Of a stretch of 64,000 nt of DNA, positions 1 to 64,000 are shown in pieces. The stretch covers positions 32,001 to 96,000 of the forward strand of contig JAWBQR010000006.1 of the NCBI GenBank assembly GCA_038845265.1. The letters are read 5' to 3'. A program made the translations under genes and the position numbers. This DNA is from Nitrososphaerota archaeon (GTDB lineage Archaea; Thermoproteota; Nitrososphaeria_A; Caldarchaeales; Calditenuaceae). The notes beneath the pieces are model-generated. The model worked only from the letters and a program-made list of their open reading frames with translations, had not been told where the DNA came from and searched no databases. Every line of letters starts with the position of its first letter. Within the stretch, counting starts at the first letter, position 1.

Positions 1-1073
1 ATATACGATTCCCCAGGGGAGAGTCTCTCAATAGTCATCCTGCTTGTCGATGGCGAAAGTGTAGCTCCAATACTGCTGGATGTAAATTCTAATCTGATTT
101 TTCGCAGCGGCTCAGTGTTGTTTCCAAGCGAGACGATGAACGGTATCCTAACTATTACAGATGATTCACCTGTCTCATTCTTAAGGACAACCATGCTGCT
201 CGTCTGTGTCAGCTTAACCCTTAGTGGTAATGGTCTATCCACTTCCAGAACATTTGAACCACCGACCTTAACTACTACGTTTGAATCAACAATTACTCTT
301 ATCGGGCTCGGCAGGACGTTTGCCTCGCCTGTCCATCTATCTCCACTCCATTCCTGGCTGACAACGGATATTGTGTATACGCCTGGAGCCACATTGAAGA
401 CGAATAGGTCCTCTAGGTCGTCGATTCTTGAGGCCACCATCGCCTGCTCGGCGCTTCCCCTGCAGCCCTCTGTGAACTCTTCGCTGTTTAGTGAGACGCA
501 GCCATATACTTTGGTTGTTCTGGGGTCGGTCACCACGTTTACCCTCACTACGTATCTGTATCCGAGGCTCATGTTTGATAGCTGGACCATTAGTAGGTAG
601 GGAAGCCTATTCGGGCCTATTGATTCAGGGGTTACAAAGCTATTTCCCCGGAGAGTGGGCGCCCTAATCACAACTGTCTCGTACGGCTCGACATAGAAGT
701 TTATCGGCTCCATGATGTATTCGCCTGGAGCCAGTTTATACTGCCTGTCTACTCGCTGAAGCCCTATCCTAGTACTCTCTACGTAGAGTGTCGGGACGTT
801 TATCTCGATTGGCCCACGATTACCAATTATGAGGAATAACTGTCTTCTACCAAATGTGTCAAGTTCTGGAGGCTGGAGCGTGACTCTAATATCGAGCTTC
901 TCATTTAGTTTCTCAACCTCGAACTGCAGTCTCCTGGCCACCTCATCCATAAACAGTGTCTGAATGCTCTGCATAAAGACCCACATAGGAATCATCACGG
1001 TGAAGAAAATCATTATGGCTATAGCGGCACCAACTACTGCCGAGACTCCAGCTCTTCTCCTCCTATCCCTCAT
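1..1073 (-). CDS. Pilin-like/adhesin protein with class III (prepilin) signal peptide, 3'-truncated at window edge (>357 aa)
   Basis: Not in the ORF track because it has no stop in the window. Manual translation from ATG at 1073: MRDRRRRAG|VSAVVGAAIAIMIFFTVMIPMWVFMQ..., open to base 1. Basic leader, Gly, then hydrophobic helix. Starts 1 nt after the upstream stop. Confidence 0.8.
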   Translation of the reverse strand, partial: MRDRRRRAGVSAVVGAAIAIMIFFTVMIPMWVFMQSIQTLFMDEVARRLQFEVEKLNEKLDIRVTLQPPELDTFGRRQLFLIIGNRGPIEINVPTLYVESTRIGLQRVDRQYKLAPGEYIMEPINFYVEPYETVVIRAPTLRGNSFVTPESIGPNRLPYLLMVQLSNMSLGYRYVVRVNVVTDPRTTKVYGCVSLNSEEFTEGCRGSAEQAMVASRIDDLEDLFVFNVAPGVYTISVVSQEWSGDRWTGEANVLPSPIRVIVDSNVVVKVGGSNVLEVDRPLPLRVKLTQTSSMVVLKNETGESSVIVRIPFIVSLGNNTEPLRKIRLEFTSSSIGATLSPSTSRMTIERLSPGESY

Positions 1074-1074
1074 C

Positions 1075-1779
1075 TCATCCTGCCCCCTCCGTCTTTGTGA
1101 CAGTCGTCCTAGTTGTTACAGTGGTTGAGCCTGTGATTGTTGTTGTTGTGGTAGTTGTAATGGTCGTGCTGGATGGAGTGGTTATACTAGATACTATTGT
1201 AGTAGTAGTTGTTGTTGGATTAGCGATTGTCGTTGTAGTCGTTGTGGGGACGGTTGTTGATGTAACTCCTGAGACAGTGGTCGTTAATGTTATGGTAACT
1301 GTGGATGGAGTGTAAATTGTTGTGGAGCGAGTTATCCAAGATGTCGATGTAGTAGTCCGTCTAGTCAACAATGTTATGTAATAATTTACCGTACTAGTCG
1401 TGGTTCTACTAGTAGTGGTTGTAGTCGTTGCAGTGGTACGAGTAATAACAGTTGACGTTCCCGTCTTAGTGGTCGTAGTAGAGCTTAGTGTTCTTGTTAT
1501 TGTCGTGGTGGTTGTTCCAGACTTCACTGTCTGCGTGGAGGTAGTCGTGGTTGAGTAAGTATTGTAAGTAGTGTATGTCGATGTTACTGTAGTCGAGGTG
1601 GTGATTGTTCCGCCAGTAACTGTTTCTGTAGTTGTCTCCGTTACCCAAACAGTCTCTGTCAATGTCTCCGTCTCAGTGACGTAGACTATTCTCTGAGCGA
1701 GAACACTCGTGGCGCCGAACAATAAGACAACAAATATAGCGAGCATGCATATTCTCGCAAATAATTTATTTAGATCCAA
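1075..1779 (-). CDS. Secreted, extremely Thr-rich low-complexity protein
   Basis: Sec-type signal peptide (…FGATSVLA|QR) followed by ~200 aa that are roughly half Thr. TTG start with GGAGGTG upstream; overlaps the end of the upstream gene. Confidence 0.8.
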   Translation of the reverse strand: MDLNKLFARICMLAIFVVLLFGATSVLAQRIVYVTETETLTETVWVTETTTETVTGGTITTSTTVTSTYTTYNTYSTTTTSTQTVKSGTTTTTITRTLSSTTTTKTGTSTVITRTTATTTTTTSRTTTSTVNYYITLLTRRTTTSTSWITRSTTIYTPSTVTITLTTTVSGVTSTTVPTTTTTTIANPTTTTTTIVSSITTPSSTTITTTTTTTITGSTTVTTRTTVTKTEGAG

Positions 1780-3698
1780 TTATGCCACCTCCTTTTAACA
1801 AATCTCACTATTGGGTAAGTAAAGAAGGATGCAAGCGACAGATAGACAAATACAAGTCCAGTAGTGCCCCAATATCCAATCGGTGAGTAAGCGGCATCTT
1901 GTGGCAGATTAGCCCCACGAGGGGTCGGTGTAACTGTTGTCGTAACAGTGATGGTCACGGTTCTAGTAACACTTGTGTAAACGGTCGATGTAATCGTCCT
2001 AGTATATGTATATGTTGGTGAGTACCTGGTCGTTGTTGAAGTCGTGGTCATAGTAACAGTCGGGCTAATAATACTAATCGTAACTGTTGAAACAGGCCTA
2101 GATGTGTAAATAGACGTGTAAACAGTCACTGTTCTATACACAGTCACGGTCTGAGTAGGACTAGTTATCGTATATGTCAGTGTTGTTGTACGTGGAACGG
2201 TAGTCGTAATAGTAGTGGTGTAGCTCGTCGTTGTCAAAGTCCTAGTAGTCGTAGTCGTTTTCCAGCTCGTGATTGTTGATGTTCTCCAAATCGTACTCCT
2301 ACTAGTAGTAGTTGTGACTGGAGTAGTCCTTGTCGTGGTTGTCGTGGTCCAAGCAGTAAATGTACTAGTCGTGCTGGGAGTAGTAATAGTAGTAGTCGAG
2401 GTCAGAGTTGTTGTTGTCGGAGCAGTTGTAGAGACCGTAGACGTTGTTGTAGAAGTGACAGTCCTGGCTGGAAGCGTGGTCGTCGTAGTCAAGGTCGTGG
2501 TAGCAGTGGTCGTCGTAGTCACGGTAGTCGTCGTTGTCACGGTCACCACTGGAGTAACATCAGTCGTGGTAATTACTACCCAGCCGATATCAAGGATATT
2601 TACCGGACGACTAAGAACCAAGCTATACTGCTCAATAAACACTACCAGTCCTCCAAGACTAATTGTGACGTTTAATCTCCCAGTAGCCGCCACATTGCCG
2701 TAACAATCATAAATAGTGACGTCAAGCTGGTAATTACCTGAGTCGTAGTAACCAATGGATAATATCACTTCATCTACTCTAAAGTTCTCGAGGTCAACTC
2801 GAAGCTTCATATAATCAATAAAAGTGCCATAATCATTTGGATAATTCCAATGGGGAGGAATAACTGTCAGTGCAGGGTCAGGGGAGCTCAGAAGAACGTA
2901 AAGAGGAGGCTCCAGACCACTCTTATCAAGCGTCACATAGACCTCCTGCGGCAGCCTACCCACGACTTCTACCTCGCCATAAGCAGTGACGCCATTCTTA
3001 TCACGCACTTCAACACTTAGTGGAATTATCGGTAGCACGGTGCTCGAGTTCAATACTCTTAGCTTAATCACGTCAGCCATAGTGCCGAATTCATTTGTCT
3101 CCTTTGGGTCTACGACCTCGACTAATACCCAGTTCTCAGTCGGTATAACACAGCCACTAGAAAGTCCATATGACGGGGGATCTGCCTTAAAACTCTCAAC
3201 CTTGAATAATACAGTCTCATAGTCAGGTTTAATAAGCCTGGGGTCAGAGGGGTTGAAGAGATCAGCAGGGACATAGTGTACCTGAACTATAATAGGGTCA
3301 CCCTCTCTACAGAGACTAGCAGGACAAACAAACTCATATTGCTGGTATTGACCGACGTCCAGACGCATCAGCTCCTCTATTCCAGTATCATGCACGATCG
3401 TGCCATTCCTAATAGTAAGTGTACGGAAAACAACGATCGGAACAGAACCAACGTTCCTAAGCATCATCAATCCTCTGCCACCGCCAACATGTACTTTGTC
3501 TGGAAAATAGACATAATCGGCACTGATCTTTGACCTAAGAACTAGTGCCTGTTCACTCACTTTTTCGATTTTTTCTTGTCGCCAGATTCCGGCATAACTT
3601 GAGAGGAAAGCCCAGAGACCTATGCCGGCAGAAAGGACAAGGGCAAGAATAATAACCGTGGCCAGTATATCGCTGTAGCCATGGTTATTTCGCGTCAT
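1770..3698 (-). CDS. Pilin-like adhesin with Thr-rich stalk and C-terminal membrane anchor
   Basis: Class III-like N-terminus (NNHG|YSDILATVIILALVL), beta-rich Cys-containing domains, ~210 aa Thr-rich tract, C-terminal TM helix plus KRR. Confidence 0.8.
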   Translation of the reverse strand: MTRNNHGYSDILATVIILALVLSAGIGLWAFLSSYAGIWRQEKIEKVSEQALVLRSKISADYVYFPDKVHVGGGRGLMMLRNVGSVPIVVFRTLTIRNGTIVHDTGIEELMRLDVGQYQQYEFVCPASLCREGDPIIVQVHYVPADLFNPSDPRLIKPDYETVLFKVESFKADPPSYGLSSGCVIPTENWVLVEVVDPKETNEFGTMADVIKLRVLNSSTVLPIIPLSVEVRDKNGVTAYGEVEVVGRLPQEVYVTLDKSGLEPPLYVLLSSPDPALTVIPPHWNYPNDYGTFIDYMKLRVDLENFRVDEVILSIGYYDSGNYQLDVTIYDCYGNVAATGRLNVTISLGGLVVFIEQYSLVLSRPVNILDIGWVVITTTDVTPVVTVTTTTTVTTTTTATTTLTTTTTLPARTVTSTTTSTVSTTAPTTTTLTSTTTITTPSTTSTFTAWTTTTTTRTTPVTTTTSRSTIWRTSTITSWKTTTTTRTLTTTSYTTTITTTVPRTTTLTYTITSPTQTVTVYRTVTVYTSIYTSRPVSTVTISIISPTVTMTTTSTTTRYSPTYTYTRTITSTVYTSVTRTVTITVTTTVTPTPRGANLPQDAAYSPIGYWGTTGLVFVYLSLASFFTYPIVRFVKRRWHNWI

Positions 3699-4843
3699 GC
3701 TTCCTCAATCCTCACTTCGACTTTATACACATTCTCCATTCCTACCGCGGGACTAATATCGATAAACACAGAGTCAGAGTATATCCCAGTCGGGAAATTA
3801 ACTGTGACGCTTCCCTGACCAACCGCCATATCTCGGCAATCATAAATCGTGACCACTACTCTATATCTACCACCAACTGCATCATTTACACCCAGTTCAA
3901 CCTCCACTACATCTACAAATTTCTCTGCATCATACCAAAGCGTAACGCCAGATACGTGTGCCTTCCCCGGCAATCCTCCTATAATCCATTCACGCTGTAT
4001 AACGTCAAAACCCGTAGCGCTGATCTCGATGATTAGGGGCACCTGAAATCCACTGAATGGACCAGTAAAGCTCTGAAGAGAATTACTTATACTCTTAATA
4101 TAAGTCGAGGCGTATGCGACTTCGCCGCTTGAATTAGTGACCCTGATAGTAGCATCAACATCTGCTAGTGATGATGCCATCGGTGTTCTTATGTATATCT
4201 TGTTGAATGGAGGCCCAGGTATCTTTCCACTGCTAAAGTAGGTAACGGGGTCAACAATGTTGACCATCATCCAATTCTCAGGCAATGGACATACAGAAAC
4301 TACTCCACTCTCAGGAAATACGAAAAGTGTCTCCGAGAACCTCATCTCATCAACAGAGATCTGCGGATTACTTTCATCAAATAATGAGGAGGCAATATAC
4401 CAAATCCGCATTCTAAGTCTTTCTTTTGATTGACATGTGGGGCATGGCGGTACAAGGTCAGGACCAAGCACAGCGGCTTGGCCAGGCTCCACCCTAGTCA
4501 AGTTATCGTACCCAATACCCGTAACTGGTCTATAATCCCTAATTTGGCCATCCATTGAGACAATTTCTATCCGCGTAATTGTGAGCGGCACCCTAGCGAT
4601 GTTCCTTACAGTAACGGAGCGCCACGTAGATGTATAATTAACAAACTCAAAAGAAAGCTGAGAAGAAGTCTTGATGAGCAAAATATCTCTATTTACATTT
4701 TTAGTTAAGTCATAGAGCGAGACGCCGAACCATCCCGTAGCAAAACCCCAAACCACTATGCCCAACGCTACCGTTGCACTAGCAAGTATAATAGCACCAA
4801 GGACAGTATCGCCAGATTTCCTTTTAGTTTTCATTCTCCCCAT
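3695..4843 (-). CDS. Pilin-like protein, paralog of the N-terminal half of 1770-3698
   Basis: Basic leader KTKRKS followed by GDTVLGAIILASATVALG. Shares blocks with its neighbour (CPLPENWMMVNIVDP vs CVIPTENWVLVEVVDP; IYDCRD vs IYDCYG). ATGA stop/start overlap. Confidence 0.75.
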   Translation of the reverse strand: MGRMKTKRKSGDTVLGAIILASATVALGIVVWGFATGWFGVSLYDLTKNVNRDILLIKTSSQLSFEFVNYTSTWRSVTVRNIARVPLTITRIEIVSMDGQIRDYRPVTGIGYDNLTRVEPGQAAVLGPDLVPPCPTCQSKERLRMRIWYIASSLFDESNPQISVDEMRFSETLFVFPESGVVSVCPLPENWMMVNIVDPVTYFSSGKIPGPPFNKIYIRTPMASSLADVDATIRVTNSSGEVAYASTYIKSISNSLQSFTGPFSGFQVPLIIEISATGFDVIQREWIIGGLPGKAHVSGVTLWYDAEKFVDVVEVELGVNDAVGGRYRVVVTIYDCRDMAVGQGSVTVNFPTGIYSDSVFIDISPAVGMENVYKVEVRIEEA

Positions 4844-5066
4844 GAATAGTTAACTCTTGCTTTAAGTAATTACCGGAAATATTTAAATATTTAATAATCG
4901 AATAAAAATCGAGTACGTATCTTCCAAAAACTTTCAATAAGAAAATTGCAAAAAACAATATATGATAATTTGTAACATTGTTTTTGGCCACTTGTTAATA
5001 TGTTTTAAAAACATTTTAATATAGCCCGGCCCAAAGATAATAATAGTCGTTGAGGAAGGGGAAAGA

Positions 5067-6773
5067 TTGAATATTCTAAGGCTACTCACAAGAATTCTAA
5101 TCATCGCCGCAATAGCATTTGTATTTTGGTTTGTCGGAGGAGAGTTATTTTATTCAACTTTAAGCGGAATAATGCCACCAAGAGACTTCACTACAATTTT
5201 AGTAGTAGATATAATTATTGGAATAATTTTGGGAATAGTTTATGGAATAGTGCTCATAAAGATTTTACCCGGCTTACTACCATATCTATCAGGGACAATA
5301 ATAGGAGCCTTCGCATCATTAGCAATCTCAACTAATATCGGCTCAATTGCAAACCCTCTGACTAAAGTTGTTGGAATCATATTCTTCCTAGCTCCCGGCG
5401 CAATACTCAACATGCTAGTAATCTCGAAGCTAAGATCAAGAGCTGCTACGACGCGGGCTCCCACCCCTGAGACACCTAAACCATCAATGACAGAGACGGC
5501 AAAAGCCGAGACCTCTCCGCAATCTACGCAGACGTCGCCTCAAGAACAACTAACCAAACCAGCAGAAGAAAAGCCCCAGGAAATTGGCCCAGAGCATCCA
5601 CTCACCTCCGTCTCCGGGTCGGAAAAACAATTAGTAGAGCAGCCCAAAGTCCCTGCCCAACAAAACACGACCATGAGTGCTCCCGAACAAGAAATAAAGC
5701 CTAAAAGCGAGCATGAGATAATAACAGAGGACAAAGGGGAGTATTTGGTTCAGGAGATTCCAGAAGAAAAGATAGTAACTCCAATAACAGATGAAGATTT
5801 AGAGGAAAAAATCTTAGAGGTCATTGAAAAAGAAGGATTAACGGAAATAGTCCCGCTGCCAAGTAACCTATCGCCAGAGGGAGGATTTTATCCAGATATA
5901 GAAGAGAAGGTAGGCATAGAAACCTCAAAACTGCTCTCAGTCTTTAAGTCGCTTACGGATCGAGGAATACTTAAGCAGTCAGGAGTGGAATTTAAGAAGA
6001 TTGTCTGTCCAAGATGTCTGAGTGCATTGAATATAATCAATATAGGATGTCCCTTCTGCAAGTCAATCAACATTGCTAGGCAGAGAATTCTCCAGCACGA
6101 GTCATGCGGCTTCCTAGGACCGGAAGAAAGATTCACGGAGAGTGGAAAAACAATCTGCCCAAGATGTGGCGCTGAGGTTGAAATAATCAGAGGACAGAGC
6201 GAAGAAGTAGGCAAAGAGATATTAAAGGTCCATTCTACACTCTTTACATGCTATAATTGCAATGAAGTAAGCACAGAGCCCTATGTATCCTTCCGATGCC
6301 TCACCTGCGGAATGATATACGATCTCGTCACTTTTGAATCTAAAAGTTTTTACAGATATTCGGTAAATCTAGATGCGCTCTATAAAGCATTAGAGCTAAA
6401 GAAGCCAATAAAAATAATTGTCGAAGAGATGAGCAAGAGAGGAATAGAAGTTCAACAGCAAGTAATGATAACAGGCGCATCTAAAGTGCCGCACAAAGTA
6501 AATCTATTATTCCGGAAGGATGGGAAAGTCATTGGGGGTGCGATACTGATTACGGATAAAGGCGAATCCCATCTCCACGAGATTATGCGCGTACTAGTGC
6601 TCAGAACAGATGCAGGCATCAAGAATCTATATGTATTGAGCTACTATAAGCTTGATGATGATGCGAGAAAGCTCGCACAGTTCAACGAGATACCAGTCAT
6701 AGAGGATGTATTAAGCAAAGATGCGGCTAATGAAATATTACCTAGGATGCTAAAATCAATTCTGGAGCAATAA
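5067..6773 (+). CDS. Membrane protein with TackOD1-like multi-zinc-ribbon domain and C-terminal degenerate restriction-endonuclease-like domain
   Basis: About 4 N-terminal TM helices, P/E/Q linker, wHTH-like segment, CPRC..CPFC..HESCG..CPRCG..CYNC..CLTCG, then ITGASKVPHKVNLL (resembles the GxSGxxHxxD motif). Confidence 0.7.
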   Translation: MNILRLLTRILIIAAIAFVFWFVGGELFYSTLSGIMPPRDFTTILVVDIIIGIILGIVYGIVLIKILPGLLPYLSGTIIGAFASLAISTNIGSIANPLTKVVGIIFFLAPGAILNMLVISKLRSRAATTRAPTPETPKPSMTETAKAETSPQSTQTSPQEQLTKPAEEKPQEIGPEHPLTSVSGSEKQLVEQPKVPAQQNTTMSAPEQEIKPKSEHEIITEDKGEYLVQEIPEEKIVTPITDEDLEEKILEVIEKEGLTEIVPLPSNLSPEGGFYPDIEEKVGIETSKLLSVFKSLTDRGILKQSGVEFKKIVCPRCLSALNIINIGCPFCKSINIARQRILQHESCGFLGPEERFTESGKTICPRCGAEVEIIRGQSEEVGKEILKVHSTLFTCYNCNEVSTEPYVSFRCLTCGMIYDLVTFESKSFYRYSVNLDALYKALELKKPIKIIVEEMSKRGIEVQQQVMITGASKVPHKVNLLFRKDGKVIGGAILITDKGESHLHEIMRVLVLRTDAGIKNLYVLSYYKLDDDARKLAQFNEIPVIEDVLSKDAANEILPRMLKSILEQ

Positions 6774-6777
6774 GTAG

Positions 6778-7155
6778 TCACAGATTTAGGTGAATCTTCC
6801 CTACTCTGTTTACATAGATATACCTACATCCTGTCTCCCGCAACTTTCTAGACATTTCAAAATCCGAAGTGACAACTAACAAATTCGTATTTTTCGATAG
6901 TTTAACCAGTTGCTCATCAGTACTAGCATCGATACCGGCATCGATTATTTTCATCCCTAATGAAATCTTAAGTGCTGTTTTTGCGTAAAGAGCTCTTTTT
7001 CCTTTTTGTTTGGATAGTTTTACAAGTTCGTCAATTACGCTCTTAAGTATTATTGGTTCTAGGCAGTCATTTAGTTTATCCTCTATCATGGAGATTATGT
7101 TTCTCCCTTTTTCTGCCATAAGCATTAGAAAACTTGTGTCTATTAGTGCTTCCAA
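6778..7155 (-). CDS. PIN-domain ribonuclease (Fcf1/Utp24-like)
   Basis: LIDTSFL…VIDEL…TDEQL…VVTSD PIN motifs; conserved position directly after aIF2-gamma. Confidence 0.85.
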   Translation of the reverse strand: MEALIDTSFLMLMAEKGRNIISMIEDKLNDCLEPIILKSVIDELVKLSKQKGKRALYAKTALKISLGMKIIDAGIDASTDEQLVKLSKNTNLLVVTSDFEMSRKLRETGCRYIYVNRVGKIHLNL

Positions 7156-7159
7156 GACC

Positions 7160-8407
7160 TTACTGCACTATCTTTCCATATCCTATAAGTCTCCATCCGG
7201 CTCCTATTCTCCTACTGATAGTTACCTTGTCTCCGGGCTTTGCGCATATCGGCTTACTTAGCTCGACAGTAAGAATCTCTGATGTTCTCTTAACGACTAC
7301 GCAGCTAGTCACCGCTGAGTAAATATTGATCACTAGTGGTTCTTTTTCAGATATAGGCTTTACCTCCATCTCCCCCTCAACGCCCACAACTTTCTTAAAT
7401 AATGTATAACTTATCTGAAGGCTCCGCCACACTGGTGGTAGCGTACCAGGTCTTCCTGCTATATTTCCAGCCATCGAGTCTGCCTTTGTGAAGGAGGGGT
7501 CGATTCCTGTCTCTATTCCGACGAGTCCTCCGCTCATCGCTTCGTCTACTGCTTTGCCGCCCGCCCTGATACTTCTGACAGTGGTATATATTGGCTCGTA
7601 GGGGGATCTTGGATCATTTTCCTTGACGGGCAGGCCAGGCGCTATTTCTATCTCGTCGCCAATTTTTACCTTACCCTGAATTATTGAGCCACCTATCACT
7701 CCTCCGCTAATCTTACTTGCAAGTGTACCTGGGAGATTTACGTCAAAAGATCTTAAAACGGGCATCTGGAAAGGCTTCTGCAGTTCTCTAGGTGGGGTAG
7801 GCATTGTCTTCTCCATGGCGTATATTAGGGTCTCAATTCCCAGCGCATGCTGCGCTGAGACGGGAATTATAGGCGAATCAGCAAATGGTGTATCAGCAAC
7901 ATAGCTCTTTACTTCTTCATAATTTTCCAGTGCTCTTTCACGCGTAATCAAATCAACCTTATTCTGAACAAAGATTAGATTCTTTACTCCCATGATTTTT
8001 GCGGCTTCGAAATGTTCCCTATCCTGAGGTTGAGGAAACTTTTGCCTAGCGTCTATAACGAAAAGTGCACCATCAAAGAGAGCGGCGCCACTAAGCATCG
8101 TTATCATCAATGAATGATGTCCAGGACAATCAATAAAAGAGACAGCCCTTACGAATCTTGTCTCAACTCCATGACGTGGACAAACTTCAGATAACTTATA
8201 GTTGAATGGCTCCTCACACAGCGGGCACTCATAAACAGCCATGTCTGCATATCCAATACGTATCGTAATTCCTCGCTTCAGTTCTTCACTATGCCTAGCA
8301 GTCCATATGCCTGTCAAGGCCTGGACAAGCGTCGACTTTCCGTTATCTACGTGCCCCAATGTACCGATGTTAATCTCGGGCTGTCTCGGCAGCGGCTTGC
8401 TACTCAT
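7160..8407 (-). CDS. eif2g: Translation initiation factor 2 gamma subunit (aIF2-gamma)
   Basis: QPEINIGTLGHVDNGKST, RGITIRIGYA, zinc knuckle, DCPGH, NKVD, RRIGAGWRLIGYG. Confidence 0.97.
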   Translation of the reverse strand: MSSKPLPRQPEINIGTLGHVDNGKSTLVQALTGIWTARHSEELKRGITIRIGYADMAVYECPLCEEPFNYKLSEVCPRHGVETRFVRAVSFIDCPGHHSLMITMLSGAALFDGALFVIDARQKFPQPQDREHFEAAKIMGVKNLIFVQNKVDLITRERALENYEEVKSYVADTPFADSPIIPVSAQHALGIETLIYAMEKTMPTPPRELQKPFQMPVLRSFDVNLPGTLASKISGGVIGGSIIQGKVKIGDEIEIAPGLPVKENDPRSPYEPIYTTVRSIRAGGKAVDEAMSGGLVGIETGIDPSFTKADSMAGNIAGRPGTLPPVWRSLQISYTLFKKVVGVEGEMEVKPISEKEPLVINIYSAVTSCVVVKRTSEILTVELSKPICAKPGDKVTISRRIGAGWRLIGYGKIVQ

Positions 8408-8525
8408 CTATCGCTTCTGTGATACATGTTGTTTATATAGGTTGAATTTGGGCTCACCTGCGAAATACCCAATGGATGAGAAGCGGCAGAATGATATATA
8501 GGATGGGAATTCCTCTTTCCTTGTC

Positions 8526-8951
8526 ATGGAGAAGCTTGAGAAGACTTTTGTCCTACTTAAGCCGAGTTGCATAGAGAGAGGGTTCATAGGCGAAGTAATA
8601 ACAAGATTTGAGAAGAAGGGGTTCGCAATAAAGGGGCTGAAGATGCTCGAGATGAAAAGAGAAATGGCCGAGCGTCTCTACGAAGTCCATAAAGGCAAAG
8701 AATTCTATGATAAACTCATCAAAACCGTCACGGGCAGAAGAGTAGTCGCAATTTTACTTGAAGGTAGAAATGCGGTAACAGTTGTGAGGAAAATGGTAGG
8801 TGCAACAGATCCTGCAAATGCGGAGCCTGGAACTATAAGAGGCGATTTGGGCCTTGACGTCACTGACAATATTATTCACGCATCCGACAGTGTAGAGTCT
8901 TTTCAGAGAGAGGCTAGAATATTTTTTGAAGAATCGGAAATTCTTTGCTAG
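8526..8951 (+). CDS. ndk: Nucleoside-diphosphate kinase
   Basis: TFVLLKP, GATDP..A.PGTIRGD, NIIHASDS (catalytic His). Confidence 0.97.
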   Translation: MEKLEKTFVLLKPSCIERGFIGEVITRFEKKGFAIKGLKMLEMKREMAERLYEVHKGKEFYDKLIKTVTGRRVVAILLEGRNAVTVVRKMVGATDPANAEPGTIRGDLGLDVTDNIIHASDSVESFQREARIFFEESEILC

Positions 8952-9139
8952 GCCCTCCTCTCCTGACCATAGTAAGTAGTCCACTTAATTTTTCTTGAGT
9001 CTTTCTTATGCTCAAGCATGAATATTCTGCATCTCCTACTGCAGAACCAATGTAAAGTTCCGTCTCTCTTTACGAAGAGCATTCCAGTACCATGCAAAAA
9101 TTCTTTACCGCAGAATGAGCATTTATGCATCGTCGGCAT
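8948..9139 (-). CDS. rpl24e: 50S ribosomal protein L24e
   Basis: CSFCG…GTGMLFVKRDG…FCSRRC…KWT. Confidence 0.96.
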   Translation of the reverse strand: MPTMHKCSFCGKEFLHGTGMLFVKRDGTLHWFCSRRCRIFMLEHKKDSRKIKWTTYYGQERRA

Positions 9140-9160
9140 TGATTTTTCCCTCAGTTATCA

Positions 9161-9394
9161 CTACTTGATTTTTTCAGCCTCCCTTTCAGTGTCAAGAAGA
9201 ATGAGAATGTCTCCCAATCTCACTGGACCCTTTACGTTTCTACTAATGACTCTTCCCTTATCTTTGCCCTCCAGTATCCTAACTCTTACTTGTGTTACGT
9301 CGCCTCTAACTCCTGTCCTACCAACTATCTGCACAACCTCTGCAGGCACCGGCTCCTCTACTTTCGCCTGTTGTTTAGATGCCTGCTGACTCAT
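9161..9394 (-). CDS. rps28e: 30S ribosomal protein S28e
   Basis: [14 protein letters not shown]…[20 protein letters not shown]. Confidence 0.97.
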
Positions 9395-9396
9395 TG

Positions 9397-9774
9397 CTAC
9401 TTACCCCTAATCTCCGATAGCTTCTTGATTATCTCGTCGAGGTAGCCCTTAGCCTCGCCTGGCTCCACGACCGCCACTGAACTGGCCTTAACGTTAAGTC
9501 CAGCAGCTTTTCCCAGCTCCTCCTTGCTCGGAACATAGACATAAGGGATCTTCTTCTCATCACAGAGCGTAGGCAGGAAAGCAACAATCTCTGGCGGATC
9601 TACATCTTCAGCAATAGCTACAAATTTTGCTTGTCCCCTCTCAATGGACTTAATCACTTCATTTACGCCCTTCTTCAATTTACCGCTTGTCTTGACAAGT
9701 CTCACTACCTCAAGTGTAGCGGTAACTAGTTCTGGTGGTGTCTTAAACTTAACATAGTAGGCCTGTCCCGGCAT
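9397..9774 (-). CDS. rpl7ae: 50S ribosomal protein L7Ae (K-turn binding)
   Basis: [28 protein letters not shown]…LGKAAGL. Confidence 0.97.
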
Positions 9775-9834
9775 TCATTGTCACCTCAGCCGATCCTCAG
9801 CCAACCTAGATCTTTCTTCCCTAATTTAAATATA
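9768..9834 (-). promoter_or_regulatory. rpl7ae promoter and 5'-UTR with candidate K-turn (L7Ae autoregulation)
   Basis: TATATTTAAA at 9834-9825. Leader reads GGUUGGCUGAGGAUCGGCUGAGGUGACAAUGA-AUG, with box C-like CUGAGGA and box D CUGA overlapping the GAGGUGA SD. Confidence 0.5.
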
Positions 9835-9875
9835 ATCCCGCAGCTACACCCATAGAGAGCATGATTAATTAGGGG

Positions 9876-11009
9876 CTATCTCTCAAGTAACTCGCCATTC
9901 GTAATGATATGAATGGGCCTTAGTAAATTGCTGCCTGTTCTCTTCTCTCCGACACAGTCCACGAACTCAAACCTTCCTTCCATCATTTTCCAAACGACTA
10001 TGTCGGCTGTCGCTCCGGGCTTAAGGTTCCCAAGCTTGTCATGAATATTTAGAACTCTTGCAGGATTTATTGTCGCCCTCCTTACTACGTCGGTTAGGCT
10101 TAATCCAAGCACCAAAAATTTAGAGAGAGTCGTACCAACATCGTATACTGGACCATTAATATTTCCTAAGTGGAGGTCAGTACTTATCGTGGTTGGGAGT
10201 AATCCTTCCTGTATTGCTTTTTCAGCAATGCTGAATGAGAAGCTGGCCTGACCATGCCCCACGTCGAATACGACTCCTCTCCTGTACGCCTCCTCAACTT
10301 CTGGCCTGATCCTTCCATCCTCATCAACTACTGCGGGTGCAGGCCCTCCATGAAAACAGTGAGTCAATACATCTCCTTTCTTCATGAACTTCAAAACAAC
10401 ATCGATTGGATACCAATAAAGTGCCGAGTTCTCGCACATTAAGAATGTCCCAGTCTTGTCTGCTACCTGCCTAGCGAGCAATAATGCCTCTTGCCCATAA
10501 ACGTGATGCCACTTAATGCCTTTAATTACGTCACGGTTCTTCTCGATGCATGAAACAGTCTCAGAGGGATCTATCAGCTCAGGGCTAAGAAGAATGCTTT
10601 TAATCTTATCATAGAAGAAAGTAACCAGACCGATTGACCCAATGTTTAATAGAGCGTAGATTTTTGTTTTCGAATTTTTAATAATAAACTCCCTGAAGCT
10701 GGGAAACGTTATGTGTCCAGCAGACCCTGCATCTAGGACTGTGGTCGCTCCGGTAGATAGACAAGTCTTGTCTGGAATAACTCCGAGCTTTGGACATATA
10801 GAGTAGCAAACATGGACGTGAAGATCAATAATTCCAGGAGTGACAATCATTCCAGACGCATCAATTACATTCTTAGCAGATGATGCCGGAATATTTTTCT
10901 CCACAGCTTCTACAGTACCTTTAGAAACAGCAACATCATACTTCTCCTCTATTTCTTGGGCAGGATCAATAAGCACGCCACTCTTAATTAACAAATCATA
11001 CTTGGCCAG
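9876..11009 (-). CDS. Amidohydrolase/deacetylase-family metallohydrolase (dihydroorotase-like)
   Basis: GIIDLHVH, TTVLDAGSAG, GIK, LTHCFHG, FDVGHG, ISTDLH. Start extended to CTG at 11009 (…AKYDLLIKSG); track start is TTG at 10994. Confidence 0.85.
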   Translation of the reverse strand: MAKYDLLIKSGVLIDPAQEIEEKYDVAVSKGTVEAVEKNIPASSAKNVIDASGMIVTPGIIDLHVHVCYSICPKLGVIPDKTCLSTGATTVLDAGSAGHITFPSFREFIIKNSKTKIYALLNIGSIGLVTFFYDKIKSILLSPELIDPSETVSCIEKNRDVIKGIKWHHVYGQEALLLARQVADKTGTFLMCENSALYWYPIDVVLKFMKKGDVLTHCFHGGPAPAVVDEDGRIRPEVEEAYRRGVVFDVGHGQASFSFSIAEKAIQEGLLPTTISTDLHLGNINGPVYDVGTTLSKFLVLGLSLTDVVRRATINPARVLNIHDKLGNLKPGATADIVVWKMMEGRFEFVDCVGEKRTGSNLLRPIHIITNGELLER

Positions 11010-11017
11010 CTATCCTC

Positions 11018-11410
11018 TCACCTCTTATCAACAGTCTGTGCATCCAATACGGCTATAACGTCCATTTCAACCCTTTGTCCAAGATAATGGAAGGGACTAG
11101 TTGCTTGTACACATGTCCTAGCTGGGGGATTATCTGTGAAATATTTAGAATACACATTATTCATTTTTTCATAATCACTTACATCTTTTAGATAAACGAC
11201 TACTTTAGCTACTTTGCTTAGTGAGGAGCCCACTTCTTCTAGAATTGTCTTGATATTCAAAATCGTTTGTTCTGTCTGTGTCTCTACATCTGCATTAAGG
11301 TCATTAGGCCCCATTCCACATACAAATACCAAGTTTCCTACGATTGTAGCATGAGAGACGTAAGGTCGTCTTCCAAAAGAGGGAGAGACATGCCTCTTTA
11401 ATTCTGTCAT
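11018..11410 (-). CDS. RidA/YjgF family enamine/imine deaminase
   Basis: SHATIVGNLVFVCG, KVVVYL, MNNVYSKYF..NPPART, VEMDVIA. Confidence 0.9.
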   Translation of the reverse strand: MTELKRHVSPSFGRRPYVSHATIVGNLVFVCGMGPNDLNADVETQTEQTILNIKTILEEVGSSLSKVAKVVVYLKDVSDYEKMNNVYSKYFTDNPPARTCVQATSPFHYLGQRVEMDVIAVLDAQTVDKR

Positions 11411-11557
11411 AATAATATTCCTTGTTTTGCTCTTTATTTATATTTTTAGATTTTAATGGGGCACGAGTACAACATTACCGATGTGTTGCTTGCTGCATAA
11501 AGAGTTTAGATTTGAATTAAAAAGATAAATGGTTGATGAAATTTAAATTAATGTAAC

Positions 11558-12676
11558 ATGAAGAGGGTGCACCTACATGCTTTTGTTTATAGCGTCGCGG
11601 TTATCTCTTGGTTGTTAAGTGCAGCTCTCCATAATCCACGGATGAGCGGGAACATTTACAGCGACATAGTTTACTTCTGGTGGCGTGATGTTGAGATTAG
11701 ACTTGGGCTCGCGCCATGTTTTCAATTCTTTTTTGAGTATCCGCCCCTTTCATGTGGCGTAACATATCTCTCAAGAATTCTTGGAGGTCCTTTATTGGAG
11801 AGCTACTACTCGGTGTTTGTTTATTTGAGTCTTCCTGCATACATACTGCTTGCATGGTCAATGATTACGATTGTCGAGAAGTCGGGCGCAGGTAGGATAG
11901 GTCTCCTGGCAATAGCTTCGCCGAGCCTAGTTGTGTACGGTATATATAATTATGACCACTTTGCTACAGCCCTCGTCGGCGCTGCGATCGCTCTATTTCT
12001 CATAAAAAAGCCAGAGCTTAGTGGACTAGCGAGTGGATTAGCGTTTGCCTTCAAATTATATTCAGGCTTAATTCTTCCATTGTTTTTGATGGAGTTACGC
12101 GATAATCGTCAACGTTTAAGTTATTTTGTCTATTTTTTATTGGGCGCAGGTGTTCCTTACATCGCGCAAATTGTTCTTAATCCGTCGTCAATAGCAGAGT
12201 TCTTTAGGTACCATTATGGCTGGGGATTAGAAAATGCGTGGTACATCTGGATATTCGGCAAATCAGACTCTCCTTCAGCAAAGATCTTCGGATTAGCATT
12301 GGGTGCATATCTAGTCCTTAGAGTTTATGTCATGGATGGTTCCCTACTCTCTAGGTGTTTCTTGGCAGTGACTGCTTGGCTGTTCTCGAGCTATATCTTT
12401 ACTCCGCAGATGGTGATTTGGCTCCTTCCTCTACTTGTGGCTCAGCGAAGCGCTCTATATCTCTGGCCCGCCCTAGAGATTACAAATGTCGGGATAATCA
12501 TGACTTGGTTCGGAGAGTATGACCCAGTCATGCCTGGTACTCCCCCTCAAATACTAGCCCTCTTAAGGGCTGTCGCGCTCGGATTGATGGGCCTATCAGT
12601 GTATTATCACGAGAAAGGAGAATCCCCTAAAAAATTATTGTTCAGAATCTTAAGTATGGGGCATCGCTATGTTTGA
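11558..12676 (+). CDS. Multi-pass membrane glycosyltransferase, GT-C fold (GT87/PIG-M-like)
   Basis: YSDIVYFW…FEYPPL loop, NYD and FKLY motifs, about 10 TM helices. Confidence 0.7.
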   Translation: MKRVHLHAFVYSVAVISWLLSAALHNPRMSGNIYSDIVYFWWRDVEIRLGLAPCFQFFFEYPPLSCGVTYLSRILGGPLLESYYSVFVYLSLPAYILLAWSMITIVEKSGAGRIGLLAIASPSLVVYGIYNYDHFATALVGAAIALFLIKKPELSGLASGLAFAFKLYSGLILPLFLMELRDNRQRLSYFVYFLLGAGVPYIAQIVLNPSSIAEFFRYHYGWGLENAWYIWIFGKSDSPSAKIFGLALGAYLVLRVYVMDGSLLSRCFLAVTAWLFSSYIFTPQMVIWLLPLLVAQRSALYLWPALEITNVGIIMTWFGEYDPVMPGTPPQILALLRAVALGLMGLSVYYHEKGESPKKLLFRILSMGHRYV

Positions 12677-14036
12677 TCCATGGAACAAAATTCATCAAGT
12701 ATAGACAACACTGAAATATTCCTTTCATGAAGTATTCGAAGAGTATGTTTTCATTCGGTGCATGGATATTGGAGCCCGGATAATTTACTCCAAGTGAGAA
12801 GCATGGTTGTCGAAGAATATCAGTGATCAAGTACATAGGTCCTGATCCGGCAATATTTGGAAAGACCAGCGGCTCCATGCCTGTAACAATTTTTGCAACT
12901 TTGACTGCCAGTTGAACAGCGGGCTCTTTTGGTGATGTCCTCGCGGCAGGATAGCCGCGGTTAAGTACTTCTACTTGGACATCCTGAAAGCCATGAGAAT
13001 TCAGATGCTGTTTCAGGAGTTTTAGTATCTGGCCGGGGCGCATCCTTGGCACTAGTCGGATATCCATTTTTGCGAATGCATAAGATGGAAGCACCGTCTT
13101 TTGGCCTTTATCAATGTATCCTGAGTATATTCCACATATGTTTATCGTAGGTGAAAGTAGCCACTGTCTAAGCAGTTCTTGATTAGGTAATTCCTCTATT
13201 AATTCAGCTTGATCTGTCATGGCATCTATGTCGGCTCTATCGATATCGAGTTCTCTAATTAATTGTTCAGCTTCATGGTCCTCCACTGCCTCGTCATAGA
13301 ATCCATCTATTAATATTTTCCCATCAGTGTTTCTAATCGTCGATAGTGCCATTACTAGTCTCCACGCTGGATTTTCAATGATTGTTCCCCATGAGGAGTG
13401 TAGATCTCCCCCACGTCTCATTACAATAAGCTCGAGGTAAATCACGCCCTTAGCGCCGAGATAAATCATAGATCTACCAGCTCGATCAAATCCTCCGCCT
13501 TCCCAAATACATGCATCGGCACCTAGCTTTTCACGATAGTTCTCTATGAATTTTGGAAGGGACGGGCTGCCTACTTCTTCTTCTCCATCTAAAATGAACT
13601 TAACATTTACTGGGAGTTCACCCAGTACTTCTACGAGTGTCTTCACTGCTAGTATCCTTGATACAAGGTTTCCCTTATCATCACTCGCACCTCTCGCATA
13701 TATTTTTCCATCGATAATACGCGGCTGAAAAGGAGGGCTCGACCATTTATCAAGCGGATCGACAGGCTGCACATCATAATGGTCATAAATCATAATCGTT
13801 CCATCTTTCTTTTCGTTTAATTCTCCGAGTATTATGGGGTTGCCGCCACTATCTCTATAAGTCTCCACAGAGGCACCTAATTCTTTCAACATATCTATGA
13901 TAATTTCAGCAGCCTGCTCGATGCCCTCGCCCGTTGCTGAGACGCTAGGACATCTAAGTAGTTCAACAAATTCTCTTAAAAAGAGTTCACTATTTCTCTC
14001 GATATGTGACTTCACTTTTTCTAGAACTCGATACAT
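12642..14036 (-). CDS. M20/M25/M40 family metallopeptidase/deacylase
   Basis: YDHYDVQP, ARGASDDKG, GEEEVGS, DLHSS, NIHAPNE. Confidence 0.92.
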   Translation of the reverse strand: MYRVLEKVKSHIERNSELFLREFVELLRCPSVSATGEGIEQAAEIIIDMLKELGASVETYRDSGGNPIILGELNEKKDGTIMIYDHYDVQPVDPLDKWSSPPFQPRIIDGKIYARGASDDKGNLVSRILAVKTLVEVLGELPVNVKFILDGEEEVGSPSLPKFIENYREKLGADACIWEGGGFDRAGRSMIYLGAKGVIYLELIVMRRGGDLHSSWGTIIENPAWRLVMALSTIRNTDGKILIDGFYDEAVEDHEAEQLIRELDIDRADIDAMTDQAELIEELPNQELLRQWLLSPTINICGIYSGYIDKGQKTVLPSYAFAKMDIRLVPRMRPGQILKLLKQHLNSHGFQDVQVEVLNRGYPAARTSPKEPAVQLAVKVAKIVTGMEPLVFPNIAGSGPMYLITDILRQPCFSLGVNYPGSNIHAPNENILFEYFMKGIFQCCLYLMNFVPWIKHSDAPYLRF

Positions 14037-14147
14037 AGTCAGTTATTATTTATGAGAGCATTTAAATAATTTGTTCAGCATCTCAATAAAATACACACAT
14101 ATATTTCTTGTTAAATGATTATATCCGAGTGTTGATAAAATCGATAC

Positions 14148-14501
14148 GTGGAGCCAGTTAAGACAAGCATTACGACAGGTTTTGTTATTGCTGGTGCATA
14201 TGCAGATAAGCTAAGAAAGACACTCTTCGCACAGGTTAGGGAATACGTTAAGACAGGGCAGGTAAGGCAGGAGGAGGTAGCTAGAGCGGCAGGAGAGCTG
14301 AACTCGCTGCTCTTTAGATTAATCGTTGAGGAGCTTGGATTATCTAAGGGAGATGTAGTCAGGATAAGGGCGCAGTATCAGTTATCTGATGGAAAAATCA
14401 AATGGGATCTTAGTAGCCTACAAGTAGAGATGTTTAAAAGGGTACCCGAAGATCAAGTCAATAAAGTCCTAGCCACATTAATCCAACGAGTTAGTGAGTA
14501 G
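14148..14501 (+). CDS. DUF2258 / ThermoDBP-related ssDNA/RNA-binding protein
   Basis: TGFVIAGAYADKLRKTLFAQ…ARAAGELN..LF…KGDVVRIR signature. Confidence 0.8.
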   Translation: MEPVKTSITTGFVIAGAYADKLRKTLFAQVREYVKTGQVRQEEVARAAGELNSLLFRLIVEELGLSKGDVVRIRAQYQLSDGKIKWDLSSLQVEMFKRVPEDQVNKVLATLIQRVSE

Positions 14502-14542
14502 CATTAATTAATATATAATGTGATTTCAAATATTGCTGGTGA

Positions 14543-15505
14543 ATGAGACCTCCCGACGAGATATTCTGGAAGGACTTCCTCCCAAACTTAAGAGGAGTAA
14601 TGGCACATCTGTTACGTTCAAAGAATTATAGTCAGCCCAAGATTGCCTCTTTTCTAAACGTTACTCAGGCGGCTGTAAGTAATTATCTCTCCGCAAGTCA
14701 AGAGCAGTACATGTCGAGGCTCGAGTCTCTTGGAATACCTCGGGCAGACCTAGCCGCGCTTATCGACTCATTAGTGATGGACGTGGCAATAGGCCCAACT
14801 AAATCTACTCATACATTAATGACTGCATGGAGAAACTTCTTATCAAAGGGTTACCTATGCGATTATCACAAGCGCCAATACCCTGAGCTGGTTGATTGTC
14901 AAGTATGCTTACTCATGGATGCAACCCTAACGCCTGATAGATTAGGCATTCTAAGAAGATTAGAGGAAGCCCTTGAGATGCTTGAGAACTACTCAATCGT
15001 TGTTTATCTTTCTCCAGAGGTCTCAATAAATATTGCTGAGGCTCTTCCAGATGCTGACTCTATAGAAGACATTGCTGCTTTTCCCGGCAGAATTGTGAGG
15101 ATAAAGTCATCATTAAGGGCGGTCAGCAAACCCGCATTTGGTGGGTCGCATCATCTGGCATCAATCCTGTTGGCAGTTATGAAGCATAACCGAAATATCA
15201 GGGCGGTCATGAACGTGAAGTATGACGAGGCATTACAAGAATCATTAAAAATGGTGGGCTTGAGCTTCGCTGAGACGAACCGCCGAAACTTAGCGAGAAA
15301 CGAAAATGACGTAGTATCAGCAGTCGAGGAATTATTCATGAAAAACCCCGATATCGATATAGTAATAGATCGTGGAGGCATAGGTCTAGAACCTGCAACC
15401 TACATCTTTGGTATAAATGCCGTAGAAGTCGTAAAAAAGGCAGTAAAGATAGCAAGGGTATACATTGGTTTAAAACACTCGCTGAATACCACCAAAAATA
15501 AATAG
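14543..15505 (+). CDS. thiR: ThiR-like transcriptional regulator (XRE HTH fused to ThiN-like thiamine-phosphate-binding domain)
   Basis: N-terminal SQPKIASFLNVTQAAVSNYL HTH plus LCDYH…C..C; C-terminal PEVSINIAEA…AFPGRI…FGGSHHLA…GGIGLEP ThiN fold. Confidence 0.8.
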   Translation: MRPPDEIFWKDFLPNLRGVMAHLLRSKNYSQPKIASFLNVTQAAVSNYLSASQEQYMSRLESLGIPRADLAALIDSLVMDVAIGPTKSTHTLMTAWRNFLSKGYLCDYHKRQYPELVDCQVCLLMDATLTPDRLGILRRLEEALEMLENYSIVVYLSPEVSINIAEALPDADSIEDIAAFPGRIVRIKSSLRAVSKPAFGGSHHLASILLAVMKHNRNIRAVMNVKYDEALQESLKMVGLSFAETNRRNLARNENDVVSAVEELFMKNPDIDIVIDRGGIGLEPATYIFGINAVEVVKKAVKIARVYIGLKHSLNTTKNK

Positions 15506-15530
15506 ACACCCAGTAATTATCTTCATTATA

Positions 15531-16706
15531 ATGAAACTCATTAAGGATCCGGTGCATGGCTATATAACACTTACAGACGAGGAGGTTAGTCTTCTGGATA
15601 CTTTCGCGGTTCAGAGGCTTCGACGCATAAGCCAAATTCCCCTCGCCTATCTTGTATATCCAGGAGCCAGACATAGTAGGTTTGACCACTCGCTTGGTTG
15701 CTTGTCGCTTGCCTATGAGTTTTCTTCACATCTAGGACTTGAAGCTTTTAGCTCATTATTGCTCAGATTTTCAGCTTTGCTTCACGATATAGGACACACG
15801 CCTTATTCTCATTTATTAGAGATGAAACTAATTGAGAACGGATTGAATCATGAGGAAATGGGTATAAGGATTATCGGTGAAAACGACGAGATCTCAAGTA
15901 CACTAGAGCGTGCAGGCGTACCGCCCAGGGAGATAATCAACGTTATAAAGGGAAAAAGCAGGTTAAGCAGCTTAATTTCTGGGCCGCTCGACGTCGATAG
16001 GCTTGACTTTCTGGTAAGAGACGCATATTTTACTGGCGCCACGTATGGAGTGGTTGATATTAGGCGTCTCATACATTTGACAAGACTCGACGAACATGGA
16101 TCTTCGGTAGATATTCGTGGCCTCGGAGCAGTTGAGGAGCTCGCAATCGCTAGGCATCACTCTTTTCTTAACATATACTTTCATCACACGGTGAGGGCGG
16201 CACAGTTGCTCTTTTACAGAGCCTTTGATGAAATAGGAGATGAGGTGCTTAACTTTTCTAAGATGAGTGTAGAGGAGTATCTTCGACACGATGATTACAC
16301 AGTCTGGAGCATTCTAAAAAATAATCCAAAAACCAGAATATTTATCGAGAAGATTGAACGGCGCAGGTTACCTAAGATGGTGTATGAAAGGAAATCAGAA
16401 CGTATAGAAGAGGCATTCTCATCAAACAAGGAGAAAAGTAGAATCGAGAAGGAGATTGCCCATGAATCGAAGATAGATGAAAGACACATTTACTTAGACT
16501 CTTCAATGATTCCTCCGCTCACTAAATTCGGCGTGACTGAGATCAGGCTACATAGCGAAGAAGCCGAGGTGCAGCCAAGGTCGTGGATATTAGAGATGAC
16601 TTCAAAGCCACTTGGAATTGTGCGGGTGTATGTTGATAGAGATTATGTGGACCGAATAGAGAAAATCAGAAAGGCTGCAGAAACTATTCTAAGTCCCGTT
16701 AAGTAG
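15531..16706 (+). CDS. HD-domain phosphohydrolase (dNTP triphosphohydrolase family)
   Basis: IKDPVHG, QRLRRISQ, YPGARHSRFDHSLG, LLHDIGH.PYSH, DVDRLDFL.RD. Confidence 0.92.
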   Translation: MKLIKDPVHGYITLTDEEVSLLDTFAVQRLRRISQIPLAYLVYPGARHSRFDHSLGCLSLAYEFSSHLGLEAFSSLLLRFSALLHDIGHTPYSHLLEMKLIENGLNHEEMGIRIIGENDEISSTLERAGVPPREIINVIKGKSRLSSLISGPLDVDRLDFLVRDAYFTGATYGVVDIRRLIHLTRLDEHGSSVDIRGLGAVEELAIARHHSFLNIYFHHTVRAAQLLFYRAFDEIGDEVLNFSKMSVEEYLRHDDYTVWSILKNNPKTRIFIEKIERRRLPKMVYERKSERIEEAFSSNKEKSRIEKEIAHESKIDERHIYLDSSMIPPLTKFGVTEIRLHSEEAEVQPRSWILEMTSKPLGIVRVYVDRDYVDRIEKIRKAAETILSPVK

Positions 16707-17597
16707 TTTTCTTCTATGATTAATCACTCTTTTTAGACCTTCAGTAAGGCTGACTATTGGCTCATATCCAAGTATATTCTTAATCTTTTCAATCGAAGGA
16801 TAACTAATCATTGGTTCTGCTTCTGCCGCGGTTCGGGGAGGCATCTCAACGAGTCTGGAATTGGACATAGTCAGTTCTCTGATCATCTCGGCAAGCTGTC
16901 TTATAGATATAGCTGAACCTGTTCCAACATTAAAAATTTCTCCAACTGCTTTGTCAGAGTTAATTGATAGCTCTACAGCCTTTGCATAATTGTCTACATG
17001 GTATGGGTCGGTTACATCAGCGCCCCTGTTATAAAGAGTAATCGCCTCATTTTTTAGACATGCATCAATAAACCTAGATACTACGCTGCTTGGTGAATCA
17101 AATTCGCCGAAGAGTTTCCAAGATCTGAATATTACTACTGGGAGACCCTTGGAGCGGTGATACGCCATGACGAGTTGTTCTGCTGCTACTTTTGAATAGT
17201 CATATGGTGTCCTAGGCGAGAGTTCGGCATCTTCTGTGACAGGGAGTTTTGGCCTTGCTCCATAAACATTTGCTGAAGATGCATAGATGAATCTATCGAC
17301 ACCTAAATTTTTTGCAGCTTCAAGCATATTTAGCGTGCCTACGCAGTTAATGTATAGACAATTAAACGGGTCTGCGAGACAACTAGGAATATTTGCGATC
17401 GCTGCCAAATGAATTATTATTTCAACGTCTAGCTCCTTTAGTTTAGAGGTCAATTCTTTACTTGAGGATATGTCAGCGTTTATATCGGAAGTTTGTGCTA
17501 TATCCAACCCAATAACTCGGTATCCTCTTGATTTAAAATATTCCTTTAGGCTTTTACCGACAAACCCCTCAGACCCAGTGATCAGGATGGTCTTCAA
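16689..17597 (-). CDS. NAD-dependent nucleotide-sugar epimerase/dehydratase
   Basis: TGSEGFVG, HLAA, YDYSK (YxxxK), FNVGTG. Confidence 0.9.
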   Translation of the reverse strand: MKTILITGSEGFVGKSLKEYFKSRGYRVIGLDIAQTSDINADISSSKELTSKLKELDVEIIIHLAAIANIPSCLADPFNCLYINCVGTLNMLEAAKNLGVDRFIYASSANVYGARPKLPVTEDAELSPRTPYDYSKVAAEQLVMAYHRSKGLPVVIFRSWKLFGEFDSPSSVVSRFIDACLKNEAITLYNRGADVTDPYHVDNYAKAVELSINSDKAVGEIFNVGTGSAISIRQLAEMIRELTMSNSRLVEMPPRTAAEAEPMISYPSIEKIKNILGYEPIVSLTEGLKRVINHRRKLLNGT

Positions 17598-17634
17598 TTC
17601 GTAGCTTTACTAGTTGATATACCTCTTAAAAAAT

Positions 17635-20277
17635 TTAGGATACGACGCAGCCTGTCCATCCACAGTCAAGACATCGTACACATCCTTCTTGCCACAAAAG
17701 ATTTGTACTATTGCATTCTGGACAGGTTTCGTAAGTACTCTTTTTATCTGCCTGTTCCTCTGTTATCACGACCTTGGTCAACGGTCGTTTAGCCTCGCCC
17801 ACCTCAGTCGGGATATATGCAGGGCGGCTGATCTTTATTCCAAGAGACTCCATCATATCAAGTGTCTTATTCTTAGTAATCGATACATACCTGTTCAGCT
17901 TCTGGGTCGGTGTGACGAGGACTTGAGCGCTCTTAGAAGCATCCCTGTAAATTGTTATTCCCTTTAGCCCAAGCTTATATGCAAAGAGGAACGAATTCTT
18001 GACGTCCTCGACACTTACCCAGTGCGGCATGTTTATTGTCTTGCTGACGGCTGCATCTACCCATAGCCCCACTTGATATTGCGCTCGTATGTGGTCCCAC
18101 CAAGGAATGTCATAAGCAACAGCAAAGATTTGCCTCGCGCTTTCGGGAAACTCTGGCAACTCTTGAATTGAGCCTCCATTCATGGATACTTTCTTAATAA
18201 TCTCCTCATTATAGAGTCCCGACTCGTGTAAATACTTTTCAAACTCTGGATCAATATAGTGAAATATGCCTACTGTCACATGTTTTTCATAAACAAGTGC
18301 GAAGACTGGCTCTAGTCCCGAACTCGTATCTACAATCATGGATATGCTACCCGTAGGGGCGATTGACAAAAGAAATGCATTCCTTATTCCTATTTTCTTT
18401 ATTTTGTCCACTACTTCGTCCCAGTTCATTGTCCATAGTTCTCTTTTATAGTAGCCCTCAATTGGGAGTTCTCCTTCTGGATACGAACTCTGCCAGTATA
18501 ATGGGAATGGTCCTCGCTCTCCGGCTCTTTCTGCGCTTGAATTATAGGCGTGCCATGCAATGAATTCTGCTATTTTACTCATGAGTTGAAATCCTTCTTC
18601 ACTGTTGTAGGGAACTCTAAGCGCCATCAGCATGTCGGCTAAACCCATAATTCCCAGACCTATGCGCCTAGTAAGTTTAGCCATGCGTTCAATATCTTTA
18701 AGCGGATAAGAATTAACATCGATAACGTTATCTAAGAATCTATATGCAACCTTTACTGTTTTCGCCAATTCATCCCAATCAATTTCCGCTACCTTATCCG
18801 TCCTCTTAACAAAAGCGTGCAGGTTTATTGACCCCAAATTGCATGGTTCATACTCGTAGAGAGGTTCTTCACCGCAGGGGTTAGTACATCTAATATCGCC
18901 TAAAACCTTTCTAAGCACATTTCTCCTATTGATATTGTCCAAGAATAAGACTCCGGGGTCAGCGGTCTTCCATGCCATTTCAGCGATTAGGTTAAAGATG
19001 AATGATGGGTTTATAGATCCCCATTGCTGTCCATTTCGAGGATTTATGAGGGGATAGGGTTCATTGTTCTCGAGGTGTTTCCAGAACTTCGGCTCTATTA
19101 AGACGCTAATGTTGAAGTTTTCAAGCATGCCTTCCTTCTCCTTGGCTCTGACAAACTTCTCTATATCGGGATGCCAAATCTCTAAAATGCCCATGTTTGC
19201 TCCACGCCTCTTTCCACCCTGTTTTACGACTTCAGTAACTGTGTCTATTATCCGCATGAAGGTAACGGGTCCTGAAGCGACTCCAGAGGTGGAGAATACT
19301 ACGTCGCCCTCCGGACGAAGTTTAGAGTAGTTTATTCCAATCCCTCCGCCACTTTTGAATATAATAGCCGCCTCAGTTGCGGCCTTCATTATTGACTCGA
19401 TATTATCATCAATCGGAAGTACGAAACACGCCGAGAGCTGGCCGAGCCTTGCGCCGGCATTAAAGAGTGTAGGACTATTAGGCATGAACTTCTTCTCAAC
19501 CATTAGGTTATAATACTCAAGATAGTCTTTGAAATGATTTTCAAACTCGCCGTTAAGAAGCATGTTGAAAAAGATGCTCCATGGAACCTTCATCATGCCT
19601 TGTTCATTTAAATTATCATAGAGCCTCTTCATATGGTATAGATGCCATTTATTCCACTTGAACTCGTAATCTCCATTCTCCTTCTTTCCTAGCCCAATCT
19701 TTCCGGCCCATAGATCTGGATTAAATTCTTCTAATGGATGCTTTGGTTGCCCTCCTTCTTTTGAATATATTCGGGAATCATATAGAAGGTCTGGTATAAC
19801 TATTAGTGCTGCTACTCGCTGGAATAGTTGTTTTGGTCCTTCCTTGAATTTTCCGTCCTCCCCCCTTAAGAGATATCTGCTACTAATTAGTCTCAATGCA
19901 TTAAGGGAGAACTTCTTATCAACTTCGTCTAAATAGTCTTTTTCTAGGATTCTCATCTTTTCCTTTCTTATCTTTTCCCTCTCCCTTCTATAGAGTATGT
20001 ATGCCTTTGCGACTTCGTATTGATCAAATTTAACTAATGAAAGCTCAACTATGTCCTGGACGTCCTCTACGTGTGGAATCTTTTCTGCACCAAACTTCTC
20101 TGATATTAATACTAATACATGCTCAACTATCTTGTCAAGTAATTTCTCATCGTATTTGTTAACTGAGACCATCGCCTTTCTGATTGCCTCTCTAATTCTA
20201 CTTGAGTCAAAGTCAACAATTCTGCCATCTCGCTTCATGATCTTCTTAACAGGATACTGACTCAGAGGAATCGTCAT
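17635..20277 (-). CDS. nrdJ: Class II (adenosylcobalamin-dependent) ribonucleotide reductase with N-terminal ATP cone
   Basis: ATP cone KRDGRIVDFD; PNSPTLFNAG, LSACFV, RRGANMG, TNPCGE..L…CNLGS, IAPTGSIS; C-terminal zinc ribbon. Confidence 0.95.
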   Translation of the reverse strand: MTIPLSQYPVKKIMKRDGRIVDFDSSRIREAIRKAMVSVNKYDEKLLDKIVEHVLVLISEKFGAEKIPHVEDVQDIVELSLVKFDQYEVAKAYILYRREREKIRKEKMRILEKDYLDEVDKKFSLNALRLISSRYLLRGEDGKFKEGPKQLFQRVAALIVIPDLLYDSRIYSKEGGQPKHPLEEFNPDLWAGKIGLGKKENGDYEFKWNKWHLYHMKRLYDNLNEQGMMKVPWSIFFNMLLNGEFENHFKDYLEYYNLMVEKKFMPNSPTLFNAGARLGQLSACFVLPIDDNIESIMKAATEAAIIFKSGGGIGINYSKLRPEGDVVFSTSGVASGPVTFMRIIDTVTEVVKQGGKRRGANMGILEIWHPDIEKFVRAKEKEGMLENFNISVLIEPKFWKHLENNEPYPLINPRNGQQWGSINPSFIFNLIAEMAWKTADPGVLFLDNINRRNVLRKVLGDIRCTNPCGEEPLYEYEPCNLGSINLHAFVKRTDKVAEIDWDELAKTVKVAYRFLDNVIDVNSYPLKDIERMAKLTRRIGLGIMGLADMLMALRVPYNSEEGFQLMSKIAEFIAWHAYNSSAERAGERGPFPLYWQSSYPEGELPIEGYYKRELWTMNWDEVVDKIKKIGIRNAFLLSIAPTGSISMIVDTSSGLEPVFALVYEKHVTVGIFHYIDPEFEKYLHESGLYNEEIIKKVSMNGGSIQELPEFPESARQIFAVAYDIPWWDHIRAQYQVGLWVDAAVSKTINMPHWVSVEDVKNSFLFAYKLGLKGITIYRDASKSAQVLVTPTQKLNRYVSITKNKTLDMMESLGIKISRPAYIPTEVGEAKRPLTKVVITEEQADKKSTYETCPECNSTNLLWQEGCVRCLDCGWTGCVVS

Positions 20278-20493
20278 GATTCTTAATCACACCCGGATAA
20301 TCCAGATCAATATCTTAATAAAAGTATGCATCCTTATAAAAATACTCTTTGTATCCAGTTTGAGGCAAAATCTAAGAAAATTGTTTGGGATTTTTTATCA
20401 AAATGATGTTTAATACCAGTCTTAGCCCTTACTATTATCGGAGTTAGGCCATTTAGTCCAATGTATTTATTCAGCGGCTTATCTGACTCTATA

Positions 20494-21588
20494 ATGATGG
20501 ATATAGAGGAAAGGATCGAGTTGATAACGAGGCCTCCAACGGAGGAAGTCATCACAATGCAAGAACTAAGAGAATTACTTGAAACTTGCTCTTCACCAAT
20601 TGCTTATGACGGATTTGAGCCAAGCGGCTTGGCGCATCTTCCATTCGGTGTTCTAAGGACTATAAAATTAAAGGACATGCTTGATGCAGGATGTAGATTT
20701 AAGATTCTTTTAGCTGATTGGCATGCGATGCTTAATAATAAGATGGGTGGAGATATTGAAAAGATTAGGAGGGTCGGAGAATATTTCATTGAGGTCTGGA
20801 AAGCAGCGGGCGTTGATTTATCAAAAGTAGAGATTGTTTGGGCAAGCGAAAATGCATCAGACATAGATTATTGGAAGCTTGTGATAACAGTGGCAAAGAA
20901 CACAACTCTGAAGAGGATTGTCCGAGCATTGCCAATAATGGGGAGATCTGAGGGTGAGCTTCAGGAGGCTGCTCAGGTCTTTTATCCAGCAATGCAGGTC
21001 GCTGACATTTTCTACATGAAGTGCCAGATATGTCAACTTGGCCTGGATCAGAGAAGAGCCAACATGCTTGCGAGAGAGATCGGGCCAAAGCTGGGACTAT
21101 GGAAACCGGTGGCCGTTCATCACCATATGTTGATGGGTCTCCAGGGCCCGGTAAAACCGCGAGGATTCGACGAGGATGCATCAATAGATCTTGCAATAAG
21201 TTCAAAGATGAGCAAGAGCATTCCTGAGACAAGCATTTTTGTCCATGATTCATATGAAGTTATCAAGGAAAAGATAAGAAATGCGTTTTGCCCCCCTAGG
21301 AGCTCTGAGGGAAACCCAATACTAGATTACGCTAAGCACATAATCTTTAGGCAAGTGGGAAAACTTGAGATTGAGAGACCTTCAAAGTTTGGCGGAGCAT
21401 TAACTTACTATTCATACTCAGATCTAGAGAAGGACTACATTAGTGGCAAGCTCCATCCACTCGATTTAAAAGAAGCTGTTGCTAAAGCACTTGACCAGAT
21501 ACTTGAACCAATAAGACGACACTTCGAAAAAGACCCTCACGCCGCAAGGCTATACGAATTTGTCAAAAGCCAAGAAATAACTCGTTAG
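20494..21588 (+). CDS. tyrS: Tyrosine--tRNA ligase
   Basis: AYDGFEPSG, ADWHA, YPAMQVADI, GLDQR, KMSKS, LHPLDLK. Start moved to MMDIEERIELI (track start 20461). Confidence 0.95.
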   Translation: MMDIEERIELITRPPTEEVITMQELRELLETCSSPIAYDGFEPSGLAHLPFGVLRTIKLKDMLDAGCRFKILLADWHAMLNNKMGGDIEKIRRVGEYFIEVWKAAGVDLSKVEIVWASENASDIDYWKLVITVAKNTTLKRIVRALPIMGRSEGELQEAAQVFYPAMQVADIFYMKCQICQLGLDQRRANMLAREIGPKLGLWKPVAVHHHMLMGLQGPVKPRGFDEDASIDLAISSKMSKSIPETSIFVHDSYEVIKEKIRNAFCPPRSSEGNPILDYAKHIIFRQVGKLEIERPSKFGGALTYYSYSDLEKDYISGKLHPLDLKEAVAKALDQILEPIRRHFEKDPHAARLYEFVKSQEITR

Positions 21589-21589
21589 A

Positions 21590-21670
21590 TGTGGCCCGCC
21601 GCTGACTCGCTTGTCCTCACGGCCAGGACGGTTACGCCCCACTCAGACAAGGCTTAAGGCACGGCGGGTC
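21590..21670 (-). ncRNA. Single-hairpin box H/ACA pseudouridylation guide sRNA (predicted target 23S rRNA helix 69)
   Basis: GACCCGCCG/CGGCGGGCC basal stem followed immediately by ACA. Internal pocket UGCCUUAAG / GAGUCAG. Upper stem CUUGUCU/GGACAAG closed by tandem GA pairs plus a 3-nt bulge (K-turn). GC-rich island in an intergenic region. Confidence 0.85.
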
Positions 21671-21930
21671 TGTTATTCATAGTTCTCAAACAAGAATATA
21701 TCCATTTACTGAATAATTACATTGTAGGGGTGAAGCAAGTTTAACTTTTGTAATGAATTCGCGTCGTGACTGAATCGGGCTCAACTGATGTGAATATTTT
21801 TTCTAATCTATAGGAATGAGGGGCTGGGTCAGTTGAAAAGCTGCTAATAATGTAGGCTGTTCTCCAATTAACATAGGTAAGCACATAGTTTTAGGAAGTA
21901 TCGATGCATAACACCATGTGATAATAATTT

Positions 21931-22779
21931 CTATGCTCCTATTATGAATGCTATCAGCGCTATTGACATCCAAGCGAGTAATTCGCGCTTAACCTTCCTA
22001 GCTTTGACATGTGTTGGATCTAGTAGGATTTTAATGGCGGAATAGACAAAGCCGATGTCCGCAAAGCAGACTAATAATAAATACGTCCATCCAAGCATGC
22101 CTAGAAATGTGGGAAGTGGGCTGAGGATTACAGCAGTCAAGATAAATCCAGCGCCTATAACTGCTGCTTTTCTGGATCCATATATTCTAGCAATTGAGGC
22201 GACTCCTCTCAAAGCGTCTCCCTCGATATCCACCATTCCCTTAATGACCTCTCTGCCCATATTTGCAAGAAAGGCTAATAATCCAAGAATAAGCACTTTC
22301 ATTGATATGGTGCCAAGCATCAATACTGAGCCATAGAGAAACGGTGCAACGACTGCTAAACTAACCGCAACGTTTCCAATGATTCCTAGTGGTTTTAGCC
22401 AAACATTGTATGCATTAGCTATCGCGTAGAAAATTATGGCGACAATTAACGTGCCAATTCCGGTAATGCATGAAGCGAATAGCCCCGCAAGTCCTAGAAA
22501 TCCGCCATATATTATAGCTGCTTTTACACTAATTCTGCCTGATGGTATCGGCCGAAGCGGATCATTAATCTTGTCAACCTCTTTGTCAATAATGTCGTTT
22601 ATCACCATTGATGAACCATTTAGACAGTAGGCCGTGATGAATGATAGAGAAAGTTCTAATAGTTGTGGTAAGCTCCTTGATGCTACATAGGACCCGACGA
22701 CCACCGCCAAAAACATTAACAATCCGTTAGGTGGACGGGACATCGATAAGTATAACCATGCCTTTCCCAGTACATTCAT
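21931..22779 (-). CDS. Digeranylgeranylglyceryl phosphate synthase (UbiA family)
   Basis: SRPPN, NDIIDKEVDKINDPLRPIPSG, YN..LK, REVIKGMVDIEGD. Start at ATG 22779 overlaps the endA stop (ATGA). Confidence 0.88.
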   Translation of the reverse strand: MNVLGKAWLYLSMSRPPNGLLMFLAVVVGSYVASRSLPQLLELSLSFITAYCLNGSSMVINDIIDKEVDKINDPLRPIPSGRISVKAAIIYGGFLGLAGLFASCITGIGTLIVAIIFYAIANAYNVWLKPLGIIGNVAVSLAVVAPFLYGSVLMLGTISMKVLILGLLAFLANMGREVIKGMVDIEGDALRGVASIARIYGSRKAAVIGAGFILTAVILSPLPTFLGMLGWTYLLLVCFADIGFVYSAIKILLDPTHVKARKVKRELLAWMSIALIAFIIGA

Positions 22780-23321
22780 ATGTTCTTGAGACTTGCTTCT
22801 GAGCATGAGTAATAGATCACCTCTCCTCTTCTCTCAACTACTGCGACAATAAGTTGTTTATTCTTACTTATAGAATGCTTTACTCCATCGAGAAGATTTG
22901 CTATGTTTTCAGGAGATCCTTCAAAGAAAGGATATACTAGATATGATGCTTCTTCTTTTCCCTTCTCATAAACCCTAAATGCCAATTTACCTCCGAACCC
23001 TTCTTTAACAATATATCCACGTCTCCTCAGGTCTCTATATATCACGTAGAGAAGCCACAATTGTGGATTCACTGACTGTAAGACTCTTAAGAGTTCATTA
23101 AATTCAAGCTCGACGCCACTTTTAGTCCTGACGATTAATTTATTATTCTCAACAAGGTAAAGTGCCTCGTAAGGCGTTAGCTTAAGGGCTCCATTACTCA
23201 TAAGCTCTCCGTATCCTTTACTGACCAATTCATCAATGTTGCTATTCTCATAAATAATGACTTCAGAATTATCGATTAATCCATAAGTTATTGATTGGGT
23301 TTCGGACGGCTTCTCCGCCAT
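22776..23321 (-). CDS. endA: tRNA-splicing endonuclease subunit, probably structural (non-catalytic)
   Basis: LTPYEALYL, IYRDLRRRGYIVKEGFG, FRVY, AVVERRGEVIYY; the catalytic His expected after the VY motif is absent. Confidence 0.85.
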   Translation of the reverse strand: MAEKPSETQSITYGLIDNSEVIIYENSNIDELVSKGYGELMSNGALKLTPYEALYLVENNKLIVRTKSGVELEFNELLRVLQSVNPQLWLLYVIYRDLRRRGYIVKEGFGGKLAFRVYEKGKEEASYLVYPFFEGSPENIANLLDGVKHSISKNKQLIVAVVERRGEVIYYSCSEASLKNI

Positions 23322-23426
23322 AACTCGTCTGCTAAACCAGTGTTTATACGTCTAATTAAATCTCTTGTAGCACATTTGAGATGAAAGATATTAGTTAGAG
23401 AGCTAGTATTCGATAAGGCGAAAAAG

Positions 23427-24986
23427 ATGTACAATGAACCATTAAGGGAAGAACTTGTTCTTCACCCAATCGAGAAGCGGGTATTACAATTCTTAACAAA
23501 ATTTGGTCCCGCAAGTTTTTCAGTAATCGCTGAAAAAACTGGGCTCGATGAGGGGGCCATCGCAAAGGCGGCCCAATGGCTAGCCTCTAAAAACCTAGTG
23601 AAAGTGGAAGAAAGCATTATAGATAAGAAAGTCGAGCTGGGCAATGAGGGAAAAATTTATGCTGAAAAGGGTCTTCCTGAGAGAAGATTAGTAGACTTTC
23701 TAGAGAGAATCGGCGGAGAAGCAGAGCTAAGCGATTTAAAAGAATCCAATATTTTATCCGACGAGGAGATCAGAATAGGAGTAATATGGGCAAAGAAAAA
23801 CGGCTGGATTGAGATAACTCGCAGAGGTGATGAGGCAGTTCTTGAGCTTAGGAAATATCCTAAGGAGCGAATAGATGACGAGATAGTTTTGCAGTTGCTC
23901 AAGGGCGGCGGGAGATCATTAGCGAGCCTCGGTCCTTACGCACCAACCTGTGAAAAACTTTCAAGAAGGCCAGGCCTGATAAAAGTTTCACAAGAATCTA
24001 TACACATAGTAACTCCGACGGAAAAAGCATTAAAACTAGGCGACGAATTACTAACCGCTGTCGAGGAAGTAAGTCAACTCACACCAGAACTTATCTCCTC
24101 AGGTAAATGGAGAGAGGTTACTTTCTCAAGATATAATCTATTTGCGCCCGTTAAGGCAACTTTTGCTGCGAGGTTGCATCCATTAACAATGCTGATAGAC
24201 ATGGTGAAGGAGGCATTTGTAGAGATGGGGTTTGAAGAGATTCGTGGACCCTTGGTCGAGCTTGCTTTCTGGAACTTTGACGCATTGTTCCAGCCTCAAG
24301 ATCATCCTGCGAGAGAGATGCATGATACCTTCTATCTTGCAAATCCTGATAGAGGAGAACCTCCAGCCAAGTTTATTGAACCTGTAAGAAAGACGCATGA
24401 AGATGGTGGTGAGACTGGCTCGAAAGGATGGGGATATAAATGGAGCCTCGAGGAGGCATCTAAGCTTGTTCTGAGAACACATACTACCGCTACTACGATA
24501 AGGTATCTGAGCGAGCATAATGAACCACCTGTCAGAGTATTCACCGTTGATAGAGTATACAGAAACGAGAAAGTAGACTGGAAACATTTAGCAGAGCTCC
24601 ATCAGATTGAAGGTATATTGATGGACAAATCTGTAACTTTGAGACACTTGATGGGCATTATCAAGGAATTCTACATGAGGCTTGGGATCAGAAATGTTAG
24701 GTTTAGGCCAAGTTACTTCCCGTATACTGAGCCCTCTGCTGAAGTTGAAGTAATGCTAGGAGAGAGCGGTCGATGGACAGAGCTAGGTGGAATGGGAATT
24801 TTTAGGCCAGAAGTGACTAGGCCTTTTGGTGTTAAATATCCAGTACTAGCATGGGGTCTGGGACTTGAAAGGCTAGCGATGGCTGTTTTCAACCTCAACG
24901 ACATTAGAGAACTCTATCGGAACGACCTATCATGGATAAGGTCTGTTCCTATTACATTTTCAATCCTTAAAAAGGAGAGGGGCTAA
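23427..24986 (+). CDS. pheS: Phenylalanine--tRNA ligase alpha subunit
   Basis: FWNFDALFQPQDHPAREMHDTF, LRTHTT, YFPYTEPS, WGLGLERL. Confidence 0.97.
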   Translation: MYNEPLREELVLHPIEKRVLQFLTKFGPASFSVIAEKTGLDEGAIAKAAQWLASKNLVKVEESIIDKKVELGNEGKIYAEKGLPERRLVDFLERIGGEAELSDLKESNILSDEEIRIGVIWAKKNGWIEITRRGDEAVLELRKYPKERIDDEIVLQLLKGGGRSLASLGPYAPTCEKLSRRPGLIKVSQESIHIVTPTEKALKLGDELLTAVEEVSQLTPELISSGKWREVTFSRYNLFAPVKATFAARLHPLTMLIDMVKEAFVEMGFEEIRGPLVELAFWNFDALFQPQDHPAREMHDTFYLANPDRGEPPAKFIEPVRKTHEDGGETGSKGWGYKWSLEEASKLVLRTHTTATTIRYLSEHNEPPVRVFTVDRVYRNEKVDWKHLAELHQIEGILMDKSVTLRHLMGIIKEFYMRLGIRNVRFRPSYFPYTEPSAEVEVMLGESGRWTELGGMGIFRPEVTRPFGVKYPVLAWGLGLERLAMAVFNLNDIRELYRNDLSWIRSVPITFSILKKERG

Positions 24987-24988
24987 GG

Positions 24989-26644
24989 ATGCCGGCAATT
25001 AATCTCAAAATTAATAGGTTGTCAAGGTTTCTAGGAAAAGAGGTAAATGTAGGTGAGCTCATCGAGGCCATTCGAGATCTCGGCCTCGCGGTAGAAGAGG
25101 TGAGCGAGGGCTACATCAAAGCGGAATATAACCCCAACCGACCTGACTACTCAAGCATAGTTGGCGTAGCGAGAGCACTACAGGGCATGTTGGGTATAAA
25201 GACGGGTATGCCGCGATATAAAGTACATGACTCTGGCGTAAAGATGATTATTGATCCTAAAGTTAGCGAGGTCAGACCATTTGTTGTTTCGGCAATTGTG
25301 AAGAATCTTGAGTTAAACGAAGACGTAATAGAAGAAATAATAGCGATGCAGGAAGATCTTCACTGGATCATAGGCAGGGACAGAAGAAAGGTTGCAATAG
25401 GTCTGCATGACTACTCGAAGATCAAGCCGCCTATATACTACAGGGCCCTTCCACCAGACTCTATTAGCTTTGTCCCGCTTGGGGGGACACAGAAAATTAC
25501 GCCGATAGAGATCCTCAGAAATACAAGTACAGGAATTAAGTATGGACACATACTTGAGGGAAAGAAGTACTTCCCATTTATAATGGATTCGAACAATGAG
25601 GTCCTCTCGTTTCCACCAATCATCAACTCAAGTTTAACTGAGCTTACTTATAGGACAAGAGACATATTCATCGATGTCACTGGAACGGACTTTAAAGCCA
25701 TATCGGACGCTCTAAACATACTCGTAACTGCTCTCCACGACATGGGTGGAACTATTTACAGCGTTGACCTCATATATGACAATCGGCGAATAACCACTCC
25801 CGACCTTTCACCATCAAGATGGAGAATTAATCTGAAAGAGCAGGCAGCCCTAATTGGTGTCGATATTAGGCCTATTCATGCGTTAAGAGCTTTGAGAAGA
25901 ATGAGACTCGACGCGAGGCTCGTCGATGATGAGATTGAGATATATGTCCCAGCATATAGAGTAGATATTCTACATCCTGTAGATTTTGCAGAAGAGATCG
26001 CGATAGGAATAGGATACTCACAATTGACACCGATTGTTCCTTATACTGCCAATTTTGGTCGCCTTACGGCTCTTTCGGAATTCTCGAAGATCTTAAGAAT
26101 ACTTATGGTTGGATTAGGCTTCACCGAGGCTATTAACACTACCCTTTCAAATGGGCAAAAAGATTATGAATTTTTGGGAATATCTCAGTCCAATCAACCT
26201 AGAATACTTAATCCCGCATCAATTGAGTATAATACATTGAGGCATTTATTACTGCCGGGGCTTCTTGAAACCTTAGCGTTAAACAAGCATAATCCAATGC
26301 CTCAGAAATTCTTTGAGCTGGGCGATGTGCTCCAAATTGATGAAAATGTAGCTGAAAAATTTGTCCGACGACTACATTTATGCCTAGTAATATCTCACTC
26401 CTCCGCCTCTTATTCAGAGATAAAATCAACTGAGGAGGAAATCGCCAGGGCACTGCAAGTAGAGATTAGTATGACTGCAAAGGACTATCCGTTCATGATT
26501 CCCGGAAGGTCTGTAGCGTTAATGAAAGATAACGTTGAGGTAGGCTTTATGGGTGAGATTCATCCAGAGGTACTTGAAAAATTCAAGATAGAGATGCCTA
26601 CTGTTTCTATGGAGATTGACATATCCTTACTCGGACTTATATAG
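24989..26644 (+). CDS. pheT: Phenylalanine--tRNA ligase beta subunit
   Basis: PNRPD, QEDLH..IGRDRRKVAIG.HD, SFPPIINS, YRVDILHPVD..EE, GEIHPEVL. Confidence 0.96.
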   Translation: MPAINLKINRLSRFLGKEVNVGELIEAIRDLGLAVEEVSEGYIKAEYNPNRPDYSSIVGVARALQGMLGIKTGMPRYKVHDSGVKMIIDPKVSEVRPFVVSAIVKNLELNEDVIEEIIAMQEDLHWIIGRDRRKVAIGLHDYSKIKPPIYYRALPPDSISFVPLGGTQKITPIEILRNTSTGIKYGHILEGKKYFPFIMDSNNEVLSFPPIINSSLTELTYRTRDIFIDVTGTDFKAISDALNILVTALHDMGGTIYSVDLIYDNRRITTPDLSPSRWRINLKEQAALIGVDIRPIHALRALRRMRLDARLVDDEIEIYVPAYRVDILHPVDFAEEIAIGIGYSQLTPIVPYTANFGRLTALSEFSKILRILMVGLGFTEAINTTLSNGQKDYEFLGISQSNQPRILNPASIEYNTLRHLLLPGLLETLALNKHNPMPQKFFELGDVLQIDENVAEKFVRRLHLCLVISHSSASYSEIKSTEEEIARALQVEISMTAKDYPFMIPGRSVALMKDNVEVGFMGEIHPEVLEKFKIEMPTVSMEIDISLLGLI

Positions 26645-26656
26645 AATATTGAGGTA

Positions 26657-27109
26657 TCATATTTTTCCAATCGAAACGAATGGCTTTGTCCCAAACAATC
26701 TATTATGTTCTTGCATCATGCATCTATTCCAAACTACCTTAATCATTTTTTGACGTGCAAGCCTTACAGCCTCCTCGTTGTATATTCCCAGCTGCATCCA
26801 GACTACCTTTGGATTCTTTATTACTGCTTCTTGAACTACTTGATACACCTGGTCGGATGGTCTAAAAATGTTGACTATGTCTAACTCAACAGGGATATCA
26901 GTTAATGACTTATATGACTTTAACCCCAGTATTTCATCAGCGAAAGGATTTACTGGAATTACATTATAACCATGTCTTAAGAGAAATTTTGGAACATAGT
27001 GTGAAGGTTTTGAGGGATCTCTAGACATACCAACTACTGCTACATTTTTTAGCGAAAGTATCTCGCGTATCTCTTCGTCGGACAGTCCATCACTAGGAAT
27101 TTCCGTCAT
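26657..27109 (-). CDS. CoA-binding protein (YccU family)
   Basis: VAVVGMS..P.KPS, IPVNP, DIVNIFRP, VWMQLGI, RCMM.EH. Confidence 0.9.
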   Translation of the reverse strand: MTEIPSDGLSDEEIREILSLKNVAVVGMSRDPSKPSHYVPKFLLRHGYNVIPVNPFADEILGLKSYKSLTDIPVELDIVNIFRPSDQVYQVVQEAVIKNPKVVWMQLGIYNEEAVRLARQKMIKVVWNRCMMQEHNRLFGTKPFVSIGKI

Positions 27110-27146
27110 CTCGATTATTTTTCTATAATGTTTTTCTTCCTTAAAT

Positions 27147-27983
27147 TTATTCGTATTCTACAACTGCCATTGGATATGAGCCTAAGACCTTAAGGAACAA
27201 TGTCTTGGAGGAGAGTTCAGCTAATGCTTCCTTAACATGCTTCTCTTCAATGCTGCCCTCAAAATCAATATAGAAGTTATATTGCCATGGCCTGCTTCTC
27301 GTAGGTCTAGATTCTATTTTTGTGAGGTTTATCCCGCGTAGGGCAAATGCGCCGAGAGCTTGATACAGCGCTCCAGGAATGTGGCTGAGCGTGAAGATCA
27401 CTGTTGTCTTGCATCTCTCGCCGGGGGGTGGATTGTTTTTTCCAATGATTAGAAACCTAGTATAGTTTCTTCCATAGTCCTCGATGCTACGGGCAAGTAT
27501 CTGCATTCCATAGATCTCGGCTGCCCTTTCACTAGCTATGGCTGCCGCCGTCTTATCTCCTGTTTCCTTAATGAGTTTTACAGCTCCGGCTGTGTCATAT
27601 ATGCTGATATATTCAAAACCCATAGATGCGATGTAGCCTCTACACTGAGATATGGCCTGTGGATGAGAGTAGACCCGCTTAATTGACTTTATGTCGGTTC
27701 CCGGAAGTCCTATCAAGCAGTGCACAATTTTTAGGTATATCTCGCCGATTACCTTTAGGCTGGTCGTAAGTAGCAGGTCGTAGGTCTCCGTTACGCTCCC
27801 CTCTATGCTGTTCTCAATTGGGACTACCCCAGCATCCACCTCACCTACCTCTACGGCCGAAAAGACTGCAGATATCGTACGTTTAGGAATAGGCTCCGCC
27901 CCTGCTCCAAAATGCTTAATCACCGCCTCTTCGCTATAAGATCCTTTTTCACCTTGAAATGCTACCTTCATCGCAATATTCAT
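27147..27983 (-). CDS. pheA: Prephenate dehydratase
   Basis: VAFQGEKGSYSEEA, VPIENSIEGSV, SHPQAISQC, NYTRF, ACT domain INLTKIESRP. Confidence 0.95.
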   Translation of the reverse strand: MNIAMKVAFQGEKGSYSEEAVIKHFGAGAEPIPKRTISAVFSAVEVGEVDAGVVPIENSIEGSVTETYDLLLTTSLKVIGEIYLKIVHCLIGLPGTDIKSIKRVYSHPQAISQCRGYIASMGFEYISIYDTAGAVKLIKETGDKTAAAIASERAAEIYGMQILARSIEDYGRNYTRFLIIGKNNPPPGERCKTTVIFTLSHIPGALYQALGAFALRGINLTKIESRPTRSRPWQYNFYIDFEGSIEEKHVKEALAELSSKTLFLKVLGSYPMAVVEYE

Positions 27984-28966
27984 TAATCTTCTCCATATTT
28001 AGAGTTGTGATTATTATTCTCCACTTGGTATTGCTGTTCCTTTAGCTTCTTGATTAATACCGGAAGAAATTCATATAGATCAGCGATTACTGAATAGTCT
28101 GCTTCTTTATGAATGGGAGCGTTTGGATCATTATTTATAGCTATTATTGTTTTAGCATTTTTTATGCCTATTGTGTGTTGTATTTGGCCAGAGATGCCGA
28201 TGGCTATGTAGATGCTTGCCCGTATCCAATTCCCGGATAGTCCGATATGTCTATCATCAGGTAGCCAGTTTAGGTCGCCTGATATGGGCCGGCTGCATCC
28301 CATCTCTGCCCCAATCAACCTACTTAATTCTTCAGCAAGATTGAGATCTTCCTTCTTTCGAAATCCCTTACCGACTGCGACAACCCTATCTGCAGATGAG
28401 AGATCAGCCCCACTCTTAACTCCTAGTCTTTTCTCAATTATTTCAATATCTCCTTGTATGTGAATGTTTTTTGAGTTAACTGACGTTATTACTGGGTTTT
28501 TACTCGTCATGAAGGTTGTGGATTTAAATGCATCAGGCTGTAAAGTAACAAAAACTGGACACGTAATTAAGTCCTGCGTCGCGATATACCCTCCACCCAG
28601 AACAGGTCTACATATTCTGAAATTTTCTCCAATTTTTTCAATGTTGATGCAATTGTTTGCGCAAGCAGCGCCTATTCGCTGGGCTGCCCTTCCAAAAATT
28701 TCTCTCACGTTCTTTTTTGCCTCACCCACGACAAGCCTTGGCTTCTTCTCTGCTACGACATGTGTCAATATCTTAGAGATATATGTAGGAATGGGCGGTG
28801 ATCGGTAAGTTATTATTTCTGAGACACCATACCTCGAGGCCCCCTCAACATTAACTAAGTCCTCGTGGCTCATTATCAATAGTGGATTTAATCCCAAAGA
28901 TGCAGATGTAGATAGGAGTTCAGGAACATGCCTCCAGTCATCTGCAAATATCAATGCTCCGTTCAT
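27983..28966 (-). CDS. etfA: Electron transfer flavoprotein alpha subunit
   Basis: VVAVGKG, GCSRP, IGLSG, YIAIGISGQIQHTIG, IAINNDPNAPI. Confidence 0.93.
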   Translation of the reverse strand: MNGALIFADDWRHVPELLSTSASLGLNPLLIMSHEDLVNVEGASRYGVSEIITYRSPPIPTYISKILTHVVAEKKPRLVVGEAKKNVREIFGRAAQRIGAACANNCINIEKIGENFRICRPVLGGGYIATQDLITCPVFVTLQPDAFKSTTFMTSKNPVITSVNSKNIHIQGDIEIIEKRLGVKSGADLSSADRVVAVGKGFRKKEDLNLAEELSRLIGAEMGCSRPISGDLNWLPDDRHIGLSGNWIRASIYIAIGISGQIQHTIGIKNAKTIIAINNDPNAPIHKEADYSVIADLYEFLPVLIKKLKEQQYQVENNNHNSKYGED

Positions 28967-28970
28967 CTGT

Positions 28971-29753
28971 TCACTCCCATCCTTCAGATTGAATGATGGT
29001 TATTACTTTACGAGCAATTTCTTCTAGACTGCCAGATAGAACTACATTCTTTCGTTTAGTCTTTATTACCTTTACTTCCTGTAGTTTGACGAGACTTCTG
29101 AACCTTTCTCTCGGTAAATTGATAGAGTCAAGCGGTATAAAATTTATTGGTTTTTTTGATGCCGCCCTAATCATTAACACACTCGGTAGTCTAGGTGTAT
29201 TGATTTCAAGACATACAGATACTACTGCTGGTAATTTTGCTTTTAAGGTTTCTATACCGTCTTCTACGATGCGCTCAGCGATAATGTAGTCACCCATAAT
29301 CTCTAACTTTACGGCATGCGTAACGCTGGGCAGATCTAGTTCTTCAGCAATCCTGGGCCCTACTTGATATGCCCCTTCATCCAGTGATGATTCTCCGCAG
29401 AGAATGAGATCGGGAATACCGGCCACCCTCGAGAGATACGCTAGAATGTTTGCATAAACCCACTGATCAGCATTCCTCAATCGGGAATCGCTGACCACAT
29501 ATGCTTCGTCAGCACCCATAGCAAGCGCTTCCCTCAGTACTGCGGGTCTTACATCATGACCAACACATAGTAGACTGACTTTTCCATCCATCTTCTCTTT
29601 GATCCTGACAGCCTCCTCAATAGCATTTAATTCAGCATCTCCGATCCTGAATTCAGCCTTTTCAATCATTGGACTAAGCGTTGTTGGGTCAAACTCGAGT
29701 GAATTTACATCTACTGACTGTTTAATACAGACATGTATGTTCAGCATATCCAC
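28971..29753 (-). CDS. etfB: Electron transfer flavoprotein beta subunit
   Basis: VCIKQSVD, AIEEA, ALAMGAD, LILCGESSLD…QVGPRIAE.L, NTPRLPS. Confidence 0.93.
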   Translation of the reverse strand: MDMLNIHVCIKQSVDVNSLEFDPTTLSPMIEKAEFRIGDAELNAIEEAVRIKEKMDGKVSLLCVGHDVRPAVLREALAMGADEAYVVSDSRLRNADQWVYANILAYLSRVAGIPDLILCGESSLDEGAYQVGPRIAEELDLPSVTHAVKLEIMGDYIIAERIVEDGIETLKAKLPAVVSVCLEINTPRLPSVLMIRAASKKPINFIPLDSINLPRERFRSLVKLQEVKVIKTKRKNVVLSGSLEEIARKVITIIQSEGWE

Positions 29754-29798
29754 TATACTCTAAATCATAGTTACTTAATGATTATTTCTATATCTTCC

Positions 29799-30540
29799 CT
29801 ATTTTATGTAACCTTTCCTGAGTCTTTCAAGGAGCGGTATTTCTCCTAGTTTTCTAGGAGAGAGAAGGCTCCAGATAATTCCTGATGGACGAGGCCTGCG
29901 CGGCAAGACCTCTATTACTCTATTATTTGTAAAGATATAGTCAACTGGCACGTCATATCTCTCATAAGGAATGTATTCAACAATTTGCAGCTCATGGACA
30001 GTAGTAGTAATAGGTGTGTCTTCACTGATCTTGTTAAGCATCCTAAACATAGCGTACTCGATCTCAGAGTATCCTTCACCTTTACCAAGTCGCCAACCAT
30101 CCTTTGTGACTGCAACCGACCCAACGACAATTAGATCTATTTTCGGAAGATATTCTAGTTCTGTTTTTTTTACCAAAGACGTAACTTCCCCTAATTGTTG
30201 AGGCGAAGTCAATTTTGTCTTTTGGCACATTTTCGGGATCAATCATTAAAAATCCATTCCTAATCCTGGGCGTCGGCATTATCAATCGCTTTCCATCCAT
30301 TAGGCACTTCATCCTTACGAACTTTTGAGGAGAATCTGGACTTACTTTTACGACCGTGGCGCTTCGATAAATATCGTGACTACATAACAAAGCAGCCGCC
30401 CTTGAGGCACCAATAAAGTTAGGAATTCTTCCGAATATAGGCTTAGGAAACGTGGCTACTCCACTTTCCTCAAGCTTATTCCAAACAAGCATCCTGATTC
30501 TCTGCTTTTCCGACATTATTTGCTCATTACTCAAGATCAA
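29799..30540 (-). pseudogene. 5-formyltetrahydrofolate cyclo-ligase-like (MTHFSD-like) gene split by a 1-nt frameshift in an A8 run
   Basis: N-half (…GRIPNFIGA…KVSPDSPQ…MPTPRI…FGKK) lies in ORF 30082-30540; C-half (TELEYLPKIDLIVVGSVAV…RLGKGEGYSEIEY…TTVH…DVPVD) lies in ORF 29799-30242. The join is at T8 (30164-30171); A7 would restore one frame. Confidence 0.8.
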
Positions 30541-32539
30541 ATACCTCGGCGATATCTAGGACCTGCATTTTATTTAATCCAACCATCTTGGCAGCATCCT
30601 CAAGCATTAGGAGGCAGAAGGGGCACTCCACTACTAAAACCTCGGCACCCGTCGTAGCAGCCTCTTCAATCCTAAATATGCTTTCCTTCTTTATTCTTTT
30701 GATCTCGAACCAGAAGTTACCACCGCCGCCCCCACAGCAAAAAGTTTCTCTGCCATGTCTTTTCATATCTATTAATTTTGCATCTCTAAGAGCCATCCTC
30801 GGCTCTTTGATTATGCTGTTAAATCGTGAAAGATAGCAAGAATCATGTAATGTCAACTTAACAAAGTTCCTTAATCTTAATTTTCCACTATTCACTAGCA
30901 TATTTAGAAGTTCAGTGTGATGAATAACTTTCAGACTCAAACCTAGATCTTTATATTCATTTTTAAAAATATTATAACAATGCGGACAATGAGTCAGTAT
31001 TTTTCTATCAGAGAATTTATTCAATAGACCAATGTTTTGATATGCAAGTTCTTGAAATCTACCTTCTTCACCAATTCTGCGGGCAGGATCTCCTGTGCAG
31101 TTTTCTCCAGGACCAATAATGGCAAAACTCACACCACATTTAATCATAACTTTTATAAGAGACTTAGCTACCTTACGTATTCTCTCATCACAAAGAGCCA
31201 TGCATCCAAGCCAATATATGTATTCAGCTTCGGGATACTCATCAATAGTTTTTGCTCCGATTGCCTTTAGCTCCTTAATTGCTGCTTCTTTGTATGATCG
31301 TGGAAGACCGTATGGATTCTGAGTGCGAGCCAGGTTTGAAAGTATTCTTGTAACATGTCTATCTAGTTTTCCCTCGGATGCTATTGCTCTCCGTGCTTCT
31401 AATATATATTCAAGTGGATTAATCATGACTGGGCAGGAATCAAAACATGCACCACAAGTCGTGCATGCATAAATCTCTTCGAGATTAAGTATTCCAACAT
31501 TAAATAAATCCTCACTAATCGAGGATAAATGCTGTTGCACGGAGCGAAGCTTCTGAACTAGATTCCTTGGCGAGAGAAGAGTTCCGGAAGCAGTAGCTGG
31601 ACATGCCTCCTCACACCTTCCGCAATCAGTACATGCATCAATGGCAAGTCTTTGTAGAGGCGCAAGATCGACTACTTTTTTAAATCCAACTTTTATTTCA
31701 ATATCTATTTTGTCGAGGATTTCTGTCAATCTAAAAGGAGTAGCAGGTATGTAAAGTACTGGTTCTCTAATACTCATATATGATGCATTAAGCGCTCCTA
31801 AAACGGTATGAAGTATATTTGTAAATGGAGCAACTGCAAGCAATGAAAAAGCAGCTAATGCATGAATCCACCAAATTGACTGATATGCAACAATGATTAT
31901 CGTTTTCTCAACTATAGTTGTCTTTACAACTTCAGATATTAAATATCCAATAAAAGAATATCTTGACCAGTGTACACTGGTTAGGTAGAGTCTGAACCCT
32001 TCAATTATAAAACCTGTTAAGCATATGAAAATCAAGATATAAAGTATCGCAAGGTGTTCTTTTTTCATTCTTAATCTTTTTAACCTTGATCGTCCTACTC
32101 TTCTCTTAATTGCAATAATCAAACCAACTATAAGTAGTACTCCGAAAAAATCGAGTAAGAATTCATATAACAAATAATAATTACCTATTAATAATTTGAT
32201 TTTAAATAAACTTAATATATTATCATCAATAAAAATCAATATAGTTCCTAGAAAAAGCACGAATATACCATACATTATCATTATGTGCATTATGCCGCTC
32301 TTCCTATCCCACAGCAGCTTCACTTGCAACAATACATTTTTTATGAGAGAAGAAAAATTAATTAATCTTGGATTAAAAAGTGATCTAATTGCATTCATAC
32401 CTCCATACGTCTTTAACCTAAGATAGATGCCATAGAGAAAGACTGAGAAAAATGGTGCTAAGACTAGGTAAATAACAAGTCCCGTCCCGCTAGGCATTAA
32501 TCCAAAGCTTTCCCTAAATGGCGTATATAGATCCTCCAT
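30527..32539 (-). CDS. Membrane Fe-S oxidoreductase of FadF/EtfD/EMO type (heme-b TM domain, 2x[4Fe-4S], two CCG domains)
   Basis: TM region with His (IMHIM, WIHAL, ILHT); CTDCGRCEEACP and CTTCGACFDSCP; CTG…CPHC and HDSC…CCGG…CPFC; adjacent to etfBA. Confidence 0.85.
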   Translation of the reverse strand: MEDLYTPFRESFGLMPSGTGLVIYLVLAPFFSVFLYGIYLRLKTYGGMNAIRSLFNPRLINFSSLIKNVLLQVKLLWDRKSGIMHIMIMYGIFVLFLGTILIFIDDNILSLFKIKLLIGNYYLLYEFLLDFFGVLLIVGLIIAIKRRVGRSRLKRLRMKKEHLAILYILIFICLTGFIIEGFRLYLTSVHWSRYSFIGYLISEVVKTTIVEKTIIIVAYQSIWWIHALAAFSLLAVAPFTNILHTVLGALNASYMSIREPVLYIPATPFRLTEILDKIDIEIKVGFKKVVDLAPLQRLAIDACTDCGRCEEACPATASGTLLSPRNLVQKLRSVQQHLSSISEDLFNVGILNLEEIYACTTCGACFDSCPVMINPLEYILEARRAIASEGKLDRHVTRILSNLARTQNPYGLPRSYKEAAIKELKAIGAKTIDEYPEAEYIYWLGCMALCDERIRKVAKSLIKVMIKCGVSFAIIGPGENCTGDPARRIGEEGRFQELAYQNIGLLNKFSDRKILTHCPHCYNIFKNEYKDLGLSLKVIHHTELLNMLVNSGKLRLRNFVKLTLHDSCYLSRFNSIIKEPRMALRDAKLIDMKRHGRETFCCGGGGGNFWFEIKRIKKESIFRIEEAATTGAEVLVVECPFCLLMLEDAAKMVGLNKMQVLDIAEVFDLE

Positions 32540-32626
32540 TTTTTCGAATATGTATTAATAATCTACATATTTCAACATTCTTCACTACTACATATAAATA
32601 TTGAAACTGAGTAGATAAGAATCTAG

Positions 32627-32821
32627 ATGAAGAATTACCTGATAGTGAAGTGCTCAAATTGTGGTGAGGTTAGAGTTACTACTGCGTCAAAGACATTTAG
32701 ATGTTATAAATGCGGAAAAATAAATAGATTAGAGAAGGAGAACATTCTTGCTTATGCATCAGATGCGGAAGAAGCAAGGATGACTATCCTCAAATTAAAA
32801 CAATACCCACTAGATAAGTAA
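32627..32821 (+). CDS. Small zinc-ribbon protein (DUF1922-like)
   Basis: YLIVKCSNCG…FRCYKCGK…AEEAR. Confidence 0.7.
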   Translation: MKNYLIVKCSNCGEVRVTTASKTFRCYKCGKINRLEKENILAYASDAEEARMTILKLKQYPLDK

Positions 32822-32824
32822 AAA

Positions 32825-33973
32825 TTAAGAGTGAAGTTCTATCACTCTTGGTTCATAGTTCCTAAGTCCATTAAATCTACTGGGGTCAAAGGTAGTAGGC
32901 AGCTCTTTCCATGCGTCTCTTACTAATGCGTGTACTAGCAGTTCTGCCATTGCTGGTGCCCGCATTATTCCATAACCATTTAATCCGTCGAAGATGTATG
33001 CGTTATCAAATCCTGGAATTCTACCTAGTACTGGATATCCATCAGGAGTTGTGCTGCATGGACCTGACCATCCACTAATGACTTTTATCTCGGATGGATC
33101 TACGAATCGATCGCATATTTTTTCTGCCAAATCTTCTATGTATTCTGGCTCAGCTCTGTTTGGATAGCTATCTGGGTCTTCGATAATCTTGGCGTAACCG
33201 TTTCCGATAACTAAACGAGTGGCTCCTTCCGGCCTCATATAAATGTGTGAGTCTTGGAAATAGAGTGGAATAATCTTCATATTCGCTGGTTTTGAAAAAG
33301 TTAATGCTTGACATACATAGATTGTAGTTGGTAATTGCCATATTCCCAAGCGATTAATTAGGGTCTTGTTCCATGCCCCTGCTGCAAAGACATAATGTTC
33401 ACCGTTAAACTCAGTTGAGCCGTCGCTCTTGATTGATTTAATTACCCTATCATCTTTCTCTACGCTTTTGACCGTCGTATATTCATAAATATCTACATTT
33501 AAGTTCTTTAGCACTTTTCTGATTGCTTGGTACAATAATGAAATATCAATTATGATATCATGAGGCGTATAGACCCCTAACTCGCTATCCCTAATTATAA
33601 TGCCCGGCACAAATTCTCTCAACTCATCGCTACTTAACAATGAATGAGTAACTCCCAAGTTACTTAGCATTTTGCTGCTCTCTTTTGCCATCCAGCTCTC
33701 TTCTATTGATAAGAATCCACATTTATTACGAATCTCCTCGAAGTCATACTTGTCTGCAAATTCGTCATATAACTCTAAACTTCTTTTAGAAAGCTTCACA
33801 TCAATCTCTAATGCCAGTTGAGTAGTGTGGATTCCTGCACATCTTCCTGTCCCTCCAGACCCTAATAATCCCGATTCTACAAGTACTACTTTTTTCCCAA
33901 TCGATGCTGCAATGTATGCGGTCCAGATGCCACTTATTCCACCGCCTATGATTACCAAGTCATAGCTATTCAT
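32825..33973 (-). CDS. FAD-dependent oxidoreductase, DAO/sarcosine oxidase beta-like
   Basis: IIGGGISG, GSGGTGRCAG, AAGAW, WSG…TPDGYPVLG, GLNGYGIMRAP. Confidence 0.88.
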   Translation of the reverse strand: MNSYDLVIIGGGISGIWTAYIAASIGKKVVLVESGLLGSGGTGRCAGIHTTQLALEIDVKLSKRSLELYDEFADKYDFEEIRNKCGFLSIEESWMAKESSKMLSNLGVTHSLLSSDELREFVPGIIIRDSELGVYTPHDIIIDISLLYQAIRKVLKNLNVDIYEYTTVKSVEKDDRVIKSIKSDGSTEFNGEHYVFAAGAWNKTLINRLGIWQLPTTIYVCQALTFSKPANMKIIPLYFQDSHIYMRPEGATRLVIGNGYAKIIEDPDSYPNRAEPEYIEDLAEKICDRFVDPSEIKVISGWSGPCSTTPDGYPVLGRIPGFDNAYIFDGLNGYGIMRAPAMAELLVHALVRDAWKELPTTFDPSRFNGLRNYEPRVIELHS

Positions 33974-34236
33974 GCTGAGAATTATCTAACTCGTAGCTGA
34001 GCTTTAAACCTCTGCTTGTATATTAGGCATATTTTCAAAATTATATTATAACTTGTAAATTATCTAAATAAATATCTGAAAAAATATTATAGGAGTTATC
34101 AATAATGAGCCTTTATAACTAAAACTGACAGTATATTTACCCAGTTAACATTAGAGCTTTTTATAAATGATGACTTAATATATTATTTAAAAAACTTAAA
34201 ATTAGTGCTACTAATGCTTTTTTATAAATCTTAATT

Positions 34237-35595
34237 TTACTGTGTAATACGCATATATTCTTTAAGTATTCTGACGAATTTTTCAACAACTTCGACTGCA
34301 TTTTTTCCGGTTATCAATATCATTGGTTCCTTGCCCCAATCGCCTGTGTGGTAGATGAGGTCGGTGATTTCTCCAGTATTTTCATATGCCTTTTTTACTC
34401 CCCACTTGATGGTCATTCCTTCTCTTTTCTTAATTTCCTCAGGCTCCTCAGCTCTGGTATAACTACTAATCTTCATTCCTAAACTTTTTGCTAATTCGAT
34501 TATCTTTTCCGAATATGCAATATTCATTGCTGCTCGTATTGAGGGATTTATGGATGAAATGGTCAAGACTGCGTTTGCCACATGTTTAGATCCTCCAGGC
34601 CGAGGGCATGATGATGCTTTAAGTTTGTTTCCTATCCTGACGATCCTTCCAGGAATACCGATTACGTCTTGTATCCCTTGAGCATATGGTATGGCTTCTG
34701 CTATATTAATCATCGATTCTGGTGATAGTTTACCTGCTCCGTCTAGTTTTTCAATCAGCTCTACGGCTTTTTCTACATTCTCAATTGCTGTCAAGAGAGA
34801 GGAATTTCGGTAAACGACCCAGCTGGGATTAACTGGGCCTACTCCTCTGCCAAGTTCTAATCCATGCTTAATTGCATTGAACACAAAATTTTTAGCAGTC
34901 TTAACAGCCTCCGTAATTGTGCTTCCTTTTGCGAGTTCTGCAGCAATTGCCGAGGCGAAAACGCACCCCGTTCCATGTGTAGTCCTATCAGGCAATCTTT
35001 CACTTCTATATTCTTTATATTCACCATCAATGTAAAGGACGTCGATAACTTCCGTATTGGTTATGTGTCCACCTTTAACCACCACCGCCTTCGCTCCTAG
35101 GTCTGCTATTAATCTAGCTGCTCTCCGCTGAGATTCAAGATCCGTTATTGGCTTACCAGTAAGAGCCTCAGCCTCTCTTGCGTTAGGTGTCACGACAGTC
35201 GATATAGATATTAGATACTTCTTAAGCGCATCTATTGCTTCATCTTCAAGAAGTTTTGCTCCACTCTTTGCGACCATCACTGGATCTACAACTATCGGGA
35301 CATTCAGTTTAGAAAGCTCTTGGCTTACGGCTATTATTATGTCTTTTGTGTGAAGCATGCCAGTCTTTATAGCATCGACCCCAATATCCTCAACACATAA
35401 TCTTATCTGCTCCAATACTATCTCTGGCTCCATGTCTACTATCTTGGTTACTAGATAAGTGTTTTGTGCAGTTATTGAAGTGATGGCTGACATGCCATGG
35501 ACGCCCAGCGCGGCGAATGTCTTTAAGTCAGCCTGGATTCCTGCTCCGCCTCCTGAATCTGAGCCAGCGATTGTCAAAGCTCTGGGAAGTTTAAT
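34237..35595 (-). CDS. thiD: Bifunctional HMP/HMP-P kinase - thiamine-phosphate synthase (ThiDN)
   Basis: [33 protein letters not shown], followed by ThiN domain ([19 protein letters not shown]). Start probably ATT at 35595 (track start TTG at 35577). Confidence 0.93.
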
Positions 35596-35615
35596 ACATC
35601 ATCACCTCATCATCA

Positions 35616-36176
35616 TTAAAGTTTGACAATGCAATCAACAATGTTTGATAAATCTTCAATATATTGCTTTTCTCTAATAGTTATTCCCGACCCCTTATCA
35701 TCAGAGAGTTTTCTTCCGTAATATGCAGTTCCTACGAAAGTTGCTGCATTCTTAATGACGATATTTAGTTTAGAAACATCTCCGGCATGAGCATATATTG
35801 TCAAGTCATTAATCAAAAGTATATCAGTCGGATTGAGAATGTATCTATCAATTAATTTATCAGTGATTTCATAGTTTTTAGCAGCGATCTTCAGTACTTC
35901 GTCTGGTGTTTTTCCAGTGAGTCTGGGCGGCCTTATATCATCAGAATAGAGATATCGTATTTTAGTGCATAGTGATGCGTCATAGTCCAATACTCTTCCA
36001 CCTATATTAAATATTTTTGGAGGAGCCATATCGATGACTGTAACCTTGGTTGATAACTCGTTAGAAATAAGTTGTCTGACAAGATGGATAAGAAGTCTTG
36101 TTTTCCCCGTCCCGACTTCTCCGATTATCAATGTTTTTTTATTTAAAATTTTAGATAAATCTATTTTGTTATTCAT
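35616..36176 (-). CDS. Small uncharacterised P-loop NTPase
   Basis: Walker A GEVGTGKT and Walker B-like ILLIND; lies between thiW and thiD. Confidence 0.7.
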
Positions 36177-36186
36177 AAATTATCAC

Positions 36187-36756
36187 TTATTTGAAGTATT
36201 GTGGTAGTGCTTTACTAAGCATAATTAATGTTAAATATGCGATTACGCTTCCAGGCACTGAGCTTACGGCCCAGCCAGCCCAGAATATAACTAGGCCAGC
36301 TAGTAATCCATGCTGTCTCAGAATGGCTAATTGTGGCTCTATATTCATTAATGGCGCAATTATTAATAATGATAGAGTGCCGCCTATTAGGACAGTTCCA
36401 ACTGGCTCCGCAAATGCGCAGGAATATTTAATGAGTGGATTATTACTTTTCTTTGTGAGTTTGTATGCTAATCCCACCGTTATAACTCCTGGAATTCCGC
36501 CCGGATATGCAAATATTGTTCCAAGGCCCAGCATAATCCTTAGCGTGCCAACTATTAGAGGTACTAAAACTCCGTATAGAGGGCCTATTAATACTCCAGC
36601 TAAAGAATTGACAAAATGTTGTCCGGGAAATGCCTTTGTGCCGAGAAAGCTGAACCATACAAATGGCGCTAAGACTAATCCGAGGATCGAGAGGACGATT
36701 GTCATGCTTATTGTCCTGGAGTTCATTTTTCTTATGGATGAGGACTTTTTGGTCAC
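36187..36756 (-). CDS. thiW: ECF transporter S-component ThiW (thiazole precursor uptake)
   Basis: KAFPGQHFVN.LAGVL.GP, R…G.GTIFAYPG…G, EPVGTVLIG, SSVPG. Confidence 0.9.
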   Translation of the reverse strand: MTKKSSSIRKMNSRTISMTIVLSILGLVLAPFVWFSFLGTKAFPGQHFVNSLAGVLIGPLYGVLVPLIVGTLRIMLGLGTIFAYPGGIPGVITVGLAYKLTKKSNNPLIKYSCAFAEPVGTVLIGGTLSLLIIAPLMNIEPQLAILRQHGLLAGLVIFWAGWAVSSVPGSVIAYLTLIMLSKALPQYFK

Positions 36757-36795
36757 TAATAAATCGATGAATAAGTAGGTTATAATTATTTAATA

Positions 36796-37194
36796 TTATT
36801 TTAATCCCCAAAAGATCTTTCTGTAAGGTGTTACTTTAATTATCGCGGCCTCTCCTTCATCCCAACGGTCTACTCTTGCCCAGTAAAACTTTTTGAAGAA
36901 TAGCTTTGAGACCTCCTTGAATTCTTCGCCTTCTGTTAAAATAGATGCTCTGCCCCACATGAGTATTGCCTTATTCGGTTTATATGTATCGATTAATATT
37001 GCAACTTCTGGGTTATTTTTAATATTTCTCAGCTTAGCTGTGCCAAGATCGGTAACCATATAAAAATTATTATTATAGAATATATAACAAATAGGCACTA
37101 TATGCGGCTTACCATCGGGCATCAGTGTAGCGAGTCTACATAGTTCATTATTATGAATAAATTCAATCTCTGCTTTAGAGAATTTTATACCCAT
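36796..37194 (-). CDS. Pyridoxamine 5'-phosphate oxidase-like (split-barrel, FMN/F420) protein
   Basis: CRLATLMPDGKPHIVPI, KLRNIKNNPEVAILID. Confidence 0.85.
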   Translation of the reverse strand: MGIKFSKAEIEFIHNNELCRLATLMPDGKPHIVPICYIFYNNNFYMVTDLGTAKLRNIKNNPEVAILIDTYKPNKAILMWGRASILTEGEEFKEVSKLFFKKFYWARVDRWDEGEAAIIKVTPYRKIFWGLK

Positions 37195-37253
37195 CCCACT
37201 TCATCTTAATAATAAAATTTATCAGGTACATTATAGAGTTTTAGCATCAAAAA

Positions 37254-37655
37254 ATGAAGAGCTGGCGTGGATGGAGAGTGATTCTAGCAATATGCTATAC
37301 ATTAATCGTTGTCTATTTTTCACTTATCGATCTTAAACCATTAGAAACAAATCCATTAGGAGAATATTTTATCGAGATTCATATTGTGGGTGAAGGATTC
37401 ATTATTCATTTAATTGCATACTTTTTTATGGGATATTTATGGAGAAGCTCAGGTTTAAGCTTCGTAAGAAGTTTTTTAACGTGCTTTTTAACAGGCTTTA
37501 TGATTGAACTAGCTCAGAGCTTTACGAGTACGAGAATATTTTCGCTGTTTGACAATTTGGCAAATGGCTTAGGAAGCCTGCTCGGAATTATTTTACATCT
37601 CTACATAAATTATTACAGAACAGGATTTGGTAAGATACGTAGGCTTATTATATAG
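37254..37655 (+). CDS. VanZ-like membrane protein
   Basis: HLIAYF…IELAQSF..R..S..D..ANGLG. Confidence 0.8.
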   Translation: MKSWRGWRVILAICYTLIVVYFSLIDLKPLETNPLGEYFIEIHIVGEGFIIHLIAYFFMGYLWRSSGLSFVRSFLTCFLTGFMIELAQSFTSTRIFSLFDNLANGLGSLLGIILHLYINYYRTGFGKIRRLII

Positions 37656-37673
37656 TATGGTTATTAACAAATA

Positions 37674-38918
37674 TTGGAATCATCAGTCATGCTCGATCCA
37701 AGAATCATTAAGAATGATTTTCCTATTTTACAAAGAGTTATAGATGGAAAGCGCTTAATATATCTAGATAATGCGGCAACTACTCAGAAGCCAATGCAAG
37801 TTATTAACGCGATAAAACAATATTATGAAAATTTCAATGCAAATGTTCATCGTGGCGTTTATGAGTTATCTATTGAATCAACGGAAATTTACGAGAATGC
37901 AAGAAAGACCGTGGCTAATTTTATAGGAGCCAAAAACTGGAGAGAAATTATATTCACAAGAAACACTACGGAGGGAATAAATTTAGTGGCGTATGCATAC
38001 GGTCTTCACAATTTAAAGGACGGAGACAAGATAGTACTTACAGAGATGGAACATCATAGCAACATAGTGCCCTGGCAGATAATTTCCAGTGTTAAGAAGG
38101 CAAAAATACTACACTTACCAGTCACGAACGATGGATACTTAATGACTGATATTTTAGATAAATATCTCAAGGACGCCAAAATTTTTGCTTTAACTCATGC
38201 TTCAAACGTTTTAGGAACGATTAATCCGGTGAAGGAATTGATAAAAGTTGCAAAAGAATATGGAGCGACGACGATCATTGACGGTGCTCAGAGCGTTCCA
38301 CATTTTCCTGTAAACGTGAGTGATATCGGTGCGGATTTTTATGCATTCTCGGGACACAAGATGCTGGGCCCGTTGGGAGTAGGGGTCCTATACGCCAACC
38401 GAAAGATGTTGGAGGAGATGAATCCATTTTTAGGAGGTGGAGAAATGATAAAAGAAGTATCATTGGAAAGATCTGTGTGGAATGAGGTTCCATGGAAGTT
38501 TGAGGCTGGCACTCCTTCAGTTGCGGATGCCATAGGGCTGGCAGAGGCTGTAAAATACTTGAATAAGATAGGGATGGATAATGTTAGGAAACACGAATTG
38601 GAGCTCACATCATATGCTTATCAATCATTGGTCAAGTTGCCAAAAATAAGACTGTTGGGCCCTATAAACAAAAACGATAGAACAGGATTGATTTCATTTA
38701 CGCTGGCCGATATTCACCCCCACGACTTAGCCGAGTTTCTAGACAAAAAATACGGCATAGCTATTAGGGCAGGGCACCATTGCGCAATGCCAATTCATAC
38801 AAAATTTGGACTAATTGCGTCTGCAAGGATTAGCTTCTACATATACAACACAATTGAAGAAATAGATGTATTAGTTAACGGTCTGCGAGATGCCTTAAGA
38901 GTATTTAAAACTATATAA
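37674..38918 (+). CDS. sufS: Cysteine desulfurase, SufS type
   Basis: YLDNAATTQKP, NVHRG, EHHSN, DGAQ, SGHKM (PLP Lys), RAGHHCA. Confidence 0.95.
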   Translation: MESSVMLDPRIIKNDFPILQRVIDGKRLIYLDNAATTQKPMQVINAIKQYYENFNANVHRGVYELSIESTEIYENARKTVANFIGAKNWREIIFTRNTTEGINLVAYAYGLHNLKDGDKIVLTEMEHHSNIVPWQIISSVKKAKILHLPVTNDGYLMTDILDKYLKDAKIFALTHASNVLGTINPVKELIKVAKEYGATTIIDGAQSVPHFPVNVSDIGADFYAFSGHKMLGPLGVGVLYANRKMLEEMNPFLGGGEMIKEVSLERSVWNEVPWKFEAGTPSVADAIGLAEAVKYLNKIGMDNVRKHELELTSYAYQSLVKLPKIRLLGPINKNDRTGLISFTLADIHPHDLAEFLDKKYGIAIRAGHHCAMPIHTKFGLIASARISFYIYNTIEEIDVLVNGLRDALRVFKTI

Positions 38919-38950
38919 ATTAGGCATCACCTAAATTAGGTGATGCCTAA
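38912..38950 (+). promoter_or_regulatory. TATA box followed by a perfect 31-bp palindrome (two tandem TTAGG-N5-CCTAA boxes), probable DtxR-family operator
   Basis: TATATAAA at 38912-38919; TTAGGCATCACCTAA-A-TTAGGTGATGCCTAA at 38920-38950, overlapping the regulator start codon. Confidence 0.75.
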
Positions 38951-39353
38951 CGTTACAGAATCAAGATACTTAATGATGCTAATGAGAAATATAGAGATAG
39001 GCACGCCTATTAGGACATCATTATTATCGCAGAAAGTAGGAGTAAAGCCGCCATCTGTTGTAGAAATTCTTAACCGATTAGAGAGTCATAGATTTGTAAG
39101 AAGGGTGAGGTGGGGAGAGACCGTTCTGACTCGTAAAGGAGAAAGGATCGCTAAGAATCTCCTACATAATCATAGAGTACTAGAGATTTATTTTGTGACC
39201 TTTTTAGGCATGAGTAAAGAGGTAGCCTGCAGAGAGGCATCAAGGATAGATCTTTACATAGGACAAAAAACAATTAATGCAATGTGTAAAACACTAAATC
39301 ATCCATGCAAATGTTTTCACGGAAAAGAGGTGTATCATGAAAATTGTATATGA
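38940..39353 (+). CDS. DtxR/MntR-family metal-dependent repressor
   Basis: GVKPPSVVEIL..L, LTRKG…A, HRVLE.YF, C-terminal HPCKCFHG. Confidence 0.88.
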   Translation: MMPNVTESRYLMMLMRNIEIGTPIRTSLLSQKVGVKPPSVVEILNRLESHRFVRRVRWGETVLTRKGERIAKNLLHNHRVLEIYFVTFLGMSKEVACREASRIDLYIGQKTINAMCKTLNHPCKCFHGKEVYHENCI

Positions 39354-40255
39354 AGAAGTATGTATTAATAGCTGTCTTAATCTTAATCGTTGCATTATTT
39401 TTCATCTTTATTCCTCCTAACATTAGACCTAGTTTGAGTCAACAAAACCTTGAGGGTAAGAAAGTAGTCGTTGTGACAACTGGCATACTTGCTGATGTAG
39501 TGTACAACATAGCAGGAGATCGAGTAATAATAAAGCAACTTATGACTGGAGGTGATATTCATGACTGGGAGCCTAGTGCTAAAGACATAGCTGAGGCGTC
39601 AAAGGCATCGATAGTAATTTACCTGTCGAGAAATGTGGAGAAATGGATCGATAAGTTTGAAACAGCAATCCCCGATAATGTCGAATTAATAGAGGCTGCA
39701 GAAAACGTCGAGTTCTTGACCATGGATGGTATAGTCGATCCTCATATCTGGTTTGACATAAGAAATATGATTAAAGTGACTGAGAGGGTATGCGGTGCCT
39801 TAATCAAAAATGATCCGGATAATGCTAAGTATTACTCGGAAAATGCAGAACGATTTAAGGGAAAATTAAATGAGCTTCATGAAAGATATCTTAGCGAACT
39901 GAGCAAATTTAAAGGGAGGATAATAATTACTAGGCATGATGCATATAGATATCTGGGAAATACTTATGGTCTAGTCACCATTGCTATATTAGGTGTATAT
40001 GAGGAAGAAATATCTCCGACAAAGATGCAATACCTAATTGAACTGATAAAAAAAGAAGATATTAAGGTAATTTTTAGTGAATATGAGAAGACTGAAGATT
40101 TTATAAACAATTTTGCGGCTGAGCATGGATTAAAAATAATAAAGCTATACTCATTGGAGAATATCAGTCTTGAAGATGTGGTAAAAAATGAGGGTTACAT
40201 TTTTAGGATGAGTAAAAACCTAGATGCGTTGGTAGGAGGGTTAAGCCTTGAGTGA
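39350..40255 (+). CDS. Zn/Mn ABC transporter substrate-binding protein (ZnuA/TroA family)
   Basis: DIHDWEPS, DPHIW, HDAYRYL; N-terminal hydrophobic anchor. Confidence 0.9.
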   Translation: MKKYVLIAVLILIVALFFIFIPPNIRPSLSQQNLEGKKVVVVTTGILADVVYNIAGDRVIIKQLMTGGDIHDWEPSAKDIAEASKASIVIYLSRNVEKWIDKFETAIPDNVELIEAAENVEFLTMDGIVDPHIWFDIRNMIKVTERVCGALIKNDPDNAKYYSENAERFKGKLNELHERYLSELSKFKGRIIITRHDAYRYLGNTYGLVTIAILGVYEEEISPTKMQYLIELIKKEDIKVIFSEYEKTEDFINNFAAEHGLKIIKLYSLENISLEDVVKNEGYIFRMSKNLDALVGGLSLE

Positions 40256-40976
40256 TGAAGTAGTGGCACTTAATCGGGTATGGATAAGCTACGAACCAGG
40301 CATATATGTAGTTGAAGATGCTTCATTTACTGTAAACCAGAGAGAATTCGTGGCTTTGGTAGGTCCTAATGGGGGAGGAAAAACTACTGTTTTGAAGGCC
40401 ATTCTAGGACTAATTAAGCCAGAGAAAGGTAGCATTAAGCTTTTTGGCAGGGAGATCAGAAACTTCAAGGAATGGGCATGGATAGGTTATGTACCACAAC
40501 ATGCAGAGAAAATGTATACAAATTTTCCACTGAGTGTGGAAGAGTTCCTATATTTAAAATCTCCCACCCATAAAGTGCCTCGAGAAGATGTATATAAAAT
40601 GTTGGAATTGGTAGGATTAAAGGATGTAAAATACAAAAGAGTTTCTGAACTTTCAGGCGGTCAGTTCCAGAGGTTATACATCGCGAGAGAGATTATGGCA
40701 TCTCCGAAATTATTAATTTTGGATGAACCCACGAGCTCAATTGATGCATCATTTAAGTCAGACCTTTATGATATTCTTAAAGAAATAAACGAGAACTTGA
40801 GGGCAACTATAATCATGAGTACACATGACATAGCAGCAATAAGCACATACGTGAATAGAGTTGTTTGTATAAACAAGAGAGTTATTCACATGGATAACAT
40901 AGAGGAGTTAATGAGCGGCAAGGGTTTATGTGAGCTTTACGGATATCATGTCCATGGGCTCAGACATGTTCATTGA
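40248..40976 (+). CDS. Zn/Mn ABC transporter ATPase (ZnuC-like)
   Basis: GPNGGGKT, IGYVPQ, LSGGQFQR, LILDEP, His-rich C-terminus HVHGLRHVH. Confidence 0.92.
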   Translation: MSDEVVALNRVWISYEPGIYVVEDASFTVNQREFVALVGPNGGGKTTVLKAILGLIKPEKGSIKLFGREIRNFKEWAWIGYVPQHAEKMYTNFPLSVEEFLYLKSPTHKVPREDVYKMLELVGLKDVKYKRVSELSGGQFQRLYIAREIMASPKLLILDEPTSSIDASFKSDLYDILKEINENLRATIIMSTHDIAAISTYVNRVVCINKRVIHMDNIEELMSGKGLCELYGYHVHGLRHVH

Positions 40977-41788
40977 TGCCTATGATTGAGCCGCTCCTTC
41001 ATCCATTCATGCAACGTGCAATAATAGCAGGAATACTAATCGCCATAATTTGTCCACTTTTAGGGGTATTTCTAGTTATTAAGCGCTTGACAATGATTGG
41101 CGATACCGTGGCACATATTGCATTGACTGGACTAGCCTTTGCTTCCTTATTGGGACTTCTCAAAAATATCTACCTAACATATTTGATAACTCTGCCTGGA
41201 ACAATTCTCATCTTTAAACTTACTAAAAGTGTTAGACTAAGTGGTGAGCAATCCTTAGCCATTATTTTATCTGCTTTCGCGGCACTAACTTCTATCATAG
41301 TTTCACTCGGTGGTAAATTAAATTTTGAGGCCGTTCTTTTCGGAAGCATTCTCTTTCTCAGCTGGGACGATGTTTACTTACTAGCAATCATGACGGTGGG
41401 GATATCCTTGATACTCATGATTAGGCTCAAGAGTTTTCTTCTCTTTGTGTTTGACGAAGAGTCTTTCCGTCTCACGGGACAAAAAAATGAGATTTATGAA
41501 CTGACTTTAAGCATTTGTTCATCGCTCATAATTGTCGCTTCTCTTACTTTAATGGGAGTATTGTTAGTCGCGGCAATGATATCAATACCAGTCCTTTCAT
41601 CGATGCAGATAGCTAGAAGCTTTAGTAAGACACTTCTCACTTCAATAATAATATCTGAGCTTGCAGTACTAATCGGGATATTTGGTTCTTATTATACGGG
41701 ATTGGCTCCAGGAGGATTAATTGTAATTCTATTAATACTTGCATTCACTTCCTCGATAATCCTTGGAAAGGCCGGATTAAAGATCTAA
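40973..41788 (+). CDS. Zn/Mn ABC transporter permease (ZnuB-like)
   Basis: FMQRA, GDTVAHIAL.G, LFGSIL, GVLLV.A, APGG.IV. Confidence 0.92.
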   Translation: MMPMIEPLLHPFMQRAIIAGILIAIICPLLGVFLVIKRLTMIGDTVAHIALTGLAFASLLGLLKNIYLTYLITLPGTILIFKLTKSVRLSGEQSLAIILSAFAALTSIIVSLGGKLNFEAVLFGSILFLSWDDVYLLAIMTVGISLILMIRLKSFLLFVFDEESFRLTGQKNEIYELTLSICSSLIIVASLTLMGVLLVAAMISIPVLSSMQIARSFSKTLLTSIIISELAVLIGIFGSYYTGLAPGGLIVILLILAFTSSIILGKAGLKI

Positions 41789-42309
41789 ATATCGACAGTA
41801 AAAGTAGTAGTCGTAGAGTTTAGATTGATGTCTGTAAGAAGCCATAGTTTTTTGAAGTAATTATTGAAAAAGTCAGCTCTCGCATCCTCACTTACTCCCA
41901 CTACTACATCATAAAATCCATAGACCTCATATGCTTCTAAGACAGCATCTATGTTACTTAGGAATTTATCCCAGAGTTTAGGCGCCGCAGGACGTCTAAT
42001 CTTGATAAATGTATATGCGCACTTTCTCTTTTTATGAGTCTCAGGTTTCTCGAGATTTAATCCCGAATTATTAACTATCAAGGTATTTGAATCTACTATG
42101 CCGTTTTGAAATAGATTATCTAAAACTACATTAATCTGTTCAAGTTTCTCGACTTCTACTTTACAAATCAAGTCATATGCTCCATAAATTAGATAGGCTT
42201 CCCTGACAAATTGGATTTTTCTACTAGCCTCTAGGCAGCTGACGAGTTCGCTTCTACTGCCAACAATTCCTAGAACATATGCCTTAATCACGATTTTAGC
42301 ATTAGTCAC
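41785..42309 (-). CDS. Tandem Lrp/AsnC ligand-binding (RAM) domain protein without HTH
   Basis: Two repeats: AYVL…EAYLIYGAYDLI and AYTF…EAYEVYGFYDVV. Confidence 0.75.
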   Translation of the reverse strand: MTNAKIVIKAYVLGIVGSRSELVSCLEASRKIQFVREAYLIYGAYDLICKVEVEKLEQINVVLDNLFQNGIVDSNTLIVNNSGLNLEKPETHKKRKCAYTFIKIRRPAAPKLWDKFLSNIDAVLEAYEVYGFYDVVVGVSEDARADFFNNYFKKLWLLTDINLNSTTTTFTVDI

Positions 42310-42325
42310 TTTGATATAAAGCTAT

Positions 42326-42697
42326 TTACTCTTTACAAATATCGCACTCTTCATCTAAGTCAGGTTCAAGGCATTTATGGGCCGTACATAATAGCCCCTC
42401 TTTTCTCATTCTTGCCAATGTTTCATAAAGCTTCTTTCTAACTACTTTGGGGCTTTCGTTATTAATGATTAGCTTAACTATTTCTTCAACAGCGTAATCT
42501 AGAAATTCACTATTCTCAAGAATTTTAGTCCTTGCTCTCATGTGGCGCAAATAGTTACTTACTGCAGCCTGAGTTATGCCGAGCGCCTTTGCTGTTTTCT
42601 CCTGGGTAAAGCCATATTTCTTTACGAGTCTCTGTACAATTAGTGCCCTTATTAATGGTAAGGCTATTCTCGCCTCGATTTCTTGTGGAAGCAGCAT
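42326..42697 (-). CDS. Stand-alone XRE-type HTH regulator (ThiR N-terminal-like)
   Basis: PQEIE…LP.IRA…TQEKTAKALGITQAAVSNYL…LCTAH…CDIC. Confidence 0.8.
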   Translation of the reverse strand: MLLPQEIEARIALPLIRALIVQRLVKKYGFTQEKTAKALGITQAAVSNYLRHMRARTKILENSEFLDYAVEEIVKLIINNESPKVVRKKLYETLARMRKEGLLCTAHKCLEPDLDEECDICKE

Positions 42698-42748
42698 GAA
42701 TCCAGTTTTAATAATGTTTAAGATATATTTAAGCTATATATCGCTACA

Positions 42749-43603
42749 CTATTTCTTCACTACAATATCCTTCCCTAGTTTCTTCAACTGGTTAATTATC
42801 TCTGATCGATACGTGCCTGGAACTCCCTTCCAATCAATGACTGCAATATTTGTCTTCTCTAATGTTTTGTCAAATGCCTCTGATAAAATGTTTATTCCGT
42901 GTGGGAATGCATATTTTGGCATCATGTGTCCAAAATCGAATTGATTGTCAAGCGTAAGTTTAGTAAAGAGGGGTGCGTAATGATTTCCACCTATGCCGAC
43001 AGCTGGTCTATTCGACGGGACTGCATTTACAGCCGAAATGCAGGCCTCTGCCACGGCTATCGACGCTTCTCTGCAGGTCAATGCAGAGGGAGGTCCGCCG
43101 AACTCTACGAATATCAATGGAACTGGAGAGTAGGGACCATGGTGCGTGACTTCGAGACTGACTAGCCAGTCTCTTAGTACCACCATCTCGGTCGCTTTTT
43201 CGTAAAGTTTTCTGAAAGCAGAACCTACAGCTCCTGCCATTGTGTATGATAGTTTGTATGGTTCTCCGCCAAGCTTAGCATCTGGGCCCCAATTACCGGT
43301 TGAGTGTACGTGAAGACTTTTAATTCCCATCTCTGACCTATGACTTGAGGCGATTATTATTAATGATGTTTTGAGATTTTCTATTTCATCTATATGCATG
43401 TAGACATGTTGTGTAGATGTAGTGATTCCTAGGGTTGTTCCGTTGGTTATAATTGGTTCTCTATTCTTTTCTCCACATGTTTCTCTCCAATTAAAATTTT
43501 CTAGCAGCGTTTGTCTGACTAGCATTGACGCGACGTCCTGCTTAGAGAAGAGTATGATTGGACTTAGCTCCTGAGCTGCATGCTCTGTATTTCTTGAATT
43601 CAT
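42749..43603 (-). CDS. dtdA: D-aminoacyl-tRNA deacylase (archaeal DTD2)
   Basis: SSHRS, LHVHSTGNW, LEVTHHGP, FVEFG, GIGGNHYAP, GHMMPKY, IDWKG. Confidence 0.92.
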   Translation of the reverse strand: MNSRNTEHAAQELSPIILFSKQDVASMLVRQTLLENFNWRETCGEKNREPIITNGTTLGITTSTQHVYMHIDEIENLKTSLIIIASSHRSEMGIKSLHVHSTGNWGPDAKLGGEPYKLSYTMAGAVGSAFRKLYEKATEMVVLRDWLVSLEVTHHGPYSPVPLIFVEFGGPPSALTCREASIAVAEACISAVNAVPSNRPAVGIGGNHYAPLFTKLTLDNQFDFGHMMPKYAFPHGINILSEAFDKTLEKTNIAVIDWKGVPGTYRSEIINQLKKLGKDIVVKK

Positions 43604-43673
43604 CCCTAAGTCAATTATTCCATTTTGTTACCTTATAATAAGTGTGAAAAATGATATATAGGGAGGCTGTCAA

Positions 43674-45272
43674 TTGAATCGGATAGTAGATATGACTATA
43701 ACAGCTGAGCTTGTGGAAAAGAAGACGGCAAAGAAGTTAATTACGAAGACTAGGAGTATCTGTCCAGAATGCAATGCTATCCTGCCTGCAGAAATTTTTG
43801 AAGACAATAATAAGATCTACATAAGGAAAAATTGTCCAAAGCACGGTGAGTTTGAGGAGCTTTACTTCGGAGACGCTTCGATTTATCATAAGTTTGCTAA
43901 GTGGCTTCGGGATGGAAAAGGCACCGGGAATCCTAATGTAGAGGTGCCGCGAGTGGCTTGCCCCGCGAACTGCGGACTTTGCAGCGAGCATCTAAGCCAC
44001 ACCGCGCTGGCCAACATAGTCGTGACGAACCGTTGTGATCTTCACTGCTGGTACTGCTTCTTCTACGCAGATAAGTCAGGATATGTCTACGAGCCGACCC
44101 TTGAGCAGATAAAAGAGATGGTTCTAAACTTAAGGGCTGAGAGACCTATTCCCGGCAACTCGGTACAAATAACAGGCGGAGAGCCGACACTGAGAGACGA
44201 TCTACCAGAAATCATCAAAATAATCAAGAGTGTAGGAATAGACCACATACAGCTAAACACAAATGGTATAAGGCTATCCAGAGATTTTGAATATTTCAAG
44301 AAATTGAAAGAAGCTGGTGTCAGCAATCTCTACATGAGTTTTGACGGAATCACCCCTAGGACAAATCCGAAAAATCACTGGGAGGTTCCAGCAGTTCTCG
44401 AGAATGCTCGTAGATTAGGTGTAGGTATCGTACTTGTTCCTACAATAATCAAGGGAATTAATGACCACGAGTTGGGCGATATAATTAGGTTTGGCTTTTC
44501 TAACATAGATATAATTCGAGCAGTAAACTTTCAGCCAGTATCTCTTACAGGGAGAATGCCGAAGAAAGAACGGGAAAAGTACAGAATTACTATTCCAGAT
44601 TGTATAGTAAAGATTGAAGAGCAGACTGATGGTATGATTCCGAGAGATGCCTGGTTTCCAGTTCCTGCTTGCATCCCGTTAACAGACTTTATCGAGATGC
44701 TGACCGGAAAACCGACATACATGCTCAGCACCCATTTCGCTTGCGGTGCAGGGACATATGTATTCAAGGACGGGGATAAGATTAAGCCATTAACCGAATT
44801 TGTTGATGTTGAAGGATTAATAAAATATCTCCAAGACAAGGCAGAAGAAATAGAGATGGGTAGGAATAAGTATTGGGTTGGATTGAAAGTTTTAGCAAAC
44901 ATCGGAAAATTCATTAATAGCAAAAAGGAGCCCCAAGGCCTAAATTTAAAGAGAATGATCTTTGACATAATAGTGAAGCATGACTACAAGAGCGTGGGTG
45001 ATTGGCATAGACGCAGCCTATTCCTCGGTATGATGCATTTCCAAGACAAATACAATTACGATATTGAAAGAGTATGGAGATGCGAAATACACTACTTAAC
45101 GCCTGACAAAAGAATTATTCCGTTCTGCGCATTTAATGTTCTTCCTGAATGGTATCGGGATCGGCTCCAAGCACAGTATGGCATACCGATAGAAGAATGG
45201 GAGAAAAAGACCGGCAGAAAATTATCAGATGATTTCTATAAAAGAAGACTATTAATAAGTACTACTGGCTAA
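43674..45272 (+). CDS. tes: Tetraether lipid synthase (radical SAM, Tes/GDGT-MAS)
   Basis: N-terminal TRSICPEC…CPKHG and CPANCGLCSEH, CDLHCWYC radical-SAM motif, QITGGEPT, HFACG, C-terminal CEIHY…IIPFC. Confidence 0.88.
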   Translation: MNRIVDMTITAELVEKKTAKKLITKTRSICPECNAILPAEIFEDNNKIYIRKNCPKHGEFEELYFGDASIYHKFAKWLRDGKGTGNPNVEVPRVACPANCGLCSEHLSHTALANIVVTNRCDLHCWYCFFYADKSGYVYEPTLEQIKEMVLNLRAERPIPGNSVQITGGEPTLRDDLPEIIKIIKSVGIDHIQLNTNGIRLSRDFEYFKKLKEAGVSNLYMSFDGITPRTNPKNHWEVPAVLENARRLGVGIVLVPTIIKGINDHELGDIIRFGFSNIDIIRAVNFQPVSLTGRMPKKEREKYRITIPDCIVKIEEQTDGMIPRDAWFPVPACIPLTDFIEMLTGKPTYMLSTHFACGAGTYVFKDGDKIKPLTEFVDVEGLIKYLQDKAEEIEMGRNKYWVGLKVLANIGKFINSKKEPQGLNLKRMIFDIIVKHDYKSVGDWHRRSLFLGMMHFQDKYNYDIERVWRCEIHYLTPDKRIIPFCAFNVLPEWYRDRLQAQYGIPIEEWEKKTGRKLSDDFYKRRLLISTTG

Positions 45273-45303
45273 ATTCATAATGGTTTTCTAGGAAAAAGTT
45301 GTA

Positions 45304-46629
45304 TTATGATCTATTCAGGATTTTCTTAATTTTTTCATGAATAATCGGTGCGATCTCTGCCACTTCTTTTAGAATGGTTTCCTCTTCCAGCGTCATGACT
45401 ACTTTGTTCTTCATAAGTAATTTTCCATCAACAATTAAGTCGGAGACATCCTCTCCAGACGCAAATAAAGGTAGGGTAAATGGGTCATGAAGAGGTGTTA
45501 AATGTGGTTTGCGAATGTCAATGATTGTTAAGTCAGCTAGATACCCCTCCTTTATGGTACCTGCATTTTGAATCATGAGTGCCATGGCGCCATTTCTCGT
45601 GGCCATCAGTAAAGCATCTCTAGGCGAGATTACACTATGATCTAAAAATGGCGATCCATAGTATCCCGACATACCAGCAATCATTACATTCATCTCCGTG
45701 AATAGATCCAATCCCCGGTAGCTTCCTCCATCACTTCCAAGAGCAACCTTCACTCCCTTAGCTAATAGTTCTGGTACTCTTGGGAAATTCATGTACATCA
45801 TATTTATTGTTGGACAGTGAACGATTTTGGCATCGGCTCTACTCATCATATCTAATTCTCCGCGGCTTAGGAAGGCGCAATGGGCGGCAAGGACACGATT
45901 ACTCAGGTATCCTTGATTATATAAAAATTCTACTGGTCTTTTTCCCCATCTAGACAATGAGTGCTGAATCTCTGCTGCTTCTTCACTCAAGTGCATATGA
46001 ATCCCAACTGAATCCTCCTCAGCATACCTGAATGTTTTCTCAATTAATTCCTCTGTAGAAGTCATTAATTGTCTAATGGAATACCATCCTCTCACCCTTC
46101 CATCCCTGTACTTTAAGACTAATTCTCTGTTTAACTCAGCGGTCCTAATATAAGACGATACCCCTGTATCCATCGTTGAATGAGTAATCGTGGCTCTAAG
46201 TCCAGCTTCATTTACAGTCTCAGCTAATATCTCTGGAAATGGTCCCCCAGCGTCAGAAAAAGCAGTGATTCCTTTTTTTATCATGTTGAGACAGGCTAGT
46301 CTCGCGCTGATTTTTGCTTCTTCCTTGCTCATCTCTGCTTCAAATGGTATTAATACTTTTAGCCATATTGGGTGTCGCTGTAGTTCGCTCATCGTTAGCG
46401 CTCCTCTCAAGAGGATTTGAAATACATGTGTATGTGCATCTACGAGTCCTGGTAAAGCAATTTTTCCTTTTCCATCAACTATTTCTCCAGAATCAATCTT
46501 TAGATCTTTTCCAATTTTAGATATAACTCCATCTTTTATTGCAATGTCTATGTTTTTAAGTATTCCTAATTCTTCATCTGGTACGAGGGCGGTAATGTTC
46601 TTAATTAGAATATCTGCTTCTTGCCTCAT
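45304..46629 (-). CDS. Amidohydrolase, MTA/SAH/purine deaminase family
   Basis: VDAHTH, HMHLSE, AAHC, LGSDG; ATG at 46629 overlaps the upstream stop. Confidence 0.85.
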   Translation of the reverse strand: MRQEADILIKNITALVPDEELGILKNIDIAIKDGVISKIGKDLKIDSGEIVDGKGKIALPGLVDAHTHVFQILLRGALTMSELQRHPIWLKVLIPFEAEMSKEEAKISARLACLNMIKKGITAFSDAGGPFPEILAETVNEAGLRATITHSTMDTGVSSYIRTAELNRELVLKYRDGRVRGWYSIRQLMTSTEELIEKTFRYAEEDSVGIHMHLSEEAAEIQHSLSRWGKRPVEFLYNQGYLSNRVLAAHCAFLSRGELDMMSRADAKIVHCPTINMMYMNFPRVPELLAKGVKVALGSDGGSYRGLDLFTEMNVMIAGMSGYYGSPFLDHSVISPRDALLMATRNGAMALMIQNAGTIKEGYLADLTIIDIRKPHLTPLHDPFTLPLFASGEDVSDLIVDGKLLMKNKVVMTLEEETILKEVAEIAPIIHEKIKKILNRS

Positions 46630-47909
46630 GTTTGTCCGATGTATTCGACTATCCAATCCATGTTCATAAGCATGTTTCTATCGGCTCTTCCTCCTTTTGG
46701 TATTCTTATCTCGCCGTTCTGATCCCTTATTGGCTCGTCTAGATTTCCCTCACTGCTAAATGGTTCGAATATCCCTTCCTTCATTTCTTCGTATCTCTTC
46801 TTGATTAGATATTGCCACTCGTCTGGTACAGCTGGATTAATAGGGGCCATATATACTGGCCCCTCTGGTTTTCCTAACGTGCTTTGCTCCGGAGCCTTTG
46901 CCCACCTAGAGGGTAGATAATCCCCTAATCTTGCCCATATATCGACTGATTCCCACGTATTAGTGGCTATTGCCTTGTAAAACTCTAAGTATATCACTCC
47001 CCAATTAACTATGTGTCCAGACAGATGTGAATTCGGCCCGTATTCGTACATGTTTGTATAGTGGCTAAAGCCCCACGTCCTTCTTCCTCTCTTGGTTGTG
47101 TATTCTTCAGCTACTTGCAATACTGTTGGCGAATCCTCCGTAGAACTAATTACGTCTGCATCAATAAGATCTATTAATGATATTGCTGCGTCCCTAGCTT
47201 TAGTTGGGTCAAACCATGTAAGAAGCCAGACTACCTGTATCTTGATGTCTTTCCCTGTTCTTTTCTTATAGGCATAGTGTGCTCCTAATGCAAAGGCATT
47301 CACAAGCCTTGTTATCACTGGTACGGGATAAGTAGCTACTATTCCTACTGCACCGGTCTTAGTTACGCTACCTGCGGCAAGCCCCTCAAGGTAATATATT
47401 TGGTATGTGTTTATGTCTGCCACAGACATATTGTCTGGAGCGTTTCCAAGTACCCCGGCCCTGAAGCCATTAATATGCAGGAAGTATTTATCAGGATACT
47501 GTGAAGCGAGTTCAGCCATTGAATCCATATAGCCAAAACTTGTACCGATAACTAAATCTACTCCTTCGCCCTCGATTAGTCCCCTCATTGCGCTTTTAAC
47601 GTCTGCATCACTGACCCCCTCTATGTATGTGCTTTTTACGGATGGCATTCTACTATCGGCCCATTGCCTTCCCTGGTCGTGAGAGTATGACCATCCATAA
47701 TCTTTGGCAGGACCAATGTAGACGTATCCTGCTTTAACCACTTTCTGCTTCTCAACAGTTACTGTTTTTTCAATAGTAGTCGTCTTTTCTCCCCCTGTAG
47801 CTAGATAAGTCCCTGCCACTCCTACTAATGCTCCTCCAAGCACACCTGCAATAGCGGCATTCCTAACTGATCCAAGAAACTTTCTCCTAGTAGGATTTCG
47901 AATAGCCAT
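46626..47909 (-). CDS. BMP-family (purine nucleoside) substrate-binding protein with Tat signal
   Basis: TRRKFL twin-arginine motif; YIGP..DYGWSYSHDQGR, TSFGYMD, NAFALGA, WFDP. Confidence 0.9.
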   Translation of the reverse strand: MAIRNPTRRKFLGSVRNAAIAGVLGGALVGVAGTYLATGGEKTTTIEKTVTVEKQKVVKAGYVYIGPAKDYGWSYSHDQGRQWADSRMPSVKSTYIEGVSDADVKSAMRGLIEGEGVDLVIGTSFGYMDSMAELASQYPDKYFLHINGFRAGVLGNAPDNMSVADINTYQIYYLEGLAAGSVTKTGAVGIVATYPVPVITRLVNAFALGAHYAYKKRTGKDIKIQVVWLLTWFDPTKARDAAISLIDLIDADVISSTEDSPTVLQVAEEYTTKRGRRTWGFSHYTNMYEYGPNSHLSGHIVNWGVIYLEFYKAIATNTWESVDIWARLGDYLPSRWAKAPEQSTLGKPEGPVYMAPINPAVPDEWQYLIKKRYEEMKEGIFEPFSSEGNLDEPIRDQNGEIRIPKGGRADRNMLMNMDWIVEYIGQT

Positions 47910-48010
47910 ATAAATATTCCAGAAGCGCCGCTATAAAATTTGAGCTTTCAAAAATATGTAAATTTTCATTGAAAGGGCCAGATATAATTATAAATCGAAT
48001 TATGCCTTAC

Positions 48011-50323
48011 TTAAACTATTTCCAATAATTTAAGAATGAATGCCTGACCAGCTGATATGCATCCGTCATTCGGGGGGAGTCTTTTACTCATTTTGAGGAT
48101 TAAACCGGAGTTTTTTAAGGACGATTCAATTCCTTGAATAATGTACTCATTTACGGCTGCACCACCACTAACATAAACAACATTACTTCCATAATTAAGT
48201 GCTTCTTCTAGTGCTGCATTGCCAAGTAGTTTCCCAATAATTAATTGTGCAGTGTACGCAATATCTTGACTTTTCGTATTATCTATCAGATCGACTAATT
48301 GACGAATTATCTCCGTCGAAGGAATGATTCCATCCTTGTAGTTAATTAGGTCTGAAGTTAATAGTTTAATTTCTCGCCCATTACTAGCATGTTCTTCAAG
48401 CAAAATTGCTGGTTCACCCTCATATGTACGCTCTTTACATAATTGCAAAAGGACAGAAACGCTATCAAGTACTCGGCCGGTGCTAGACGTTAATTGTCCC
48501 CTTCCAGATTTAGCCAAAGATATACATTGTTGGAACTCTTCGAAGCCGTGGGGAAAATAATGAATTAATCCTCTTCTCTCGAATAATCTTACGATTTCTT
48601 CTTCACTCAATATTTTGCTTAGAATTGATACAAGCATTCTAGCCGGATATTTAGTAGCTAGGTCTCCTCCAGGCATAATTTGATACTCGAGATGAGCTTT
48701 TCTTTCAATTTTTTCAGAATCCCATGTAAGTATCTCGCCTCCCCAGATTGCTCCATCCTCGCCATATCCTGCACCATCAATCGTTATTGCTACAGCTGGT
48801 TCATCAATGTCGTGTAGATTATCAAGCATGGCTGATGCCATATGCGCTTTATGATGCTGAACTTTGATTAGCTCCGATCCATATTTATTACTCCAATTTT
48901 CAGCAAGAAGAGAAGAACTATAAAGAGGATGTAAATCAGAAACTATGATTGCGTCTTTTGGATTGATTTTGTAATAATTACATAACCTATAGAGATATTT
49001 CTCAAGGTCCTTATAACACTCGTATTCATCAACATCGCCGATATATTGTGTAGGAATTATTTTGTTGTCTATCGCTATCGCGCCCGTGCTCTGTAGATCT
49101 GAGCCGAATGCGATGACAGGTCTACTGAATCTTAGATTAGTTTCTATCCATCTAGGCGCATACCCTCTCCCTCTTCTTAAGAATACTGCCTCGCCCCTAG
49201 TAAACCTAATGACTGAGTCATCAACTCTGTTTATTATACGTCTATTATGTACTAGGAAATAGTCTGCCACACTTGTCAACTTCTTTAAATCCTCTTCACC
49301 AATTATCATGGGATGACCAGTAGGGTTTCCGCTTGTCATTATTGCAAATTTATCCTTAATATTCATCAATAAGAGATAATGAAGCCCCGTATATGGTATG
49401 AAAACTCCCAAGGTGTTTAGTCCTGGTGCTACTAAAGGAGAAACATTAGCATCAGCAGTCCTAGGCAGAATTAATATCGGTCTCTCATAACTCAGCAGTA
49501 ATTTCTCAGCCTTATCATTTACCAAAACAAGTTTTTTTAAAATCTCAAGATTTAATGCCATTATAGCGAAAGGCTGTCTTGGACGATGCTTTCGGAGGCG
49601 TAGCTTTAAGACAACCTCGTCATCAGATGCTAGGCATGCTAAATGGTAGCCTCCAATGCCTTTGACAGCCACGATGCATCCTTCATTTATCAGTTTGGCG
49701 GTTTCAAGAATAGGGTCTCTGACATTTAGCAATTTTAAATCGTTGTCAAGTAGATTTAGTCTCGGCCCACAATATGAACAGCTGATTCCCTCTCCGTGGA
49801 ATCGTCTTATATCTGATACATTATTATATTCTTCAATGCAGCTGGGACATAGCGGGAATTCTTTCCAACTAGTGTTATCTCTATCGTAGGGTATACTTTC
49901 AATGATAGAATACCTTGGACCGCACCATGCACATGAATTAAACGCATATGCATATCTCCTATTTTCTTTGTCGAGGATCTCTTTTAGACACCACTCACAG
50001 ATACTTATGTCTGGAGGAACTTCAGAAATGAGGAGGGAGTCTGAAGAACTTTTATGAATAGTAAATTCATTGAAGTTGTTTGGTTTCGCGTCATTAATTA
50101 TTATTTTTTCTATCTTTGCTGTCGGAGTTATACCTTTTTCTATGGATTTGATGAAAAGTTCAACTTTTCTGTCTTCACCCTCTACCCAGATCTCGACTTC
50201 TCCTCCACCCAGGTTTTTTACATATCCATTTACTCCTACACTTAATGCGAGACGAGTGATGGCGGGTCTGAATCCTACACCCTGAACAACGCCAGTGACA
50301 GTTATTCTAACAGCCCTTAGCAT
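48011..50323 (-). CDS. hypF: [NiFe]-hydrogenase maturation carbamoyltransferase HypF
   Basis: GVVQGVGFRP acylphosphatase domain, zinc fingers, AVKGIGGYHL, QHHKAH, DGAGYGEDG.IWGGE, PPNDG. Confidence 0.96.
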   Translation of the reverse strand: MLRAVRITVTGVVQGVGFRPAITRLALSVGVNGYVKNLGGGEVEIWVEGEDRKVELFIKSIEKGITPTAKIEKIIINDAKPNNFNEFTIHKSSSDSLLISEVPPDISICEWCLKEILDKENRRYAYAFNSCAWCGPRYSIIESIPYDRDNTSWKEFPLCPSCIEEYNNVSDIRRFHGEGISCSYCGPRLNLLDNDLKLLNVRDPILETAKLINEGCIVAVKGIGGYHLACLASDDEVVLKLRLRKHRPRQPFAIMALNLEILKKLVLVNDKAEKLLLSYERPILILPRTADANVSPLVAPGLNTLGVFIPYTGLHYLLLMNIKDKFAIMTSGNPTGHPMIIGEEDLKKLTSVADYFLVHNRRIINRVDDSVIRFTRGEAVFLRRGRGYAPRWIETNLRFSRPVIAFGSDLQSTGAIAIDNKIIPTQYIGDVDEYECYKDLEKYLYRLCNYYKINPKDAIIVSDLHPLYSSSLLAENWSNKYGSELIKVQHHKAHMASAMLDNLHDIDEPAVAITIDGAGYGEDGAIWGGEILTWDSEKIERKAHLEYQIMPGGDLATKYPARMLVSILSKILSEEEIVRLFERRGLIHYFPHGFEEFQQCISLAKSGRGQLTSSTGRVLDSVSVLLQLCKERTYEGEPAILLEEHASNGREIKLLTSDLINYKDGIIPSTEIIRQLVDLIDNTKSQDIAYTAQLIIGKLLGNAALEEALNYGSNVVYVSGGAAVNEYIIQGIESSLKNSGLILKMSKRLPPNDGCISAGQAFILKLLEIV

Positions 50324-51372
50324 ATCCTTGGAACCGGATCACCAATAGGCGGAGGAATGATTCTTTTACCACCAATAGTTGTCTCTAAAATTACACCTTT
50401 AAATGAATCGGTAACGTATCCGATTATACTTGCTTGGCTCCAACCTGAATTCTTAATTGATTCAAGAATTTCTTCGGCCTTATCGTTTATGACACTCATT
50501 ACAACCTTTCCTTCGTTTCCAACCTCAAGTATGTCGATGCCTAACAATTCAGACGCTGCCTTAGCTGCTGAACTTATTGGTAATGCGTCTTCTCTAATGA
50601 CGAATCCGAGCCCTGTATTTTCTGCCCACTCATTTAACAATCCAGCAAGTCCTCCCCTTGTCGGGTCTTTTGCGCAAGTAACGCCGCCGACCTTCAATGC
50701 CTCTCTCATCAATTTATTTAGAGGGGCTACGTCTGATTTTACGTCTGATTTAAAGCCCAATTCTCCACGCGCAGCAAGAATTGCTACTGCATGGTCGCCG
50801 AGGGGGCCATTCAAAATTATCTTATCTCCAGCCCTAATGTTTTTAGTTATAAGCCACATCGAGGAATGGTCATCCCTACTTCTCTTAATTATTTCGTAGT
50901 TTTGCATTAATTCTTGGCCGGGTACCCCTATGCCGGAACAGTTAATCAAGAGTTTATCGACTCGGCCCTTCTCAACTACTTTTGTATCACCAGTAATTAT
51001 TGAGGTTTCTGCCTCAAGAGCTGCCTCCCTCATGCTGTTTAAGATCTTTTCAATATTGGAAATCTCAAACCCCTCTTCGATTATTAAGCCGCAAGATACT
51101 CCAAGAATTTTTGTTGCTCCTTTAACTGCTAAGTCATTAATTGTTCCGCACACAGCCATCCTACCGATATCGCCTCCTGGAAAGAATAGTGGATATACAG
51201 TGTACGAATCAGTTGTAAATGCTATACCGTTAACAATTGCTGAATCTTCAAGGAGATAGAGAGGTACATCAATATTCCTGGATAAATCACCAAAATATTT
51301 TAAAACATACTTATGAATAAATTGCAGCATATATTTTCCGCCCGCGCCGTGAAGCATTGTAACATTATTCAT
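50317..51372 (-). CDS. hypE: Hydrogenase maturation carbamoyl dehydratase HypE
   Basis: HGAGG, TTDSY…FFPGGDIG, GDTKVV, DPTRGG, C-terminal PRIC. Confidence 0.96.
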   Translation of the reverse strand: MNNVTMLHGAGGKYMLQFIHKYVLKYFGDLSRNIDVPLYLLEDSAIVNGIAFTTDSYTVYPLFFPGGDIGRMAVCGTINDLAVKGATKILGVSCGLIIEEGFEISNIEKILNSMREAALEAETSIITGDTKVVEKGRVDKLLINCSGIGVPGQELMQNYEIIKRSRDDHSSMWLITKNIRAGDKIILNGPLGDHAVAILAARGELGFKSDVKSDVAPLNKLMREALKVGGVTCAKDPTRGGLAGLLNEWAENTGLGFVIREDALPISSAAKAASELLGIDILEVGNEGKVVMSVINDKAEEILESIKNSGWSQASIIGYVTDSFKGVILETTIGGKRIIPPPIGDPVPRIC

Positions 51373-51378
51373 TGTTGA

Positions 51379-52191
51379 TCACTTATTCTTGGGTTTAGAA
51401 ATAAACTGTTCAAGCGCCTTAGCAAAACCTTCTGGAAGCTCGATGGACTCCGTTAAAGAGGTATCGGTACATACTCCGACAGTGTAAATATCAGCTGCTA
51501 GCTTATTAGAAGTTTTATTCCAGACAAAATTGCGGAACTTCACATGTTTTCTACCTATTTCTTCAACCCAGACAATTACTTCGATCTCATTGTCCAACCG
51601 GACTGGAGAGAGTATTTTTCCCCCCGTCTCGACTGTCGGTATGAAACGGCCGAATTTATGTATCAGTGTTGAGTATCCAAACCCAACGCTTGCTAATAGC
51701 TCTTGTTGACACCGCTCACAGAACTTGAAATAATTAGTATAATGCATAACCTGTAAATAATCCGTGTCTGAAAGAGATATTTTATATGTCCTTTTGAAAG
51801 CATTGCTAGGAATTTCTAACTTATCTTTTGTATCAACTTCATCATCTTCGTTTATATCTTTACCTACCCCCTCAATGTTTTGGGCATCGAGGCCAAGACT
51901 TGATAATAATTTTTTAAAATCCGCCATAGCTTTAGAACTCGCTTCCTCAGGGCTAAGCCCCATTTCTCTATAGTTTATTTCTGCTAACTCGGAATACAGC
52001 GCCAAATTTGTCGCTACATCTTTAGGGTCCATTTTTCCAATTATAACTCCTGCGTGAACCATTACAAAATCATTTATATTTACATCGTCTATCGCCAATA
52101 GAGCTTCCCTGACTACGCCTCCAAAATCTATCTTGGCTATTTTATTTTCATTATCAATTTCTAAAACTTTACCAGGTGCTCCCCAACACAT
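51379..52191 (-). CDS. hypC: HypC chaperone fused to a YbgC/4HBT-like hotdog thioesterase domain
   Basis: N-terminal MCWGAPGKV…DFGGVVRE…VMVHAG (HypC); C-terminal YKISLSDTDYLQVMHYTNYFKFCE…SPVRLDNEI (4HBT family); one continuous 270-aa frame. Confidence 0.88.
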   Translation of the reverse strand: MCWGAPGKVLEIDNENKIAKIDFGGVVREALLAIDDVNINDFVMVHAGVIIGKMDPKDVATNLALYSELAEINYREMGLSPEEASSKAMADFKKLLSSLGLDAQNIEGVGKDINEDDEVDTKDKLEIPSNAFKRTYKISLSDTDYLQVMHYTNYFKFCERCQQELLASVGFGYSTLIHKFGRFIPTVETGGKILSPVRLDNEIEVIVWVEEIGRKHVKFRNFVWNKTSNKLAADIYTVGVCTDTSLTESIELPEGFAKALEQFISKPKNK

Positions 52192-52194
52192 ATC

Positions 52195-53421
52195 TTATTC
52201 CCCTTTATTGATTAGTGAATTTTTAATGTCTCCATGTTTTGCCCATACATTACATGTCCCCTCAATCGATACCATGCATGGTCCCCACGGTGTCTCGGGC
52301 GTGCATGATTTCATAAATAGTGGACAATCTGTTGGTTTGGATATTCCGAGCACTACTTCCCCGCATCTACAGTTAGGAGGCAAATCGTACTTCCCGGGCT
52401 CTCCGAAATGCGCATGAGTCATAACATACTCAGAAGGTGAAGCGTCAGGTATACCAAAATACTCAAAGGCATCATAGATCTTCCTGAAATCTTCTCGAAA
52501 CATTAATCCACTTCTCGCTATCATGCCAATCCCCCTCCAGGCGGCGTATGTGGGCTGAAAAACCTCATTCACCATTTTTTTTACATAAGAGTTACCATTA
52601 GGTTTAACTAACCTTTTGTACTCGATTTCTAGTCTTGGTTTTTGGTTATCAATCATTTTAAGAATTGTTGCGATCGCCATTAGTATATCTATTGGCTCAA
52701 ATCCCGTAACAACGGTTGGGAGACCGAAGTTTTCAGGAAGAAATCGCCACTCATAACCGCCAATGACGGCCGAGACATGTCCAGGCGCTATGACCCCCAT
52801 TATAGGGAGTAATCCTCTTTCCTTGTACAGCTTTACAGTAAACTTCATCGCTGGCGGAGTGAGACGTACAAGACTCATGAACTTAAGGTTGGTTGGTACC
52901 TCTCCCTTATAAAAGAAGAAGCCGTAAATAGGTAAAATTGTCTCAAAGCCTATTCCGAGAAATATGCTTTCCTTTTTATGTGTTTTTGCGTCTTTTATGG
53001 CGTCAAAAAATGAATAGACAACTTTGACTTCAGCGCCCAGGGACTTTGCTTCATAAAGAGATCTTGCTGGTGTTTTAGGCCTACTTGAAGGAAGCCTAAG
53101 TGCATCGCCATATGTATAAATAGTATATCCTTCAAGTGCAAGCTTAATAGACATATCTATGTAGTTTGACGGCACTACGCATACTGGGCAGCCTGGACCG
53201 GCTACAAGCTCTATGCTTCGTGGCAATAAGCTCCTCAATCCATAATGCGTTATAGCCCATTCATGCGTACCGCAGAAATGCATTATCTTAATTAATGAAT
53301 TATTTTCGAATTGTTTTTTCATGATTTTCTCTGCATATTTTTTGATTATTCCAATTAATGATGAAGCAAGTTCACGGTTGCTTCGAAATATATCCTGAAC
53401 AGTTCTCAGCTCTGGTTGCAA
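52195..53421 (-). CDS. hypD: Hydrogenase maturation protein HypD
   Basis: CGTHE, GPGCPVCV, GFET, PGHVS, CRCGEV…CPLF…GPCMVSIEGTC. Confidence 0.96.
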   Translation of the reverse strand: MQPELRTVQDIFRSNRELASSLIGIIKKYAEKIMKKQFENNSLIKIMHFCGTHEWAITHYGLRSLLPRSIELVAGPGCPVCVVPSNYIDMSIKLALEGYTIYTYGDALRLPSSRPKTPARSLYEAKSLGAEVKVVYSFFDAIKDAKTHKKESIFLGIGFETILPIYGFFFYKGEVPTNLKFMSLVRLTPPAMKFTVKLYKERGLLPIMGVIAPGHVSAVIGGYEWRFLPENFGLPTVVTGFEPIDILMAIATILKMIDNQKPRLEIEYKRLVKPNGNSYVKKMVNEVFQPTYAAWRGIGMIARSGLMFREDFRKIYDAFEYFGIPDASPSEYVMTHAHFGEPGKYDLPPNCRCGEVVLGISKPTDCPLFMKSCTPETPWGPCMVSIEGTCNVWAKHGDIKNSLINKGE

Positions 53422-53897
53422 TTAATATGGTCACCTCTTCTAGTAATTTTCATAATGATGTCAAAAACATTCTTTGTAATTGAATCCAATTTTTCGGAAA
53501 TTTCTAGTGAAATATTATCTCCAATTGTATATGGATCTTTTGTTTCAATTGCAATTATATGTATAAAGTTAGGACGAAGTAATTCTAGTGCATGGATAGC
53601 CATCAAGGCTTCAGGAAGTCCTGCATAATGAGGTGAAAACACAGACATGGATTTCATTAAATCCCCATCCAGTTCGTATACGTGTCCTACTGGATGTTTG
53701 TTGCTTCTTATACCATCAACTATTATGACCATGTCGTAGCCGTGAATGTAATCTAGTAATGAGAGTCCTGTTTTTTCTAAGATATGCGTATCAATACCCA
53801 TTTTTTCTAGTTCTCCCATCAGACGTTTCCCTACTTCTATTCCTACGGCATCATCCCTGTAAATAGGATTACCGAGGAATAGAACGACTACTTTCAC
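53406..53897 (-). CDS. Hydrogenase maturation endopeptidase
   Basis: LGNPIYRDDAVG, IIVDG, SPH. Confidence 0.9.
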   Translation of the reverse strand: MKVVVLFLGNPIYRDDAVGIEVGKRLMGELEKMGIDTHILEKTGLSLLDYIHGYDMVIIVDGIRSNKHPVGHVYELDGDLMKSMSVFSPHYAGLPEALMAIHALELLRPNFIHIIAIETKDPYTIGDNISLEISEKLDSITKNVFDIIMKITRRGDHINCNQS

Positions 53898-53903
53898 AGC
53901 CGA

Positions 53904-55364
53904 TTATAAATTATGCCGAACTACATTAAGTAGTTTGCCATTCATGTCATAAATGTATACAGCTAGTGGCATATTCCCCGGCAGTGAATGAGTTCCACAC
54001 GCATGGCATGGGTCATAGGCCCTAAACGCCATCTCTATCATGTTTAATATACCTTCATTTATCTGGCCTTGTCTGATCAATTGTTTTGCTGCCTTATCAA
54101 TTGATAAGGCAATTCTTGCAGCATTGTTTTGTGTAGCGACTATGAGATTAGCCTGTTTAACTACTCCACGTTCATCAGTTATGTAGTGATGTATTAATGT
54201 GCCTCGAGGCGCCTCAACGACTCCCATACCTTCACTTGGTTGATCTTTAGGAATATTTCTTATATTTTGATCAGTTATATCAGGATCATTTGCTAATTCC
54301 TGAATTCTTTCTGCTGCATAAATCATCTCTATCACCCTTGCCCAGTGGTTTGCGAGAGTGTGATGAACAGGTCTACCAATCATCGAAATCATTTCCTCAA
54401 ATGCTGATTGTGCCTCATGTGTAGGTAATGATTGAGAAACATTAAGTCTCGCAAGGGGTGCTACACTATATATCCCGCTATCTTCTCCATCAATGAATCC
54501 TTTCCAACCTATTTTCTTTAGGAAAGTGAATTTAATATATGTCCATGGCTCAACATGTTCTCCAACATATTCTAAGTACTGATGTACATCAAATTTAGCA
54601 AATTCATTACCCTTTGGGTCGACTACTCTTATTTTTCCATCATAGAAGTTGAGCTGGTTCTTCTCATCAACTAAACCCATATAATAGGTTCTATGTGTAT
54701 ATGCATCGCTAGTTATAAGATTGAAGTATTGGTCATTACTTAATACTAGAGTTTTAAACAGCTTCATGGTAAATTTTGCAAATTCTACAGACTCTTCTGC
54801 TACTTGTTTTATTTTTTCTAACTCATTATTTTTTATTGGTCTTGAGACTCCGCCAGGCACTCCTGATACTGGATGGATTGTTTTACCACCCAGCATTAGA
54901 TTTATTTCTCTAAGTTTTTTACGAATTGATATAACTCTTAGCACATTTTCTTTACCAACCTTGTTAATTACTCCCAGTATGTTTCTTTCTTCTTTAGGTG
55001 AAGTCGGTCCAACTATGAAATCTGGTCCTCCTAATATATAGACGTGGAGAGCGTGGTCTTCAAGCATGAATATGTTATACATAAGTTCTCTAATCTTTCT
55101 GGCAGTCAGTGTTGGAGGGCAATTATAGAGGTCATCAAGCGTTTTCGTAGAAGCCATGTGATGCGCCATAGGGCAGACACCGCATATCCTAGCAGTGATT
55201 TGCGGCATGTCCTCGACTGCCCTTCCCTCGGCAAATTTTTCAAATCCCCTGAGTTCTGGTATTTGGATGTATGCTCGGTCCACGTTTCCAACATCATTTA
55301 TAAATATGATTATCTTCCCATGTCCTTCAAGCCTAGTTATTGGGTCAATTACTATTTCTCTCAC
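53904..55364 (-). CDS. mvhA: Group 3c [NiFe]-hydrogenase large subunit (MvhA-like)
   Basis: ITRLEGHG, L1 RICGVC, EAPRGTLIHHY, L2 RAYDPCHACGTH followed by a cleavable C-terminal extension. Confidence 0.93.
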   Translation of the reverse strand: MREIVIDPITRLEGHGKIIIFINDVGNVDRAYIQIPELRGFEKFAEGRAVEDMPQITARICGVCPMAHHMASTKTLDDLYNCPPTLTARKIRELMYNIFMLEDHALHVYILGGPDFIVGPTSPKEERNILGVINKVGKENVLRVISIRKKLREINLMLGGKTIHPVSGVPGGVSRPIKNNELEKIKQVAEESVEFAKFTMKLFKTLVLSNDQYFNLITSDAYTHRTYYMGLVDEKNQLNFYDGKIRVVDPKGNEFAKFDVHQYLEYVGEHVEPWTYIKFTFLKKIGWKGFIDGEDSGIYSVAPLARLNVSQSLPTHEAQSAFEEMISMIGRPVHHTLANHWARVIEMIYAAERIQELANDPDITDQNIRNIPKDQPSEGMGVVEAPRGTLIHHYITDERGVVKQANLIVATQNNAARIALSIDKAAKQLIRQGQINEGILNMIEMAFRAYDPCHACGTHSLPGNMPLAVYIYDMNGKLLNVVRHNL

Positions 55365-56347
55365 TTTCTCACACTCCTGAGAATATTTCTTAAGCCTGAT
55401 TTTGGAAGCGAGTATTTGTAAATTAAACCTAAAATGTCCGGGAGCTTTGAGATTTCTTTTCTTATTTGTTCTTCATCTTCGAGATCTAGTATACTGCCAA
55501 GGAAGGATATCGCCTTTCCTCCATAATCATGAATATTGTCAAGTGGTCCGAAGCAGCCTGTGCAGGGCATGTTAGCTTTAATGCAGAGCGCACTGCATCC
55601 TCCTCTCGTCACAGGACCTAAGCAGGGCAATCCTTGAACTAGGAGACACTGATTTGGGTCAGGCACGAAGTGGACTACTCGTTTAAATTCTTTAATTAAT
55701 ACATTCTCTGGCTTTGTATCATTAAGCGGACATTCATTGCATAACGATTTGTTGCTGGCTCCTATCACTGAGCCCTTGCTGGGAAGCTTTCCTGATAATA
55801 ATATATTGATCGCTTCCCAAGTAACTTCAGGTGTTGGTGGACATCCAGGCACGTAATAATCTACGGTAATAACCTCGTCAAGAGGCTTGAGGCTAGGTAA
55901 AAATTCTGGTAAATCAATTTTAGCACCATTGATTTCTACAGGGCGAGTCTGGGAAGGTATTATTTTCTCAGGATTAACAGTAGTGGGCGTAGTTATATAG
56001 GCCCTTTCAAGTATCTCCTCTCGTCTATAATTGTTTGCTAGTCCAGGAATTCCTCCCCAACATGCACATGCTCCATATGCCACGACGAACATAGATTTTC
56101 TCCTCAGCAATTTTACTATCTTCTCATGTTCGGATAAACGAACACCGCCATTAATGAAGCTCACAGTTATTGAATCATCTGGCATAGCCTCTATGTCCGG
56201 GATCTTGAAGTCCATGGCGACAGGCCAAAACACGATATCGACAAGATTAACCACATCTAAAATTTTCTCACCTAAGTCTACTACTGCTTCTTCGCATCCA
56301 CCACAGCTTGCGCACCAATAAAATGCAACTTTTGGACGTATACTCAT
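55361..56347 (-). CDS. mvhG: [NiFe]-hydrogenase small subunit (MvhG-like)
   Basis: CASCGGC, GACA..GG, PGCPP, CNEC…CL…CLGP.TRGGC…C…PCTGC.GP. Confidence 0.93.
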
Positions 56348-56772
56348 ACGGCTTCGACCTCTAATTTGACTGGGCCTAATCTTTTCAGATCTCTAACCAT
56401 TTCATTTACTACTTGTACCCACTTATTTGCTTCCGATGCTGATATCCATTCAAGTCTGAATCGCTCCTTTTCGATTCCTAATTCCTCTAACAATCTTCGG
56501 AATAAGCTATAACGTCTAAGTGCCTTTATGTTTCCACTAATGTAGTGACAATCAGAAGGTGGATGGCAACCGGCTACGATTACACCATCAGCACCCTGCT
56601 CAAATGCCGCGAGGACGAATTGTGGATCAATACGTCCAGAACACATGACTCTGATAACTCTCACATTTGGCGGATACTGCATCCTACTAGTTCCGGCTAG
56701 GTCAACAGCAGCATAGGTACACCAATTACAGGCGAATACAACAATTTTAGGCTCGTAGTCATTAGAGCTCAT
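56344..56772 (-). CDS. mvhD: [2Fe-2S] adaptor subunit MvhD
   Basis: [24 protein letters not shown]…GCHPP.DCHY, WISASE. Confidence 0.95.
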
Positions 56773-56773
56773 T

Positions 56774-58714
56774 TTAGTCACCTTTTATTAATGCCAAAAC
56801 TTGAGCTAGTACCTGTCTGTCCTTAAAGCTATACTGCTGCATCGCTCCTGATGGACATGCTGCAGAACAAGTACCGCAACCCATGCATAATGCTCTCTCG
56901 ACGTAGGCAATCATTCTTCCATTAATTTCTTTGAGTGAAATAGCCTTATATGGACATAAGCCCACGCAGATCCTACAACCACTACACAATTCATCATTTA
57001 CGGTGGCTACAAATGGTTCAGTCTTGACTTTTCCTTTTGATAAGAGAGCAGCCGCCTTAGAAGCAGCGGCACTTCCAGTTCTAATACTCTCAATAATGTT
57101 TTTTGGCCCAGTAACTGACCCTGCTAGAAAGATGCCTTGGGTAGGAGCTTCTACTGGATTAAGCTTGAGATGCGCTTCTCTGAGAAATCCATCTGTGCCA
57201 CAACTAGCTCTGGTAACTGCAAGTAGGTCTATAAGATCCCTTCTCGGAATCATACCTACCGATAAAACGATTAAATCTACCGGTATGCTTATTTCTTCCT
57301 GAATAGTGACTTCATATACGTCAATTAAAATTCCTTCAGGGCCAATGTCCACTACTGGGGGTTCCTCAAATTTGATGAACTTAATGAGATGCTCTCCGGC
57401 CCTCTCATAAAGACTTTCATCATTTCCATAAGTATTGATGTCTTGGTAAAGAATAAACACATCTGTTTCAGGATACTTTTCTTTTATTTTGATCGCATTT
57501 ATCAATGTAGATGTGCAGCACATCCTTGAACAATAACTCTTAGAATTGGGCGTTGTATTACGCGAGCCTACGCATAATATAAAAGCGATTCTTTTAGGTA
57601 TCGTTCCTCCTATTATTAATTTTCCCTGAGTTGGGCCGTCTTTATCTAAAAGTCTCTCTAGCTGGAATAGCGTAATTACATTATTATGAAGACCATATGC
57701 ATATTCGCCCTTTGGTGGAATGTATGGATCATATCCAGTAGCTATGATGAGTGCTCCAACATTTAAATCCAACAATTTAGGTTGCTCAGATAAATCGATT
57801 GCATTAAACCTACATGCTTTTACGCACTCGCCACACTTGATGCAGACTCTTTGATCTATAACATACATGAGTGGATAGGCTGTCTTAAATGGATAATAGA
57901 TGGCTTTTCTTCTTGATAATCCATATTGATACTCATCTGACAATTCGATTGGGCACTCAACTTCACATTCTCCGCACAAAATGCATTTTTCATTTATATA
58001 CCGCGGATTTATTCTGATTTTTGCTTTAAAGTTGCCTGGAAAACCACCAAACTCGATTAGTTCAGAATTTGTGAATACGTGGATCTTTCTATTCTCTGCA
58101 ATTTTGTTAATTAAATTATTTACTACATCGGCACCTCTTCTATCACTTTCAAGCCATCCGGTTAGGGCGGCTCTCCCCCCAAGCGTGGGGCTTTTCTCAA
58201 CTAAATAAACTTCAAATCCATATTCCGCAAGGTCAATTGCAGCCCTCATTCCAGCGACGCCACCGCCAAGCACCAAAACGGCGGGATATGTCTGAAACTC
58301 TGTCTCTTCCAATGGTTCTAGGAGAGCGGCCTTGGCAACAGCCATCCTAATTAAGTCCATAGCCTTCTTAGTGGCTGCTTCTCTATCAGAATGAGCCCAT
58401 GAGCAATGCTCCCTGATATTTGCCATTTCTAATAAGTACTTATTCAGTCCTGCACTTTCTATGGCGGACCGGAATGTAGGTTCATGCATTGAGGGTGAGC
58501 AAGCAGCAACTACAACTCTATTCAAATTATGCTTCTTTATCTCTTCCTTTATCAATTCTTGGCCTACAGTTGAGCACATAAACACATAGTCGTGACTCAC
58601 TATAACATTCGGAAGTTTCTTTGCATATTCACTGACTGTTTTAACATCTACTTTTGAGGCTATGTTATGTCCACAATGACAGATAAATACTCCAACCCTA
58701 GGCTCAATACTCAT
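56774..58714 (-). CDS. hdrA: HdrA-family FAD/Fe-S subunit, full length (QmoB-like position before mvhD)
   Basis: [32 protein letters not shown], inserted and C-terminal 2x[4Fe-4S], CVGSR, CSRMCC. Confidence 0.9.
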
Positions 58715-60072
58715 GATTTATCACCTTTTATGGTAATTATCTTTTCAATCATATGCCTCTTTGCAATTGTAGAGGCCTTTATCGCGGCTGAACTAGCCAT
58801 CGTTACAGAGTCTGGAATGTCCCTTGCTTCAGCTGCGCCCCCAATGACAAAAATTCCCTCCATAGAAGTTGAGACAGTGTCAAGATAGGGATCCATAAGC
58901 TGTATAAATCCTCCTTTATCTGTCTTCAGTGGTATGGAAGAAATTTTATTAGGCCTAACTGCAACTGATAGAACCACCATATCAAATTCTTCTTTCTTCA
59001 TGTAGCTATGCAGGGTATCCTCATAGAATAATATTAAATTCTTATTGTGCGGGTTCTCAATGATCTTGACTACTTTACCTCTGACATATTTTACTCCATA
59101 CTCCGTCATGGCTCTTTTGAAGAATTCATAGAATCCCTTACCAAATGCCCTCATATCCATAAAATAAATCGTAGTATCCACGTCTGGAATGTGTTCTTTT
59201 GCTAGAATCGCTTGCTTCGTAGCGGCCATGCAGCAAAACGCAGAACAGTAATGATTGAATCTTATATCTCTTGAACCAACGCATTGAATCCAAGCTATCT
59301 TTTTTGGATGCTTTCCATCTGACCTTCTAATTAACTCTCCATTTGTTGGTCCTGTTGATGATACTAATCTCTCAAACTCTAGATGAGTGTAAACATTCTG
59401 ATATTTACCGTAACCATACTCAGGAATGTTACGTGCATCATATAGGTCTAGACCAGTAGCGACTATTATCGCTGCGACATTAATCTCAATGATTTCTGAC
59501 TGTTGATTATAGTCAATAGCCTTTGTTGGGCAAACCTTCTCACATGCACCACATAACGGCTTTCCTTTTGCTTTTTCTTTAAGGTCAGGAGGTGGGTTTA
59601 GTCTCAGACATTGTGTAGGATCAATCAGTGCTTTTCGCGGGACTGCCTGAGGATATTCAATGTATATTGCCTTTCTTTGGCTGAGATTTGCGTTATACAG
59701 ATCTGAGACTTTAACCGGGCATCGCTCGATACATGTCCCGCATCCTGTACATTTATTCCAATCAACATATCTTGGCTTCTTTAAAATCCTAACTGTAAAA
59801 TCCCCTATCTTTCCTTTTACTTCCTGCACCTCTGAATACGTCAGAAGCTTTACATTACTATATCTCAGAAGCGCTGCCATCTTTGGAGTCAATATGCATG
59901 ACGCACAGTCAAGTGTTGGAAACGTCTTGTCAAGTTGTGCCATCTTTCCACCAATACTCGGATTCTTTTCTACTAGATAGACTTCAACTCCGTGTTCGGC
60001 GAGGTCAAGACTGGCCTGAATTCCCGCAATACCGCCACCTATTACGAGTACTGGTTTACTCAAGTATCTCAC
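58711..60072 (-). CDS. hdrA: Second HdrA-family subunit, lacking the N-terminal and C-terminal domains (QmoA-like size)
   Basis: GGGIAG, GGKMAQLDKTFPTLDCASCIL, inserted ferredoxin, LEFERL, QCVGSRD, CSAFCCMAATKQA, RDIPDSV. Confidence 0.88.
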   Translation of the reverse strand: MRYLSKPVLVIGGGIAGIQASLDLAEHGVEVYLVEKNPSIGGKMAQLDKTFPTLDCASCILTPKMAALLRYSNVKLLTYSEVQEVKGKIGDFTVRILKKPRYVDWNKCTGCGTCIERCPVKVSDLYNANLSQRKAIYIEYPQAVPRKALIDPTQCLRLNPPPDLKEKAKGKPLCGACEKVCPTKAIDYNQQSEIIEINVAAIIVATGLDLYDARNIPEYGYGKYQNVYTHLEFERLVSSTGPTNGELIRRSDGKHPKKIAWIQCVGSRDIRFNHYCSAFCCMAATKQAILAKEHIPDVDTTIYFMDMRAFGKGFYEFFKRAMTEYGVKYVRGKVVKIIENPHNKNLILFYEDTLHSYMKKEEFDMVVLSVAVRPNKISSIPLKTDKGGFIQLMDPYLDTVSTSMEGIFVIGGAAEARDIPDSVTMASSAAIKASTIAKRHMIEKIITIKGDKS

Positions 60073-61186
60073 CTCTTATGAACCCTTTTCTCGCGCTTAC
60101 GTAATTAGCGATTGACTTGTATAACCAGTGGTTATGTTTGCCGAACGGTACCTCGAGTAAAAGGAAGGGAAAGACGACACCAATATGTAAGACATAAATT
60201 ACATAAGACATGAAATAAACATTTAGATCGTTAAAGATATTCATGAGTAGGCCTGTTAAGCCTATTACGAAGACATACCCTAAACTAATCCAATCAGTGG
60301 AGTGTCTAAACATCTTATAATACCAATGAATCTTTGGAGAATTACTAAGACGCTTAACAAATGGTAAGCCTGCACCGACTACGAGTAGCAGAGCAGCTAC
60401 GTATCTACTCGCCATAATCACGTATGCGAATGGATAGATAGAGTAAATTGCGGGATAGATCAAGTAGATAAGGACTAGCAATATGTATAGAATTATCCCT
60501 GCTAGTATGAACATATGTTCAAGAATCCTTATTCTTTTATCGGAAATTTTTAATGCGTCATTCTCACTCTTTATCCAAAATCTTAATACTCTCTTAAATG
60601 ATTCGAAGAAACTGATGACATAATCTTTGCCGCCACCCACAAATTTGTACATTCTATATCCATTGCTTGCTAATAATCCAAGGCTAAGCACTGTTAAAAG
60701 TATTCCTATTGGTAGTATTTCAGGCAAGTTTACAAAAACGTTTTTTGATAAATAATTCATTATTGAGGAATAGAATATCGATAATAATCCAACGATAGAG
60801 ATCATTGATAGAATAAAAGTGACCAAGAGTTTTTTCTTTAATGAGGAGAAGTACCACCACTTTGATATTCCTGTCCAGTCGTAAAGCGTGCTTTGGTATC
60901 TTCTTAATGATGCTAGTATCTCACATGGATTAGCATCTCGTGGACATGCTTCAATACAGTCTCCGTGAACATTACACAGCCAAGGCACTAGGTCTTTCTG
61001 AAGCTTATCCACAAATCCCAGTTGCGCATACTTAATTACTCTTCTAAAACTAATAAACATGCCTTCAGCTATAGCACAGGTTGCAGTGCAGGAACCACAT
61101 TGATAGCATTTGAAGATGCCTTTGCCTCCTAGTTCTATTATTTCCTTGTTGATATCTTTAAAAGATATATAAGGAGTTGCCTTCAT
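60056..61186 (-). CDS. QmoC-like subunit 2 (HdrC-type Fe-S domain plus cytochrome-b-like TM domain)
   Basis: CYQCGSCTATC and WLCNVHGDCIEACP; about 6 TM helices with His (LEHM, RHSTDW, LHIG, KHNH). Confidence 0.75.
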   Translation of the reverse strand: MKATPYISFKDINKEIIELGGKGIFKCYQCGSCTATCAIAEGMFISFRRVIKYAQLGFVDKLQKDLVPWLCNVHGDCIEACPRDANPCEILASLRRYQSTLYDWTGISKWWYFSSLKKKLLVTFILSMISIVGLLSIFYSSIMNYLSKNVFVNLPEILPIGILLTVLSLGLLASNGYRMYKFVGGGKDYVISFFESFKRVLRFWIKSENDALKISDKRIRILEHMFILAGIILYILLVLIYLIYPAIYSIYPFAYVIMASRYVAALLLVVGAGLPFVKRLSNSPKIHWYYKMFRHSTDWISLGYVFVIGLTGLLMNIFNDLNVYFMSYVIYVLHIGVVFPFLLLEVPFGKHNHWLYKSIANYVSARKGFIRGEILE

Positions 61187-62349
61187 ATTTTTGTCACTTC
61201 AGTTATTTTGGATTGACGAATTTCGTTAATTTTAGAGAAATATAAAGCGATGGGGCGGTAGGCAATATGTGCCCACTTCGTGAACGGTACACCTAATATG
61301 AGAAATGGCACAACGACCATTAGATGGAGTGAGAAAACTACGTATGTACCTATTGGCCATCCAATACTTCTAAATATGCCTGTTAACAATCCTGTAATGG
61401 ATATCAGTACTAATAGAATGATGAACATCCAATCAGTTGGATGTGAATATTTCCAGAGTGGTTTATTCTTTTTAATGCGCCCGCTAATTACTGTAAGTCC
61501 TCCATAGGCAATTGTAAAGACCGAAAATAGTCCAATTATGCTAAGGGGTGAAACGAATAAAAATGGATCATTTGTATGCGTAAACACCAAAAGCAGTTCG
61601 AACAGTACTAGAGAGGCTACATAGCCATAAAATATTAATAAATGAACTAACCAGTATTTTCTATCATTGCAATAGCTGAATAGCTTCTGTGTAAGGAAAT
61701 TAGGAATAAGCGTCTTAAAGAATTCTCTAACATAAATCAACAAAGGCAGTTTTACTTTAAGGTTTGAAGTTAGTCGATACATCCGGTAAATATTTATGAG
61801 AAGTATTGATGCGAGAACCGCAAAAATGAGCCGTCCAGCATTTTCCACGATTTCTATTGGAGCAAAGACAGCTAAAGCCACCTGATCTAGTATTATCGGT
61901 CCATGAAACAGGTAAATAATAATGCCTGTTAAAATTGATAATGATAAGATTGCAAAGAGCAATATCTTATTGTTAAGATATAGTAGTTTTGAGATTCCGG
62001 TCCAGTCATAAACCATGGTTAGATATCTTCTAAGCGTCATCATAAGCTCGCTTGGATTTGCATCACGTGGACAAGAATTACTGCACTCTCCGCAGGCATA
62101 ACATAACCATGGTGTCAGGTCGCTTGATATTTTTTTATCTAGTCCAAGCTGAGCATATTTAATCGATCTTCTAAAACTAATTAAGTAATCCTCAGATATT
62201 GGACAAATCGCAGTACATGACCCGCATTGATAGCACTTCATAATTCCATCGCCGCCTAATCTAATTATTACGTCGGTAATCTTTTCTTCTTTTTGAATCG
62301 GCATTAATAGTGTTGCCACAGGCTGCCTTATTCCCATGCTACTATTCAA
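61183..62349 (-). CDS. QmoC-like subunit 1 (HdrC-type Fe-S domain plus cytochrome-b-like TM domain)
   Basis: CYQCGSCTAICP and WLCYACGECSNSCPRDANP; TM His motifs VHLL, SHPTDW, LHLM, PFTKWAHIAYRP. Confidence 0.8.
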   Translation of the reverse strand: MNSSMGIRQPVATLLMPIQKEEKITDVIIRLGGDGIMKCYQCGSCTAICPISEDYLISFRRSIKYAQLGLDKKISSDLTPWLCYACGECSNSCPRDANPSELMMTLRRYLTMVYDWTGISKLLYLNNKILLFAILSLSILTGIIIYLFHGPIILDQVALAVFAPIEIVENAGRLIFAVLASILLINIYRMYRLTSNLKVKLPLLIYVREFFKTLIPNFLTQKLFSYCNDRKYWLVHLLIFYGYVASLVLFELLLVFTHTNDPFLFVSPLSIIGLFSVFTIAYGGLTVISGRIKKNKPLWKYSHPTDWMFIILLVLISITGLLTGIFRSIGWPIGTYVVFSLHLMVVVPFLILGVPFTKWAHIAYRPIALYFSKINEIRQSKITEVTKI

Positions 62350-62480
62350 TATTTAAATTATGACTATATATAGATGTGTTTAATTGGACTTACTGCATTA
62401 AGTTAAATATATCTGTATCTATTTGAAATTAATTGTAGGTAAGACATACATTTTAGTTAGAATTGTGACGTAAATTTTTG

Positions 62481-62888
62481 ATGCATGAATTCACCGTAGC
62501 AATGGGGATTGTAGATTCATTAAAAGAATTATATTTAAACAAGGGTTTCAAGATTAATAGTTTCAAGATAGTTATCGGTGAATTATCGATGTTTAATCCA
62601 AGCATAATTAATGATCTTGTTAGAGAATTAATTAAGGAAACAGAATTAGAAAACACTAAATTTAAAGTAATTATTGAGGAAGCAAAAATCAAATGTGAAT
62701 CATGCAATGAAACTCACAGCTTTAATGAACTCTCAAAACAGTTAAGTGAGGAAGAAAAAGAGATGATTCATTTTATTCCTGAATTAATTTCATCATATAT
62801 GAAGTGTCCATCATGTAGTAGTAGAGATCTAAAGATTATGAGTGGGAGGGGAGTAAAGGTGATTGACATTGCGTTGCAAAAACGATAA
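62481..62888 (+). CDS. hypA: Hydrogenase nickel metallochaperone HypA
   Basis: MHE N-terminus, IGELS, CESC…(EMIHFIPE insertion)…CPSC, SGRG. Confidence 0.93.
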   Translation: MHEFTVAMGIVDSLKELYLNKGFKINSFKIVIGELSMFNPSIINDLVRELIKETELENTKFKVIIEEAKIKCESCNETHSFNELSKQLSEEEKEMIHFIPELISSYMKCPSCSSRDLKIMSGRGVKVIDIALQKR

Positions 62889-63648
62889 GGAAATAATAGA
62901 TTATAGAGAATCCCTAATAAGAAAAAGGCTTAGCAAGATATCGTCTTCAATTTTTATCGGTAGTGGTAAGGGTGGAGTCGGTAAAAGCCTAATAGCAGCG
63001 ACGATGGGATTAATACTAAGCTCTGAGGGTTTCAAAACTGGACTTTTAGACCTAGATATGCACGGCCCTTCATCATCTGCAATTCTTAATATTAATGAGC
63101 TACCACGCGAAGAAAAAGAAGGGTTAAAGCCACCAACAATATGTGGATTAAAGGTCATGTCTGTAGGCTTGTTTGTAAAGGATTCGCCATTACCATTAGG
63201 CGGCCAAGCAAAAAGAGAAATCTTAAAAGAATTACTAGCGATTACAGACTTCGCCACTCTTGACTATTTAATAGTAGATCTTCCCCCTGGAACAGGTGAT
63301 GAGTCATTGGCAGCAATCAATTTTATTACTAATAATAGAGGAGTAATTCTAGTCTCTACACCCTCACTATTGTCACTCGAGGTCGTGAGACGAACTGCTT
63401 ACTTCTTTATCGATATGAAGATCAAAATACTGGGATTAATAGAGAATATGGTTAGAGAGGATAAGTTTGGTTACACTTATAAACTTGCACAAGAATTAGG
63501 AGCGCCCTTTTTGGGATACGTCCCATTCGACGAAAAGGTAATGTTTATCTATGAAAAATTAGAACCTAAATCATTGATAAATACGAAATTTTCCGAGGCA
63601 CTAAAAAACGTATTAATAAACGCAAAAATTCTCAGACATTATCACTAA
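62863..63648 (+). CDS. Mrp/MinD-family ATPase, probable Thermococcales-type HypB
   Basis: SGKGGVGKS, DLDMHGPS, DLPPGTGD, GLIENM with no following CxxC; coupled to hypA. Confidence 0.8.
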   Translation: MTLRCKNDKEIIDYRESLIRKRLSKISSSIFIGSGKGGVGKSLIAATMGLILSSEGFKTGLLDLDMHGPSSSAILNINELPREEKEGLKPPTICGLKVMSVGLFVKDSPLPLGGQAKREILKELLAITDFATLDYLIVDLPPGTGDESLAAINFITNNRGVILVSTPSLLSLEVVRRTAYFFIDMKIKILGLIENMVREDKFGYTYKLAQELGAPFLGYVPFDEKVMFIYEKLEPKSLINTKFSEALKNVLINAKILRHYH

Positions 63649-63786
63649 GAAGCTAGATTTTGGTCCGATTAAATTTGATTTATAATAATTTTAAACCATT
63701 AAATTATGTTTAATTAGCCGATGTAAAAAATTATTAAAAAGAATAAGATGCATTATTTTTAATTTAAAAAATGTAGAGTTTCAAGT

Positions 63787-64000
63787 TTAAGCAAATTCTA
63801 TTGTTGTACCTATGTTTTTCTCTTTTGCTAATCTATATGCCACGAGAGCCGCTGCCACATCTTGTATTCCTAGGCCAGATGAATCCATGATAGTTATCTC
63901 TGATTCAGAGGTCCGCCCCGGTTTTTTTCCTGCTATAATTTCTCCCAGCTCAGCGTAAATTAATTCAGGCTTAAGATAATCCTTCTCAAGGGCGACTTCT
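63787..64000 (-). CDS. Ornithine cyclodeaminase/mu-crystallin (archaeal alanine dehydrogenase-like), 3' end only
   Basis: Manual translation: …IYAELGEIIAGKKPGRTSESEITIMDSSGLGIQDVAAA…GTTIEFA-stop. Confidence 0.88.
   Translation of the reverse strand, partial: EVALEKDYLKPELIYAELGEIIAGKKPGRTSESEITIMDSSGLGIQDVAAALVAYRLAKEKNIGTTIEFA

Follow-up and report, generated by a model that had tools for sequence, protein, structure and literature searches.

Organization of the hydrogenase operon and of its fused hypC gene

The window, by which we mean the whole 64,000-nt stretch of DNA analysed here, carries on its minus strand a nine-gene hydrogenase and maturation operon headed by an HdrA-like gene (56774-58714; Fer4 and Pyr_redox_2 families) and an MvhD-like gene (56344-56781; Pfam FlpD, 9.5e-56). 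The other genes encode the small (55361-56347; Pfam Oxidored_q6) and large (53904-55364; Pfam NiFeSe_Hases) subunits of a [NiFe]-hydrogenase, a hydrogenase maturation endopeptidase of the HycI family (53406..53897; Pfam HycI, 1.4e-7), a 408-aa HypD of the fusion-associated type described below (52195..53421; Pfam HypD, 3.6e-117), the HypC fusion protein (51379..52191), HypE (50317..51372; Pfam AIRS and AIRS_C, with a C-terminal PRIC motif) and HypF (48011..50323; Pfam Acylphosphatase, zf-HYPF, Sua5_yciO_yrdC and HypF_C). The fusion gene starts 3 nt past the end of hypD and is separated by 6 nt from the following hypE, in agreement with the position inside the hyp operon, between hypD and hypE, given by the initial annotation. 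A hypA gene, the only match of the genome to PF01155 above cut-off, lies on the plus strand at 62481..62870 (contig position 94481-94870).

The fusion gene is a single open frame of 270 aa plus a stop codon in which three Pfam families score above their cut-offs, bearing out the earlier reading of a HypC joined in one frame to a YbgC/4HBT-type domain. HupF_HypC (PF01455) matches residues 1-65 over model positions 1-64 of 65 (E 1.4e-17, 64 bits against a cut-off of 28.5), 4HBT (PF03061) residues 147-230 (E 5.3e-8) and 4HBT_2 (PF13279) residues 140-260 (E 2.3e-7). The motifs on which that reading was based are all present, namely the N-terminal Cys (in an M-C-W-G start), DFGG, VMVHAG and SDTDYLQVMHYTNY. 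The HypC domain (residues 1-65; 51997..52191) shows profile matches to the HypC proteins of T. kodakarensis (2z1c, 9e-15) and E. coli (2ot2, 1.2e-6), has its beta strands within residues 5-54 of the AF2 model and scores 42.8 with NCBIfam TIGR00074, under the cut-off of 48. It is followed by a helical extension (residues 66-104; 51880..51996), delimited by the alignment and by AF2 helices 56-76 and 81-98, in or near which N62, G78 and L99-G100 are conserved. A variable acidic linker of low sequence identity and low pLDDT (residues 105-127, 51811..51879; pLDDT below 50 at residues 110-123) then leads to the hotdog thioesterase (TE) domain (residues 128-270, core 128-262; 51382..51810), which was recognized by Pfam, by sequence matches in the PDB and by Foldseek.

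The doubt that had initially been raised about the junction is removed by other assemblies, which show that the fusion is real and did not arise through misassembly. A 4686-nt contig from an independent metagenome run (X11) spans window positions 50800-53000 with 9 substitutions and 0 gaps, and contigs from two more studies cover the TE and the linker with no indels. Parts of the TE also occur in contigs from one RNA library, which we do not take as evidence of transcription. By profile search, the fusion is the sole HupF_HypC match and the sole 4HBT_2 match in the 1.37-Mb genome to which the window belongs.

Distribution, conservation and loss of the thioesterase domain

Full-length homologues of the fusion form 43 protein clusters with 42-99% identity, and this TE subfamily was found fused to HypC in 24/24 genome loci and 16/16 metagenome loci, which disposes of the initial concern that the fusion might be limited to one assembly. 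The TE thus sits within the hyp operon and is joined to HypC itself, so that the earlier fear of a thioesterase never linked to hyp genes proved unfounded; unfused TE orthologues clustered with hyp genes, which had also been envisaged, were found in none of the 24 genome and 16 metagenome loci. In 14 of the 24 genome loci hypD is the immediate upstream neighbor, and the fusion is the sole HypC match in 10 of the 11 genomes checked. A protein search among 1.84 billion representatives returned four matches at E<=1e-30, every one of them a fusion, the next match being a 153-aa protein at 40% identity, after which identity falls to 32%. The sole two possible free-standing members of the subfamily, P0044 (152 aa, 63% identity) and P0047, are both doubtful, P0044 perhaps being a split gene or a product of faulty gene calling. 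Weakly similar free-standing thioesterases (21-30% identity) in relatives of the window were rejected as hyp-linked, as they lie on other contigs, at a distance of 18 kb from hypCD, or in genomes that lack hypD. An apparent Asgard occurrence, in a 1.1-Mb MAG labelled Hodarchaeaceae (L015, G048), was likewise discarded: the MAG is listed as a relative of a Hadarchaeum genome, and its HypD nests among Hadarchaeota. A literature search on HypC with thioesterase or hotdog domains and on Hadarchaeota HypC yielded no paper describing the fusion, and PMC12727194, considered as an earlier description, lists in its accessible part an alpha/beta-hydrolase cluster only.

In an alignment of 49 fusion sequences, the TE is the best-conserved part of the protein, with a mean pairwise identity of 64.5% against 50.7% for HypC and 18% for the linker, and with 28 invariant columns out of 135 against 6 out of 65 in HypC. 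Within the HypC domain, Cys2 is found in 45 of the 49 rows, the other four being gapped or truncated at that position, and His46 of the V-H-x-G motif in all 49; both residues have a recognized role in HypC proteins. The TE retains Asp144 in 49/49 rows, within a D142-T-D144 motif that aligns with the D-T-D of 5v10, at what we take to be the position of the catalytic Asp in YbgC. The surrounding D-T-D-Y-L-Q-V-x-H-Y stretch is also invariant in 49/49 sequences, and the invariant TE residues include Y145, L146, Q147, V148, H150, Y151, C158, E159, R160, H178, R198, D200 and D243.

The TE is modelled by AF2 with a pLDDT of 84-97, and its fold matches the YbgC-type structures 5v10, 1s5u, 5kl9 and 4k00 with TM scores (target) of 0.83-0.90, the best Foldseek match being 5v10 (E 2.6e-11); matches at the sequence level in the PDB are 5v10, 1z54 and 1s5u. 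Since it scores under the NCBIfam YbgC/FadM cut-offs (50 against 68.7 for TIGR00051; 46.6 against 141 for TIGR02799), the domain is to be regarded as a member of the superfamily and not as a YbgC orthologue. From the invariant Asp144 at the DTD position of YbgC-type enzymes, we infer that the TE is probably catalytically competent. The Asp at the catalytic position is followed by Y-L-Q in the TE in place of the x-G of the three solved structures aligned (GG in 5v10, MG in 1z54, QG in 2egi), so that it may catalyze a reaction other than acyl-CoA hydrolysis.

The TE has been lost at least three times (starred branches) and up to four times in lineages that retain hypD and a linker-bearing hypC, the "long HypC" (96-115 aa) of these relatives keeping the helical extension. 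In genome-wide profile searches, a 4HBT_2-type gene was found in 0/9 TE-loss genomes, and a second 4HBT_2 gene is absent from 15 of 16 further genomes with the TE. Genes downstream of the "long" hypC were rejected as replacements, being only unrelated TBP, ThiS, P-type ATPase, GDT1, glutaredoxin and KaiC-like genes. As the domain can disappear where hypD and hypC persist, close relatives can evidently mature their [NiFe] enzymes without it, which counts against the new maturation route proposed by the initial annotation being a universal or essential one. The dispensability that had been named as an argument against that proposal is thus borne out in part.

A HypD loop that co-varies with the thioesterase domain

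HypD of the window shares 56-61% identity with the HypD adjoining the fusion in other lineages, against 51-55% with the unlinked HypD of Sulfolobales-labelled genomes and 48-50% with the HypDs of its own family that come without the fusion. In a tree computed from an alignment that kept the columns of insertion 2 (see below), the 20 HypDs of fusion genomes form one side of a branch, across phyla, with only moderate support (UFboot 86, SH-aLRT 57, 90% of bootstrap trees). The window's genus falls into a HypD clade (100/98) with Hadarchaeota-type HypDs, apart from the HypDs of its own family. The grouping of fusion-genome HypDs across phyla indicates that hypD and hypC-TE travel together.

Two insertions distinguish these HypDs from the solved HypD of T. 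kodakarensis. Insertion 1 (residues 197-207, K-L-Y-K-E-R-G-L-L-P-I; 52801..52833, minus strand), defined from the alignment and the HypD model, adds five residues and lengthens helix 188-202. It occurs in all HypDs associated with the TE or with a long HypC and in two short-HypC relatives (L081 and L083), and was found neither in the remaining HypDs aligned nor in 2z1d. Insertion 2 (residues 332-343, Y-V-M-T-H-A-H-F-G-E-P-G; 52393..52428, minus strand) is an 11-residue loop of the type Y/F-V-x-T-x-A that precedes the CxC/[4Fe-4S] domain, eight residues before C351-x-C353, and has a pLDDT below 50 in the HypD model. Within the tree set, this second insertion co-varies exactly with the TE. Its motif [YF][VIA]xTxA is intact in 20/20 distinct TE genomes, against 0/9 "long HypC" genomes and 0/33 non-TE HypDs of the set; the HypDs without the fusion in this comparison represent three archaeal groups and one solved structure, so that the loop could occur elsewhere without the TE. 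It is missing from the aligned HypDs of short-HypC genomes and from that of T. kodakarensis, and only degenerate or deleted remnants are seen where the TE was lost. Four of four independent contrasts between insertion 2 and the TE go in the same direction, with four to five such contrasts setting a floor of p = 0.125 for the sign test. The tie between the TE and the HypCD scaffold suggested by the initial annotation is thus partly substantiated, by a HypD group of its own and by a HypD loop that tracks the TE. A complex prediction for HypD, HypC(1-104) and TE(125-270) returned 0.00 for the TE as partner, which is the no-answer value of the tool.

Possible roles of the fusion and comparison with known systems

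We favor, at a probability of about one half, the reading that the fusion is a bifunctional HypC whose TE serves as an accessory thioester-cleaving module acting with HypD on the HypCD scaffold. The N-terminal domain, the organism's only HypC, would pair with HypD as an ordinary Fe(CN)2CO chaperone, and the disordered linker would tether the YbgC/4HBT-class hotdog TE to it. The TE would most likely engage insertion 2 of HypD, immediately ahead of the CxC/[4Fe-4S] redox domain, and we infer a physical contact between the TE and this loop. The substrate might be a thioester of a formyl or other small acyl group, the carbonyl of which would pass to the HypCD iron site or be processed there; this is the assignment that we prefer, although we regard it as rather doubtful. 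The TE would then be a conditional add-on for CO-ligand supply, with a HypX-like role carried out by another fold; as it can be lost, it would act as an enhancer in particular lineages or under particular conditions and not as a universal anaerobic route.

The accessible part of a 2025 review (PMC12134894) still gives the anaerobic CO source as unresolved, as the initial annotation did, raises formyl-CoA as a candidate and mentions that an acetyl-CoA-carboxylase component co-purifies with HypCD. The fusion itself is no HypX-type CO synthase by domain content, its Pfam domains including no formyltransferase and no crotonase-type decarbonylase domain. The family III CoA-transferases, a family that includes formyl-CoA transferase, were rejected as suppliers of formyl-CoA because they do not co-occur with the fusion: one gene is present in the window's genome, and others in 7/16 other TE genomes, 0/7 Hadarchaeota TE genomes and 1/9 TE-loss genomes. 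It is unlikely, in our estimation, that the TE takes the place of HypX in anaerobes, sitting on the HypD loop and cleaving a formyl or small acyl thioester so that the carbonyl reaches the iron bound by HypC Cys2 and HypD. Were this true, no enzyme that supplies the CO ligand of [NiFe]-hydrogenase under anoxia would have been identified before it, and the lineages devoid of the TE would rely on a general route instead. HypD and HypC-TE constitute a defined two-protein system, for which sister lineages without the TE offer natural controls and which allows a thioester-dependent step in Fe(CN)2CO assembly to be tested directly. The fusion and its co-varying HypD loop are in this respect a concrete lead on the origin of the hydrogenase CO ligand and, even if the idea of CO supply is wrong, the loop marks a HypD surface to which none of the tools and papers used attaches a function.

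The tethered TE might instead proofread or protect the scaffold, clearing putative acyl adducts or local acyl-CoA at its thiols (the free amino-thiol of HypC Cys2, the HypD cysteines and the C-terminal Cys of HypE) in a manner unrelated to CO supply. N-terminal cysteines react with thioesters, and such protection would matter most at high temperature: the runs holding most of the 64,000-nt stretch are all hot-spring metagenomes, and the carriers of the fusion are, going by record labels, hot-habitat archaeal groups. The predicted catalytic site, apparently intact and tethered beside Cys2, and the link of the TE to HypD would suit this role, and its dispensability in some lineages would fit a safeguard. 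A general safeguard would, however, be expected more widely in thermophiles, whereas the HypC of most thermophilic relatives is short, and the extremely well conserved TE together with a dedicated HypD loop suggests a specific, positioned reaction. We hold proofreading to be improbable.

Still less probable, in our view, is a purely structural module that oligomerizes or stabilizes HypC-HypD at high temperature, or binds CoA or a nucleotide as a signal, catalysis being irrelevant. Hotdog domains form dimers or tetramers and YbgC-type enzymes are oligomeric; structure entries of related thioesterases contain 2-12 chains per sequence, the TE provides the most conserved surface of the fusion, and the HypD loop could be its docking site. 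The invariance of Asp144 and of the motif around it would nevertheless be needless for a purely structural part. That a housekeeping acyl-CoA thioesterase became fused to HypC by chance, with no link to maturation, is highly improbable and was already disfavored: it is the only 4HBT_2 match in most TE genomes and could thus be a general thioesterase, and the gene lies away from hypD in 10/24 loci, but the subfamily is solely HypC-fused, is co-inherited with a special HypD whose loop it tracks, and was not replaced in any of the nine loss genomes, so that no housekeeping need is apparent.

In the reading that we prefer, of an accessory module acting with HypD, the closest functional parallel is HypX, the aerobic CO-ligand synthase that converts formyl-THF via formyl-CoA to CO (PMC12134894, accessible part). 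As far as that part of the review describes it, HypX resembles the TE as an accessory, patchy and dispensable Hyp add-on with CoA-thioester chemistry, a functional analogy only: HypX combines a formyltransferase with a crotonase-type domain, whereas the fusion places a hotdog domain on HypC, with no homology between the two. With the YbgC/4HBT-class enzymes (5v10 of P. aeruginosa; E. coli YbgC 1s5u, 5kl9 and 5t06; the DHNA-CoA thioesterase 4k00), the TE shares the hotdog fold, the D-T-D motif, the H-Y-x-N-Y helix start, the E-R in the helix and the P-x-R-x-D motif; it differs from them by an identity of only 21-28%, by the lack of a Tol-Pal context and by the additional invariant residues Cys158, His178, Trp208 and Asp243. 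The N-terminal part has in common with HypC/HybG/HupF proteins (2z1c and 3vyr-3vyu of T. kodakarensis; 2ot2 of E. coli) the Met-Cys start, the OB-type beta domain, the conserved His, the next helix and the neighboring hypD, but known HypCs have 70-100 residues, to which the fusion adds the helical extension, the disordered linker and a 140-residue enzyme domain. HupF of Rhizobium leguminosarum is reportedly a HypC paralogue with a C-terminal extension and comes near to the fusion in belonging to the HypC family, in being enlarged at the C-terminus and in having a further role in maturation; its extension is short and holds no enzyme domain, whereas that of the fusion carries a hotdog domain.

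The HypC-thioesterase fusion gene and its domains

The hypC-TE gene (51379-52191, minus strand) is one uninterrupted frame of 270 codons. It takes position seven in a compact nine-gene hydrogenase/maturation operon on the minus strand, which encodes, in order, HdrA-like and MvhD-like proteins, the small and large [NiFe]-hydrogenase subunits, a HycI-type protease, HypD, the fusion, HypE and HypF; hypA is found on the opposite strand, about 4 kb beyond the head of the operon. Pfam matches above curated cut-offs were obtained for HupF_HypC (residues 1-65, E 1.4e-17), 4HBT (residues 147-230) and 4HBT_2 (residues 140-260), and the YbgC/FadM and HypC subfamilies of NCBIfam were both matched, each below its own cut-off. 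Frame, domains and gene order confirm the initial annotation, in which HypC and a hotdog thioesterase domain (hereafter TE) were joined in one frame between hypD and hypE. Runs of eight studies contain the stretch; those in which the larger part of it is present carry hot-spring metagenome labels. One independent contig crosses the junction, matching 50800-53000 gap-free with nine substitutions, and contigs of two other studies span TE and linker without indels; we therefore conclude that the junction is real. Public records label such fusion proteins either as HypC-family chaperones or as acyl-CoA thioester hydrolases, and a search of literature outside subscription journals returned no published description of a HypC-thioesterase fusion.

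The AlphaFold2 model, for which 49 homologues were used, has a mean pLDDT of 85 and comprises a beta domain (residues 5-54), two long helices (56-76 and 81-98), a segment with pLDDT below 50 (110-123) and a compact domain (132-263) that resembles the YbgC-type thioesterases 5v10, 1s5u, 5kl9, 5t06 and 4k00 in Foldseek (target TM 0.83-0.90). The first 69 positions of the family profile match Thermococcus kodakarensis HypC (2z1c, 9e-15). Across the 49 sequences TE is the best-conserved part: its pairwise identity averages 64.5%, and 28 of 135 columns are invariant. The HypC domain comes next (50.7%, 6 of 65 columns), then the helical extension (39%), and the variable linker is least conserved at 18%. 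In HypC, Cys2 is kept in 45 of the 49, the others being truncated, and His46 in all. Asp144 of a D-T-D motif that aligns with that of 5v10 is invariant in TE, as are Y145, L146, Q147, V148, H150, Y151, C158, E159, R160, H178, R198, D200 and D243. Y-L-Q follows the catalytic-position Asp where the aligned solved thioesterase structures have x-G, a substitution suggesting that the acyl pocket may differ from that of ordinary YbgC enzymes.

Distribution of the fusion and inheritance with HypD

The full architecture was found in 43 clusters of a large protein collection (42-99% identity), alongside one thioesterase-only protein of 152 aa. Full-length fusions were present at 24/24 loci when one genome per species was taken, and 16/16 further metagenome loci also encode fusions, which contradicts a restriction of the fusion to this assembly. 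Carriers are labelled as the window's genus (under Nitrososphaeria), Hadarchaeota and a 'Geoarchaeota' MAG, together with MAGs labelled Desulfurococcales, Sulfolobales or Thermoproteota. A MAG labelled Hodarchaeaceae was not counted as an Asgard occurrence; it was grouped with the Hadarchaeum relatives, and its HypD nests among those of Hadarchaeota. TE alone, searched against 1.84 billion representatives, gave four matches at E<=1e-30, all of them fusions, followed by a free-standing 153-aa protein at 40% identity and then by ordinary 4HBT_2 proteins at about 32%. TE is thus a distinct subfamily found almost only on HypC. Other fusions of related 4HBT_2 domains (P0064, P0103 and P0138) join the thioesterase to a response-regulator receiver or to cytidylate kinase and have no relation to hydrogenase maturation.

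In the window's genome (1.37 Mb, 93% complete) the fusion is the sole HupF_HypC match and the sole 4HBT_2 match. Of ten other carriers tested for HypC, nine likewise have no match besides the fusion. The tenth, G048, has another hypC at C18:12436-12626, whose profile positions 1-40 and 42-65 fall in neighbouring frames, suggesting either a frameshift in this copy or an error in sequencing. A single 4HBT_2 match, that of the fusion itself, was obtained in 15 of 16 further carriers; in the remaining one, G049, two fragments on short contigs add to it. The window's genome has two [NiFe]-hydrogenase large-subunit genes, the second lying outside the window (G000:C8:57380-57586, 417-aa frame), and the single fused HypC presumably serves both hydrogenases.

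hypD lies directly upstream of the fusion at 14 of the 24 loci; at the other ten, labelled Sulfolobales, Desulfurococcaceae or Thermoproteota, it is elsewhere in the genome (5/5 tested). The window's HypD (52195-53421, minus strand) shares 56-61% identity with HypDs encoded beside fusions of other lineages and 51-55% with the unlinked HypDs of five Sulfolobales-labelled carriers. Against HypDs from its own family, whose HypC partners are of the ordinary short type, identity is 48-50%. In a carefully built tree of 44 HypDs, a branch (UFboot/SH-aLRT 86/57, not starred; 90% of bootstrap trees) separates the 20 of fusion genomes from all others, and the window's genus falls within a 100/98 clade with Hadarchaeota-type HypDs, the HypDs of its own family grouping apart. 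We conclude that hypD and hypC-TE travel as a pair and that their arrival in the window's genus was lateral. HypE and HypF of the operon are only 40-42% identical to those of Hadarchaeota.

At the ten loci lacking an adjacent hypD, a 2-oxoacid:ferredoxin oxidoreductase (alpha/beta/gamma), an acyl-CoA-forming enzyme, lies within 1-2 kb of the fusion, as recognized by Pfam at L023:213-4505 and L031:2480-6813 and by ORF sizes at L024, L026-L030, L034 and L035. It is co-directional with the fusion in two loci and divergent in the remaining ones, and nearby lie two unassigned ORFs, one of about 200 aa that weakly matches thioredoxin and one of about 380 aa. These loci being one related group, the linkage may reflect a single event.

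HypD insertions and loss of the thioesterase

Fusion-type HypDs have two insertions that neither the T. kodakarensis HypD structure nor the HypDs compared from the window's order possess. Insertion 1 (residues 197-207, K-L-Y-K-E-R-G-L-L-P-I) lengthens a helix, and insertion 2 (residues 332-343, motif [YF]-[VIA]-x-T-x-A, pLDDT below 50 in the model) lies eight residues ahead of C351-x-C353, an invariant motif in the iron-sulfur domain. Among Hadarchaeum relatives, seven genomes have the fusion, seven a 'long' HypC of 96-115 aa that retains the helical extension and stops before TE, and the rest a short one of about 70-86 aa. HypDs of the 'long' class are fusion-type with insertion 1 present and insertion 2 never intact: its length is retained and its sequence degenerate in L074 and L075, it is deleted in L077, whose HypD is sister to that of a fusion genome (SH-aLRT 97), and the other four genomes have a shorter unrelated sequence or nothing at the site. 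Two more 'long' cases occur among relatives of Desulfurococcales-type carriers; in one of these, G100, the sequence of the 'long' HypC closely resembles that of a neighbouring fusion.

In a quickly computed tree of 53 HypDs, which omits seven duplicate rows of the same genomes and 14 near-identical distant short-HypC rows, the 'long' class lies inside the fusion clade (SH-aLRT 90 for both classes together) in three to four separate places. The insertion 2 motif is present in 20/20 TE rows and 0/33 other rows of this set; independent contrasts between TE and motif ran in the same direction in 4/4 cases on starred branches and 5/5 on all branches, with a sign-test floor of p = 0.125 for so few contrasts. 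This tracking of TE by a HypD loop is a new result. At the 'long' loci (L074-L080, L082 and L100) hypC lies downstream of hypD, and every 'long' HypC, with its two-helix extension, has a HypD partner in which insertion 1 (x-E-R-G-L-L-P) is present; extension and insertion may form a contact of their own, independent of TE.

No thioesterase-like gene was found downstream of 'long' hypC genes, and 0/9 'long'-HypC genomes have a 4HBT_2 match. The simplest reading is that TE was lost repeatedly, without replacement, and that constraint on the HypD loop ended each time, which argues for joint action of loop and TE. TE is dispensable in some lineages.

Possible roles of the thioesterase and related systems

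HypC-TE is a real and conserved protein, the sole HypC in all but one of the carrier genomes tested, with an intact-looking thioesterase and a matching, co-inherited HypD. We favour, at a probability of about one half, an accessory thioester-cleaving module of the HypCD scaffold: TE would be active as a thioesterase, would dock on HypD at or close to insertion 2, next to the redox-active CxC/[4Fe-4S] portion, and would cleave a thioester there. Within this accessory-module reading the most interesting candidate, rated well below even odds, is that the CO ligand would derive from the carbonyl of a formyl or acyl thioester. It would fit with passages of a review (PMC12134894) in which the anaerobic source of that ligand is called unresolved, formyl-CoA and an enoyl-CoA-hydratase-like motif in HypD are speculated upon, and AccB is stated to co-purify with HypCD. 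A formyl-CoA-transferase-family gene showed no co-occurrence with the fusion.

Proofreading or protection of reactive thiols on the HypCD scaffold is a rather unlikely alternative, and a structural or regulatory module slightly less likely again. Chance fusion of a housekeeping enzyme to HypC is highly improbable, being disfavoured by the exclusivity of TE to HypC, its co-inheritance with HypD and its loss without replacement.

The initial annotation had proposed that TE could channel a CoA-thioester-derived CO or C1 unit to HypCD, or gate maturation by acyl-CoA status. This interpretation is supported in part, in that co-inheritance and the loop tie TE to the HypCD scaffold; supply of CO by TE would be a candidate route, and the repeated loss of TE shows that such a route cannot be universal. 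HypC-TE offers a defined, testable system for the open question of where the hydrogenase CO ligand originates in anaerobes. TE belongs to the 4HBT/YbgC hotdog superfamily and is not a YbgC orthologue: its scores fall below curated cut-offs, it does not occur in a Tol-Pal setting and the loop following the catalytic Asp is altered. With HypX it shares no domain but may share a role, and by analogy TE could be an addition that serves under certain conditions, much as HypX does in aerobes.

Follow-up and report, generated by a model that had tools for sequence, protein, structure and literature searches.

A hydrogenase cluster of a hot-spring archaeon that probably sends electrons from hydrogen to membrane quinone and ferredoxin at once

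A hot-spring archaeon probably sends electrons from hydrogen to its membrane quinone and to ferredoxin simultaneously. In the window, the whole 64,000-nucleotide stretch of DNA analysed, 12 tightly packed genes running from 62349 down to 48011 on the minus strand encode two QmoC-like proteins, two HdrA proteins, MvhD, MvhG and MvhA, a protease and HypD, HypC, HypE and HypF. The preferred reading, to which a probability of about 0.55 is given, is a single membrane-bound complex in which an Mvh hydrogenase is joined through MvhD to an asymmetric HdrA heterodimer and wired by QmoC to the quinone pool. Judged from sequence, the complex is probably a real and reversible H2:quinone/ferredoxin hydrogenase. 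As far as searches show, the Qmo-Mvh hydrogenase design has been described earlier in archaea and is biochemically uncharacterised; what is new is its spread over 23 further loci, the splitting of Cys194/Cys197 between long and short HdrA, and the QmoC2 paralogue.

Coordinates, Pfam and NCBIfam bear out the order and domains originally predicted, from the two qmoC-like genes through short hdrA, full hdrA, mvhD, mvhG, mvhA and the protease to hypD, hypC, hypE and hypF. Adjacent genes overlap by 4-17 nt or lie 3-6 nt apart, the longest overlap (17 nt) being that of the qmoC2 stop with the short hdrA start. Contigs from RNA libraries include fragments of both the QmoC and the HdrA/Mvh parts, none of which spans the QmoC-HdrA junction. 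Upstream and divergent on the plus strand are hypA (62478-62888, Pfam HypA E 1.1e-19) and a gene for a Mrp/NUBPL-type P-loop ATPase (62863-63648, Pfam ParA/NUBPL E 1.7e-53), which we take to be a possible archaeal HypB-type nickel-insertion partner. The AT-rich region between qmoC1 and hypA (62350-62477), read directly, is a putative promoter for both genes. A TATA-like run within it precedes an ATG at 62337 by about 30 nt; because of this run and the fit to a 384-aa database representative, that ATG is the likely true start of qmoC1, 62349 being a mechanical TTG start.

The hydrogenase module is complete in its large, small and adaptor subunits. MvhA, the [NiFe] large subunit (53904-55364, Pfam NiFeSe_Hases), carries an N-terminal RxCGxC and a C-terminal DPCxxC motif, both visible in the PDB alignment, plus a C-terminal extension that proteolytic maturation would remove; it matches 7t2r_D (367.5 bits) and MvhA 5odc_F (362.9 bits) in the PDB. 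The small subunit MvhG (55361-56347) is recognised by Pfam Oxidored_q6 (E 1.5e-26) and the [2Fe-2S] adaptor MvhD (56344-56781) by Pfam FlpD (E 9.5e-56). Scores against NCBIfam VhuA, VhuG and VhuD are 377, 212 and 145 bits, below the respective cut-offs of 800, 450 and 215. Maturation is represented by an endopeptidase (53406-53897; Pfam HycI, TIGR00072 75.7 bits, above cut-off), HypD (52195-53421, Pfam HypD), a HypC with a fused 4HBT thioesterase domain (51379-52191, Pfam HupF_HypC and 4HBT), HypE (50317-51372, Pfam AIRS/AIRS_C) and HypF (48011-50323, Pfam HypF domains). The operon holds hydrogenase, HdrA, QmoC and maturation genes exclusively.

The two HdrA proteins are unequal. The long, QmoB-like form (56774-58714, 646 aa) has an N-terminal cluster domain, the FAD core, an inserted ferredoxin domain and a C-terminal ferredoxin domain, carries all cluster motifs and aligns end to end with the solved HdrA 5odc_A (residues 4-642, E 4.5e-192, 642.8 bits); no MvhD domain is fused to it. 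In that alignment it lacks the equivalents of Cys194 and Cys197, the loop that bears Cys197 having no cysteine. [quoted passage not shown] The same division recurs elsewhere. The cysteine pair is missing from the long HdrA in all 24 Mvh-linked loci (window counted), and each of the 23 short HdrAs detected has it, locus L064 having none above the score filter. This split points to an asymmetric heterodimer of long and short HdrA, a logic already proposed for the tandem HdrAs of ANME in the available text of PMC9012536. The inserted ferredoxin domain has been lost from the long HdrA in 14 of 24 loci and never from the short one, where all 8 Cys are retained in 23/23 cases, in keeping with low-potential electrons leaving by way of the short subunit.

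QmoC1 (61183-62349) begins with an HdrC-like domain containing two CxxCxxCxxxC motifs, of which residues 22-102 match PDB HdrC chains (E 3e-13), followed by a six-helix NarI/EtfD-like membrane domain. It matches NCBIfam qmoC NF038018 over its full length at 183 bits, under the cut-off of 300. The closest folds to the membrane domain in an AF2 model (pLDDT 84.4) are two quinone-reactive heme-b proteins, EtfD (9ojn_A, VIA-align Z 11.1 over 219 aligned residues) and NarI (1q16_C, Z 10.4 over 160), at Z values of 10-11 that helical bundles can reach without kinship. Across 32 sequences H236, H303 and H342 are invariant, conservation of H361 and H149 reaches 90% or more, and H236 aligns with a His of the EtfD homologue encoded in the same window. 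EtfD, the best fold match, has one heme rather than two according to the available part of its description.

QmoC2 (60056-61186) also matches NF038018 in full (143 bits, again below cut-off) and shares 35% identity with QmoC1. In its second cluster motif, C-x2-H-x2-C-x3-C, a Cys is replaced by a His that is invariant among its 4 orthologues (69-82% identity), and the protein occurs in this genus and one other MAG only. Of 65 positions with conservation of 90% or more across 96 other QmoC-like proteins, it keeps 44, H236, H342 and H361 included, and changes 19; H149 is absent from it and from several further QmoC-like proteins. Its branch in the QmoC tree is long (2.96), and the protein is best described as a conserved, fast-evolving paralogue.

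The surrounding genome, 93.27% complete, sets the scope of every genome-wide absence given here. The prediction that no apr, dsr or mcr genes lie nearby extends to the whole of this 93.27%-complete genome, in which domain searches find no AprA, NIR_SIR (sulfite reductase) or McrA. The predicted lack of hdrB holds for the operon, and no free HdrB or HdrD occurs in the operon or the 93.27%-complete genome; CCG domains do exist there, in two fused proteins only, an EtfD homologue beside etfAB in the same window (30527-32539) and an LdhH/LutB-like protein on contig C5. The genome has no further copies of HdrA, MvhD or QmoC. A search for quinone biosynthesis found a MenA-like prenyltransferase, scoring under model cut-offs, and no MqnA/D in the 93.27%-complete genome, so that menaquinone synthesis in the host can be regarded as partly shown. 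Also encoded are heme O synthase, cytochrome bd, a heme-copper oxidase (COX1), a complex-I-type NuoD, two POR-type 2-oxoacid:ferredoxin oxidoreductases and a group 4 [NiFe] hydrogenase large subunit with both CxxC pairs.

In the proposed mechanism MvhA would, by homology, split H2, and the electrons would travel through MvhG and MvhD into long HdrA, entering at its C-terminal ferredoxin domain and proceeding to its FAD, the putative site of bifurcation. The low-potential electron would enter the N-terminal cluster of long HdrA, completed by the Cys197-equivalent of short HdrA, and leave through the inserted ferredoxin domain of the latter to ferredoxin. The high-potential electron would leave via the cluster of the thioredoxin-reductase domain, cross both [4Fe-4S] clusters in the HdrC-like part of QmoC and reach menaquinone by way of a predicted heme b. 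This quinone (about -75 mV; menaquinol potential from the available text of PMC3333476) would take the role of the methanogen heterodisulfide, and hence no HdrB would be needed. Cytochrome bd or the heme-copper oxidase could re-oxidise the quinol, and reduced ferredoxin could supply the complex-I-type enzyme. The anatomy fits bifurcation from H2 to ferredoxin and quinone, or its reverse, as originally predicted: there is an MvhA/G/D input arm, a HdrA with full motifs and a QmoC of HdrC-like and NarI/EtfD-like parts with conserved His, HdrB, Apr, Dsr and Mcr are lacking within the scope stated, and quinol oxidases and a MenA-like gene are encoded in the genome. This makes bifurcation and quinone reduction plausible, in either direction; the hypothesis itself is not new. 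The scheme gives no role to QmoC2 or to the FAD and cluster of short HdrA.

A synteny survey, which the original prediction had called for, finds the same gene set in 23 further loci (10 archaeal, 11 from Bacteroidota and 2 from other bacteria), in each of which QmoC directly adjoins HdrA/Mvh genes, in two distinct gene orders. This recurrence indicates that the arrangement is not due to chance. An Archaeoglobaceae MAG (L115), for example, has the order HypD-C-E, QmoC, short HdrA, long HdrA, MvhD-G-A, protease; its QmoC, HdrA and Mvh proteins share 53-69% identity with their counterparts in the window, QmoC1 being that of QmoC. QmoC/HdrA modules outside the Mvh-linked set adjoin other enzymes, namely NuoF-like (L064, L078) and FrhB-like (L109) proteins and ATP sulfurylase (L061), among 26 neighbouring proteins viewed from 14 of 77 such loci. 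The recurrence speaks against the idea that the QmoC pair is separate, for instance a quinone-linked redox module of its own beside a soluble MvhADG-HdrA assembly. Co-transcription is deduced from gene overlaps, and no RNA-library piece joins QmoC to HdrA; with the 17-nt overlap at that very junction and no other HdrC-type partner for the HdrA pair in the genome, such a separation is very improbable.

The reaction should be reversible, since flavin-based bifurcation is reversible in principle, and the strongest competitor of the preferred reading is the same complex run backwards, a confurcating enzyme that makes H2 from menaquinol and reduced ferredoxin without oxygen. Menaquinol could come from EtfAB-EtfD, a module encoded in the same window, from lactate dehydrogenase or from the complex-I-type enzyme, and reduced ferredoxin from the two 2-oxoacid oxidoreductases. 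All terminal oxidases found use oxygen, and an anaerobic quinol-oxidising reductase was not found in the 93.27%-complete genome, which has no detected molybdopterin enzyme and only dinucleotide-fold matches for an SdhA/FrdA-type flavoprotein. Group 3c hydrogenases are regarded as oxygen-sensitive, which sits uneasily with H2 uptake in such a host. With 2-oxoacid oxidoreductases already reducing ferredoxin and a group 4 hydrogenase present, the cell has no obvious need to drive ferredoxin reduction with H2, and the reverse direction deserves serious consideration. However, the mean potential of quinol plus ferredoxin is about -290 mV, which restricts H2 formation to low H2 pressure, the group 4 hydrogenase is already an outlet for ferredoxin, and the available preprint text presents the related Methanoglobus cluster as H2 uptake. 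Direction is not readable from sequence; uptake is the more likely main direction, and evolution the distinctly less probable one.

Two further readings accept the hydrogenase and dispute its acceptors. An unbroken path leads from MvhD through HdrA and the HdrC-like domain into the membrane domain with no part for ferredoxin, and the HdrA pair could be a mere wire in a plain H2:quinone oxidoreductase. A wire would hardly conserve the inserted ferredoxin domain in 23 of 23 short HdrAs together with the pairing of Cys197 and the N-terminal cluster in 24 of 24 loci, and the uptake hydrogenases known so far need many fewer cofactors to deliver electrons to quinone; this reading is unlikely. Slightly less credible still is a high-potential acceptor other than quinone, either a different protein or some soluble carrier of thiol or sulfur type that has escaped recognition, with QmoC acting as a tether or drawing electrons from quinol as in the QmoABC-AprAB confurcation model. 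The Qmo of sulfate reducers passes electrons to AprAB, a third partner being proposed in the available text of PMC3333476, and the varied neighbours of the non-Mvh modules agree with this; against it stand the operon content and a 93.27%-complete genome without detected AprA, sulfite reductase or free HdrB/HdrD.

Literature searches returned no biochemistry or structure for any Qmo-Mvh hydrogenase complex, as the original prediction had held. The methanogen MvhAGD-HdrABC complex (5ODC, 8RVU and related entries) shares MvhA, MvhG, MvhD, full-length HdrA and an HdrC-like di-cluster domain with the window, with strong sequence matches. The window differs in having no HdrB or CCG site and an HdrC fused to a predicted membrane heme domain, and in replacing the HdrA homodimer by a long/short pair that splits the Cys197 and N-terminal-domain functions. 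In sulfate reducers QmoABC, and elsewhere the 'type II' forms, likewise combine a short and a long HdrA-like flavoprotein with a QmoC of HdrC-like and cytochrome b domains (available text of PMC3333476 and PMC10504309), the latter source noting the 'type II' forms in organisms that lack Apr/Dsr, such as Vulcanisaeta moutnovskia and Ammonifex degensii; an Ammonifex QmoC (L040) falls in the same tree as those of the window. In contrast to QmoABC, the window genome lacks AprAB within the scope given, has a hydrogenase attached, scores below the qmoC cut-off and encodes MvhD separately rather than, as described there, at the C-terminus of QmoB. The tandem or fused HdrA pairs of ANME (PMC9012536, whose main text does not contain the word Qmo) differ, as far as that text goes, from the window pair in the partners of the latter, a hydrogenase and a membrane anchor. 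Mycobacterial EtfD (9OJN; available text of PMC13083937) and HdrDE resemble QmoC in their NarI-like heme-b domain, two cubane clusters and cytoplasmic redox module reducing menaquinone, whereas EtfD has CCG domains, ETF as electron source, one heme and no HdrA or hydrogenase partner. The closest parallel overturns the prediction that the composition was undescribed: the available preprint text (bioRxiv 10.1101/2022.12.01.518715, 10.1101/2023.09.08.556235) reports for Ca. Methanoglobus nevadensis and Ca. M. hypatiae a cluster of MvhAGD, two HdrA and an HdrC-QmoC fusion, transcribed in the latter at a high 995-2,431 RPKM, and proposes electron flow from H2 to menaquinone and ferredoxin. It has the same parts and proposed job as the window cluster, again with no HdrB and no Apr. 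That cluster has one QmoC and the window two, and its hosts are methanogens with Mcr and Fqo, whereas the host studied here, in which McrA was not detected, carries oxygen reductases.

The Mvh-Qmo genes of the window form one tight operon with the originally predicted gene set, as Pfam and NCBIfam searches confirm: 12 genes on the minus strand, running from 62349 down to 48011, with overlaps of 4-17 nt or gaps of 3-6 nt between them. Two QmoC-like proteins come first, QmoC1 (61183-62349) and QmoC2 (60056-61186), each composed of a membrane part and a di-cluster ferredoxin domain. They are followed by a short HdrA-like flavoprotein of 453 aa (58711-60072), a full-length HdrA of 646 aa (long HdrA, 56774-58714), MvhD (FlpD, E 9.5e-56), MvhG and MvhA and, after MvhA, by a maturation protease, HypD, a HypC-thioesterase fusion, HypE and HypF. 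Directly upstream lie hypA and a gene for an Mrp/NUBPL-type ATPase, transcribed divergently. The more likely start of QmoC1 is the ATG at 62337, because it is placed about 30 nt 3' of a TATA-like run and agrees with a 384-aa database representative. The HypC fusion (51379-52191, minus strand) carries a 4HBT hot-dog thioesterase domain by Pfam and recurs as a 277-aa protein in two loci from other genomes (L004, L005), whereas HypC is a plain 97-aa protein in two others (L007, L008).

Two sets of RNA-library contigs, both from a single study, contain short pieces of the operon, 7 in X3 and 11 in X4, with four in each at least 99% alike, and one 163-nt piece spans the junction of the short and long hdrA genes. 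These pieces do not count as shown expression, since DNA may have been present and neither strand nor level can be read from them. About 3% of each of two raw-read hot-spring runs (X5, X6), a sample too small for a test, contained no operon reads.

The [NiFe] large subunit MvhA has both cysteine-pair motifs, with MvhG and MvhD alongside. Its closest named matches are VhuA and MvhA and its gene adjoins those of MvhD and HdrA, features that are proxies only for HydDB group 3c. The three subunits miss the NCBIfam equivalog cut-offs for VhuA (377 of 800 bits), VhuG (212 of 450) and VhuD (145 of 215), and 7t2r_D, a chain of a bifurcating NiFe hydrogenase, equals MvhA in score against the large subunit of the window.

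Over its whole length the long HdrA can be aligned with the HdrA structure from Methanothermococcus (5odc_A, 642.8 bits), and it retains the cysteines of the N-terminal, inserted, thioredoxin-reductase-domain and C-terminal clusters; its Cys194/Cys197 loop, located by alignment to the solved protein, is devoid of cysteine. The short HdrA aligns to the core alone (residues 153-583 of 8rvu_a) and has the DCxxC loop. Cys194/197 are missing from the long HdrA in all 24 Mvh-linked loci, the window counted (the L182 copy is split over two frames), and both are present in every short HdrA found (23/23), the L064 locus having none above the score filter. The inserted ferredoxin domain is gone from the long HdrA in 14 of the 24 loci and is kept, with all eight cysteines, in 23 of 23 short HdrAs. 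The same cysteine complementarity is described for tandem HdrAs of ANME in the available portion of PMC9012536, according to which the N-terminal cluster of one chain is completed by Cys197 from the other, implying a heterodimer. Judging from the sequences, the low-potential branch probably exits via the short HdrA, so that each complex would have a single bifurcating flavin and a single site for hydrogenase docking. The division of Cys197 and N-terminal domain between the two HdrAs, together with the repeated loss of the inserted domain from the long one, provides a concrete and testable map of the electron path. In a Caldarchaeales MAG with a Qmo-Mvh cluster (L008, 3846-7213), a 663-aa HdrA that has the equivalents of both Cys194 and Cys197 lies 3 kb upstream of the cluster, along with a separate HdrC-like match, placing homodimer-type and heterodimer-type HdrA in one neighbourhood.

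Both QmoC-like proteins match the NCBIfam qmoC model NF038018 over its full length and fall under its equivalog cut-off of 300 bits (183 bits for QmoC1, 143 for QmoC2). HdrC chains in the PDB match QmoC1 over residues 22-110 (E 3e-13; Foldseek probability 1.0), and the AlphaFold model of QmoC1 (pLDDT 84.4, alignment of 32 sequences) contains six long membrane helices. Clear Foldseek matches against the PDB are limited to the HdrC-like domain, the membrane domain being found by a wide VIA search. By structure search without Foldseek, the nearest folds to the membrane part are those of M. smegmatis EtfD (Z 11.1, rmsd 4.2, 219 residues) and E. coli NarI (Z 10.4, rmsd 4.2, 160 residues), Z values that unrelated helical bundles can reach in either case. 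EtfD and NarI are quinone-reactive heme-b proteins. The Pfam Nitrate_red_gam match to the QmoC membrane domain (E 0.0056) lies under its cut-off. Three histidines (H236, H303, H342) never vary across 32 QmoC sequences, and two more, H361 and H149, reach at least 90% conservation; H236 of QmoC1 aligns with a histidine of the EtfD homologue encoded in the window. In EtfD, according to the available part of its description, His78 and His241 ligate one heme only, and by this analogy one predicted heme in QmoC is well supported; a second may be bound as well, as in NarI-type cytochromes b, where four histidines serve two hemes.

QmoC2 is 35% identical to QmoC1. Its orthologues (n=4) share 69-82% identity and all four carry the second cluster motif C-x2-H-x2-C-x3-C. 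Where 96 other QmoC-like proteins are at least 90% conserved (65 positions), QmoC2 keeps 44, and 19 are changed in all four copies; a decaying copy is rejected on those kept positions and on that identity over four genomes. A quick maximum-likelihood tree (100 rows) groups the QmoC2 sequences with full support, on a branch 2.96 changes per column long, and gives QmoC1 of the same four genomes a clade of its own (SH-aLRT 95). The simplest reading of these sequences is tandem duplication followed by fast divergence, an origin left unsure by the very long branch.

The assembly holding the window comprises 1.37 Mb in 34 contigs and is 93.27% complete, which limits what its absences mean. To that extent the predicted lack of hdrB is upheld: the operon has none, and CCG domains in the genome are confined to two fusions, a 670-aa homologue of mycobacterial EtfD (9ojn_A, E 6e-75) in the window beside etfAB and an LdhH/LutB-like protein on contig C5. 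The absence of apr, dsr and mcr genes, predicted for the neighbourhood, extends to the genome, where AprA, the sulfite-reductase fold (NIR_SIR) and McrA were not found; a sulfate- or sulfite-reducing role and a methanogenic role are rejected on these grounds. Searches of the same genome found no molybdopterin oxidoreductase, MqnA/D or further copy of HdrA, MvhD or QmoC, and nothing beyond dinucleotide-fold matches for an SdhA/FrdA-type flavoprotein. Cytochrome bd, heme-copper oxidase subunit I, NuoD and two POR-type 2-oxoacid oxidoreductases are encoded, with heme O synthase above its cut-off and a MenA-like prenyltransferase below its cut-offs. From the genes present and absent, the host looks heterotrophic, with an active ferredoxin pool and a quinone-based electron transport chain that ends in oxygen. 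The sole other hydrogenase found in this genome is of group 4, a [NiFe] large subunit in which both cysteine pairs are present (G000 C8:57194-58444).

The etf genes of the window occupy 27983-32539 on the minus strand, with etfA (27983-28966) and etfB (28971-29753) near the EtfD homologue (30527-32539). The latter combines two CCG domains and two [4Fe-4S] motifs with a NarI-like membrane domain, and as an EtfD homologue it is a likely archaeal ETF:menaquinone oxidoreductase. A 5-formyltetrahydrofolate cyclo-ligase encoded between etfB and the EtfD homologue extends over two overlapping frames (29799-30540, minus strand), 30082-30540 covering profile positions 3-89 and 29799-30242 positions 104-185. 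The break may be due to a frameshift or to faulty assembly, or the gene may be truly split. At the start of the window four consecutive minus-strand frames of 357, 234, 642 and 382 aa (3-4843) have no Pfam match at E <=1e-5, and a 568-aa plus-strand protein (5067-6773) carries TackOD1 (Thaumarchaeal output domain 1, E 1.7e-25).

Of the predicted bifurcation from H2 to ferredoxin and quinone, the anatomy is real and the mechanism plausible, its steps coming from homology. The favoured reading, with a probability of about 0.55, is a bifurcating H2-uptake complex. H2 would be oxidised at MvhA; one electron would pass uphill over the shared N-terminal cluster and the inserted domain of the short HdrA to ferredoxin, and the other downhill through the HdrC-like domain of QmoC and heme b to menaquinone. 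The potential of H2 is -414 mV and that of ferredoxin is near -500 mV. With menaquinone at -75 mV, the value in the available text of PMC3333476, the energetics thus resemble those of the heterodisulfide-linked enzyme. Because the cell makes reduced ferredoxin by other means and has EtfD feeding the quinone pool, the same complex might instead run mainly in reverse in vivo, a reading considered rather unlikely. A more elaborate arrangement would have two unlike cytochrome-b anchors docking on different HdrAs and wiring both flavins to the quinone pool, QmoC2 with a His-ligated, potential-shifted cluster. Such a complex would couple bifurcation to a redox loop in the membrane, in which quinone is reduced by one anchor and oxidised by the other, or the two work at different membrane depths. 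The complex prediction for QmoC1 with QmoC2 (score 0.01, mark 0.32) neither supports nor opposes a heterodimeric anchor, and the redox loop is judged a long shot; if true, it would be an undescribed kind of energy-conserving, proton-motive hydrogenase in an oxygen-respiring archaeon. The bifurcating uptake complex, if true, would give Mvh-type hydrogenases a third coupling mode, the quinone pool as against heterodisulfide or DsrC. It would account for the use of a group 3c hydrogenase without methanogenesis or sulfate reduction, and respiring H2 oxidisers could still produce low-potential ferredoxin.

A pattern scan with the QmoC alignment returned at least 600 stretches, at least 585 of them confirmed; 80 were retained and, with 17 earlier loci, make 97. 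Among the matches listed, MvhG or MvhA lies beside the QmoC/HdrA genes in 20 of the 97, and 27 of the other 77 are shorter than 12 kb, where a contig end may explain the missing Mvh. A third scan added 71 locus ids, four with Mvh, one of these on a contig already counted. The synteny survey thus places the cluster in at least 23 distinct loci besides the window. Going by record titles, ten are archaeal (Nitrososphaeria, Nitrososphaerales, Caldarchaeales, Ca. Geocrenenecus, Bathyarchaeia, two 'Thermoprotei', Archaeoglobaceae and two other archaea) and 13 bacterial (11 Bacteroidota, one Eubacteriales, one Calditrichia). The module therefore reaches beyond one lineage, into TACK archaea, Archaeoglobaceae and many Bacteroidota, and owing to this spread a bench result from any tractable carrier would annotate many genomes. 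Paired QmoC genes are confined, among the matches listed, to the window, L004, L005 and L037. Across 76 genomes of the host class, QmoC2 orthologues occur in all three genomes of the host genus, no QmoC-like match in the 16 other genomes of the host family, and single QmoC-like genes in one genus that belongs to a different family. Such a scattered occurrence of the cluster is what a transferable module would be expected to show. Modules without Mvh adjoin NuoF-like, FrhB-like or ATP sulfurylase genes in a small sample (26 neighbour proteins, 14 of the 77 loci), which hints that the QmoC/HdrA module may be a general adaptor to the quinone pool. Three loci have a Complex1_51K (NuoF-like) or FrhB-like gene instead of the hydrogenase (L064 11541-14630, L078 11483-13369, L109 16250-17404), which suggests that this membrane adaptor may also come in forms linked to NADH or F420H2.

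A 2021 review by Appel et al. is reportedly cited elsewhere for bifurcation by Qmo. A hydrogenase is already named as a possible Qmo partner in the available text of PMC3333476, and a Mvh-QmoB pairing is tentatively suggested in PMC3949148. Literature searches on QmoC with group 3c hydrogenase, on QmoABC cryo-EM and on group 3c in Bacteroidota found no description of the cluster, and Aigarchaeota and Wolframiiraptoraceae papers have Mvh:Hdr or Mbh only, QmoC being unmentioned in the main texts, to which the search was confined. In the portions available, the Ca. Methanoglobus nevadensis preprint (10.1101/2022.12.01.518715) speculates on electron flow among H2, ferredoxin and menaquinone, and the Ca. 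M. hypatiae preprint (10.1101/2023.09.08.556235) reports the same cluster at 995-2,431 RPKM and makes the bifurcation hypothesis explicit. The original prediction that no complex of such composition has been characterised holds for enzymology and structure, neither of which was found in the literature searched, but architecture and idea are already in these preprints, and the window cluster is therefore a variant of a described but untested kind, not a new architecture.

The cluster shares MvhA, MvhG and MvhD with MvhADG-HdrABC but lacks HdrB, with its two CCG domains and disulfide-reducing site, in the operon. The two [4Fe-4S] clusters of HdrC are present here only as the N-terminal domain of both QmoCs, with one Cys replaced by His in QmoC2, and in place of a homodimeric HdrA with mutual Cys197 the short HdrA would provide Cys194/197 for the long one. 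With QmoABC it shares an HdrC-like domain fused to an HdrE/NarI-like cytochrome b domain, recognised by NF038018 and by the folds of EtfD and NarI, with predicted heme binding. In contrast to QmoB, which has a fused C-terminal MvhD-like domain, the long HdrA of the window has its C-terminal ferredoxin domain as the last one, MvhD being encoded separately by the gene that follows; the genome offers no link to AprAB or sulfate reduction. The cluster corresponds to the Methanoglobus-type Mvh/HdrA2/QmoC cluster, as far as the available text describes that one. An Archaeoglobaceae MAG (L115) has the same gene order and is 53-69% identical to the window in QmoC1, HdrA and Mvh proteins; the window has one additional QmoC. 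What is novel here is this second, divergent anchor and the oxygen-respiring host.
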